In this document: positions 1 to 32,000 of the stretch, in pieces
Layout of the letters: every line of letters starts with the position of its first letter
Numbering within the stretch: position 1 is the stretch's first letter
From: Vibrio vulnificus CMCP6
Lineage (GTDB): Bacteria > Pseudomonadota > Gammaproteobacteria > Enterobacterales > Vibrionaceae
DNA: 32,000 nt
Reading direction: 5' to 3'
Assembly: GCF_000039765.1 (NCBI RefSeq)
Contig: NC_004460.2
Span: 660,001-692,000, forward strand
The notes under the pieces: model-generated
Seen by the model: the letters and a program-made list of their open reading frames with translations, nothing else
Told to the model about the DNA's origin: nothing
Database searches by the model: none
Made by a program: the position numbers and the translations under genes

Positions 1-1
1 T

Positions 2-214
2 CAAGCGCATCTTGATTTGCAAGGCCAGAAAATGATGCCGATTCACAACAGTACCTTTGATTTAGCAATGCACGATTGGCATGAACCGATGGAAAAAGCG
101 CGACAGATCAGCGAAGAAAAAGGCGTGACGATGATCAGCCCAGAGATTGGTCAGCGCCTTGTGCTTAATGAAGAATCACCACTCAAACCCTGGTGGTTAG
201 AAGATAACGGCTAA
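2..214 (+). CDS. C-terminal end of an MBL-fold (beta-lactamase-like) hydrolase; 5' end lies outside the window
   Basis: The frame is open from base 2 to TAA at 212-214. The tail AHLDLQGQKMMPIHNSTFDLAMHDWHEPMEKA matches the recalled C-terminal pattern of MBL-fold hydrolases (PIH-x-x-TF-L, W-EP). Confidence 0.5.
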   Translation, partial: QAHLDLQGQKMMPIHNSTFDLAMHDWHEPMEKARQISEEKGVTMISPEIGQRLVLNEESPLKPWWLEDNG

Positions 215-337
215 AGCCACACATGGAGGATGCAGGCACACGCGACCAAAGTGACTGCATCGCACCTTAGCCAGCATGCCAAGCGTAAGCAGGGAGTGCT
301 AGGCGTACCAAGCCTCTCTGAAACGCCTTGTATGCCA

Positions 338-826
338 TTATTCTTCAGTAACTTTTTCAAATAAGCCTAATACATCAAAAGGCTTTGAAAAAAAGTCATT
401 CGACAAAATAAACGCTTTGGATTCTTGGTCTAGTGATTCAAAGTTGACTTTTTGAGAATGGTCTACACTAAACGTCAATTTTTCAGTTGATTTTATTAGA
501 TTGATTGTTGTTTCTCTAGAAGAGTTGCTTTTCACATAAAGCAGTACATAGGCCAAATTTTTCTTTTGCTCCAACGTGCATTTTTCCATCGCCAAATAAT
601 TTACGTAGGGCAATATTGAAAAGAAAGAATCCGATTTATCTTTTAAGTATGAAATCGTACTTTCACTTGGCTTGTTTTCTAACGCTATTTTTCTACAATG
701 CTCAATTTTTTCACCTAAGGTTGAAATTGATAAATTCAAGTCAGAATACATTTGATCTTCTATATCCGCTTTTGCAAAAAACGGCAAAAACATCAATAAA
801 AAACCCAAAAACAAAACATTCCTCAT
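338..826 (-). CDS. Hypothetical secreted protein (162 aa) in visibly AT-rich DNA
   Basis: This is the longest ORF in the region. The N-terminus MRNVLFLGFLLMFLPFFAKA looks like a signal peptide. No recognisable family motif. Confidence 0.5.
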   Translation of the reverse strand: MRNVLFLGFLLMFLPFFAKADIEDQMYSDLNLSISTLGEKIEHCRKIALENKPSESTISYLKDKSDSFFSILPYVNYLAMEKCTLEQKKNLAYVLLYVKSNSSRETTINLIKSTEKLTFSVDHSQKVNFESLDQESKAFILSNDFFSKPFDVLGLFEKVTEE

Positions 827-1298
827 AGTTTACACCCATCAGAAATAGCTTTCCAAAATCTGTATTGCTTCCTATCAGAAGTGTGAATTACTGCTTGATA
901 AGTCGCTATATCATATATTTGATTTAACTTAATCGTTTCAAGTTCACGGTTCGATTTTGTTTATTTATTCTTATACATCACAGTTCGAAACACAGATATT
1001 TTTCTGATATAAACTGAACCACTTACATCTTAAATAAACTCACATCAAATACTTTGAATATAAAAATACCACATTGCTATCTAATTAATAGATTTCATTA
1101 ATGATAAATTATATTCAAGATCTCACATCGAAAACTATAACTACAACAGCTGGACACTTTTCCATTTAATATATCCTCTATAAATTTTGAGGATAATATG
1201 TTACTACACTTTAAGGGTGATTATTTGTTAATAAATGCGAATGCGATCGTAAATGCACTTTATTGCATAAATTGCACCTCAACCACCGATAACCTGAC

Positions 1299-1325
1299 CA
1301 ACAAGCCACACAGTGTGGCTTGTTG
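1299..1325 (+). terminator. Near-perfect 27-nt palindrome (CAACAAGCCACAC-A-GTGTGGCTTGTTG) followed by CGTTTTC; terminator-like or insulator hairpin upstream of the CDF promoter
   Basis: Read directly from the sequence. It shares the core AGCCACACA-TGTGGCT with the rhlE terminator at 5405-5427. No upstream gene is assigned to it. Confidence 0.3.
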
Positions 1326-1357
1326 CGTTTTCTGCACGCAACAAATCGTTGACTTAC

Positions 1358-1403
1358 TTTGACAATCAAACTAAATTGATTTTCAAATATTTTGACTATC
1401 AAA
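1358..1403. promoter_or_regulatory. Three operator-like palindromes at about 16-17 bp spacing, just upstream of the CDF-MarR operon
   Basis: TTTGA-CAA-TCAAA at 1358-1370, aTTGA-TTT-TCAAa at 1375-1387 and TTTGA-CTA-TCAAA at 1391-1403. They end 18 bp before the ATG at 1421. Confidence 0.45.
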
Positions 1404-1420
1404 CAAATGGATTTTCTTTT

Positions 1421-2338
1421 ATGTCTGCTTGCTCTCAAAGCCACCGATTTACCACACACAATCAACAGGGTGAAAAACGCACTTTTTACGTTCTTTTACT
1501 CACCCTTTTTACAATGGTGGCGGAAATTGTTGCGGGTACCCTTTACGGCTCCATGGCACTACTGGCTGACGGTTGGCACATGGGGACGCACGCGGCGGCC
1601 TTTTGCATCACCCTCTTTGCGTATCGCTATGCGAAAAAACACGCGCACAGTGCTCGTTTCTCTTTTGGCACGGGGAAAGTCAGCGTGCTTGGTGGTTTTA
1701 CCAGCGCGATTGCTTTAGGAATCGTCGCCTTGCTGATGGTGGTGGAATCGGTTCACCGCCTGTTTAATCCTGAAAGTATTCAATTTAATGAAGCGATCTT
1801 GGTGGCAGTGGTTGGATTATCCGTCAATGTCGCCAGTATGTTCTTGCTGCATGATCACCATCATCACGATCACGGCGATCATCATCATGACCATCACCAC
1901 GAACATGCGCATGAGCACCATCACGACCACAATCTGCGCGCCGCTTATCTTCATGTTTTGGCGGATGCCCTCACTTCAATCTTGGCCATTGCGGCCCTCA
2001 TCATTGGTAAGTTCTACGGCTGGATTTGGCTCGATGCATTGATGGGCATCGTGGGTGCACTGGTGATTGGTAAATGGACCTTCGGACTGGTGAAACAAAC
2101 AGCGCCCATTTTGCTTGACGAAAGCATTGAATCGAATTATATCGAGCAGCTTAAACACGCGTTAAGCCCTTATGCCACCGTGACCGATTTGCATGTGTGG
2201 CGGATCAGCGGCCACCATTACGGCGCGATCATCAGCTTGGTGGATCACAGCAAAACCTCGTATGAGGAATATAAACACATGCTGGAAAAATTTGATAAGA
2301 TTCACCACCTCACGTTGGAACTGCAACCGGCCAAGTAA
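1421..2338 (+). CDS. Cation diffusion facilitator (CDF) divalent-metal efflux transporter, CzcD/ZitB-like, with a long His-rich loop
   Basis: TM-rich protein with LLADGWHMGTH and HVLADALTS motifs (the CDF metal-site HxxxD/DxxxH style). Loop sequence is HDHHHHDHGDHHHDHHHEHAHEHHHDH. I take the start at ATG 1421 (MSACSQ) rather than the track start 1313, which would read through the operator and promoter region. Confidence 0.88.
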   Translation: MSACSQSHRFTTHNQQGEKRTFYVLLLTLFTMVAEIVAGTLYGSMALLADGWHMGTHAAAFCITLFAYRYAKKHAHSARFSFGTGKVSVLGGFTSAIALGIVALLMVVESVHRLFNPESIQFNEAILVAVVGLSVNVASMFLLHDHHHHDHGDHHHDHHHEHAHEHHHDHNLRAAYLHVLADALTSILAIAALIIGKFYGWIWLDALMGIVGALVIGKWTFGLVKQTAPILLDESIESNYIEQLKHALSPYATVTDLHVWRISGHHYGAIISLVDHSKTSYEEYKHMLEKFDKIHHLTLELQPAK

Positions 2339-2754
2339 TGCGAAATTTAGAAAAACTCAATCAAACTCTGACTGAATTCTACGACAAGATGTCTTCGTGG
2401 GAGCAATCGGTGGTGAAAGAAACCGGCTACTCATTGGCGCAAATTCACACCATTGAAGTGCTCGGCTGTCATGGCGCGTTGCGAATGAAAGAACTGGCAG
2501 AAAAGCTTGGCATCACGACAGGCACACTGACGGTGCAGATAGAAAAACTGGTCAAAGCAGAGTTGATTGAGCGCTGCGCACTCCCAGAAGATCGACGTGC
2601 CATCGTGGTCAAGCTAACAGAAGCAGGACAAGTGATTCACCGCCAACACAATCAACTGCATCTTGATTTGGTTCGCGAGCTCACACGCCATATCGACGAA
2701 GAGCAGCAAGCACTGCTGCTCTCTTGTCTTGAGAAGATGAATCAAGAGTTTTGA
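2338..2754 (+). CDS. MarR-family winged-helix transcriptional regulator
   Basis: 138 aa. The segment MKELAEKLGITTGTLTVQIEKLVKAELIERCALPEDRRAIVVKLTEAG is a typical MarR wHTH plus wing (DRR). The ATG overlaps the CDF stop (TAATG), indicating an operon. Confidence 0.85.
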   Translation: MRNLEKLNQTLTEFYDKMSSWEQSVVKETGYSLAQIHTIEVLGCHGALRMKELAEKLGITTGTLTVQIEKLVKAELIERCALPEDRRAIVVKLTEAGQVIHRQHNQLHLDLVRELTRHIDEEQQALLLSCLEKMNQEF

Positions 2755-3161
2755 GGTTTTAGCTCAACCGTATTGCCCTCAGGATCGGAGAGGTAAATGG
2801 AACGGCCAAATCCCTGCGCGCCATAACGATCGGCGAAATCTTCCACCTTCACCCCGTTTTGAATGAGAAAATCGAGAATCTCTTGCTCATCTTTAGGGGT
2901 AATTTGCAAACAGAAATGATCCAGATTTCGCCCTTCTTGCTCGGGCGCTCTGCCGCCTTGTTGCCCGAGCTTGCTGTCCACCGTGACCAGATCAATCAGT
3001 GCACTGCCTGCTCGCAACTGAGTTAAACCAAACTCGGCCACTTCACGCTCAACAACACAACCTAAAATATCGCAATAAAATGCCAGCATCTTGGGCAGAT
3101 CCACCACCCTCAACACAATGTGATCAATCGCTTGCAACTGAATTGGCCTCGCCTTCTCCAT
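2742..3161 (-). CDS. VOC-family (glyoxalase/bleomycin-resistance/dioxygenase fold) protein
   Basis: 139 aa. Contains IDHIVLRVVDLPKMLAFYCDILG, then HFCL, then the RSIYLSDPEGNTVEL pattern typical of VOC proteins. Its 3' end overlaps the marR-like gene by 13 bp (convergent). Confidence 0.8.
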   Translation of the reverse strand: MEKARPIQLQAIDHIVLRVVDLPKMLAFYCDILGCVVEREVAEFGLTQLRAGSALIDLVTVDSKLGQQGGRAPEQEGRNLDHFCLQITPKDEQEILDFLIQNGVKVEDFADRYGAQGFGRSIYLSDPEGNTVELKPQNS

Positions 3162-3190
3162 GACGTTTCTCTCCTTTCGGTTATTTTTAG

Positions 3191-3622
3191 TTATAGCGTG
3201 TAATCGTTTTTCAGATCATTTTCTTGACTAAAGTACTCAACAAATTCGAACTGGAAACCATGATCTTCGAGATAGTAAACGCTCTTGCGATGTGGATGAT
3301 CGCCACCCCAATGATCTAAAGCGTAGCCCGCTAACGCGAGTCGTTCGACCACCGCATCCACATTGGGTACCACGATACCAATATGCTTTACCCCCGTGAA
3401 AGCCGTTGTCCAATTCGCTGCATCCCCCTCTCCACCAGTGCTGATGGCGATATAACTGTGTTCATCGCCAACATGGAACCACTCGATCGCGCGGCCAAAC
3501 CAGTTGTCCAACTTTCCCCCGCCACGCACTCGCCATTCGGGAATCGCACTGGTTAAGAAGTTAATGGTTTTCTGCGCATCAACCACCGACATGTTGGCGT
3601 GTTCTACATAGCTTTTCATCAT
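3191..3622 (-). CDS. VOC/glyoxalase-like domain protein
   Basis: 143 aa. Contains HANMSVVDAQKTINFL, then KHIGIVVPNVDAVVERL, then the YLEDHGFQFEFVEY pattern. Confidence 0.65.
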   Translation of the reverse strand: MMKSYVEHANMSVVDAQKTINFLTSAIPEWRVRGGGKLDNWFGRAIEWFHVGDEHSYIAISTGGEGDAANWTTAFTGVKHIGIVVPNVDAVVERLALAGYALDHWGGDHPHRKSVYYLEDHGFQFEFVEYFSQENDLKNDYTL

Positions 3623-3861
3623 TTTGCTCCTTGCACTTAACTGACAAAGAACAGCCTAAAACCTCAAGTTAAATTGAGGTAAAGCATGAATTTAAAGACG
3701 AAAACAGAAAAGAGAGATTGATCACACAAACTTTCCCAAATGACGGATTTCGAGAAAGGAGAATTATCGGTTGAAGTCCCCCCTTAAAAGCCTCAGAATG
3801 TCGCACTTTTGGCTGATAGCGAAATCGTCGGCCCTGACTTTACTAACATAGAGAATCATAC

Positions 3862-5391
3862 ATGGGTTTTACCTCCTTAGGTCTGTCTGCACCAATCCTT
3901 AAAGCTATTCAGGAAAAAGGCTATGACACCCCTTCTCCCATCCAATTGCAGGCCATCCCTGCTATTTTAGAAGGCAAAGATGTCATGGCGGCGGCACAGA
4001 CAGGAACAGGTAAAACTGCGGGCTTCACGCTGCCTATTCTTGAACGTCTGGCGAAGGGGCCACGTGTGCGTGCAAACCACATTCGTGCGCTTATCTTAAC
4101 GCCGACCCGCGAATTAGCCGCGCAAGTACAAGAAAACGTCTTTATGTACAGCCGCCATTTGGATTTAAACAGTGCAGTGGTGTTTGGTGGTGTGAAAATC
4201 AACCCACAAATGCTGCGCCTGCGTAAAGGTGCTGATGTGTTGGTAGCAACACCAGGCCGCTTGATGGACTTGTACAGCCAAAATGCAGTGAAGTTTGATC
4301 AGCTCGAAGTGCTCATACTGGACGAAGCCGACCGCATGTTGGATATGGGTTTCATTCGTGATATCCGCAAAATTCTGGCTTTGTTGCCTGCAAAACGCCA
4401 AAACCTGCTGTTCTCAGCCACGTTTTCTGACGAAATTCGCGAACTGGCAAAAGGCTTGGTGAACAACCCTATCGAGATTTCAGTTAACCCAGCCAACTCA
4501 ACGGCTCGCACCGTAGAGCAATGCATCTACCCAGCAGACGTAAAGAAAAAACCAGCGATGCTTGCCAAGCTGATTAAAGACGGTGACTGGCAACAAGTAC
4601 TGGTGTTTACTCGCACCAAGCATGGCGCAAACCGCCTCGCGGCTTTCCTTACCGATCAAGGCCTGACTGCCGCTGCTATCCACGGCAACAAGAGCCAAGG
4701 TGCACGTACCAAAGCGTTGGCGGATTTTAAATCAGGCGAGGTTCGCGTATTGGTAGCAACCGACATCGCCGCACGCGGTATCGACATTCCTCAGCTTCCT
4801 CAAGTCGTGAACTTTGAGCTTCCAAAAGTGGCGGAAGATTACGTACACCGCATTGGCCGTACTGGCCGCGCCGGTGAAACGGGTAAGGCAATTTCTCTAG
4901 TATGTGCGCTCGAAGCGCCTGAATTGTTTGCCATTGAGCGTTTGATTCAAGAACTGCTACCTCGTAAAGCGCTGGAAGGTTACGCACCAACCAACGCAGT
5001 ACCAGAGTCTAAACTGGATACGCGCCCAATTAAGCCGAAAAAACCGAAGAAGCCAAAGAAACCGAAAGCACCTAATGCGGAAGCAGCAGGCAGTGATGCG
5101 AGCAGCAAAGGCAACCAAAAGGCGAAAGCTGCAGACAAACCTCAAGGGCAAAACCGTGGCAATGGCAAAGCCAAACGTCAGTTCTCTGCACCAAAAGAAG
5201 GTAACAACGATTCAACCAACAAAGGTAAGAGACCAAATACAAAGGGCTCGAAACCTGCGAACAACGCGAATGGCAAAACAAACGGCAAGCCAAGTCACGC
5301 CAAACCAAACAGCGCGAAAACTGGTAACAGCAAGCCTGCCAATGGCAAGCCATCGGCTCAACGTCGTAAGCCACGTCCACAAAGCGCTTAA
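3862..5391 (+). CDS. rhlE: DEAD-box ATP-dependent RNA helicase RhlE with a long basic low-complexity tail
   Basis: Q-motif region (GYDTPSPIQ), Walker A (AQTGTGKT), PTRELA, DEAD (LDEADRM), SAT, then [10 protein letters not shown]. The C-terminal ~130 aa are K/N/P/G-rich ([11 protein letters not shown]...). Confidence 0.92.
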
Positions 5392-5404
5392 CGGTTAAAA
5401 CGAC

Positions 5405-5436
5405 AAGAGCCACACATTGTGGCTCTTCTCTTATTC
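5405..5436. terminator. Bidirectional rho-independent terminator between rhlE and the convergent 135-aa gene
   Basis: AAGAGCCACA-CAT-TGTGGCTCTT hairpin followed by a T-rich run. Confidence 0.7.
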
Positions 5437-5455
5437 CAATCCCCGTCATCCCAGC

Positions 5456-5863
5456 TTACAAACCCTCAGCAGAAAAACGTGCACTCCTTGCTTGTGATAA
5501 GCTGCAGTGCGTTTGCGACATCAACTCCGCCAAGGTAATCGCCGGATTTTCCATCACCAAACGCTGTAATTTGTCTTCCAGTGGCTCCAGCTTCTCACTG
5601 TGTGAAGCCAACGCCAATTGCATTTTTTTGACTAAATAGCTGGCCGAGTTTTCTTCCAAGCGCCTTACTTGGTCATAAAACGCCTGAAGTGCTAAGGCTT
5701 CGCCAGCAATTTGCCAATGGCGAGATCGACGAACGCGCTTAAGTTCACAACCATGATCCGCCGCCACGCTTTTCAAGTGCTTTGTCGTCTCCCCACCAAT
5801 ACGATGAATCAAGGACGGCAAAGCAATCACCACGAGTTGTTCATTCACGGGCTTAGCTTTCAT
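5456..5863 (-). CDS. Hypothetical protein (135 aa), possible C-terminal HTH-like segment
   Basis: Clean ORF with no competing frame. The segment NPAITLAELMSQTHCSLSQARSARF resembles an HTH. I cannot assign a family with confidence. Confidence 0.5.
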   Translation of the reverse strand: MKAKPVNEQLVVIALPSLIHRIGGETTKHLKSVAADHGCELKRVRRSRHWQIAGEALALQAFYDQVRRLEENSASYLVKKMQLALASHSEKLEPLEDKLQRLVMENPAITLAELMSQTHCSLSQARSARFSAEGL

Positions 5864-5899
5864 GTTTTTAGGATCCTTGCCCAGATTACAGTGACACCA

Positions 5900-6523
5900 T
5901 TATTGGCTTTGCTTCCACCACAAATACAAACCTTCAATATCTGCCGAGCACATCAAGGCCATGCATTGGCCAAGCTGTTCATCTGACCATTGCCACCATT
6001 GCATTTCTTGCAGCATCTCAATCTCTTGGGGAGAAAAACGAAATTTGATGTGTTTAGCAGGGTTTGAACCCACTACCTCATAAGGTGCCACATCTTTGGT
6101 CACCACCGCGCGACTGGCGATTATCGCGCCATCTCCAATCGTCACACCTGGCATGATCATCGCTTCCGAGCCAATCCATACATCGTGACCAATGCGCGTA
6201 TCCCCAGCTCTTACAAAGCCATCTTTCGCTTCTGAAAAGTTAGGATTTTGTTGGTAGAAGAAAGGAAAAGTGCTGACCCAATCCGTTCTATGGCCTTGGT
6301 TTCCTGCCATCATGAACACCGCGCCTGAGCCAACTGAGCAAAAGCTACCGATAATCAGCTTGTCCACATCATTTCGCTCTGGATTTAGGTAACGCACGCA
6401 ATCATCAAAACCGTGGCCATGATAATAGCCAGAGTAGTAGCTATGCCGTCCAACGATGATATTAGGATTGGTAATTTGCTCTTGGATAGGCTTACCCGAA
6501 AATGGACTGTCAAAGTAATTCAT
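5900..6523 (-). CDS. catB: Type B (xenobiotic acetyltransferase, hexapeptide-repeat) chloramphenicol O-acetyltransferase-like protein
   Basis: Long blocks are collinear with recalled CatB proteins: SPFxGK, [28 protein letters not shown], [31 protein letters not shown], [17 protein letters not shown], NPAKxI. Confidence 0.85.
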
Positions 6524-6533
6524 CTTGTTCTCG

Positions 6534-6896
6534 TTATTTCATCTCACTGTGGTATTCGCTAAGTTGGTAACGTACCTTACCCGCTTCTTCCAGTGTAAAA
6601 ATCCAGACACTATTGTCCGATTCAAATCGATATTGATATGCGGTCTCTAAAGGCTGTAGCTGGCTAAGAAACTGCGCCATTTCTTTCTCTGCAATGACAA
6701 ACGAACCTTGAGAGGTGTTGCTGTCCAGATCATTCGCCACCTCAATTTGCGTGGTCGACACAGGCAGAACATCTGGCAGCCACCCTCTTTCAAAGAGTTG
6801 ATCCGCTTGAGCCTGCTGGTAATTATCATAGTGGCTTTGAACTATATCAGAGCAGCCCGCTAAAACGAGGAGCAAAAGAAGAAAACGCACTTTCAT
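6534..6896 (-). CDS. Hypothetical lipoprotein, probably co-transcribed with the catB-like gene
   Basis: [17 protein letters not shown] is a signal peptide with a lipobox (LAGC). It lies 10 bp upstream of the catB-like start. An alternative start is at 6908 (MDRPMKV...). Confidence 0.6.
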
Positions 6897-7085
6897 TGGT
6901 CTATCCATTTATTTCAGTGATAATAAGCGAGCAAAAATCGCCAAAACATTCAGCGAAATTGTATAAGAAAAACGACTTGGCGTTTGTACCGCTCTGTCAA
7001 AGATTGGTAAGAACTAAACTGCTTTTCTCTATTGGTAATAAGGCGTACAGTGCCAACGCGTTTAAAAACAATGAGGAAGATTAGC

Positions 7086-7592
7086 ATGGCACTATTGTGT
7101 GAAACCGAGCGTTTGATTATTCGCCATTTTGAGCTTAGTGACAGCGATTTCATCATCCAACTGCTCAACCAAGCGTCGTTTATTCGCTACATTGCTGATA
7201 AAAACGTGCGCACCACCGAAGATGCGATTCAATACCTCACCAACGGCCCCATCGCCAGCTACCAACACTACGGCTTTGGTTTAAGCATGGTGGTGCTCAA
7301 AGCGTGTGGCACGCCCGTTGGCATGTGTGGCGTGCTAAAACGACCAGAGTTGGAACACCCAGATCTCGGCTACGCGTTTTTAGAAAAACATTGGCGCCAA
7401 GGCTATGCAGAAGAAGCCGCCAAAGCAGTATTGGCAGACGCTTTTGAACGGTATCAGTTGGAGCAGATTTTGGCCGTCACGCTACCAGACAACCAAGCCT
7501 CCAATGGATTATTGCAAAAACTCGGCTTTAGCCAACTTGGCACTAAAGAACTCTATGGCATGGAGAATAATTTATACGGCATTGTGGGTTAG
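7086..7592 (+). CDS. GNAT-family N-acetyltransferase (RimJ/RimL-like)
   Basis: TERLIIRHFELSD at the N-terminus, then WRQGYAEEAAKAVL (acetyl-CoA pocket style), then NQASNGLLQKLGF. I chose ATG 7086 behind AGGAAG rather than the track start 7032. Confidence 0.8.
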   Translation: MALLCETERLIIRHFELSDSDFIIQLLNQASFIRYIADKNVRTTEDAIQYLTNGPIASYQHYGFGLSMVVLKACGTPVGMCGVLKRPELEHPDLGYAFLEKHWRQGYAEEAAKAVLADAFERYQLEQILAVTLPDNQASNGLLQKLGFSQLGTKELYGMENNLYGIVG

Positions 7593-7648
7593 AGCCTGCG
7601 TTGAGCCATGCCATCATAACCGTTTCAACTTATCCCCTTGAGAAAAGT

Positions 7649-7690
7649 AGAAGGCTTAACTACATGCTTAAGGCCTTCTGATTTGCTTGT
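7649..7690 (+). terminator. Imperfect hairpin terminator after the GNAT gene
   Basis: AGAAGGCTTAA...TTAAGGCCTTCT followed by GATTTGCTTG. Confidence 0.45.
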
Positions 7691-7820
7691 CTTGCCAAGG
7701 AACAAAGATCACAATTATTTAACATTTATCCGCAAACACACTTCTGTCATCCATATTTAACGTGTGAGTAATATTTATAAATAAGAATAATCGCTCTAAC
7801 CTAACTTATGGATAAGAAAG

Positions 7821-9149
7821 ATGAAAATAACGCAGTGGAGTCTGATCCTTACAGGCTTAATCGCAATGCCTGCTCTGGCAGATACCGACGTTTACCTAAC
7901 GAACAACTCTGATCAACCGTTAACCATCCAAGTCAAACACGATGGCAGCGACTTACTCAAATATGGTGATGAATGGCAACAGCATGTGCAAACTCTTGGC
8001 CCTTGGGAGACCAAATCGGTTCTTAGTTTTAACCGCTGGGAAGGAGTGAAAACCAATCATACCTACCGCTTTGAAACCGTGGTCTCTAACCCGAAAGGCG
8101 AAAGTATTTCCCTCAATCAGGTAATGAGGGGGCACTGGTACAACTCTTCGATTCAATATGGGGTTAGCGCAGCCGACGTTAATTTGTCTCTTAAAGATGA
8201 CCGCAATGTCCATCGCTCACCAACTTGGGCGTTTGGGGAACGTGAAGTGGAGTTGGCGTTTAAATCCTCCGCCACCGCTCGTTATGACGATCTTCACTAC
8301 ACCATCACACCAAGCAAGGTCTACGAGGTGGCCGATGACAACGATCAGCATCTTAAGATCATGACATACAACATCTGGGCTCTGCCTGCGATTGCATCCC
8401 ATATTGGTGAGCGTTTTGAGCTCATCCCAGACTATGTTAAAGGCTATGATGTGCTCGCATTACAAGAGGTTTTTGCCAATGGCCGCGATGCTTTTTTGCG
8501 TGAACTGGCCAAAGAGTACCCTTATCAAACCAAAATGTTGGATAAGGATGGCTTTAACATTTATGACGGTGGCGTGATCATTGTCAGCCGCTATCCGATT
8601 GTGAATCAGGCGCAGTTTGTTTTTCCTGATTGCACAGGTACCGATTGTTTTGCCGATAAAGGGGTAAATTACGCTGAAGTGATTAAAGGCGGTGAAGCCT
8701 ATCATGTGTTTGCCACACATACCGCGTCATACGATACCGATACTGCGCGCGACTACCGCCAGCGTCAGTTCAAACAGATGCGCGCCCTCGCTCAGTCATT
8801 AAAGATTCCGGCCAATGAGACCGTGGTATACAGCGGCGACTTCAACGTCAATAAGCGTAAGTTCCCAAGTGACTATCAACAGATGATCGCCAACTTAAGC
8901 GCGATTGAACCGCACTACTCAGGCTACACCGAATCAACATTTGATCCTCGTATCAACAATTTTGCAGGCGAGCCTCTCTCTGGTGGCGAGAACGTGGAAT
9001 ATCTCGACTACGTGATGGTGAGTAACGAGTACGCAGTGAAAGGCGATAACAACAACCATGTAGACATCCCCCGCTCAACGGCAGAAAGCTTATGGAAACA
9101 CTATAACCTTTCAGACCACTTCCCAGTTTCTACCGTGATCAAGCCATGA
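7821..9149 (+). CDS. Secreted sphingomyelinase-C-like enzyme of the endonuclease/exonuclease/phosphatase (EEP) superfamily, with an N-terminal ~180-aa domain of unknown function
   Basis: Signal peptide MKITQWSLILTGLIAMPALA. EEP landmarks are MTYNIWALP, VLALQEVF, GDFNV and the C-terminal NLSDHFPV. Confidence 0.78.
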   Translation: MKITQWSLILTGLIAMPALADTDVYLTNNSDQPLTIQVKHDGSDLLKYGDEWQQHVQTLGPWETKSVLSFNRWEGVKTNHTYRFETVVSNPKGESISLNQVMRGHWYNSSIQYGVSAADVNLSLKDDRNVHRSPTWAFGEREVELAFKSSATARYDDLHYTITPSKVYEVADDNDQHLKIMTYNIWALPAIASHIGERFELIPDYVKGYDVLALQEVFANGRDAFLRELAKEYPYQTKMLDKDGFNIYDGGVIIVSRYPIVNQAQFVFPDCTGTDCFADKGVNYAEVIKGGEAYHVFATHTASYDTDTARDYRQRQFKQMRALAQSLKIPANETVVYSGDFNVNKRKFPSDYQQMIANLSAIEPHYSGYTESTFDPRINNFAGEPLSGGENVEYLDYVMVSNEYAVKGDNNNHVDIPRSTAESLWKHYNLSDHFPVSTVIKP

Positions 9150-10129
9150 TGCGTACCATCATCCTTGTTTTTGTCATCACCCTGTCCGCGCTTACCGCGG
9201 GCATGGGTTTTATCACGCTGTTCTCTGGTAACGAGAGTAATGCCGCCACTTCTGCTCAACGAGTGGAGGCCACATCATCTCAGAGTGTAGACACCATTCA
9301 TCATCAACCAACAGACACGATGGTTGCCACTAATGTAAATAGCGTTTCAGCGCGAAAGCAAACCGACAAAACATCCTCAAGCGAGTTACTGGCGGAAATC
9401 CTCCAACAAGCTCAAGGCCAAGAATTGATTGCTGAACTGGACGCCTTTTGGCTCGAATGCCAACCAGAGAAAGGATGCGAAGAACAATTGATGGCGTTAT
9501 CGCCTTATCTCTCAGCGGAACTGTTTGCGCTACTCTCTCAATACCCAGAATTGAACGCACAATGGCAACGCCATTTAGGCGATCTGCTATTTGACAAACA
9601 GCAAGCCTTAAGCGCTCGAATCGCGCAACTTAAAGCACAAGCGAGGGAGATTTGGGGCGAGTTGGCAGATATTCTGTTTGCCGATGAGTTCGCGCTTTAC
9701 GATTTCAGTCTCGACACCGAATCCATTCGCCAAAGCGATCCCGAGGAATTTGTAGCCAATTTTCAGCGTTTGATGGAGCAGTGGCAAAACCGCGAACAAT
9801 CATTAGGACTAGTGAACGATAGTGCCAAATATGAACGAGGTATTTCGCTCATCCCAAGTCATTTTAGCGATGCAGAGCAAGCCGCTATTCGTCAAACTCT
9901 GGAGCAAACTTATCTGTCCAAAGAAGAGCGTGCCAATCTTCAAGCTCGTGAACAAACGGTCGCTAAGCAACAGCAGCAAGTACAAGACTACCAAACCGCC
10001 CTTGCTGAGCTGCAATCGCACCTTAACAAACAAAGAGCCACCAGCCATGCAGAATGGCCTGAATCTGACTGGCAAAATTACTACCAACAGCAAGTCAGTG
10101 AATTTCGCCGTATGTTTTTCTCTTCCTAA
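9146..10129 (+). CDS. Membrane-anchored, Q/E-rich helical protein, possibly a lipase-chaperone (Lif)-like foldase for the upstream enzyme
   Basis: The ATGA start/stop overlap with the EEP gene indicates translational coupling. It has an N-terminal TM anchor (IILVFVITLSALTAGMGFITLF). The helical, Q-rich body is reminiscent of Vibrio Lif proteins, but I did not see the canonical RxxFDY(F/C)L(S/T)A motif. Confidence 0.45.
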   Translation: MMRTIILVFVITLSALTAGMGFITLFSGNESNAATSAQRVEATSSQSVDTIHHQPTDTMVATNVNSVSARKQTDKTSSSELLAEILQQAQGQELIAELDAFWLECQPEKGCEEQLMALSPYLSAELFALLSQYPELNAQWQRHLGDLLFDKQQALSARIAQLKAQAREIWGELADILFADEFALYDFSLDTESIRQSDPEEFVANFQRLMEQWQNREQSLGLVNDSAKYERGISLIPSHFSDAEQAAIRQTLEQTYLSKEERANLQAREQTVAKQQQQVQDYQTALAELQSHLNKQRATSHAEWPESDWQNYYQQQVSEFRRMFFSS

Positions 10130-10136
10130 GCCAAGC

Positions 10137-10175
10137 AAAAGGCACTTCACAGCTTAACGTCAGTGCCTTTTTACT
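10137..10175. terminator. Bidirectional terminator between convergent genes
   Basis: AAAAGGCACT...AGTGCCTTTT hairpin followed by T residues. Confidence 0.65.
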
Positions 10176-10190
10176 CAACTGTAAGGGTTC

Positions 10191-10622
10191 TTATGAGCGC
10201 TTTGCCAAAGACTTCCTTAAACCAATTCGGCTATGCCCTGCTGGGAAATCATCAAAGCGCGTGAATTCTTCAAACCCCAAGCTTTGATAAAACTGTGGAG
10301 CCTGCCAACTTTGTGTCCAGAGCCACAAACCAGATAACGAATGTTGTTTCGCGTACTCCTCTGCTTGAGCCATCAGCTTTTTGCCCATTCCCGTACCTCG
10401 GCATGCCTCATCAACCCAAAGCTCATCAATGTAGAGCCAATCCCAGAGTAAGTCTGCCGTTAACACAGCGATGAGGTTGCCCTGCTCATCCTCCACAGTC
10501 CAATTAAAACGTTCTTTTTGGTAAGGCGGTGCCAATTGCGTTTCACTGTGAGATTCAAACCCAGCACTGAGTTGACGCTGCTTACCCTCACCTAAAGGAC
10601 CTGCCGTAAAATCAATCTTCAT
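10191..10622 (-). CDS. GNAT-family acetyltransferase
   Basis: 143 aa. The segment YIDELWVDEACRGTGMGKKLMAQAEEYA is the GNAT motif A (R/Q-x-x-G-x-G/A), followed by FYQSLGFEEF. Confidence 0.8.
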   Translation of the reverse strand: MKIDFTAGPLGEGKQRQLSAGFESHSETQLAPPYQKERFNWTVEDEQGNLIAVLTADLLWDWLYIDELWVDEACRGTGMGKKLMAQAEEYAKQHSLSGLWLWTQSWQAPQFYQSLGFEEFTRFDDFPAGHSRIGLRKSLAKRS

Positions 10623-10700
10623 CTTTTTCTCGTTTCTGTTTACCCGTTATGCTGAGCGCAGAGTATCGCACGGCAGCCGATGAAACCTTTAATTTTATTA

Positions 10701-10828
10701 ATACCCAAACTGCTTGGAGTTGTAGGTAGGCGGCAAGTGAGTTCATCCCTATGAGCATAGACAGACTAAGTAATTGGGGAGAAGGAACGAAGCCAACAGC
10801 GCGACAGCTTCAAGTAGGAAGGGGGTAT
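10701..10828. repeat. ERIC/IRU-like 128-bp intergenic repeat element (diverged)
   Basis: Terminal inverted arms are ATACCCaaaCTgCTTGgAG...CTtCAAGtAGgaagGGGGTAT. The core GCAAGTGAGTTCATCCCTATGAGCATAGAC...CTAAGTAATTGGGGAGAAGGAACG resembles the recalled ERIC primer regions (GTGAATCCCCAGGAGCTTACAT / AAGTAAGTGACTGGGGTGAGCG). The length matches ERIC at about 127 bp. Confidence 0.55.
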
Positions 10829-11026
10829 CACACTGTTAACTCAATTTGTTTGCCTCACCACCTCCCACTTTCATGTATGAAAACAACCGAAACATAGAAA
10901 ACTTCATTCATATTGATTAGAATGGCACGACAAATTTGTGTTACTCCCATTGAGAAGCACAACAATCTGGATTTTTCTATGCCGCCCTGACTTTTGTTGG
11001 GGCGGTATTGCGTTTAGGAGGAATAA

Positions 11027-11434
11027 ATGTCCAACACTGAATCGATCTGCGTATCAACGCTAGACATGGATCGTATTAGCGCACTTCTTGAAAAGATGGC
11101 GAACTTATCACCAGAATTGGAGAAGCTGGAAAATGAGTTAGATAGAGCCAACGTGCTCGCACCACAACAGATGCCCGACAACATCGTTACCATGAACTCA
11201 ACGGTGCGTTTTACGTTTGTCGGCAGTGACAAAGTCATGGAGAAAACATTAGTCTACCCAGACCAAGTTCGTAACCCCGATGACGTTTCTATTTTTGCCC
11301 CAGTTGGCAGCGCGTTGCTTGGCCTTTCTGTCGGCCAGCAGCTCACATGGCCAATGCCCGGCGGCGCAGAAAAAACCATCGAAATTCTCGAAGTGACTTA
11401 CCAACCAGAGCGCATGGGCGAATTTCATTTGTAA
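11027..11434 (+). CDS. rnk: Regulator of nucleoside diphosphate kinase Rnk (GreA/GreB-family C-terminal domain)
   Basis: 135 aa, collinear with recalled E. coli Rnk: DxxRIxxLLE, VVTMNSxVxF, TLVYP, APVGxALLGLxVG, then the YQPE tail. GGAGG lies before the ATG. Confidence 0.85.
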   Translation: MSNTESICVSTLDMDRISALLEKMANLSPELEKLENELDRANVLAPQQMPDNIVTMNSTVRFTFVGSDKVMEKTLVYPDQVRNPDDVSIFAPVGSALLGLSVGQQLTWPMPGGAEKTIEILEVTYQPERMGEFHL

Positions 11435-11444
11435 TGCTTAAGAC

Positions 11445-11518
11445 AAGAGCCGCAAAAGCGGCTCTTAATGGTAATGGTGTATGATTTTCGAGGTATCACA
11501 ATACCTTTCTTGACCAAA
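11445..11518. repeat. Left copy of an imperfect direct repeat (hairpin plus flanking sequence); att-like island boundary
   Basis: AAGAGCCGCAAAAGCGGCTCT (11445-11465) is identical to 21081-21101. TGATTTTCGAgGTaTC...CTT-ACCAAA then aligns with 21112-21148 at reduced identity. Confidence 0.5.
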
Positions 11519-11697
11519 TGACTGTTGTATCGCTTTCAGTTGAAAGAAGGCAAATTCGCATTGACGCTTTCATTGCTCCATCTTGAATCTCCCCTGAAGT
11601 GCATTCATCACTAGCGCTCCTGCCCCGTTAGAGCGATAATCCCGCCCTTTGTGAGCACCCAGCTCAACAACAGCAATACAGAAGTAGAAAGACAGCG

Positions 11698-12219
11698 ATG
11701 ACAACTGAGCCAACAGTCATAATTGGACTACACAATCCCAAAAGCCCCACCAATGTCGGCGCAGTGATGCGCGCGGCAGGTTGCTATAACGCCGCTCAGG
11801 TGCGCTACAACGGCACCCGTTATAGCCGAGCAGCTAGGTTTCAGACCGATACACAAAATAGTCATGAGCGGATTGATTTACTGGAGATGGAAGACCTCAC
11901 CGCCAGCCTTGACGGCGATGTCGAGATCGTTTGTGTCGAGTTGGTGGTCGGCGCCACTGCACTGCCGCATTTCGCCCATCCTGAAAAAGCCATTTATCTG
12001 TTTGGCCCGGAAGATGGTTCACTGCCGCAAGAGGTGGTCGACAAAGCACATCATGTTGTTTATATCCCCACTCACGGCTGCATGAATCTCGCCGCAACAG
12101 TCAATGTGGTGATGTACGATCGCTTAGCAAAAACACTCGACTCGATAGACGACCACGCACAAGTCATCGCTAATCGCGATAACAAAAACCGTTTGCGAGT
12201 TAAAGAGAGCTGCGATTAG
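11698..12219 (+). CDS. SpoU/TrmH-family RNA 2'-O-methyltransferase
   Basis: 173 aa. Contains NPKSPTNVGAVMRAAG (SPOUT motif 1), YLFGPEDGSLP (motif 2) and IPTHGCMNLAATVNVVMYD (motif 3). Confidence 0.82.
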   Translation: MTTEPTVIIGLHNPKSPTNVGAVMRAAGCYNAAQVRYNGTRYSRAARFQTDTQNSHERIDLLEMEDLTASLDGDVEIVCVELVVGATALPHFAHPEKAIYLFGPEDGSLPQEVVDKAHHVVYIPTHGCMNLAATVNVVMYDRLAKTLDSIDDHAQVIANRDNKNRLRVKESCD

Positions 12220-12360
12220 GGCAAGTGCTCAATATCAATGGTTAGACATACCGTAATCAACAAGCTTGTCTAGCGCTCTAATCATGGCGTAAATCTCGCG
12301 AGCCTGAGTGTTGCTGCTTCGAAAACTTAGTGATCTGCTCCAGAAAGACTGAGCACTTCA

Positions 12361-12645
12361 TTAAGCTACATTTTGTTGTTCAAAGTTAACTAGACATAGA
12401 TACTTAAGAGCACTGTGCCTTCTCCTCCGATTATAATCAACCTCTATATATTCGAAGATTTCTTGACGCACATCACCTTGCGCAATGTTCAGGTCATATT
12501 TGATTGCTCCTACTCTCATTGAATGGAAAAAGTACTCAACACAAGTGTGCCCCAGCAGATTCGTAGCAACAGGCATTTTATGCTTGCTGTACGCTATTCC
12601 CTTAAACTTGCATGCGGCTTTCGAAGTCAAATCTTGACGCTTCAT
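12361..12645 (-). pseudogene. IS3-family transposase OrfB, C-terminal fragment
   Basis: VEYFFHSMRVG...RQEIFEYIEVDYNRRRRHSALKYL..NFEQ matches the conserved IS3 OrfB tail (ESFF..LK...IFEYIE.FYN..R.HS.LGY.SP..FE). The catalytic core is missing. Confidence 0.75.
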
Positions 12646-12737
12646 ACTGGTTGCAATGCTTTTAATATTATAGCTATCACCGTTCTCAGTTAGTTCTTTT
12701 TAAATGCGCCTCACATCACATAGGCCTTCGATGTTAT

Positions 12738-13832
12738 CAAACTTGGATTCAAGTACGAAGTACGACACCTCTGAACATAAAAACAGTGAGATGCGATAAT
12801 CATGAAGTTTGCTCCCGCCAAGAAGTAAAAAACATGAAATACACGCACCTCACTGAGAACGAAAGATATATCTGCACTCAGAAAGCAAGGAATTAGTACC
12901 GCTAAAATAGCTAAACAACTGGGTCGTCACAAAGCTACTATCTATCGAGAAATTGAACGCAATTCCCGATACAACAGACACTTTAAAAGGTATTCCTATC
13001 AGGCGTGGAGAGCCCAACAAATGGCTCGCAACCGGCTGAGTCGCTCGCGCAGAAATAAGCGCTATACCGAACTTGACTTCAGGTTACCTGAAGCCTTGCT
13101 ACGACTGGATTGGAGTCCTGACCAAATCGTCGGATACCTGAGGGGAAGAGGCTATCCAACAATGAGCCACGAGCTCATTTATCAGTACGTTTGGAACGAC
13201 AAAACTTTCGGTGGAACATTATGGAAGCACCTACGCCAATCCACTAAGAAAAGGCGTAAAAGGCATAACTCAAAAGACAGCCGTGGACGGCTAGCTGCAA
13301 AACGTCATATTACCGAAAGACCAGCAAATGCTGAGCATCGAAAAGAGCCTGGTCATTGGGAAATTGATACCGTCGTTGGCCGAGGAACCAAGCACTGTAT
13401 CGTGACTTTAGTCGACAGAATGACTGGCTATACTTTTATTGGGCAAATGGGCGACAGAACAAGCGAGTCGCTCAACGTAAGAATGAGCAAAATCATGACC
13501 CGCTCTGACTTGCCTTTTAAGACGATAACTGCGGATAACGGCACTGAATTTCATGGTTATGCGCAACTAGAAAAAAAATCATAACTGTCTGTTTTACTTT
13601 GTAAATCCATATCACTCATGGGAGCTAGGCACTAATGAAAACACCAATGGCTTGATACGACAATACTTACCAAAACGAACTTCTATGTCACACGTGACAC
13701 AGAAGTTCTGCAATGAAATTGCCCACAAATTAAATACGCGCCCACGCAAAAGACTTGGGTATAGGACACCAACGGAGTATATTCATGCGCATCTGTAGAA
13801 AGTGTCGCACTTCAAACTTGATACTAAGAAAC
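12738..13832 (+). mobile_element. IS30-family insertion sequence (~1.1 kb) with inactivated transposase
   Basis: Imperfect terminal inverted repeats. The left arm, ...CTTGGATTCAAGTACGAAGTACGACAC, ends at 12768. The right arm, GTGTCGCACTTCAAACTTGATACTAAG..., starts at 13802. Confidence 0.6.
12834..13798 (+). pseudogene. IS30-family transposase with at least two frameshifts
   Basis: MKYTHLTENERY then shifts frame near 12866-12872 into ISALRKQGISTAKIAKQLGRHKATIYREIERN (HTH). The DDE core runs through HWEIDTV...TADNGTEF. A second shift occurs in the A8 run at 13571-13578, after which the frame continues NPYHSWELGTNENTNGLIRQYLPK...RPRKRLGYRTPTE to TAG at 13796-13798. Confidence 0.85.
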
Positions 13833-14265
13833 ACCTCCTTGACCGTGGTATCATGCTCTTGGCGATTAACCTCGCGCTGGAACCTTGTGACGGTGCTATA
13901 TCCAGCAATAATACTCGATTCGAGATACCCCAAACACCTTAGCCATACGGACAACATTGAAGCAAAGTAGGTGTTCGAGCATAAATTCTTAGCAATCTAA
14001 TCTAGACTTTTCGAGAAGTAGGTAGCGGCCTTTTTACTATATAACTCTTCAACTTGCTCAGCCAATTGCCTTTTTAGCTTGGCCACTTCAGATCCTAGAT
14101 CTTTTTCTACTGACAGGTACTGGTGTCTTTCTTCAAGGCCCGACGCCAAGCCTAGATCTGGGATTAGTCTAACGAGAGGAGCCTCGCCGCCATAACTGCT
14201 ACCACTTTTTCTGCTAGAGTCATATAAATTCAGGAAAATGAGTATACGTTTTTCTTGTTTATCAT
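13833..14265 (-). pseudogene. IS3-family OrfA and OrfB N-terminal remnant (frameshifted)
   Basis: The minus-strand reading from ATG 14265 stops after 11 codons. The shifted frame ends EVAKLKRQLAEQVEELYSKKAATYFSKSLD*, a typical IS3 OrfA leucine-zipper tail (..ILKKAAAYFAK). Downstream, LGYLESSIIAGY...VNRQEHDTTVKEVF resembles an OrfB N-terminus. Confidence 0.5.
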
Positions 14266-14436
14266 GGTTAACCTCGTTAGTGATTGTATTCAGTTAATTC
14301 GGAGTCCAAAACTGCTGGTTCGGCTCAATACCGAGTTCCCTTCTTTTCTACACACCAATGAACTACATTTAGGAACAGCTATTTAGCTGGGGCTAATTCA
14401 TGATAAAATATCTGCCTTAAGTCAGGAATCAACTTT

Positions 14437-15216
14437 ATGTTTGTATTATCAAAAGGATCGATATCTTTAAAAAGCTTAGATCGACTCTCATCGTATGTCG
14501 TGATCAGTTCACTGCTGGTGTTTTTTACGCAGCACCTGTACGAAAACCACATATTTCAGTACATCGACATTTGTGTTTTGATCTATTTTTCGCTGGAATT
14601 TTTCTTGAGAGTACACGTGCTGTCGTGGAAAAAATATTTTCAGTCTCCATCCTGTCAGTTTGACTTTTTTTTGCTGGTTGTCAGCCTAGTTGCCATACCC
14701 ATATCCAATATCGATAGTGTGATATATTTACGAGTGTTCAGGTTAATCTCGGTTATCCGCGTATTCAAGATCGTTCCAAACGGTTCACAAGTTCTGAGTG
14801 GATTAGCTCGGGCGATCAAAAGCTCCAAAGCGGTGTTGATCCTGCTTTTCTGCCTGCTGTGCTTCTTTTCACTTATTGGATTTATCCTGTTTTCCTCCAG
14901 CGTTCCCGAATATTTCAGTACTCCATTAACATCACTCAACACGGTCTTTGAGATATTTACCATTGAAAACTGGGGCGCATTGCCGGACTCTATCGATAAA
15001 ACTACCCATCCCCTGCTGCACGCAAGCGTCAATGCCTTTACCATCATCGTCCTGGTCAGCGGAGGCTTTATTGCGGTCTCTCTGGCGAATGCCGTGTTCG
15101 TTGATGAACTGGTCAGTGACAACAATGATGATATCAAGCGGGAGATTCTTGAACTAAGACGAGAAAATCGTGAGATTAAACAGCTACTTACGGAGATAAA
15201 CAAAAAGATTGGATAA
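14437..15216 (+). CDS. Six-TM voltage-gated ion channel homologue of the bacterial sodium channel (BacNav/NaChBac/NavAb) family
   Basis: Collinear with recalled NavAb across four regions. S2-S3: FSLEFFLRV...FDFFLLVVSLV. S4 has basic residues every third position: YLRVFRLISVIRVFK. Pore helix and filter: LNTVFEIFTIENWG, versus NavAb FQVMTLESWS. There is also an S6 and a C-terminal coiled coil (DDIKREILELRRENREIKQLLTEI). Confidence 0.75.
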   Translation: MFVLSKGSISLKSLDRLSSYVVISSLLVFFTQHLYENHIFQYIDICVLIYFSLEFFLRVHVLSWKKYFQSPSCQFDFFLLVVSLVAIPISNIDSVIYLRVFRLISVIRVFKIVPNGSQVLSGLARAIKSSKAVLILLFCLLCFFSLIGFILFSSSVPEYFSTPLTSLNTVFEIFTIENWGALPDSIDKTTHPLLHASVNAFTIIVLVSGGFIAVSLANAVFVDELVSDNNDDIKREILELRRENREIKQLLTEINKKIG

Positions 15217-15217
15217 G

Positions 15218-15240
15218 AACGCCTCTGATTCAGAGGCGTT
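15218..15240. terminator. Bidirectional terminator between the channel gene and the convergent five-gene cassette
   Basis: AACGCCTC-TGATTCA-GAGGCGTT perfect hairpin. It sits 2 bp after the channel stop and 6 bp from the stop of the HNH gene. Confidence 0.7.
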
Positions 15241-15245
15241 GTGGG

Positions 15246-17105
15246 TTATGCGATTTCCAGCGTATTATTGTTTTCTAGCAGGGCCATAAAATCATCGCTG
15301 GATCTGATTTTAAGATCGATTTTCATGAAATCGGCTATCACTTCAACGTCAGAGTTGACGTTACTGTCATCATCAATGGCTCTTGATAGATGTTCAGTCA
15401 GCGAACGAAACTGTAGTTTATCTTGGGCCAGCTTGGCTATCGACGCCTCTTCAAACGCATCCGTGTTGTCTTTGATTTGCTGAATTCTCATCTCAAAAAC
15501 TTCTTTTACCCGCTTAGTGCGCAACTCGGCCTTGGTTGAAAAAATATCGGCCTGATCAAGCAGCCAAACCACCAAGGTTGAACCAATCCCTGACACCATG
15601 ATGCTGGTCGCCTCTTTGAGATGCTCACCCACCACAGGGATCATGTCGACATACGGTGATATCACCTGCTCAAAGGTGAAACTCACATAGGTAACCACGG
15701 TCGTGGCAAGCAACTTGGTAATCGCATCGGCTTTTTGAGCTGGAGTGCTGTCACTGAACAAGATCTTGACCGCCTGAATCATGGCATTGAATCCTTCAGA
15801 AATGATCTTCAGCGCCCGTTTTAACATTCCAACAAACAGGTTAACAACCGCATTGATCAGGTACTTTACAAAGTTTTTCAGTGCGTCCTTGATAACATCA
15901 AACCCGATGTGTTTCAGGTTCGCCGTGATGTAACGATACGCTCTCTTAAACCGTAGACCTATCGCATCTAACTTGGAATCGGTCTCAAGCCCGGAAAGCA
16001 CGCCATGTTGTAAAATGTCTCGCAGCTCAAAGAAAATGGGCTTAATGATGAGAATGATGAGCTCACCAATCCCCTTTTCTTCCAGCTCATCTTTCGCCTG
16101 ACTGTAGGCTTCCTTCGCCAGCTTTTTTCCTATGCCATGATCTGTTTTTAACTTGTTGGCCACCACTTTGTTCAGATCACTTTCGATCGCCGCCTTGGCT
16201 GTTTTTTCCGCCTCCAGGGCATTATCCAGCGTTTTTTTCGTCGGCAGGTCATTTAACTCCTGCAGCTCCGACTTGGATAGGGTCCCCGCTCTTTGCTTAT
16301 CCTCAAGCCGGCCTCGCTTGTTCTCGACCCATTGCTGGTATTCACTCCAGGATTTATCTCCTTTTGACGTGTTAAGCTTTCCGGAAATATTCTTAAAATT
16401 CGCGTCCTGGTTGAGCGCCATTTTTAGATCATCGAGCGAAATTGCTTTACTCTGACCATACTCCTCAAAAGCATGTTTCAGCGGAACTTGGTGATCAACA
16501 TTAATCTCACTTTTGGAATAGTTGCTCCCCTGCTCTTTTTTCGCCTGGTTGAGCGCATCGCTTCGCCGGTATAAATAGCGTTTCTGCCCCTGTTCATTGA
16601 CTTCAAGCTCACTTTCGATGCGCCGGTTATTTTTGATACGTCTGTCCAGGTAGTCATCGAGCTTATCGGTATCTTCGACTATCTTCCGCTTACCTTTGTA
16701 TGGCCCCTTATCGTCTCGCTGCTTTCGCGTATGCTCGTCCAGACGTTGTTTATCGAGCCGATGATCGACCGCCATGCTCGCCGACGCATCATAACTGAAA
16801 CTCTGTAACTCATTCACCAACCGGGAGGCTGTAAGCCCCTTTTTTGACAACTTGAGTTTCGGGTGGCTGACCAGGCCGTCACACACGTTCAGCAGGATCG
16901 GCTTAACCAGTGACTCGCCGATGCCCGCTTGACTGTCAGCTACTTGCTCCTCAATGCTCTGTAACACTTCTAGGCTGTCTCGCTGATCGTGCAATTCGAC
17001 ATCGAGCAACACTTTGCAGGCCTGCAGTGGCGAGCAGCCCTCAAGCCGCTCAACTAGCTCGCTACTGGAGAATGACTCGATCTCAAAATCGTGCTTGCTT
17101 GCCAT
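15246..17105 (-). CDS. 619-aa fusion protein: N-terminal domain of unknown function, HNH (His-Me finger) nuclease motif, coiled coil, C-terminal hydrophobic/amphipathic helical domain
   Basis: I take the start at ATG 17105, behind GAGGAGG and 10 bp after the upstream stop. The track start 17192 overlaps the upstream gene. HNH motif: INVDHQVPL (DH at 16491-16496)...NFKNISGKLNTSKGDKS. Hydrophobic helices: GELIILIIKPIFFEL, YLINAVVNLFVGML, LLATTVVTYVSFTF, SIMVSGIGSTLVVWLL. Confidence 0.7.
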   Translation of the reverse strand: MASKHDFEIESFSSSELVERLEGCSPLQACKVLLDVELHDQRDSLEVLQSIEEQVADSQAGIGESLVKPILLNVCDGLVSHPKLKLSKKGLTASRLVNELQSFSYDASASMAVDHRLDKQRLDEHTRKQRDDKGPYKGKRKIVEDTDKLDDYLDRRIKNNRRIESELEVNEQGQKRYLYRRSDALNQAKKEQGSNYSKSEINVDHQVPLKHAFEEYGQSKAISLDDLKMALNQDANFKNISGKLNTSKGDKSWSEYQQWVENKRGRLEDKQRAGTLSKSELQELNDLPTKKTLDNALEAEKTAKAAIESDLNKVVANKLKTDHGIGKKLAKEAYSQAKDELEEKGIGELIILIIKPIFFELRDILQHGVLSGLETDSKLDAIGLRFKRAYRYITANLKHIGFDVIKDALKNFVKYLINAVVNLFVGMLKRALKIISEGFNAMIQAVKILFSDSTPAQKADAITKLLATTVVTYVSFTFEQVISPYVDMIPVVGEHLKEATSIMVSGIGSTLVVWLLDQADIFSTKAELRTKRVKEVFEMRIQQIKDNTDAFEEASIAKLAQDKLQFRSLTEHLSRAIDDDSNVNSDVEVIADFMKIDLKIRSSDDFMALLENNNTLEIA

Positions 17106-17115
17106 AATTACCTCC

Positions 17116-18039
17116 TCATGCGCACAAAGAGTGTGACTGAGACATCTCGTACACCGCTTTAGCTTTCTCGCTGTCGGCGGCAATGAACTCACCCGATTCT
17201 GACAAGTAGCCTAGGCTTGCCATCTGTTTCAGGACGATCGACAAGTTAAACAAGGCACGAAACTCTTCTAAGTGAACAATCGGCAAACGCTTAAAATCGA
17301 GTTTGTGTGCAAACACATCACTGTTTTCGGCCATCTGATGCATGCGTTGGGTCTGGATTCCGTATTCGAACCGGTCCAGTAACTTGCTGTAGTTGACCAC
17401 CAGTTCATCGAAATACACCACCACGTTATCAATTGACTCTTCGATCACCCTAAGTTGCTTCTGTTGTGCCTCCAGCTTGATGATCTCTTCACCTACTCGC
17501 GTACGCTCCTGCTTGGCACGCTCGAGCGACTCTTTGGCTTTCTTACGCGAAAAGAAGCCCAAAGTCAGCACCATGCCCAGTGTATCCAACAGGCCCATCT
17601 GATTAAAATCAATCAACATGATCTCGGATTTTGCCCTGACACCACGCTGCGGTTTAATCTCCAGAATGCGGTCATCGAATAGCTCTTCAAAAGGTTGCCC
17701 CTTAACCGTAACGTTGTGCATCCGCTTTGATACCTTGATAAAACGCTCGAAGTGAATCACGTAAATGTCCTGCTTCTGACGGTTGATCCGGCTGATCTTA
17801 GTCTCGATACTGGCAGATATCTGCCTGACTTCTTGCTCGTAAACCTGCTTGGCATCGGCAAACCGTTTTTCCGTTTCGGCAATGATTGATTCCGCTTCAT
17901 CGGCATAGTGCTGACCCGTAAAGGCGTTCCACACCTTAGAGCACGCCTGCTTTACAGCACCAAAGGCTCTCGATACGCTACTTTTTGCCGCACTAATTTT
18001 GCTTGAACACCAACTTCCTAAGCCGCTAAATAAGCCCAT
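17116..18039 (-). CDS. 307-aa coiled-coil protein with an MGLFSGLGSW N-terminus and one central hydrophobic segment; unknown family (PspA/ESCRT-III-like is only a hypothesis)
   Basis: AAGGA lies before the ATG, 3 nt after the upstream stop. Long heptad-like helical stretches. Central hydrophobic segment GLLDTLGMVLTLGFFS. Confidence 0.6.
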   Translation of the reverse strand: MGLFSGLGSWCSSKISAAKSSVSRAFGAVKQACSKVWNAFTGQHYADEAESIIAETEKRFADAKQVYEQEVRQISASIETKISRINRQKQDIYVIHFERFIKVSKRMHNVTVKGQPFEELFDDRILEIKPQRGVRAKSEIMLIDFNQMGLLDTLGMVLTLGFFSRKKAKESLERAKQERTRVGEEIIKLEAQQKQLRVIEESIDNVVVYFDELVVNYSKLLDRFEYGIQTQRMHQMAENSDVFAHKLDFKRLPIVHLEEFRALFNLSIVLKQMASLGYLSESGEFIAADSEKAKAVYEMSQSHSLCA

Positions 18040-18042
18040 ACA

Positions 18043-18447
18043 TTATTCCTTATCAATCATGGCGTAGCCTTCCGCCACCATATCGTTCATGGCACTCACC
18101 CAACGCTGCATCTTCTTCGCTTCATAGCCGTCGATCGCTAGTGCGTCGCTGAGCTTGCCCATAAACGCCTCTTCCTCGATGCACACTTCACCGTCGGCCA
18201 ACAGGATCCCGAACAGTTCAACCAGTATGATGCGTTTGCTTTTCCCTTTTGATTTTGCCAGCACTTTGATCACGGACTCAATGTTGTCCTGCTTGGTAAG
18301 GGTATGCTCCGTCAGACCACATTCCTGCACGAACGACTGATAAATCATCTGCTCTTCGGCCTTCTGCTCACCGTCCAACCCCATGGCATATTTCGCCAGT
18401 TCCAGGAAATTCTTCTTCTCGCCAATATTCAGTTCGGATAAGTACAT
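18043..18447 (-). CDS. 134-aa TerB-like domain protein
   Basis: Two-lobed pattern: FLELAKYAMGLDGEQKAEEQMIYQSF and LVELFGILLADGEVCIEEEAFMGKLSDAL. This resembles the TerB / DjlA-N-type repeat (A.ADG....E). GGGGA lies before the ATG. Confidence 0.55.
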   Translation of the reverse strand: MYLSELNIGEKKNFLELAKYAMGLDGEQKAEEQMIYQSFVQECGLTEHTLTKQDNIESVIKVLAKSKGKSKRIILVELFGILLADGEVCIEEEAFMGKLSDALAIDGYEAKKMQRWVSAMNDMVAEGYAMIDKE

Positions 18448-18463
18448 GTGTTGTCCCCAATAA

Positions 18464-19624
18464 TTAGTACGCTGTTTCTAGTTTTTGTTTTTCGTTGCCT
18501 TTCGGGTCATAGACCGTCTCAATGCGCTTGCTTATTTCACCGGCATCGTCATACAGGTATTCGAACACCAGGTTTCCGGCCTGGTCGAATTCACAACCCC
18601 GCGCCGGTTTTCCGTCCTCATTAAACGTCATCTGGTATTTGAGCTGGGTACCGGCAAAGGTATCACTGCTGCGCTTTTTGCCGTTTTTATAGTAAATCTG
18701 CGTCACCTGACCGGAGTGCTTGTCCTCGATCTGGGTCACTTTGCAATCGCCTAGCCGCTTGACGAAATCGTCCGTGTCAATCGTCAGATCCTGATGCCTG
18801 GCCAGTTCATTGGTCAGGCTCACCAGGTTATCGACCCGTAACTGCTGGATCTGGGTGGTTAACTGTTCAAGCTGGGCAATACCGGCCTGCTTGGCAGTGA
18901 AATCACGCTTATCATCCAGTTGATGAAGCGTTTGCAACAAGGCTTTCAGGCTGCTGTGGGACTGGCCCACCAGCTTCTGCACGTGGATAAACTCTTCGCT
19001 CTGTTTTTTTGTCAGTGACTGGGCACATTCCGCTTGGGTGCGTGCCAACTCAGAGTGTAGATGACGGCTTTCCTGGTGCTGCTCCTGGCTCAATGCATGT
19101 AGAGCCGCGATCTGCCTTTGCTGCTCTGCTGCCTGCTGCGCGATCAGTCCATCGGTTCTCGCTTGTATCGCAGACAAGTTGGCCCCCGTGCTGGTGTGCT
19201 GCTCCTGTAACTTTTGATCCAGCGCCAGCGCTGCACCTTTTAGCTCAGCCTCAGTCTCGGCAAGCTGTGAAGAGAGCTGAGTCAGCCCGCTTACCACTTC
19301 CTTCTCCGCAGCGGACAGGCGCGCTATCACTTGTTCTCCCTGCTGGCTAACTTCAGCAGTAACGTGCTGGATTGTGTCACCAGCAGCGGTTTTCATCACA
19401 CTGAGCAACTGGTCCGTTTTATCGCTGAGATGTTGGCTTAGCTCACCAGCTTGCCTGTCCATTTGCGCACAGTGCTGATCAAACCTGGCATTTACCCGCT
19501 CAGATTCATCGAGTGCCCATTGCTGCATCTGATGCTTTTTGTTGATCGAGATAGCTTGAAGTAGCACAACCAAGCCAGCACAGCCAACCAATGTCCAAAA
19601 TAGTAGCTCTAACGTAATTTCCAT
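18464..19624 (-). CDS. 386-aa single-pass membrane protein with a long Q/A/E-rich coiled coil and a C-terminal beta-hairpin-repeat (MORN/YD-like) module
   Basis: N-terminal TM segment LLFWTLVGCAGLVVLLQAISI. About 230 aa predicted helical. The C-terminus QIYYKNGKK...FNEDGKP...FDQAGNLVFEYLYDDAGEISKRIETVYDPKGNE has a G/Y-periodic repeat pattern. AAGGGA lies before the ATG. Confidence 0.6.
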   Translation of the reverse strand: MEITLELLFWTLVGCAGLVVLLQAISINKKHQMQQWALDESERVNARFDQHCAQMDRQAGELSQHLSDKTDQLLSVMKTAAGDTIQHVTAEVSQQGEQVIARLSAAEKEVVSGLTQLSSQLAETEAELKGAALALDQKLQEQHTSTGANLSAIQARTDGLIAQQAAEQQRQIAALHALSQEQHQESRHLHSELARTQAECAQSLTKKQSEEFIHVQKLVGQSHSSLKALLQTLHQLDDKRDFTAKQAGIAQLEQLTTQIQQLRVDNLVSLTNELARHQDLTIDTDDFVKRLGDCKVTQIEDKHSGQVTQIYYKNGKKRSSDTFAGTQLKYQMTFNEDGKPARGCEFDQAGNLVFEYLYDDAGEISKRIETVYDPKGNEKQKLETAY

Positions 19625-19664
19625 TATTGTTCCCTTACACAGGTTTTTACTTTGTTGTTGAGTA

Positions 19665-20657
19665 TCAGGAGACCGATGCCATCGGCTGGAGCTCGATATC
19701 CCAAATATTGTCGCCGAAGCTGTTTAGCCACTTTTTCAGGTAAAGCGAATCAATCACACTCGCGCTAATGTGCAGCGAATCATCACGCTCAACGACTTGC
19801 TGGTCCTTTGACAGCGGTGTTTCGCGCAGAAAGTAACCATCTGACTTGGTGATACAGAACTGCAGTCGACACTGCTGACCTTCGCCAAAGCCAAACCTTC
19901 CATCCGCATCGTATTTTGCCAGGTCAAAATCCACCGGGCGGTCAAAGATGAAGGTGGACAAGTGCGCGATGCTCACCCGATGGATGGCCAAAGTTCGCTC
20001 ATTCGTGTAACCTTCGAAACGACAGACTAGGTAAAGTCTGTTACCCTGCTGCGCGATACCAAGTGGCATAACGGTCGCTTTTTTCGGTTCGTTTTTGCTG
20101 TTGGTGTATTCAAGGCTCAACCACCGGTCTTCGTACAGACCCTGGCTGATGATCCTGAGTACTTCTTCGTCCAGATGCGGGGCGAGCAGAGGCTGGTTTT
20201 CACTTACAACTCTAACCTTCTTCAGCCAGTTTCGCTCTTTTTTGTTAGGTGAGGCCGGATTAAGCTGGTAGTCCGCCTCATAAAAGAACCCGCTCATGGC
20301 AGCCAACACTTTGCTCGGCAAAAGGCCCGCCAGGTATTCCCGAGCCAAGTGAAACAGCAGGGACTCCTGGGCCGAGAGGGTCGGCAGACTGAGTACCGCG
20401 TTGGCTTGGGTCAGCTTATATCCATAAGGTTTGCTTTTGTCATTGCGGTCAAGGTTAAACTGCTCTGATAAGGTTTCCATGATCCTCTGTAAAGTTCGGA
20501 TATCGCGTTCAATGCCTACCTCAGCCAACTGACTATGCAGCTCTTTAACCGTGATATACCTAGACTTGGGAATGCGTTTAAGGATCTCAAGGGCCAAGTT
20601 CAGAGATTCATTCAGAGATGACTTTTTTTTCATTTTAAGCTCATTTGTATACTGCAT
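19665..20657 (-). CDS. WYL-domain transcriptional regulator (N-terminal wHTH, WYL, C-terminal extension), BrxR/CapW-like
   Basis: wHTH-like segment ITVKELHSQLAEVGIERDIRTLQRIMETL. WYL-type core DRWLSLEYTNSKNEPKKATVMPLGIAQQGNRLYLVC. C-terminal ~100 aa domain. It is the first gene of the cassette. An alternative start is at 20633 (MKKKSS). Confidence 0.78.
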   Translation of the reverse strand: MQYTNELKMKKKSSLNESLNLALEILKRIPKSRYITVKELHSQLAEVGIERDIRTLQRIMETLSEQFNLDRNDKSKPYGYKLTQANAVLSLPTLSAQESLLFHLAREYLAGLLPSKVLAAMSGFFYEADYQLNPASPNKKERNWLKKVRVVSENQPLLAPHLDEEVLRIISQGLYEDRWLSLEYTNSKNEPKKATVMPLGIAQQGNRLYLVCRFEGYTNERTLAIHRVSIAHLSTFIFDRPVDFDLAKYDADGRFGFGEGQQCRLQFCITKSDGYFLRETPLSKDQQVVERDDSLHISASVIDSLYLKKWLNSFGDNIWDIELQPMASVS

Positions 20658-21080
20658 CTCGTGCGTCGAATAGCAAAAACTATCACAAAGACGCTATACA
20701 TTGCGTGATTTACGCCAGATTTATATTAGAGTTTTTTGATAGAAATCATACTCATATCGTTTATGATAATTTTACCGCTAGCTGCGTCAGAATATGTCGG
20801 ATGCAAAACACTGATTTCGGCAACAAAGTCCTTTTCATCTTACTCTCGGGAGGGTTCTGGAAGACTATCAAAGGTTCGGCTAACTAATGGCTGCTACGAA
20901 ATACCCTGAAAGCTCTTTTACTAACGCATCAGTTTAACCCTTGGTATCGTGGGAACGACTTATGTGTTTCCTTTAGGAGCACATTTCCGGATAATCCGAT
21001 ATCCTAGGAAGACAAAACCATCACTTATAATACGCTCACAAATCCATATTTTGTCGCCACTTACCAAATTTTGGAAAAAA

Positions 21081-21148
21081 AAGAGCCGCAAAAGCGGCTC
21101 TAGATAGTTTGTGATTTTCGAAGTGTCGGCTTACTTCTCTTTACCAAA
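21081..21148. repeat. Right copy of the direct repeat; also the native guaC terminator plus the last guaC codons
   Basis: The hairpin AAGAGCCGC-AAAA-GCGGCTCTT is preceded on the plus strand by A8, which is a T8 tail on the minus strand after guaC. It aligns with 11445-11518. Confidence 0.6.
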
Positions 21149-21394
21149 CACGTTGTTCTCTTGCTCAAGAACGCGGATGAACGTGGTGCGTTTTGTTAGC
21201 TCGCGAAGCTCGGCTGCGCCTACATAAGTACAAGTTGAACGCACGCCGCCAAGGATGTCTTGAATGGTGCCGTGAACACTGCCACGGTAAGGCAATAGTA
21301 CGGTTTTTCCTTCCGCTGCTCGGTAGCCTGCGACGCCGCCAGAGTGCTTGTCCATCGCGCTCTTTGAAGACATGCCGTATAACCTCAAGCGCAA
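21131..21394 (-). pseudogene. guaC: 3'-terminal fragment (~85 of ~347 codons) of GMP reductase gene guaC
   Basis: [76 protein letters not shown] is collinear with the recalled E. coli GuaC C-terminus ([34 protein letters not shown]...[33 protein letters not shown]). Homology stops near 21385-21400. Confidence 0.85.
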
Positions 21395-22364
21395 CCAAAA
21401 CAACCTTTTAAAAACAAATACTTAATGGAATATACATGTATAAAACAAGGTAAAATATGGCGAATAAGCACTCTCTTTTACGTTGTTTTTCAATGGGCGC
21501 CGCCATTTTTGCCGCCACTAAATATCCATACGAGCACTAGACCAACTAATAAACAGTCCCAAAGTCATAATTCCAAAAAGACACATACTCATCACTATGC
21601 TTAAGTGAGCATAAAGAAGAGGCATGGTAAAATCTTATTACTTACCACTATACTGCACGCAACATACCTGTAGTGGCAATCAAATCCCACAAGAGGAGTG
21701 CCATTCAGCACTCCTTTTCCGTTTTTAGAGGCTCTCAATGGCAGGTGTAACCCAGTTTCTTTATGGCACATGGCAATACTGTGTTCTTCTTGTTCACTCA
21801 CCTTCAGCCCTATATCGAAGTTAGGCAAAAGCATAACCCGCGCGTTTACACCAAGTTCTGTTGGTTAGCTCTAAACTGGCGAATCAAAAGGGACAACAAA
21901 GACCACAAATAGGTAAGCCAAGCACTATAAGAATCACGTGATGCTTTGGCCCGATATTTAAAATCCCAAACAAATACCATTGTGCGATTTCGGTATTTTC
22001 ATACATTGCTTGCACTTTCATTTTTCACGCATAGTGATTGCATTGATATTGGAATGATTGAAAACAAAGCGTCATTCGCGTTTACTTTTGAATCCAATAC
22101 ATAACTAAAAGAGTCGGCTGCTCTTTCTGCTGAAAGCGCCACAGATGGGCGCAGGACAGCTTAAATAACCTAACCAAATTCAGGCGCCTGTTAGGTGAGG
22201 CGCAGACCAATGCCAGTATTCTGAGTATCAATGCAAGCATCATCACTCGGTCTGAGGGAGTTAATTGGGAATATCACCTAAGCCTTTAACTTAAACCTTA
22301 AAGGTTGAGTTTGACTACACAAACTCACAAGCCAGTTTGTAGCACGAGCTCTGTAAGGGGCTCC

Positions 22365-22398
22365 ATTGTTGTGTGAATTTTACAGTCTACACAACAAT
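22365..22398. promoter_or_regulatory. Perfect 10-bp inverted repeat in the leader of the first ORF of the transfer region
   Basis: ATTGTTGTGT (22365-22374), N14, ACACAACAAT (22389-22398). It ends 21 bp before ATG 22420. Confidence 0.3.
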
Positions 22399-22419
22399 GC
22401 CCTACTACAAGGAGTGCCT

Positions 22420-22797
22420 ATGATCATCGTCTATGGATATTACAAGGACGAACCCATGGAACTGATTGGCAAAACGCTTGACCAACAAGGTACTTTCATT
22501 GCGGCCAAACCTATTGGACGCATTGATAATCGATTAACCTTTGCCGCACTTGTTGATAGCCCTGACCCCATTCATTTTCCAGTCGTTCTGCCCCACTGCG
22601 TTCTTGTTAAAGAACAAACATATACCCACAAGCCTTATAAACCCCATCTCGTCAATTCGGCGGTTATGGATGCCAAGCAGCGCAAAACCTATTGTAAAAA
22701 ACTCAAAAAGAGACAGCCCTTGAGTACTTCGAATTGGAAACTGCACATCAGTCGCAACCGAGGCCTTAAGTGGGTACGCGATCATTTAGCCGCTTAA
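22420..22797 (+). CDS. Hypothetical protein (125 aa) with a basic C-terminus, upstream of traA (position analogous to F traY/traJ-type regulators; function not supported by sequence)
   Basis: ATG 22420 lies behind AAGGAG. The track start 22366 is a non-ATG codon inside the inverted repeat. The tail is K/R-rich: KQRKTYCKKLKKRQ. Confidence 0.4.
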   Translation: MIIVYGYYKDEPMELIGKTLDQQGTFIAAKPIGRIDNRLTFAALVDSPDPIHFPVVLPHCVLVKEQTYTHKPYKPHLVNSAVMDAKQRKTYCKKLKKRQPLSTSNWKLHISRNRGLKWVRDHLAA

Positions 22798-22881
22798 TCT
22801 CATCACTTTTTAATCCCCAAATGGCTCCACGTCTTCCAGCGTTGAGTCTTTTTTATTTCAACTCAAATAAGGAAGCCATTT

Positions 22882-23178
22882 ATGCCTCTTATTAATCAAA
22901 AACATACCTACCACCTTCTTTTTCTATTGCTCGCCACCTTATTAGTACTCTGCTTCGCTACCCCATCCTTTGCCACTGACTTGTTTGCAGGTGGTAAAGC
23001 CACCATCAAATCAACCGCAGGTGACGATTCAGCGGCAGAAATGGCCATGCTAACCGCAGGTGCTCTCGGCGCCGCGGTTCTCGGTTTCACGACACGTAAC
23101 TGGTTCGCCGCCATTGGCGGTTTTGCTGGCGGTATGATTTTCTGGGAAGTCATTAAGCCACTGGTTGGCCTAGCTTAA
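22882..23178 (+). CDS. traA: F-type propilin TraA
   Basis: A long leader ends PSFA. The mature part, TDLFAGGKATIKSTAGDDSAAEMAMLTAGALGAAVLGFTTRNWFAAIGGFAGGMIFWEVIKPLVGLA, is collinear with recalled F pilin (DLMASGNTTVKATFGKDSSVVKWVVLAEVLVGAVMYMMTKNVKFLAGFAIISVFIAVGMAVVGL). Confidence 0.7.
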   Translation: MPLINQKHTYHLLFLLLATLLVLCFATPSFATDLFAGGKATIKSTAGDDSAAEMAMLTAGALGAAVLGFTTRNWFAAIGGFAGGMIFWEVIKPLVGLA

Positions 23179-23195
23179 AAGTCGGGCGGTGATGT

Positions 23196-23498
23196 ATGGA
23201 CAACCAACAGCTTTTTTTTGCTATCCCAAAACACCTCAGCAAAGGCAAGCGCATATCAGGTTTACCCCGAGACGAAGTCTTGCCCGGGTTTCTTCTCTTT
23301 GTGCTCTTCTTCTTAGCCGGTAAATACTTGATAGGCCTTATCTTTGCAGCCATTTGGTTTATAGGACTTCGGTATATCAAAGTTCAGTACGGTGAAAACA
23401 TCATCGCCTTAACCCTCTACTGGTGGGGGAACACCTCACTCAATCACAGTGTCTTCAAACACACTCCCGCAGCGCAAAAGCGTTACTGGCTCTCTTAA
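23196..23498 (+). CDS. traL: Type-F conjugative transfer protein TraL
   Basis: 100 aa. The pattern IPKHLSKGKRISGLPRDEVLP followed by a TM segment matches the TraL pattern (RFP..L......GLPLDE..P). It sits between traA and traE. Confidence 0.75.
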   Translation: MDNQQLFFAIPKHLSKGKRISGLPRDEVLPGFLLFVLFFLAGKYLIGLIFAAIWFIGLRYIKVQYGENIIALTLYWWGNTSLNHSVFKHTPAAQKRYWLS

Positions 23499-23511
23499 GA
23501 GGGGCACATTT

Positions 23512-24081
23512 ATGGATAACCAACACCAAGGTAACTTACTTGCACTGAGTAAGTTACTGAACTTTCTCCTCGTCTTTGGGTTTGCGGCATCAATGCTCGT
23601 GAACGTGGTCTTAGGTCTTAGCTTGGCGAAAACCTTATCGGAAAAGAGTCGAACTCTCGTTCCCCCTACGATTTCACAAGCATTTACGATTTCAGATACG
23701 GCCATTGATGCGCCTTACCTTCAGCTTATGGGCGAATACTTTTTAAAGCTCAAGCTCAACGTGACACCTGCGAATGTCTTTAGACAATACGGCCTCTTGC
23801 TCGACTATGTGCCTACAGAAAACTGGTCAACGATTCAACCGGTCCTAGTCAAAGATGCCGAGCATCTTAAAAAGTACAACACGACCAGTCGCTTTGACGC
23901 CCTGCCTGGGCGAACTGAAATTTCGATTGAAAATAGGCAGTTCAAACAGACGGGCCACCTTACTAAAACCGTTGGCGATCGCACACTGCCATCAGAGCTT
24001 GTAACCTACACCGTTCAAATGGATTACAGCAACGGCGTGATTGAACTCATTGGCATCAAGAAACAAGGAGCAAAAGAATGA
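23512..24081 (+). CDS. traE: Type-F conjugative transfer protein TraE
   Basis: N-terminal TM segment. PPTISQAFTISDTAIDAPYLQLMGEYFLKLKLNVTPANV is collinear with F TraE (TPMAFNAPFAVSQNSADASYLQQMALSFIALRLNVSSETV). I take the start at ATG 23512, after the traL stop, not the track start 23449. Confidence 0.85.
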   Translation: MDNQHQGNLLALSKLLNFLLVFGFAASMLVNVVLGLSLAKTLSEKSRTLVPPTISQAFTISDTAIDAPYLQLMGEYFLKLKLNVTPANVFRQYGLLLDYVPTENWSTIQPVLVKDAEHLKKYNTTSRFDALPGRTEISIENRQFKQTGHLTKTVGDRTLPSELVTYTVQMDYSNGVIELIGIKKQGAKE

Positions 24082-24821
24082 AACCATTATCATGGCTAAT
24101 GAGCGTGCTTATCGCCACTCTTAGCCCTTTCGCATTAGCAAGCAATGTACAAAAGGCCACGTTTCCCTTTGCGGACGGCGACACCATTCCCGTGAGTTTA
24201 TCGTCTGTGAACATCAACCGCCTCGTGGTCGAAGACGATAAAATCCTTAACATCACCTGCCCTCACGGTTTTTGTACCACTAACGGTATCCAAAAAGATA
24301 AAACGGGCTCGGTGTCTCTAAAGCTGAATGTTGCGCTCCCTTTTACCGCCCACGTTCTCACTCAAAAAGGGCGTCTTTTCGCACTGTTCATTACCCCAAA
24401 AGCCACGCCAGGCATCGTCACTGCGTTTACACCAACCGACCGTCACCTATCTCAACCTTCCGTATTTGAGCGCGGCTTTGATTACCCAGCGGCCATCGCT
24501 AACTTCACCAAAGCCATGATGACATGGAAAGAAAAAGGCACACCGATTTCAGGATTTAGCCTTCATCCGGTAGACCCTAATACCCTGCCTAAGAAGGACT
24601 CCTTACTGCCCGTCACTCCGCAAACCGTGTTCGTGGGCCGGGATTATTCGGGCATCATTTACGAGGTGAAGAACAAATCCAGTGACACCGTCACACTCAC
24701 AACCACACAGTTCTACAGTTACGCCGCTCGAAGCGCGGCGCTGGATACATTTGAACTCGGCCCAAATCAAACCACGCACTTGTATGTAGTGACAGGAGGA
24801 GGAGTGAATCATGCTCGATAA
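24078..24821 (+). CDS. traK: Type-F conjugative transfer protein TraK (secretin-like core component)
   Basis: Signal peptide, ~245 aa. The call rests on the ATGA overlap with traE, the gene-order position and TraK-like size. Similarity to recalled F TraK is weak. Confidence 0.75.
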   Translation: MKPLSWLMSVLIATLSPFALASNVQKATFPFADGDTIPVSLSSVNINRLVVEDDKILNITCPHGFCTTNGIQKDKTGSVSLKLNVALPFTAHVLTQKGRLFALFITPKATPGIVTAFTPTDRHLSQPSVFERGFDYPAAIANFTKAMMTWKEKGTPISGFSLHPVDPNTLPKKDSLLPVTPQTVFVGRDYSGIIYEVKNKSSDTVTLTTTQFYSYAARSAALDTFELGPNQTTHLYVVTGGGVNHAR

Positions 24822-26292
24822 CTGGAGAAAACGCCTTTTTAGTGACACAGATGGCGACTTTGAGCAAGGTGGCGAGATTAATCAGCGCACCGCATCAAGA
24901 AACAACACCGTCACCATTATCGCCGTCTCTGCCCTGCTCCTTGCCGCACTAGCATTGTATAAATACACTAGGCCGCCTCCCCCTACACAAAAAGAAAGCC
25001 ATCAAGAACCTGTCGAATTTGGTGCCATCATTGAGCAAGATTTTGTCGAAACAGACAACCAATCGGCGCTCTCCCTACAGCAAAAAACGCTGTCTGCCCT
25101 AGAAAAGCAAATAGCGGATTTGACCAAATCTATGCGCACTCATAAAGAAGAGACCGAGCGTAAAATCGAGCAAGCAAAAGAGAAGACCGCTCGCTTAGTT
25201 GAGGAACAAGTACGTGAAGAGTTTCGAAATAAAGAAGCGCAGCTTCAATCCCGTATTGATGAACTCGAACATAACACTTCGGAGTTAGTCAATACCGAAC
25301 CATACAGCACCATCCACACCCAAAGGCCGATGAATAGCTCAGAAACATTTGGACAGCACAAGCTTCCGCCTAGACCTATTGCCTCCTCTAACAACAACCC
25401 CGATATGGCGCAGATGCAATATCAGCCCTCAGAGCAAATCCCTTTCAATCGCAATGAGTTTGATAGCTTTAATTTCTTTTGGGAAAGCGATGAAACAACC
25501 TATCACCGCACCACTGAGAACTATGTGCCAACTGGAACCTTTGTCACCGCAGTGGTGACAGGAGGCGCTGACACCAATGCCGGAGTGCTTGGCCAAGGAG
25601 ACACGACCCCCGTGGTCTTTCAAACCATTCATGAAGGTATCTTACCCAATGGGGAAAAATCCAAGCTCAGCAACTGCACCATTACAGGTTCATCCTACGG
25701 TGAGATATCGTCAAGCCGCGGCATTATCCGCACTAACCGCTTGAGCTGTATCCAAGACGAAGGGCATATCTTAGACGTCGCCATCAAAGGAACGGCGTTT
25801 AACTTTGGACGCAACGGCATACGTGGCACCACCATCTTAAAAAATGGTGAGATTGTTCAAATGGCGGGGATTGCCGGTATTTTGAATGGCATCGGCGAGA
25901 CAGGTCAAGCGCTCTCACAAACCACCTCCACCTCAGCATTCGGTACAACCTCAAGCATCAACAGCCAAGATGCAGCGTTGAACTTACTCGGCAATGCTAC
26001 CTCAAGTGTGGGAGAAAAACTCTCCGATTACTACATTGGTCTTGCAGAGCTCTATCACCCCATCGTGGAAATCAACCCAGGTGCCGTTGTCAATATTGTC
26101 TTCTTAGAAGGATTCCCGCTGGATCCTCTTATGGCCGAAGAGTACGAACGCCAGCAATTGGCAGAGCAAAGCATGTCGAGTCAATCGAATCAAATCCTCG
26201 ATGTGATCACTAATGCCCCCCTTAATCCATTGGCGAAAGAGTTGTCTACACAAGGCATTGAGGTTCCCCCAACTCCATTTGGCCGCAAATAA
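24811..26292 (+). CDS. traB: Type-F conjugative transfer protein TraB (VirB10-like)
   Basis: 493 aa. N-terminal TM segment, coiled coil, proline-containing linker, and a C-terminal beta-rich domain (GTFVTAVVTGGADTNAGV...). Size and position match F TraB. Confidence 0.8.
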   Translation: MLDNWRKRLFSDTDGDFEQGGEINQRTASRNNTVTIIAVSALLLAALALYKYTRPPPPTQKESHQEPVEFGAIIEQDFVETDNQSALSLQQKTLSALEKQIADLTKSMRTHKEETERKIEQAKEKTARLVEEQVREEFRNKEAQLQSRIDELEHNTSELVNTEPYSTIHTQRPMNSSETFGQHKLPPRPIASSNNNPDMAQMQYQPSEQIPFNRNEFDSFNFFWESDETTYHRTTENYVPTGTFVTAVVTGGADTNAGVLGQGDTTPVVFQTIHEGILPNGEKSKLSNCTITGSSYGEISSSRGIIRTNRLSCIQDEGHILDVAIKGTAFNFGRNGIRGTTILKNGEIVQMAGIAGILNGIGETGQALSQTTSTSAFGTTSSINSQDAALNLLGNATSSVGEKLSDYYIGLAELYHPIVEINPGAVVNIVFLEGFPLDPLMAEEYERQQLAEQSMSSQSNQILDVITNAPLNPLAKELSTQGIEVPPTPFGRK

Positions 26293-26298
26293 AGGAAT

Positions 26299-26691
26299 AT
26301 GAGTATGTTTAAATTCTCATCAATGCTCTTTGCTGCACTGCTCTTAACAGGCTGCGCAGCAGGTCTCGGCGAAGATTATAGCTGCACGAAAGTTGGCGGC
26401 GTACCAGGCTGCACCACCATGGACGAAGCCCGTCGAAATATAGAACTCTACGCCAGCTCAGAAAACCAAACTTCCACTGAACAAACTCATCGTGTTCCAA
26501 CAGATTTTATGACCTTACCGAGACGCACACGACAAGGTGAGCCAACACGAACGAATGATGTAGTGAAAAAAGTCACCGTTTTTCCTTTTATTGATAAAAA
26601 CGGTCATTACATTGATACCACAGATATCTATGTCATCCTCGATGACAGCCGTTGGACAGGTAGCCCAGTGCGCGCCATTTGGAAGGACTGA
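26299..26691 (+). CDS. traV: Type-F conjugative transfer lipoprotein TraV
   Basis: Lipobox LLTGCAAG. YSCTKVGGVPGCTTMDEA matches F TraV FECNATTSDTCMTMEQA. The C-terminus PFIDKNGHY...VILDDSRW resembles APYIDNQDVYH...FVIKPSAW. Confidence 0.85.
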   Translation: MSMFKFSSMLFAALLLTGCAAGLGEDYSCTKVGGVPGCTTMDEARRNIELYASSENQTSTEQTHRVPTDFMTLPRRTRQGEPTRTNDVVKKVTVFPFIDKNGHYIDTTDIYVILDDSRWTGSPVRAIWKD

Positions 26692-26693
26692 TT

Positions 26694-28993
26694 ATGTTCA
26701 GAAACTTTTTTTCAAAGCCCAAAACGGGTACGTTGGGGGCATTTTATCAAGACGTCAAAAAGCATCAAAATCATTTCCATCATGAGCTCCCTTATCGCAC
26801 CTTCGACAATAACACCAAGATTTTCCTAAATCGAGCGGCCCATGGCATTGGGTTTAAGCTCAACATCTTAGGCGGTGCTAACGATGAGCTCATTCATTCC
26901 CTCAATAAGTTAGTGTGCGAATTTCCTCAAGGGGATAAATGGGATTACCAACTGTCGCTTCTTGGCCACAACAAAGTGGCGCATTATATTGAGGCCAATC
27001 AAGCGCTCATGAGCAAGCGTGGAGGCATTTGCGAAACCCTCGCCGCCAAAGAGGCGCAATATTCGCAATTCGCAGCCACACAAGGATTTTTCCACAAACA
27101 GCGTCACCATTTTGATCTCCGTGATTACGAAGCGTATTTCTTTGTCTCCACCACGACAAAAGACGATGAATCGCTGTGCGACTTACGAGCAACCATTGAA
27201 ACGGCCTTCACCCAGCTTGGCATTGATACTCAAAGGCTGACACCAGAGGGGCTTATTACCTTTACTGGCGACATCTTAAACTTTGATGCGATGCAAGCGC
27301 GCCCTATCAAGCGCCCCTACAACCGTTATGACCCCATCAATCAACAAGTGATGTCGAGTGATACTGAGCTGCTTATTCATCGCAACCATATCGCCACTCG
27401 TCACACTAACCATGAGGGTATAGAGACACGCACACGAACGGTCTGTATGGGACTCGCCCGAACCCCAAGCGACTTTCGGCTCTACGCGCTACCTGAGTGT
27501 TTTGCATCGATCCGCAATATCGCCAGGCATGTCACGTGTCCCCACGTCCTGACTTTAAACTTTCGTCAAGAAGTAACGGGAAACTTTGAGCATGACAATA
27601 ACCGCAAGATTTCAGACCTCACCAAAACGGTCGGCTCGTCTCTGGCTATGATTATGCCAACGGCCAAAGATGAACTGGAAGAGCGTAAAGGGTTGCAAAA
27701 AGGACTCAGTGACAAAGAGTTTACCATCAGCTCAATGGTGCTCAATTTAACTCTGTTTACCAATCAAACTCATCAGCGTCGTGATGTTCAGGCGGCTCTG
27801 GCGCAGGAAAAAGCTTCTTCGTGCAAAGCATGGCCAAGTCGGTTTATGCGTATGGGGGTAAATGTTGGATTTTAGATAAAGGCGCCAGTTACAAAAAGCT
27901 CACGCTTATGCTCGGAGGCTCCTACCTCGATCACCGAAACATCTACCTCAATCCATTCACTCACCTTGGTAAAGTGATGGACAGCGCAAAACAAGCCAAA
28001 GAAACCCTGCAATTTGTCAACGACGATGGGCAACATGAAAACGTAGATCCCATCAAAGAAGCACTCAGTAACATTACCGCGCTGTTCGCCACTATCGCCT
28101 CGCCTTATCAAGAGCTAGAAAGCTACCAGATGGCGGTCCTTGGTGATGCCATCATTCGCGCTTGGGAGCGAAAACACACCAAAACCTTGGTGGACGATGT
28201 TCAAACGGCCTTGTTCGAGCTGTCAAAAGAGTATAACGATGATCGCCGTATCCATGATATCGCCGTGCAGTTGAACAAATATTGCAGCAACGGTATTTAT
28301 GGCGACACCTTTAATAAACCGTCCATGCTCGACCCAACCATCGACATCACCACCTTAGAGCTCGATGGTTTCAACGAAGACGTTCTGCGTCCCGTCATTT
28401 TTGCACTGATTGTCTCTATCAACCAACAGATGTACCTGTCTGGCTCTCGCTCTACGCCTAAGATGTGCATCATTGAAGAAGCCTGGAGCTTGATGAGTGG
28501 CGCTAACGCTCAGACCCGAACCTTCATCAATACCGGTTATCGCACAGCGCGTAAGTTTGGTGGCTCATTTTGCACCGTTACTCAAGGCATTATCGACTTT
28601 TTTGCCAATGAAGAAGCCCGGGCCAGTTACGATAACAGCGATATCCATATGGTACTGAGACAAGGTGACGGCTTCGATAAGTTCTTAACCGACAACCCGA
28701 AAGCGTTCAGTGAGATGGAAGAGCGGATCATTAAAAGTTTTCCGCGAGCCAGTGACGCAGGTTACAGCTGTGTTCGCGTCAAAGCCGGTGGGCATACCTC
28801 GTATCACCGCATGTTTTCTGACCCTTTTTCACGCGCCTGTTTAAGCACCGAACCTCATGAGTTTGAGTTCTGCGAAAACCTGATGAATAAAGGCATGCCG
28901 CTCATGGAGGCCATTAACGCCACCGCGGAGCACTTTTACGGTAAGGAAATTGCCGAATTTGAACACGCGCTCAAAGCTAAGGAGGCCGCATGA
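26694..28993 (+). pseudogene. traC: traC (VirB4-family conjugative ATPase), split into two frames immediately before the Walker A box
   Basis: The N-terminal part runs in frame 1 to 27875. The Walker A box, GGSGAGKSFFVQ, is encoded in another frame from 27791, after an in-frame TGA at 27782-27784. Downstream motifs are IIEEAW (Walker B-like), GYRTARKFGG and ITQ. The start is taken at ATG 26694, behind AAGGA. Confidence 0.8.
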
Positions 28994-29334
28994 AGCAGCC
29001 ATTGTCAATGATTGCGATGATGGTGAGCATCAGCGCTCTTTCGACGCTGACGGCTCACACCTTTCTCAGTCAACCCTCGCCCACTTTCGTCAGTGTTGAT
29101 GTCAAAAGCACCCTCAATGCCTACCACCAAGCGCTCATTAAAAAAGAGATGAGTCTTGAAGAGCAAACCAAGCGATTAACGCAGTTTGCCGGCATTATGC
29201 ACGAAGAAATCGAGGCGTATAACGCGCAGCACAACACCATTGCGTTAGTCAGTGCGGCTGTCGTCGGCGGGGCAGTGGATGTGACCCCTCAGATACAAAG
29301 GGCCATCATCGAACACTACCAAGACAAGGAATGA
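28990..29334 (+). CDS. trbI: Type-F conjugative transfer protein TrbI
   Basis: PTFVSVDVKSTLNAYHQAL...HNTIALVSAAVVGGAVDVTPQIQRAI is collinear with recalled F TrbI (VTVAFNMKQTVDAFFDSA...HHAVILVSPAVVQGAPDITREIQQDI). Confidence 0.75.
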   Translation: MKQPLSMIAMMVSISALSTLTAHTFLSQPSPTFVSVDVKSTLNAYHQALIKKEMSLEEQTKRLTQFAGIMHEEIEAYNAQHNTIALVSAAVVGGAVDVTPQIQRAIIEHYQDKE

Positions 29335-29336
29335 CC

Positions 29337-30011
29337 ATGAAAAAAATGACGGCGCTCGCCCTCTGGGGCGTAGCGCTCTTATTTCAGCCCCATGTTGGAG
29401 CCAAAGATTTAGGTCGTATCGGGGCGACTTTCCCTATCGGTGAAATCGATATGCTGGTCTGGATAGAGCAGCGTTTAAAGGGGTTTGAACAATCGGGCAA
29501 ACTGGCGGATATGCAGCAAGAGTTTGCTCAAAGAGTCGCTGAGAGTGTTGAGACCCCGCCACCGCTCTCACTCACCACTACCACCACCCCCGACACGTTT
29601 TTGGTTGACCCTAGTTTAACGCTGGCTAAGGACTTAACCGATGCCAAGGGCCAAGTCTTTGCGAAAGCAGGGACACGCATTAATCCCTTCGATACAACCA
29701 CTTGGCCAGAGCACAGTCGTCCCCCAAACCAATTTGAGTACTCCCATGTTTTGATCTTCTTTGATGCACGCGATGAGCAGCAATTGGCCTTTGCTCAGAC
29801 CTTTCAATCCAATAAACCCATCAAATGGATACTGACAGGAGGTAGCCCCAATCAAGCCTCAGAGCATCTCAACAGTCGCATTTACTTTGACCAACAAGGG
29901 GATTTATCCCAAAAGATGCACATTAAAGCAGTACCAAGCTTGGTTGAGCAATCGGGTATTCACTGGAAAGTGACGGAGTTTGACGTCAGCAACGAGGAGC
30001 CCAAACCATGA
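29337..30011 (+). CDS. traW: Type-F conjugative transfer protein TraW
   Basis: KDLGRIGATFPIGEIDMLVWIEQRLKGFEQSGKL...FLVDPSLTLAKDLTDAKGQVFAKAGTRINPF...RIYFDQQG is collinear with F TraW (DLGTWGDLWPVKEPDML..IMQRL..LEQSGEM...LFDPSVRLAADIRDNEGRVFARQGEVMNPL...RVYFDQNG). An alternative start is at 29331. Confidence 0.85.
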   Translation: MKKMTALALWGVALLFQPHVGAKDLGRIGATFPIGEIDMLVWIEQRLKGFEQSGKLADMQQEFAQRVAESVETPPPLSLTTTTTPDTFLVDPSLTLAKDLTDAKGQVFAKAGTRINPFDTTTWPEHSRPPNQFEYSHVLIFFDARDEQQLAFAQTFQSNKPIKWILTGGSPNQASEHLNSRIYFDQQGDLSQKMHIKAVPSLVEQSGIHWKVTEFDVSNEEPKP

Positions 30012-31015
30012 TAAACCGTCTCGGCTTAATATTGATGCTATTAGGAACCTTACTTTCAAGCTCTATTGCTCAAGCAAAAGCAACGTGCTCAGGGCACTTT
30101 ATTAACCCTATCAGTGATATTTGCTGGAGTTGCATGTTTCCGATGACCGTAGGCTCTGTGCCTGTCATTCCCTCAAATTATCCTGACACTCGCAACCCGA
30201 CGATGCCTATCTCATACTGCCCCAAACCTCCCCCTATTTTCGTACAGATTGGCTTGAACATTGGCTACTGGGAGCCGTATGCATTGACCGATGTTACGAG
30301 AGTACCTTACTGCATGGTCAATATGGGAATGGAGTTAAGTGGCGCAAACATGCAAAAGTTAGGAGGTCGCACGACAGCAAGGGAATCAGCCAGCAGCGAC
30401 GGGGGGGTTTATCATGCTCATTGGTACAAGTACCCGGTAATCTATTGGTTGCAATTAATGCAATCTACGGCCTGTATGGCAACTGATGCCTTTGATGTCG
30501 CGTATTTAACGGAGCTCGATCCGCTTTGGGATGATGATGAACTTTCTTTCATCTTAAACCCTGAAGCCATTTTATTTGGCAACCCCATCGCGCAGCTCGC
30601 CTGTGTCCCCGAAGCCATTGCGACCACCACTAACTCAGTATTACCTTTTGACGCTTTATTTTGGTGTTTAGGCTCTCAAGGCAGCGCCTATCCGTTAACA
30701 GGCAATACCAACTACCGAGATACACCAGTCCAAGCGGGTACACTCATCATGGAAAGGTTGAATTACAAACTGCACAGGCAAGGCATTGTGTGGGAAACAC
30801 TCGGGGAAGATGGCGCAATTTGTTATCAATACCCAACGCCTATTTTACCCAAATCTCGTTACCGCTATCAGATGAGCGCCCCGATCCCCGATGCAGGATG
30901 GTGCCACCCTTACACCACTACAACAGCTATATGGGAAATGGGACACGATAACCCGACTACTGGGGATAACTTTGGTTATGTCCAATGGCGTAAACGTAAC
31001 TGCGTATTTCTATAG
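30008..31015 (+). CDS. traU: Type-F conjugative transfer protein TraU
   Basis: Signal peptide, then CSGHFINPISDICWSCMFPMTVG, the hallmark TraU motif (G.F.NPITDICWSC.FP). 335 aa, with an ATGA overlap with traW. Confidence 0.9.
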   Translation: MINRLGLILMLLGTLLSSSIAQAKATCSGHFINPISDICWSCMFPMTVGSVPVIPSNYPDTRNPTMPISYCPKPPPIFVQIGLNIGYWEPYALTDVTRVPYCMVNMGMELSGANMQKLGGRTTARESASSDGGVYHAHWYKYPVIYWLQLMQSTACMATDAFDVAYLTELDPLWDDDELSFILNPEAILFGNPIAQLACVPEAIATTTNSVLPFDALFWCLGSQGSAYPLTGNTNYRDTPVQAGTLIMERLNYKLHRQGIVWETLGEDGAICYQYPTPILPKSRYRYQMSAPIPDAGWCHPYTTTTAIWEMGHDNPTTGDNFGYVQWRKRNCVFL

Positions 31016-31389
31016 CAAGGAATCTCTCATGGCGTTACCAAGCTGGATAAAAGCACTTCTAAAAGCGTTAGTGTTACCGCAATCATTTTAACGTTCGTCG
31101 CCGCTGGTCAGGCGTCACAGTACATCACTTCATCAAAAGAGCTTCGATTTGAGGCAATCGCTCACGGGAAGCTCACGCACCCTGAGCAAAGCGAACTGGT
31201 ATAGAAATATGTGTCCATCTGTCTCAACGGAAAAGCCATTGGTGCTCATGATCTTATGCAAGAAATGCAGTGCATCGATAACCAATTAAGCACACTAGCT
31301 TGGGCACTCTCTCTTATTGAATAACGCTCGCTTTTGGCTGCGATAACGAGCGAAGCTCTTGTTGAGACAAAAGGAGTACCACGTCAAGC

Positions 31390-31602
31390 GTGGATAACAT
31401 CACTACAAAAAGGTTAACCATGATTCTATTGATTACCGAGGAAGTCAATGCGGCATCTCAAAACACTGACATCGATATCGTTAATTTTAAAATTGTTGAA
31501 GGCGAGCCAACACTAAACGACGTTACTCAGCTTCTCAACCAAGAGTTAGAGTATGTATTCACCCCTTCTTACTCACAAGAAGATAAAACAGGGCGGTTTT
31601 AA
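31390..31602 (+). CDS. Hypothetical small protein (weak call)
   Basis: ORF only. An internal ATG at 31420 is possible. No motif recognised. Confidence 0.25.
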   Translation: MDNITTKRLTMILLITEEVNAASQNTDIDIVNFKIVEGEPTLNDVTQLLNQELEYVFTPSYSQEDKTGRF

Positions 31603-31654
31603 AGCCTGCCCTACGAATGCATTAAAGGGATGCACTTTAACGTAGAGGAGCACA

Positions 31655-31894
31655 ATGAACTTCATCACTGATACAGATTGCGAACAAGCCCGAAAACTCC
31701 TCCTTAAACATAAATTCAGCCTAATGAAACTTCAGCACCCTGACGGCCATCAACTTGCCTGCTTCCCTCCCCCGCGACAAGGTTGGACACCTTACGATTT
31801 ATGGCAAATGCGACAACAATTCCCCCCTCAATGGGAAAACACAGCGGTTCTTGCTTACTTACGCGATACGCCTATAGGGGGAACCCAAATTTAA
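31655..31894 (+). CDS. Hypothetical small protein (79 aa)
   Basis: ORF preceded by GAGGAG. No recognisable family. Confidence 0.4.
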   Translation: MNFITDTDCEQARKLLLKHKFSLMKLQHPDGHQLACFPPPRQGWTPYDLWQMRQQFPPQWENTAVLAYLRDTPIGGTQI

Positions 31895-31903
31895 GGAAAT
31901 CCC

Positions 31904-32000
31904 ATGATATACATGCGATCATGTTTAATCGGGTTATTGACCCTGTTTTATAGTCATTTTGCTCTGGCAAACATCGGTTATACTCAAAACGAGCTCAAAG
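31904..32000 (+). CDS. 5' end of a secreted protein gene (possibly the next tra gene, such as trbC or traN; not determinable from 32 codons)
   Basis: AAGGAA lies before ATG 31904. The signal-peptide-like sequence is MIYMRSCLIGLLTLFYSHFALA. The frame stays open to the window end. Confidence 0.4.
   Translation, partial: MIYMRSCLIGLLTLFYSHFALANIGYTQNELK

Follow-up and report, generated by a model that had tools for sequence, protein, structure and literature searches.

What is the function of the five closely packed genes, G1 to G5, on the minus strand of this 32,000-nucleotide stretch of the Vibrio vulnificus CMCP6 genome (hereafter, the window)? An earlier note on this DNA regarded them as a candidate new defence or abortive-infection cassette, and all five of its reading frames were recovered where it had placed them. 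G1 (19665..20633; 322 aa when counted from M9) encodes an HTH-WYL-WCX transcription regulator, G2 (18464..19624; 386 aa) a signal-anchored coiled-coil protein, G3 (18043..18447; 134 aa) a TerB-like protein, G4 (17116..18039; 307 aa) an all-helical protein, and G5 (15246..17105; 619 aa from the ATG of "MASKH") an HNH-like protein that is the probable effector. The genes are co-directional, with intergenic gaps of exactly 40, 16, 3 and 10 nt. The proposed Shine-Dalgarno sequences ahead of G2 to G5 are present as purine-rich, SD-like stretches, of which the strongest, GAGGAGG, precedes G5. A longer, GTG-initiated version of the G5 frame (to 17192) was rejected; it overlaps G4, and the N-termini of homologues do not support it.

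The cassette ends at a bidirectional hairpin (15218..15240), located between the convergent stop codons of G5 and an ion-channel gene. The hairpin is perfect, as the earlier note had described, with a 10-bp stem and a 3-nt loop. Its predicted free energy is -15.6 kcal/mol when the minus strand is folded (z = -6.1 relative to shuffled sequences) and -16.9 kcal/mol for the plus strand (z = -4.5). The T-tract is weak, and the hairpin is the probable terminator of the cassette.

To determine which genes form a unit, we compared related loci. The order G2-G3-G4-G5 is co-linear in all 23 distinct loci examined, which derive from Vibrio, Shewanella, Pseudoalteromonas, Campylobacterota and a Clostridium butyricum megaplasmid; because the same order recurs in every one, the arrangement is far beyond chance. 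Gaps within the block are 3 to 18 nt in 15 of 15 genome loci, and further loci from Vibrio, Agarivorans and metagenomes share the co-linearity. Even in Clostridium, homologues are recognizable by hhalign for G3 (1.3e-24) and G4 (2.7e-43). The synteny check proposed earlier for the non-regulator genes therefore gives a clear answer: the conserved unit consists of the four genes downstream of the regulator, and it is a genuine operon. In at least 10 of the 23 loci, the gene immediately preceding the block encodes a WYL protein, and these regulators are often non-orthologous between loci. Thus, the description of a regulator-headed, five-gene unit holds for the window, but the regulator is facultative, missing in about half of loci, and outside the conserved core. 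On a Citrobacter plasmid, a copy of G1 (47% identical) heads a different G5-family operon.

The four-gene module is horizontally mobile. A 6.4-kb block of the window (14396-20825) is 92% identical to loci L017 and L018, a match between unrelated islands, and occurs in at least six Vibrio species. In Shewanella, the block forms a mini-island with an integrase and a resolvase, and it is also seen as clean indels within housekeeping neighbourhoods. Copies are scattered patchily across taxa, and near-identical ones are found in different Vibrio species and islands. Around the cassette, the mobile context noted earlier was confirmed: the scar of ISVa6, an IS30-family element (about 12742-13829); F-type tra genes, which begin at about 22.9 kb of the window; and imperfect direct repeats of the guaC 3' end and its terminator (11440-11516 and 21076-21150).

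This tandem-integration hotspot at the guaC 3' end, adjoining the tra genes, could indicate that the cassette benefits its carrier island or ICE and not the host, through addiction (in the manner of toxin-antitoxin pairs), inter-element competition or entry exclusion. Relatives do occur on megaplasmids and plasmids, and the cassette is compact and includes a potentially toxic nuclease. However, many copies are indels in chromosomes, away from any element genes, a small-antitoxin-like gene pattern is absent, and sequence searches found no relatives in viral contigs or phage records. We consider such a role very unlikely.

Known defence genes recur among the genomic neighbours. The 149 flanking proteins include PtuA, a retron RT/ATPase, BnzA, AriA, GajA and mads proteins, and individual loci additionally carry Mrr with a BrxR-headed pair, a TIR gene, or a type III RM system with RmuC. 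Variant G5-family loci adjoin pAgo and McrBC-like genes and, in one case, a TerY-P triad. Counting against a defence function, several block loci are surrounded by ordinary metabolic genes and have neither defence nor mobility genes close by, and when 10 large flanking ORFs were checked specifically with PADLOC, only one gave a defence-type match. The context is mobile or defence-rich in many loci, not in all.

The G1 reading frame spans 19665-20657, and its homologues suggest that the real start is M9, at 20633. The WYL domain proposed earlier is evident (4.4e-9 in Pfam, 1.4e-15 in PADLOC), and WCX falls below threshold. The assignment to the BrxR type is too specific: a Pfam search of G1 found no BrxR-specific domain, and a profile built from 11 such WYL regulators matches the solved structures of PafBC (1.6e-20) and DriD (7.6e-14) far better than those of BrxR (3.5e-5) and CapW (2.3e-3). 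By profile comparison, then, the closest solved relatives are PafBC and DriD, rather than BrxR. (BrxR-specific Pfam domains do match a neighbouring regulator in L017.) The layout, an HTH-WYL-WCX regulator immediately upstream of the operon and co-directional with it, resembles those of BrxR-BREX, CapW-CBASS, PafBC and DriD. The cassette differs from BrxR-BREX and CapW-CBASS in that its regulators best match PafBC and DriD, which are activators, and in the many loci that have no regulator.

Upstream of G1, the region 20634..20825 (minus strand) travels with the cassette and presumably contains its promoter and operator; an alignment of upstream regions supports this, and the 92%-identity block shared with L017 and L018 stops at 20825. 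A sigma-70-like site lies at 20790-20763. Because promoter-like matches here are no more numerous than in shuffled sequences, this site is a weak call. The region also contains an inverted repeat, CTATCACAAA / TTTTTGATAG, at 20680-20689 and 20733-20742.

Given that the WYL regulators are nearer to PafBC and DriD than to defence repressors, a stress-response role would also fit. A PafBC/DriD-like activator could induce, on DNA damage or envelope stress, a membrane-associated TerB complex and a nuclease for the processing of DNA that is damaged or attached to the membrane, by a logic like that proposed for Ter-cluster stress systems. The TerB domain, the loci in housekeeping surroundings and the occurrence of the exact cassette proteins in hundreds of V. 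vulnificus assemblies are all consistent with this role. Yet a patchy distribution with near-identical copies across species and islands, carriage on integrase-bearing mini-islands and plasmids, recurrence beside RM, Septu, retron, TIR and pAgo genes, and the frequent lack of a regulator argue against it, and the source label "DNA repair protein" corresponds to no detectable repair domain. We regard a stress module as unlikely.

Among the four core proteins, G2 consists of an N-terminal signal-anchor, a coiled coil that is rich in Q, S and T and varies in length, and a conserved, beta-rich C-terminal domain of ~135 aa. The transmembrane anchor recognized earlier is well supported, with a Kyte-Doolittle peak of 2.26 at aa 1-29. 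An acidic N-tip and basic residues past the transmembrane segment occur in 15 of 15 homologues, and the predicted topology is N-out/C-in. The homologues are 185 to 402 aa long, except in Clostridium, where the protein reaches 961 aa; the C-terminus is conserved throughout. This C-terminus had been described as a beta-hairpin repeat; it is indeed beta-rich, but the resemblance of its repeats to Rhs/YD (0.016) and MORN_2 (0.42) is weak. Source annotations mislabel G2 as a "chemotaxis protein". Of all components, G3 shows the highest conservation, with a mean column identity of 67% over 13 taxa. Its likeness to TerB is borderline, since the Pfam match (6.9e-5) scores 23.6 bits against a cut-off of 24.4; NCBI nevertheless names the protein "TerB family". 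The TerB-like PDB entry 2ou3 matches at 0.08.

G4 begins with an MGLFS segment and has a long helical hairpin (about aa 43-104 and 164-238), with the motif TLGFFSRKKAKESL conserved in the region joining the arms. No Pfam domain was detected in any of 112 G4 homologues. In G4, aa 12-96 match the C-terminus of PADLOC LeoB (3.5e-6). The AlphaFold2 model is a helical hairpin (pLDDT 64), for which Foldseek retrieves only generic coiled coils from the PDB. The AlphaFold2 models are only moderate overall (pLDDT 64-69), with no informative PDB neighbours.

From N- to C-terminus, G5 comprises a helical domain, an HNH-like domain (~aa 140-310), a conserved domain that is helical and hydrophobic (~aa 340-520), and a coiled coil. 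Its most strictly conserved feature is the nuclease-type motif D204-H205...N236...N245..K248, which is invariant in G5 alignment A1 and retained in about 160 of 183 superfamily representatives. AlphaFold2 models aa 140-310 with a pLDDT of about 90, including strands at 200-205 and 237-241 and a helix at 242-248 (a beta-beta-alpha region). The earlier call of an HNH nuclease is thus supported by the motif, but no HNH profile from Pfam or the PDB reaches significance, and hhalign aligns the SpCas9 HNH domain only over VDHxVP (E 4.8e-4, probability 32%). G5 is a probable HNH-like nuclease and the candidate effector. By sequence, it falls within a large superfamily that has no name and yields 1138 cluster representatives at E<=1e-3.

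The earlier view that three of the helical proteins are membrane-associated goes too far. No Kyte-Doolittle window in G4 reaches 1.4, and the hydrophobic segment of G5 peaks at 1.45, which is marginal for a transmembrane helix. A clear transmembrane helix is seen only in G2, so placing G4 and G5 at the membrane is conjecture. The same measurements bear on whether the cassette causes abortive infection by membrane damage, with G4 and the C-terminal helical domain of G5 acting as latent alpha-helical pore-formers, similar to ClyA, tripartite toxins or tape-measure proteins, that infection frees from a G2/G3 scaffold. The HNH-like domain would then be a sensor or secondary effector. The highest TM-score for G4 is to the ClyA pore (0.36, probability 0.51, E 0.84), the SmhB pore is among the structural matches of G5, and both proteins match the hydrophobic segment of PHROG tape-measure profiles. 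In addition, several charged residues are conserved within the hydrophobic domain of G5 (E360, R388, K458, D460, D520), and one relative is annotated as a "membrane protein". These structural matches are all non-significant (E about 0.1-4), however, and given that conservation in G5 is strictest at the nuclease-type motif, a dispensable HNH-like domain is hard to explain.

A gene overlooked in the earlier note is relevant here. Convergent with G5 is a gene (14437..15216, plus strand; 259 aa) for a NaChBac-like voltage-gated ion channel (Pfam Ion_trans, 3.4e-27; PDB NaChBac, 2e-20). It lies within the 92%-identity block, adjoins G5 in L001 (72% aa identity) and, co-directionally, in L019 (38%), and has accessions consecutive or near-consecutive with those of the cassette in at least five Vibrio species. 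Outside Vibrio, and also in L028, no such gene flanks the block. In Vibrio, the channel gene thus moves together with the cassette, and it may be an accessory specific to that clade. Under membrane damage, the channel could amplify or sense depolarization. Even so, we find membrane damage a rather improbable primary function.

The claim that the cassette matches no named system largely stands, as PADLOC-DB 2.0, NCBIfam 20, Pfam and PHROGs contain no named defence system that matches it. G5, whose superfamily exceeds 1000 clusters, does match a candidate, PDC-M40B (PADLOC, 3.9e-14; G5 aa 147-526 to profile positions 88-444 of 547). PDC-M40 is a three-family computational candidate (FAM_02470>>FAM_01369>>FAM_02062) that occurs nested within BREX, DISARM or type I RM loci (Payne et al. 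2024, bioRxiv 10.1101/2024.01.29.577857). Because the match covers the HNH-like and helical domains, the two proteins share a superfamily and a two-domain core. The match is nonetheless distant and partial, no protein of the window matches PDC-M40A or PDC-M40C even at E<=1, and PDC-M40, itself only a putative system, lacks G2, G3 (TerB) and G4.

A tested precedent is SNIPE, a nuclease bound to the membrane that cuts phage DNA as it is injected and thereby tells foreign DNA apart by location (Saxton et al. 2025, bioRxiv 10.1101/2025.11.03.685801). In SNIPE, a single-pass anchor (N-out/C-in) is joined to an elongated helical part in the cytoplasm, as predicted for G2, and the nuclease is kept at the inner membrane, as we propose for G5. 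However, SNIPE is a single polypeptide with DUF4041 and a GIY-YIG nuclease, whereas the cassette places the anchor and HNH-like nuclease on separate proteins and adds two partners. Pfam finds neither DUF4041 nor GIY-YIG in the cassette; the two are unrelated by sequence, and the analogy would be mechanistic only. With Shango (the TerB protein SngA, a helicase and an ATPase) and Ter/TerY-P, the cassette shares a constant small TerB-family protein. It has no helicase, ATPase, TerD, VWA, kinase or phosphatase, and PADLOC finds no Sng or TerY-P match for its five proteins. Zorya and Kiwa share only a general logic, namely a membrane component with a long coiled coil and a nuclease-type effector in one operon. 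The ZorA match is a chance-level coiled coil (PADLOC, 0.046-0.048), and no homologues of ZorB, MotB-like proteins, KwaA or KwaB were found.

Defence remains the best explanation. It is supported by the repeated recruitment of non-orthologous WYL regulators, co-linearity, patchy mobile distribution, defence-gene neighbours, the near-invariant motif, G2 topology, the PDC-M40B match and the SNIPE precedent; counting against it are the HNH profile searches, which gave nothing significant, the weak Cas9 comparison, the conjectural membrane association of G4 and G5, the moderate models, the metabolic loci, the sparse defence-type flanking ORFs and the likeness of the regulators to PafBC and DriD. 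Where present, G1 would keep the operon conditional and be switched by a nucleic-acid or DNA-damage-type ligand, like PafBC, DriD, BrxR and CapW. G2, G3, G4 and G5 might form a stoichiometric complex near the membrane, acting as a membrane-tethered nuclease; envelope sensing with a nuclease output is a reasonable putative mechanism. The His-Me-finger (HNH-like) site of G5, held there, could cut DNA entering through the envelope and spare the chromosome, so that self and non-self would be discriminated by location, as in the unrelated SNIPE. The hydrophobic helical domain may dock G5 to the membrane or complex, or provide a second, membrane-damaging output. The outcome would be direct protection or abortive infection. 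We therefore put at about even the chance that this mobile G2-G3-G4-G5 module, WYL-regulated in roughly half of cases, defends against phages or other mobile DNA; the cassette is probably an undescribed, putative defence system conserved from Vibrio to Clostridium.

The observation recorded in the earlier note is confirmed. Five open reading frames (ORFs) lie on the minus strand across 15246-20657, and the gaps from the first gene to the last are as tight as had been described (40, 16, 3 and 10 nucleotides). The first, G1 (19665-20657, minus), encodes a WYL regulator whose start is probably M9 at 20633, because its homologues are 315-322 amino acids long. It is followed on the same strand by G2 (18464-19624; 386 amino acids, an anchored coiled coil), G3 (18043-18447; 134 amino acids, TerB-like), G4 (17116-18039; 307 amino acids, a helical hairpin) and G5 (15246-17105; 619 amino acids), which carries an HNH-like motif and whose ATG start ('MASKH') agrees with homologue N-termini. 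The Shine-Dalgarno sequences proposed for G2 through G5 are seen as purine-rich, SD-like sequences before all four genes; that of G5, GAGGAGG, overlaps the G4 stop. The hairpin said to end the cassette (15218-15240) has a perfect 10-bp stem and a 3-nucleotide loop (-15.6 kcal/mol, z = -6.1), and is placed between the stops of G5 and of a convergent gene. Upstream of G1, a candidate promoter was found together with an inverted repeat. The GC fraction is 0.49-0.52 in the cassette and 0.41-0.45 in its flanks. All five products are exactly proteins known from V. vulnificus, including those of strain CMCP6 (AAO07566-AAO07570), and each occurs on 215-294 contigs. Searches of the window for Rfam families and tRNAs found none.

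The four genes downstream of the regulator are conserved as a block. Our primary survey scanned one genome per species for relatives of G5, and in 15 of 15 loci with such a relative, G2, G3, G4 and G5 appear in the same order and orientation and with equally tight spacing. The hosts are Vibrio, seven Shewanella species, two Pseudoalteromonas, Thiomicrorhabdus, and metagenome-assembled genomes (MAGs) of Oceanospirillaceae (one) and Campylobacterota (two). Later look-ups found the same block in other Vibrio, in Agarivorans and on two metagenome contigs. A Clostridium butyricum megaplasmid carries, in order, a WYL gene and genes for proteins of 961, 134, 306 and 548 amino acids; homology to G3 (1.3e-24) and G4 (2.7e-43) is unambiguous, and the C terminus of the 961-amino-acid protein aligns weakly to the C-terminal domain of G2. 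Because the same block recurs in the 15 loci and in these look-ups, including that in Clostridium, the core consists of four genes and is kept across at least three phyla. This agrees with the expectation that the non-regulator genes would be co-conserved.

The regulator is facultative, not part of the core as had been supposed. Of 23 distinct loci, at least 10 have a WYL gene immediately upstream of the block, and the regulators of different loci frequently differ too much to count as orthologues, which suggests that WYL regulators have been recruited repeatedly. G1 was originally called BrxR-type. Pfam detects WYL in it at 4.4e-9 and WCX at 0.0052, under the cut-off of the latter family, so that its predicted organization is the wHTH, WYL and C-terminal (WCX or BrxR_CTD) architecture of defence-type WYL regulators. 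In two compared loci, L012 and L013, the regulators score above the WCX cut-off and also contain HTH_DeoR/HTH_11. Used as a single query, G1 matched no solved WYL protein or structure. A profile of 11 regulators located upstream of G5-family operons covers the WYL and WCX regions of solved WYL regulators, and matches PafBC (1.6e-20) and DriD (7.6e-14) better than BrxR (7qfz; 3.5e-5) and CapW (2.3e-3). The BrxR label is not upheld: Pfam scans of G1 detected neither PF26109 (WHD_BrxR) nor PF26107 (BrxR_CTD). Because the profile matches all four of these regulators, G1 is best classified, by sequence, as an HTH-WYL-WCX regulator that is not specifically BrxR-type. The proximity of the profile to PafBC and DriD would also fit a different role for the cassette, in the response to DNA damage or envelope stress, with a PafBC/DriD-like activator in control; we consider this explanation rather doubtful.

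Related regulators occur in other arrangements. On a Citrobacter freundii plasmid (NZ_CP056645.1; L024:3234-10946), another operon is led by a WYL regulator that shares 47% identity with G1; this operon encodes a Ubiq_cyt_C_chap-like protein of 404 amino acids, a G5-family 'membrane protein' of 528 amino acids, and then radical SAM and histidinol-phosphatase proteins. One regulator lineage therefore serves two architectures around G5-family proteins. No counterpart of the Citrobacter variant was found in E. coli genomes. In the closest relatives of the window cassette (L017:13639-19347 and L018:12833-18541), a true BrxR-type regulator (WHD_BrxR, WYL and BrxR_CTD) is present just beyond a neighboring channel gene. 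It is divergent from, and adjoins, genes for proteins of 471 and 1069 amino acids that lack Pfam matches, and this BrxR-headed gene pair could represent another defence candidate of the uncharacterised, WYL-associated type.

G5 is a probable nuclease, as judged from conserved residues. It belongs to no Pfam family. Its AlphaFold2 model (pLDDT 69 overall) is confident (about 90) only over amino acids 140-310, where predicted elements include a strand (200-205) with D204 and H205, a second strand (237-241) after N236, a helix (242-248) with N245 and K248, and two inserted helices. These motif residues are invariant in 27 homologues. Among 183 superfamily representatives, position 204 is D in 156 and E in 5, and H205, N236, N245 and K248 are present in 159, 163, 163 and 159, the remainder being gaps in fragments. 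The arrangement corresponds to the HNH, or His-Me-finger, catalytic pattern, in which strand 1 carries D/E-H, a further Asn is structural, and the helix supplies an Asn or His that binds metal. Its spacings (N236 to N245, 9; N245 to K248, 3) are those of N854, N863 and K866 in SpCas9. In the model, amino acids 140-310 thus appear to be arranged as in a His-Me-finger (HNH) site into which two helices have been inserted.

We rate nuclease activity as probable rather than established because no curated HNH profile or solved structure was matched significantly. The Pfam scan of G5 reached no curated HNH family, and 21 trimmed G5-family domains gave single sub-threshold Pfam matches only (GmrSD_C, 0.016; GH-E, 0.041), with no consistent family. 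A profile of the HNH domain of G5 found no match in the PDB. With hhalign, the Cas9 HNH domain gave an E-value of 4.8e-4 at 32% probability, with the VDHxVP element alone aligned. A fold search with the whole 619-amino-acid model, which is of moderate confidence, returned nothing significant, with SmhB at an E-value of about 3.5.

The G5 superfamily is large: 1138 cluster representatives were recovered by an exhaustive profile search at E <= 1e-3, 221 of them at E <= 1e-30, and most are 550-650 amino acids long. Variant loci pair G5 relatives with unrelated partners: proteins of about 180 amino acids in Cronobacter, Photobacterium and Pseudomonas, and proteins of 88 and 307 amino acids in Bacillus. 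We considered G4 plus G5 as a minimal core and dropped this idea because the variant-locus partners examined (Cronobacter, 177 amino acids; Bacillus, 307 and 88 amino acids) have no homology to G3 or G4. In a viral structure library, the sole significant structural neighbor of the G5 model is a 524-amino-acid protein of Aeromonas phage LAh10 (BFVD A0A514A1D6; Foldseek E 2.5e-6, probability 1.00), annotated as a 'putative cobalamin adenosyltransferase'. This protein was not recovered by tblastn against phage records, and may be a phage-borne relative or a decoy.

Three of the proteins had been described as membrane-associated and helical, and this holds better for G2 than for G5. The N terminus of G2 contains a strong hydrophobic helix (Kyte-Doolittle 2.26). 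In all homologues, the N-terminal tip carries acidic residues and the helix is followed by basic ones, and G2 is therefore predicted to be oriented N-out/C-in. The C-terminal half of G5 is a conserved hydrophobic helical domain whose best 19-residue windows reach only 1.45 on the same scale; it is no multi-pass membrane domain of the classical type. The middle of G2 is a Q/S/T-rich coiled coil of variable length (homologues are 185-402 amino acids, or 961 in Clostridium), and its conserved C-terminal domain of about 135 amino acids is weakly Rhs/YD-like (0.016) and MORN_2-like (0.42). In three Shewanella species (L005:2750-3958, L006:2769-3977 and L011:7472-8635), the G2 coiled coil contains two or three tandem copies of a repeat of about 35 amino acids, LDTALQDSLSKVLAQLGS.H.E.Q..VNE..RQ. 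Rod length thus varies by repeat expansion, with both ends conserved.

G3 is the best conserved of the cassette proteins (mean column identity 67%). It is TerB-like, and NCBI names it 'TerB family', but its score against PF05099 (23.6 bits, E 6.9e-5, 94 of 118 profile positions) is below the gathering score of 24.4. Precomputed Pfam labels of its homologues read 'TerB (weak)', and the match to the TerB-like structure 2ou3 is weak (0.08). G4 has no Pfam family, and its AlphaFold2 model (pLDDT 64) is a long helical hairpin. With this moderate-confidence model, Foldseek returned generic coiled coils alone, the top TM-score (0.36, E 0.84) being that of the ClyA pore 2wcd. Weak resemblances to ClyA, Smh and tape-measure proteins would fit an abortive-infection mechanism in which the cassette forms a pore, an explanation that we regard as unlikely. 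Profile searches of solved structures with G5, G4, the HNH region, the G2 C terminus and G3 found nothing significant, with weak Rhs and TerB hints only. Databases name G2 a 'methyl-accepting chemotaxis protein', and G4 and G5 a 'DNA repair protein' or 'ATPase involved in DNA repair'. No scan of G2, G4 or G5 detected chemotaxis, ATPase or repair domains; these labels probably stem from coiled-coil similarity and are misleading.

The suggestion that the cassette matches no named system is supported by scans of the five proteins against PADLOC-DB, NCBIfam, Pfam and PHROGs, and we found no description of it in the literature. The PADLOC search did connect one component to a candidate: G5 matches PDLC04630 (PDC-M40B; 3.9e-14, 50.3 bits), a distant and partial match of amino acids 147-526 to profile positions 88-444 of 547. 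A Bacillus G5 relative also matches PDC-M40B (2.8e-11). PDC-M40 is an untested three-family candidate (FAM_02470>>FAM_01369>>FAM_02062; supplement file 8) obtained by 'guilt-by-embedding' in BREX, DISARM or type I RM loci (Payne et al. 2024, bioRxiv 10.1101/2024.01.29.577857). Unlike PDC-M40, the cassette lacks partners A and C, and G1 through G4 match no PDC-M40 model at E <= 1. By these comparisons, the cassette belongs to no named system and has one distant component in common with an untested PADLOC candidate. Several known systems were rejected. Shango (TerB, SngB helicase and SngC ATPase) has no Sng match, and no helicase or ATPase domains occur in the five proteins. G2 resembles ZorA of Zorya in the coiled-coil region only (0.046-0.048), and ZorB is absent. 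The match to the LeoB C terminus of Eleos involves only a low-complexity N terminus, and JukAB has only generic neighborhood terms in common.

The island context that had been proposed, comprising att-like repeats, IS scars and a neighboring conjugative element, is confirmed. Imperfect direct repeats consisting of the guaC 3' end and terminator (11440-11516 and 21076-21150; about 72% identical over about 75 nucleotides, with a 20-nucleotide identical hairpin core) flank a 9.6-kb segment that contains a SpoU methylase gene, IS scars, a channel gene and the cassette. Only a 90-amino-acid 3' fragment of guaC is present (21131-21403). This organization suggests that elements have accumulated in tandem at a guaC att site, an apparent integration hotspot. 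An ISVa6 (IS30-family) copy at about 12742-13829 shows about 95% identity with copies carried by plasmids of Vibrio and Photobacterium; only 187 amino acids of its truncated transposase ORF are left, and the copy is therefore an inactivated scar. The F-type tra region starts at about 22.9 kb. The conjugative ATPase TraC appears to be split between two overlapping ORFs in different frames (26679-27875, TraC_F_IV, N-terminal part; 27821-28993, P-loop_TraG, C-terminal part), suggesting a frameshift, and the adjacent conjugative element may therefore be defective. Upstream of the island, on the plus strand, a gene for an Exo_endo_phos-family protein of 442 amino acids (7821-9149) overlaps by 4 nucleotides one for a 327-amino-acid protein without a Pfam match (9146-10129).

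Other Vibrio genomes contain, between unrelated flanks, a block about 92% identical to positions 14396-20825, a segment that spans the channel gene, all five cassette genes and some 170 nucleotides upstream. Elsewhere, the cassette is found in a mini-island with an integrase and a resolvase; in AlpA/RadC/DUF2787 islands with Mrr, the BrxR-headed gene pair and a TIR protein; and, at one locus, beside RmuC and a type III RM system. Flanking proteins match PtuA, retron RT/ATPase, BnzA, AriA and GajA, and some loci are in plain housekeeping neighborhoods. Among 10 large flanking ORFs that were checked, one had a defence-type match (IetA-like). A phage origin was rejected, since no relatives by sequence were found in IMG/VR contigs or phage records. 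An addiction or exclusion module that serves the mobile element itself would be another explanation for a cassette in such a setting, and we judge it very improbable.

The channel gene (14437-15216, plus strand) encodes a NaChBac-type voltage-gated channel and is convergent with G5 within the 6.4-kb block of about 92% identity shared by unrelated islands. Channel genes also neighbor G5 at L001:11907-12719, L017:12518-13297 and L019:12133-12966. In three Vibrio lineages, the channel is 38%, 72% and >90% identical to the window copy, the last value deriving from 92.7% nucleotide identity of the block and a protein cluster at >=90%. In L019 (38%), the channel gene is co-directional with the cassette. 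Several species have channel accession numbers adjacent to those of the cassette genes. No channel was found beside the cassette outside Vibrio or at one Vibrio-like locus. The channel may be a clade-specific accessory component or a hitch-hiker.

The original interpretation is therefore supported in part: the absence of a named system, the mobile locus and the conserved block stand, but the BrxR-type label and the regulator as a core gene do not. The tight, phylum-spanning gene order, patchy mobile distribution, repeated WYL capture, frequent defence neighbors, strictly conserved nuclease-type motif and membrane anchor point to an accessory conflict system, whose components probably come together at the inner membrane. 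We give even chances to its being a defence or anti-mobile-DNA system, and have low confidence in any specific mechanism.

The best mechanistic analogue is SNIPE, in which an N-out/C-in anchor holds a nuclease at the membrane, where it cuts injected phage DNA and spares the chromosome (Saxton et al. 2025, bioRxiv 10.1101/2025.11.03.685801). The likeness is restricted to the anchor topology of G2. Membership in SNIPE was rejected, as Pfam detected DUF4041 or GIY-YIG in none of the proteins. In contrast to SNIPE, the anchor (G2) and the putative nuclease (G5) are separate, and TerB-like and helical-hairpin proteins are added. By analogy, we infer an assembly in which G2 would anchor the complex, G3 and G4 would join it, and G5 would be held at the membrane, where its nuclease activity might be directed at phage DNA. 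A more elaborate proposal is a new inner-membrane surveillance machine, in which G2 (a TM-anchored, coiled-coil 'ruler'), G3 (a TerB adaptor) and the G4 hairpin would gate, where DNA enters, a dual-function G5 that combines an HNH nuclease with a helical domain able to insert into the membrane. In Vibrio, a NaChBac-type channel dedicated to the machine would couple it to membrane voltage. Taken as a whole, this combination is quite improbable. If true, it would be the first case in which a prokaryotic immune system includes a voltage-gated ion channel, and G5 would define an effector superfamily of >1000 clusters that pairs with several sensor modules and WYL regulators.

Uncharacterised candidates are numerous, but this cassette is set apart in that it is conserved across phyla, draws its putative effector from a large unnamed superfamily, is prevalent among pathogenic Vibrio and is linked to a channel gene. 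If it functions in defence, it would represent a cross-phylum four-gene architecture built from protein families nearly all of which are without a model in Pfam or NCBIfam. A superfamily of >1000 clusters, whose members public databases now call 'DNA repair protein', 'chemotaxis protein' or 'membrane protein', would thereby acquire a function. TerB domains would gain concrete partners for study, and there would be a second, multi-subunit case in which self and foreign DNA are told apart by nuclease location. Since the exact cassette is present in hundreds of V. vulnificus assemblies and in several other pathogenic Vibrio species, it could affect phage therapy or biocontrol and the flow of plasmids and ICEs in these organisms.

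What the first reader, a model, noticed from the sequence alone, without database searches (positions are those of the whole stretch)
15246..17105. HNH nuclease motif embedded in a 619-aa protein whose C-terminal third is a bundle of hydrophobic or amphipathic helices
Seen in sequence:
- The motif INVDHQVPL...NFKNISGKLNTSKGDKS spans aa 201-252, with the DH codons at 16491-16496. This is a canonical His-Me finger pattern (DH..P then N....N..KG-K).
- It is followed by a K/E-rich coiled coil.
- From about aa 345-520 (DNA 15546-16073) there are four hydrophobic stretches: GELIILIIKPIFFEL, YLINAVVNLFVGML, LLATTVVTYVSFTF, SIMVSGIGSTLVVWLL.
- The N-terminal ~200 aa carry no motif I recognise.

A soluble-type nuclease fold tethered to a membrane-inserting or pore-like helical domain is an unusual architecture. 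It could be a dual-action effector (membrane plus DNA), or a nuclease held inactive at the membrane until released.
Basis: partly seen in the sequence, partly recalled or inferred. Interest (0 to 1): 0.7.

Follow-up and report, generated by a model that had tools for sequence, protein, structure and literature searches.

The report
Nuclease subunit of Dionysus-like defence cassette
This gene encodes a DNA-cutting enzyme fused to a greasy helical tail, and it is the last gene of a conserved, untested five-gene cassette that looks like a nuclease-carrying relative of a recently described membrane-linked anti-phage system.

Summary
Window 15246-17105 (-) is a real 619-aa gene with a strong ribosome-binding site.

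- **Nuclease site.** The residues D204, H205, N236, N245 and K248 are invariant or nearly so across a family of at least 1171 sequence clusters. The domain model (pLDDT 94.7) has the beta-beta-alpha topology, and its top structural matches are Cas9 HNH domains. Each of those matches is weak on its own.
- **C-terminal helices.** They are real and conserved but of intermediate hydrophobicity. In this copy they fall below the level of true membrane helices. In most homologues the last two form a membrane-grade hairpin.
The gene ends a conserved cassette of WYL regulator, membrane-anchored coiled-coil protein, TerB, a 307-aa protein and the HNH protein. The cassette occurs in Vibrio, Shewanella, Campylobacterota and Clostridium. 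Here it lies beside conjugation genes.
- **Relatives.** The last 92 residues match the C-terminus of DinA from the Dionysus anti-jumbo-phage system (hhalign probability 90.7%). The TerB protein matches DinB. PADLOC lists the family as PDC-M40B, an untested candidate.

Most likely it is the nuclease effector of a membrane-associated defence system. It is a new variant of a known kind, and its function is untested.

The parts
15246..17105 (-). Gene for the 619-aa HNH-plus-helical protein ('HNH619'), including its stop codon
   Evidence: ORF and translation. Homologues number 37 clusters and 1171 representatives. PADLOC PDC-M40B matches at E 3.9e-14.
17111..17116 (-). Ribosome-binding site AGGAGG, 5 nt before the ATG and overlapping the stop codon of the upstream gene (translational coupling)
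   Evidence: Sequence read.
16731..17105 (-). Conserved N-terminal helical domain (aa 1-125) of unknown function
   Evidence: S25, P26, L27, F103 and Y105 are conserved. AF2 predicts helices at pLDDT 50-70. No Pfam, NCBIfam or PDB hit.
16140..16724 (-). HNH / His-Me finger nuclease domain (aa 128-322): beta-hairpin, strand ending in D204-H205, two-helix insertion, strand 237-241, helix carrying N245, then three packing helices
   Evidence: AF2 domain model with pLDDT 94.7 and pTM 0.88. Foldseek top hits are Cas9 HNH domains, Endonuclease I, SspE-CTD and BrxU. Viral library hits include HNH, GmrSD-C and Endo VII proteins.
16491..16496 (-). Codons of catalytic D204-H205
   Evidence: Invariant or nearly invariant. 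hhalign aligns them to SpCas9 D839-H840.
16362..16400 (-). Codons N236...N245..K248: the pattern N-x8-N-x2-K-x-D, the same spacing as SpCas9 N854...N863..K866.D868
   Evidence: Invariant columns. The Cas9 sequence was confirmed against the PDB.
15552..16079 (-). Hydrophobic or amphipathic helical module (aa 343-518): H1 343-367, H2 403-449 (strongly amphipathic), and the H3 455-481 / H4 493-518 hairpin. E360 is invariant; G347 and R388 are nearly invariant. D520 and F522, also nearly invariant, lie just after it
   Evidence: Hydropathy of this copy and of the family. Conservation. AF2 helices at pLDDT 50-80.
15249..15524 (-). C-terminal module (aa 528-619: a long helix plus a small terminal domain) shared with Dionysus DinA
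   Evidence: hhalign probability 90.7%, E 1.2e-6. HNH619 aa 528-619 aligns with DinA 470-557, reaching both C-termini.
17116..18039 (-). Partner gene p307 (307 aa): amphipathic Gly/Ser-rich N-terminus, helical body, short hydrophobic segment. Possibly DinC-like
   Evidence: Co-conserved upstream of the HNH gene in the 17 close loci whose upstream flank is present, and in C. butyricum at E 4.8e-40. PADLOC gives LeoB C-terminus at 3.5e-6 and PDC-M09A at 0.0057. hhalign against DinC gives only E 0.015-0.024.
18043..18447 (-). TerB-like protein (134 aa)
   Evidence: Pfam TerB E 6.9e-5, 23.6 bits against a cutoff of 24.4. hhalign against Dionysus DinB gives E 7.7e-5. Conserved in all close cassettes.
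18464..19624 (-). p386: N-terminal membrane helix (aa 7-25), long Q/A/E-rich coiled coil, beta-rich C-terminal domain
   Evidence: KD19 2.26, Hessa sum -0.4. Conserved C-terminus, with coiled-coil length varying so that the protein ranges from 262 to 961 aa among orthologues.
19665..20657 (-). WYL-domain transcriptional regulator (330 aa), first gene of the cassette
   Evidence: Pfam WYL 4.4e-9 and WCX 0.005. PADLOC WYL 1.4e-15. A WYL gene sits upstream in L001, L005, L006, L019, L020 and L022.
20763..20790 (-). Sigma-70-like promoter match upstream of the WYL gene (consensus match only)
   Evidence: The number of matches in the region is no higher than in shuffled sequence.
15219..15241 (.). 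Perfect 10-bp inverted repeat (AACGCCTCTG-att-CAGAGGCGTT) between the convergent stop codons: probable bidirectional terminator
   Evidence: Sequence read.

Best explanation
HNH619 is the nuclease effector subunit of a conserved, WYL-regulated, membrane-associated anti-phage cassette. The cassette order is WYL regulator, membrane-anchored coiled-coil protein, TerB, p307, HNH619. It is carried as cargo next to the transfer genes of a conjugative element in a Vibrio (probably V. vulnificus).

**Shown here.**
- The central domain is a catalytically complete Cas9-type His-Me finger.
- The C-terminal third is a conserved helical module of intermediate hydrophobicity. Its last 92 residues are homologous to the C-terminus of Dionysus DinA.
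- TerB and p307 are co-inherited with the gene across phyla.

**Inferred.**
- The helical module and the DinA-like tail hold the nuclease at the inner membrane, or in a complex with p307, TerB and p386. This would keep it away from the chromosome or keep it autoinhibited.
- On infection (DNA entry, membrane perturbation or a phage-made vesicle) the complex would bring the HNH head onto phage DNA, which it cuts.
- The WYL protein would keep the operon repressed until a damage or infection signal arrives.
For: **Nuclease.**
- D204, H205, N236, N245 and K248 are invariant or nearly so.
- All full-length relatives keep DH..N..N.
- Distant members hit Pfam GmrSD_C (1.3e-5), GH-E (4e-4) and HNH_4 (5e-3).
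- The AF2 domain model has pLDDT 94.7 and beta-beta-alpha topology.
- 24 of the top 27 Foldseek PDB hits are Cas9 chains or isolated Cas9 HNH domains, Endonuclease I, SspE-CTD or BrxU.
- hhalign puts the DH on Cas9 D839/H840.

**System.**
- The same p386-TerB-p307-HNH order occurs in 17 loci from Vibrio, Idiomarina, Shewanella, Oceanospirillaceae, Campylobacterota and an unassigned metagenome contig (L005), and again in Clostridium butyricum. Another subtype pairs the HNH protein with a TM-TerB fusion.
- Neighbouring genes in these loci include McrBC, RmuC, a type III restriction enzyme, integrases and recombinases.
- PADLOC PDC-M40B matches. PDC systems are untested guilt-by-embedding candidates.

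**Dionysus link.**
- The DinA C-terminal module aligns at probability 90.7%, E 1.2e-6.
- TerB aligns with DinB at E 7.7e-5.
- Dionysus is experimentally validated. DinA and DinC form foci at the sites where the phage's early infection vesicles form, and AF3 predicts that DinC binds the DinA C-terminus.

**Membrane association.**
- The family-wide H3/H4 hairpin has median KD19 of 1.74 and 1.97, similar to DinA (1.73) and DinC (1.97).
- p386 has a bona fide membrane helix.
- TerB is discussed as membrane-associated in the defence literature.

[quoted passage not shown] It becomes toxic when its membrane anchor is removed.
Against: - No experiment exists for this family.
- Each structural match to an HNH domain is individually weak (best E 0.32 against the PDB, 5e-3 against the viral library). 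No Pfam HNH model hits this protein itself.
- In this copy no helix reaches membrane-helix hydrophobicity. A soluble bundle is therefore possible.
- The C-terminal model has low confidence (pLDDT 50-80), so its fold could not be compared.
- Homology between p307 and DinC is not significant (E 0.015-0.024).
- The DinA head is unrelated to HNH.
- The gene order and number differ from Dionysus.
- The defence role rests on guilt by association.
Confidence: 0.55

Rival explanations
1. Dual-action abortive-infection effector. On activation the C-terminal helices, perhaps together with p307, insert into the host inner membrane as an alpha-helical pore while the HNH domain degrades the chromosome, killing the infected cell.
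For: - Amphipathic helices flank a hydrophobic hairpin, which is the layout of alpha-pore-forming toxins.
- The weak whole-model Foldseek matches include SmhB, AhlB and XaxB.
- DinC of the related Dionysus system was described as a ClyA/Hbl-like alpha-PFT.
Against: - The Foldseek matches have E > 1 on a low-confidence region.
- Dionysus itself does not permeabilise or kill the host, and infected cells survive.
- Conserved buried polar residues (E360, R388, D520) suggest a specific fold rather than a generic pore.
Confidence: 0.2
2. The C-terminal helices form a soluble helical bundle that serves for oligomerisation, partner binding or autoinhibition of the nuclease. Membrane contact, if any, comes only through p386.
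For: - This copy's helices score like soluble controls. Its KD19 maximum is 1.46, against 1.38 for the DEAD-box helicase in the same window, and its summed Hessa energy is +4.3 or higher.
- The helices carry many charged residues, with an invariant E360 and nearly invariant R388 and D520.
- H2 has a high hydrophobic moment (0.5-0.6), typical of bundle packing.
Against: - In most homologues H3 and H4 are membrane-grade (66% and 90% at or above 1.6).
- Every partner in the cassette points to the membrane: p386 has a membrane helix, the TerB of another subtype is fused to one, and small TM proteins occur in a third subtype.
Confidence: 0.2
3. A housekeeping 'DNA repair protein' (as GenBank names it), or a component of a Ter-type metal or tellurite stress response, rather than an immune effector.
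For: - Source annotations call homologues 'DNA repair protein' or 'ATPase involved in DNA repair'.
- A TerB partner is present.
- A Cronobacter plasmid homologue lies beside TerD, TerY-C and VWA genes.
Against: - No ATPase or repair domain is detectable.
- Distribution is patchy and mobile-element-borne, next to integrases, IS elements, tra genes and restriction systems.
- The WYL-regulated layout is typical of defence operons.
- TerB proteins occur in the validated defence systems Bunzi, Shango and Dionysus.
Confidence: 0.04
4. A secreted or contact-dependent polymorphic toxin, with helices that translocate the nuclease into a rival cell.
For: - Four distant members weakly hit GH-E. From my own knowledge, that family is known from polymorphic toxins.
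- The hydrophobic helices could serve as a translocation domain.
Against: - The nuclease is central, not C-terminal.
- No PAAR, LXG, Rhs or other trafficking domain was found.
- There is no downstream immunity gene. A convergent channel gene follows after 29 nt.
- The cassette has a conserved cytoplasmic regulator and partners.
Confidence: 0.02

Closest known systems
Dionysus anti-jumbo-phage system (DinA/DinB/DinC; bioRxiv 10.1101/2025.09.30.679545)
   Same: - It has a TerB-like middle gene (hhalign E 7.7e-5).
- Its large subunit has a soluble head, a charged helical linker, hydrophobic helices and a C-terminal module homologous to HNH619 aa 528-619 (probability 90.7%).
- It has a helical partner of about 300 aa with a Gly-rich amphipathic N-terminus.
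- It has a predicted membrane association.
   Different: - The DinA head is not an HNH domain (E 0.27).
- Homology between p307 and DinC is not significant, and p307 lacks DinC's Gly-rich four-TM core.
- This cassette has four structural genes in a different order, plus the extra TM-coiled-coil protein p386.
- No phenotype is known for it.
PADLOC candidate PDC-M40, component B (Payne et al., bioRxiv 10.1101/2024.01.29.577857)
   Same: HNH619 matches the PDC-M40B model over aa 147-526, covering both the HNH domain and the helices (E 3.9e-14). A distant family member matches at 2.4e-68.
   Different: - PDC-M40 is a three-gene cassette.
- None of this cassette's other proteins match PDC-M40A or C.
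- PDC systems are untested and undescribed beyond family identifiers.
Cas9-type HNH domain (Pfam HNH_4) and GmrSD/BrxU/SspE DUF1524 His-Me fingers
   Same: - It shares the motif DH-x(n)-N-x8-N-x2-K-x-D, with identical spacing after the first Asn.
- A beta-hairpin precedes the DH strand and no zinc-binding cysteines are present.
- These are the top structural neighbours.
   Different: - A two-helix insertion of about 17 residues lies between His and the first Asn.
- No Pfam model reaches threshold.
- The domain is embedded between an unknown N-terminal domain and a hydrophobic helical module.
SNIPE membrane-bound nuclease (PMC13190303)
   Same: It is a functional analogue: a nuclease tethered at the inner membrane so that entering phage DNA, not the chromosome, is cut. 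Removing its anchor makes it toxic.
   Different: - SNIPE is a single protein with an N-terminal TM helix, a DUF4041 domain and a GIY-YIG nuclease.
- There is no sequence relationship.
- Here the hydrophobic module is C-terminal and of lower hydrophobicity, and the protein works in a multi-gene cassette.

Membership tests
His-Me finger / HNH nuclease superfamily | Catalytic His at the end of the first strand, preceded by Asp | tested here: met
   D204-H205 end strand 200-205 in the AF2 model. They are invariant or nearly invariant.
His-Me finger / HNH nuclease superfamily | Beta-beta-alpha fold with the metal-binding Asn on the helix | tested here: met
   - Strand 200-205, strand 237-241 and helix 242-248 carrying N245, at pLDDT above 90.
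- 24 of the top 27 Foldseek PDB hits are His-Me nucleases, but the best E is only 0.32.
His-Me finger / HNH nuclease superfamily | Match to a curated HNH sequence model | tested here: not met
   - No Pfam or NCBIfam hit for this protein or its 36 closest relatives.
- Only distant family members hit GmrSD_C (1.3e-5), GH-E (4e-4) and HNH_4 (5e-3).
His-Me finger / HNH nuclease superfamily | Metal-dependent nuclease activity | not testable with these tools
   Needs the purified protein.
Dionysus defence system | TerB-like DinB component | tested here: met
   Pfam TerB E 6.9e-5, just under the curated cutoff. hhalign against DinB gives E 7.7e-5, probability 62%.
Dionysus defence system | DinA: hydrophobic helices plus conserved C-terminal module | tested here: met
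   The C-terminal 92 aa align to DinA 470-557 at probability 90.7%, E 1.2e-6. The hydrophobic segment itself does not align with confidence.
Dionysus defence system | DinA N-terminal / 'MAEBL-like' head | tested here: not met
   hhalign of the N-terminal halves gives E 0.27. Here the head is an HNH nuclease.
Dionysus defence system | DinC alpha-pore-forming protein with four TM segments | tested here: inconclusive
   - p307 against the DinC family gives E 0.015-0.024, probability 2-3%.
- Both hit PADLOC PDC-M09A: DinC at 8.4e-25, p307 at only 0.0057.
- p307 lacks the Gly-rich core and has a KD19 maximum of 1.33.
Dionysus defence system | Three-gene order DinA-DinB-DinC and protection against jumbo phages | tested here: not met
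   Four structural genes in the order p386-TerB-p307-HNH. The phenotype cannot be tested here.
PADLOC PDC-M40 | All three components A, B and C present | tested here: not met
   Only B matches. No neighbour in any sampled cassette matches A or C.
Integral membrane protein (classical TM helices) | At least one 19-residue window with KD of 1.6 or more, or a favourable insertion free energy | tested here: inconclusive
   - This copy: maximum 1.46 and +4.25 kcal/mol.
- Family medians for H3 and H4 are 1.74 and 1.97, with 15% of H4 segments at or below 0 kcal/mol.
- True TM controls score 2.26 to 3.12.
- No dedicated topology predictor was available.
Alpha-pore-forming toxins (ClyA/Hbl/Nhe, colicin pore domain) | Significant fold similarity | tested here: not met
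Polymorphic toxin systems | C-terminal toxin domain, trafficking domain and adjacent immunity gene | tested here: not met
   The nuclease is central, no trafficking domain was found, and a convergent channel gene lies downstream.

The most novel reading that the evidence does not exclude
HNH619 and p307 form a Dionysus-type complex that inserts into a phage-derived membrane (the early infection vesicle of jumbo phages) or into the DNA-entry site. The complex carries its own nuclease to DNA that is otherwise shielded from cytoplasmic nucleases. This would be an immune system that breaches a viral compartment and cuts the genome inside it.
Probability: 0.12. Interest if true: 0.85.

Novelty: new variant of a known kind. 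Interest (0 to 1): 0.6.

Why it matters
- **How TerB and Dionysus-type systems stop phage.** This is not understood, and the Dionysus effector step is only hypothesised. A widespread relative in which the DinA-like subunit carries an obviously catalytic nuclease gives a directly testable readout: point mutants in H205 or N245, DNA cleavage, and localisation. It suggests that this class of membrane-linked systems can end in DNA destruction.
- **A second lineage of membrane-tethered nucleases.** After SNIPE, this would be an independent example of self/non-self discrimination by location rather than by sequence.
- **Annotation.** More than a thousand protein clusters currently labelled 'DNA repair protein' or 'hypothetical' could be re-labelled.

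Tried and rejected
- **Sequence libraries.** Pfam, NCBIfam, PHROGs and PDB searches with the protein and with its family profile found nothing useful. The only hits were weak tape-measure and low-complexity matches.
- **Whole-model Foldseek against the PDB.** The long helices dominated and nothing was significant.
- **DinA head as a degenerate HNH.** By eye there is a 'YTG...N..IS' resemblance. hhalign gives E 0.27, so I rejected the idea.
- **p307 as a DinC homologue.** The similarity is co-linear but not significant even with 120 DinC relatives, so I left it open.
- **Small proteins in the Firmicute-type cassettes.** I tested whether the 88-90 aa proteins are TerB. They are not (E about 0.5). 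They are a TM helix plus a small beta domain.
- **DNA search of PLSDB.** The cassette has no match, and the tra genes match Vibrio plasmids at only 72-75% identity.
- **Convergent Ion_trans gene.** I do not count it as part of the system, because it is absent from the Shewanella, metagenome and Clostridium loci.
Full report
**1.

A longer GTG-initiated version (648 aa) would overlap the upstream gene. The ATG at 17105 is preceded by AGGAGG at 17111-17116, which overlaps that gene's stop codon, so the 619-aa protein is the likely product and is translationally coupled to its neighbour. The DH codons (16491-16496) and the range of the hydrophobic helices (15546-16073) are as stated.

**2. The HNH assignment holds, on converging but individually modest evidence**

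No curated model recognises the protein. Pfam, NCBIfam, PHROGs and PDB sequence searches all fail, with the single protein and with its family profile. Five lines of evidence nevertheless agree.

- **Conservation.** Among 37 homologues at 20-92% identity the only invariant residues in the first 350 positions are F103, Y105, H205, N236, N245 and K248, and D204 is nearly invariant. In 126- and 72-sequence alignments reaching about 17% identity, D204, H205, N236, N245 and K248 stay at 90% or more.
- **Retention of the motif.** Of 184 sequences, 166 match a profile of the motif region. The other 18 are 118-471 aa long: 16 are fragments of 380 aa or less, and two (P0104, 471 aa; P0107, 442 aa) match only the C-terminal part of the family profile and were not examined further.
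- **Spacing.** The pattern after the first Asn is N-x8-N-x2-K-x-D, identical to SpCas9 N854...N863..K866.D868. hhalign places VDHQVP on Cas9 VDHIVP, that is D839/H840, at E 0.001 and probability 21%.
- **Weak transitive hits.** Distant family members hit three His-Me families in Pfam: GmrSD_C (3 members, best 1.3e-5), GH-E (4 members, 4e-4) and HNH_4 (1 member, 5e-3).
- **Structure.** An AlphaFold2 model of aa 128-322 is confident (pLDDT 94.7, pTM 0.88). It shows a beta-hairpin, a strand ending in DH, a two-helix insertion, a second strand, and a helix carrying N245. Foldseek against the PDB gives no significant E-value (best 0.32). Even so, 24 of the top 27 hits are Cas9 chains or isolated Cas9 HNH domains, Vibrio Endonuclease I, SspE-CTD or BrxU. 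The viral library returns HNH, GmrSD-C, Endonuclease I and Endo VII proteins, with a best E of 5e-3.

**3. The C-terminal helices are real, conserved and of intermediate hydrophobicity**

In this copy the best 19-residue Kyte-Doolittle (KD19) mean is 1.46 and the best summed Hessa free energy is +4.25 kcal/mol.

| Protein or segment | KD19 | Hessa sum (kcal/mol) |
|---|---|---|
| HNH619, best window in this copy | 1.46 | +4.25 |
| p386 N-terminal helix (true TM) | 2.26 | -0.4 |
| Cation-efflux protein (true TM) | 2.38 | -0.8 |
| Ion channel (true TM) | 3.12 | -5.9 |
| DEAD-box helicase (soluble) | 1.38 | +9.2 |
| Family median, helix 3 | 1.74 | 4.4 |
| Family median, helix 4 | 1.97 | 2.1 |
| Dionysus DinA | 1.73 | 3.5 |
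| Dionysus DinC | 1.97 | 2.9 |

All values in the table are except the first row.

- Across the 126 relatives, helices 3 and 4 reach 1.6 or more in 66% and 90% of members respectively. These family values are close to those of DinA and DinC, which their authors call TM and pore-forming.
- Helix 2 is strongly amphipathic, with a hydrophobic moment of 0.5-0.6.
- Outside the HNH motif, the only residues at 90% or more in both broad alignments are G347, E360 (strictly invariant), R388, D520 and F522, all in or next to these helices. This argues for a specific fold or interface rather than a generic anchor.
- The full-length model is poor here (pLDDT 50-80, pTM 0.38). The weak Foldseek matches to tripartite alpha-pore-forming toxins (E 2.4-8) therefore cannot be used.

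My reading is that this is an amphitropic or partner-dependent membrane module. It is neither a constitutive polytopic membrane domain nor demonstrably a soluble bundle.

**4. The decisive evidence is the operon context**

The gene is the last of five tightly spaced minus-strand genes:

| Gene | Coordinates | Evidence |
|---|---|---|
| WYL regulator | 19665-20657 | Pfam WYL 4.4e-9 |
| p386: TM helix, long coiled coil, beta-rich C-terminus | 18464-19624 | |
| TerB-like protein, 134 aa | 18043-18447 | Pfam TerB 6.9e-5 |
| p307 | 17116-18039 | |
| HNH619 | 15246-17105 | |

- **Conservation of the cassette.** The p386-TerB-p307-HNH order recurs in 17 of the 18 close loci from Vibrio, Idiomarina, Shewanella, Oceanospirillaceae, Campylobacterota and an unassigned metagenome contig (L005). 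The remaining locus, L007, is cut by the contig end just upstream. The order recurs in Clostridium butyricum, where hhalign gives TerB 2e-25 and p307 5e-40, and where the first protein has grown to 961 aa.
- **Other subtypes.** One pairs the HNH protein with a TM-TerB fusion and a WYL gene (L019). Another pairs it with a small TM-plus-beta protein and a p307 relative (L004, L020).
- **Neighbourhoods.** These loci contain McrBC, RmuC, a type III restriction enzyme, integrases and recombinases.
- **This window.** The cassette lies between IS remnants on one side and, on the other, a truncated guaC fragment followed by an F-type transfer operon. It is cargo at the edge of a conjugative element.
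- **Size of the family.** There are 1171 representatives at E of 1e-3 or better and 671 at 1e-10 or better, among 50%-identity clusters.

**5. Comparison with known systems**

- **PADLOC.** It models the family as PDC-M40B (E 3.9e-14 here; 2.4e-68 for a distant member). PDC-M40 is a three-gene candidate found by 'guilt by embedding'. It has not been tested or described, and none of this cassette's other proteins match its A or C components.
- **Dionysus (bioRxiv 10.1101/2025.09.30.679545).** This three-gene system (DinA, TerB-like DinB, alpha-PFT-like DinC) blocks phiKZ-like jumbo phages. It leaves infected host cells alive and unlysed. DinA and DinC form foci where the early infection vesicles form, those vesicles are not seen in cells carrying the system, and AF3 predicts that DinC binds the DinA C-terminus.
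- **Tests against Dionysus.** I took the authors' sequences from their supplementary table and recovered full-length DinA.
  - HNH619 aa 528-619 aligns end-to-end with DinA 470-557, at probability 90.7% and E 1.2e-6 (E 5.2e-5 with whole alignments).
  - The TerB protein aligns with DinB at E 7.7e-5.
  - p307 and DinC show only co-linear, non-significant similarity (E 0.015-0.024). Both touch PADLOC PDC-M09A, DinC at 8.4e-25 and p307 at 0.0057.
  - The N-terminal heads are unrelated.

The cassette is therefore related to Dionysus but is not a member of it. HNH619 is a DinA-like scaffold whose head is a nuclease.

**6. Mechanism**

- **Shown.** The protein has a catalytically complete HNH domain and a conserved hydrophobic or amphipathic module with a DinA-type tail. 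It is co-inherited with TerB, p307, a membrane-anchored coiled-coil protein and a WYL regulator.
- **Inferred.**
  - The tail and helices dock the nuclease at the membrane or to its partners, restraining it from the chromosome.
  - Infection-linked membrane events let it reach and cut phage DNA.
  - WYL controls expression. From my own knowledge, WYL regulators such as BrxR and CapW repress defence operons.
- **Precedent.** SNIPE shows that spatial restriction of a nuclease to the membrane is a working immune strategy, and that loss of the anchor causes self-cleavage.
- **Confidence.** I put about 0.55 on this reading. I put about 0.2 each on a pore-plus-nuclease abortive effector and on a purely soluble regulatory bundle. 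The 'DNA repair'/Ter-stress and secreted-toxin readings get small weights.

**7. Verdict**

This is a real and interesting but not unprecedented feature. It is a new variant of a known kind, belongs to a large uncharacterised family, and offers clear experiments. Interest 0.6.

Noticed in passing
window 22882-31015 (+): An F-type conjugative transfer operon: TraA-like pilin, TraL, TraE, TraK, TraB/TrbI, TraV, TraC, TrbI_Ftype, TraW and TraU. It is only 72-75% identical to known Vibrio plasmids, so the window lies on an undescribed conjugative element.
   Followed up: partly
window 26679-27875 and 27821-28993 (+): TraC is split into two overlapping ORFs, one matching TraC_F_IV and one matching the P-loop domain. 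This is either a frameshifted pseudogene or a sequencing error.
   Followed up: no
window 21131-21403 (-), terminator 21082-21101: Only the 3' end of a guaC/IMPDH-family gene is present (Pfam IMPDH positions 261-334 of 345, E 4.6e-10), followed by a strong terminator. It is probably an integration or rearrangement scar between the defence cassette and the tra genes.
   Followed up: partly
window 13021-13584 (+) and 13997-14149 (-): A truncated IS integrase (rve, E 9e-8) and a short ORF that looks by eye like an IS3 OrfA (no Pfam hit) flank the cargo region on the other side.
   Followed up: no
window 14437-15216 (+): A 259-aa single-domain Ion_trans channel (E 3.4e-27) with a C-terminal coiled coil is convergent with the HNH gene. 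The two stop codons are separated by a perfect 10-bp hairpin at 15219-15241. The gene is not conserved next to the cassette elsewhere.
   Followed up: partly
window 18464-19624 (-); L008, L022: The coiled coil of the first structural protein varies enormously between orthologous cassettes (whole protein 262 aa in Idiomarina, 386 aa here, 961 aa in Clostridium butyricum), while the TM helix and the beta-rich C-terminus are kept. This recalls length-variable tails in other membrane-linked defence systems.
   Followed up: partly
L021 (Cronobacter dublinensis plasmid pA137-2) 3029-10237: A distant HNH619 relative (559 aa) with a 177-aa partner lies next to a TerD, TerY-C and VWA gene cluster. This is a second, independent link between the family and Ter-type genes.
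   Followed up: no
BFVD entry A0A514A1D6 (Aeromonas phage LAh10): The best viral structural match to the HNH domain (E 5e-3, probability 1.0, 145 columns) is a 524-aa phage protein annotated 'cobalamin adenosyltransferase'. It may be a phage-encoded relative or a mis-annotation.
   Followed up: no
window 15246-17105 (-), aa 360, 388, 520: E360 is strictly invariant, and R388 and D520 nearly so, inside or beside the hydrophobic helices in alignments down to about 17% identity. These charged residues are unexplained. They could form a buried salt bridge, a protonation switch or a partner contact.
   Followed up: no
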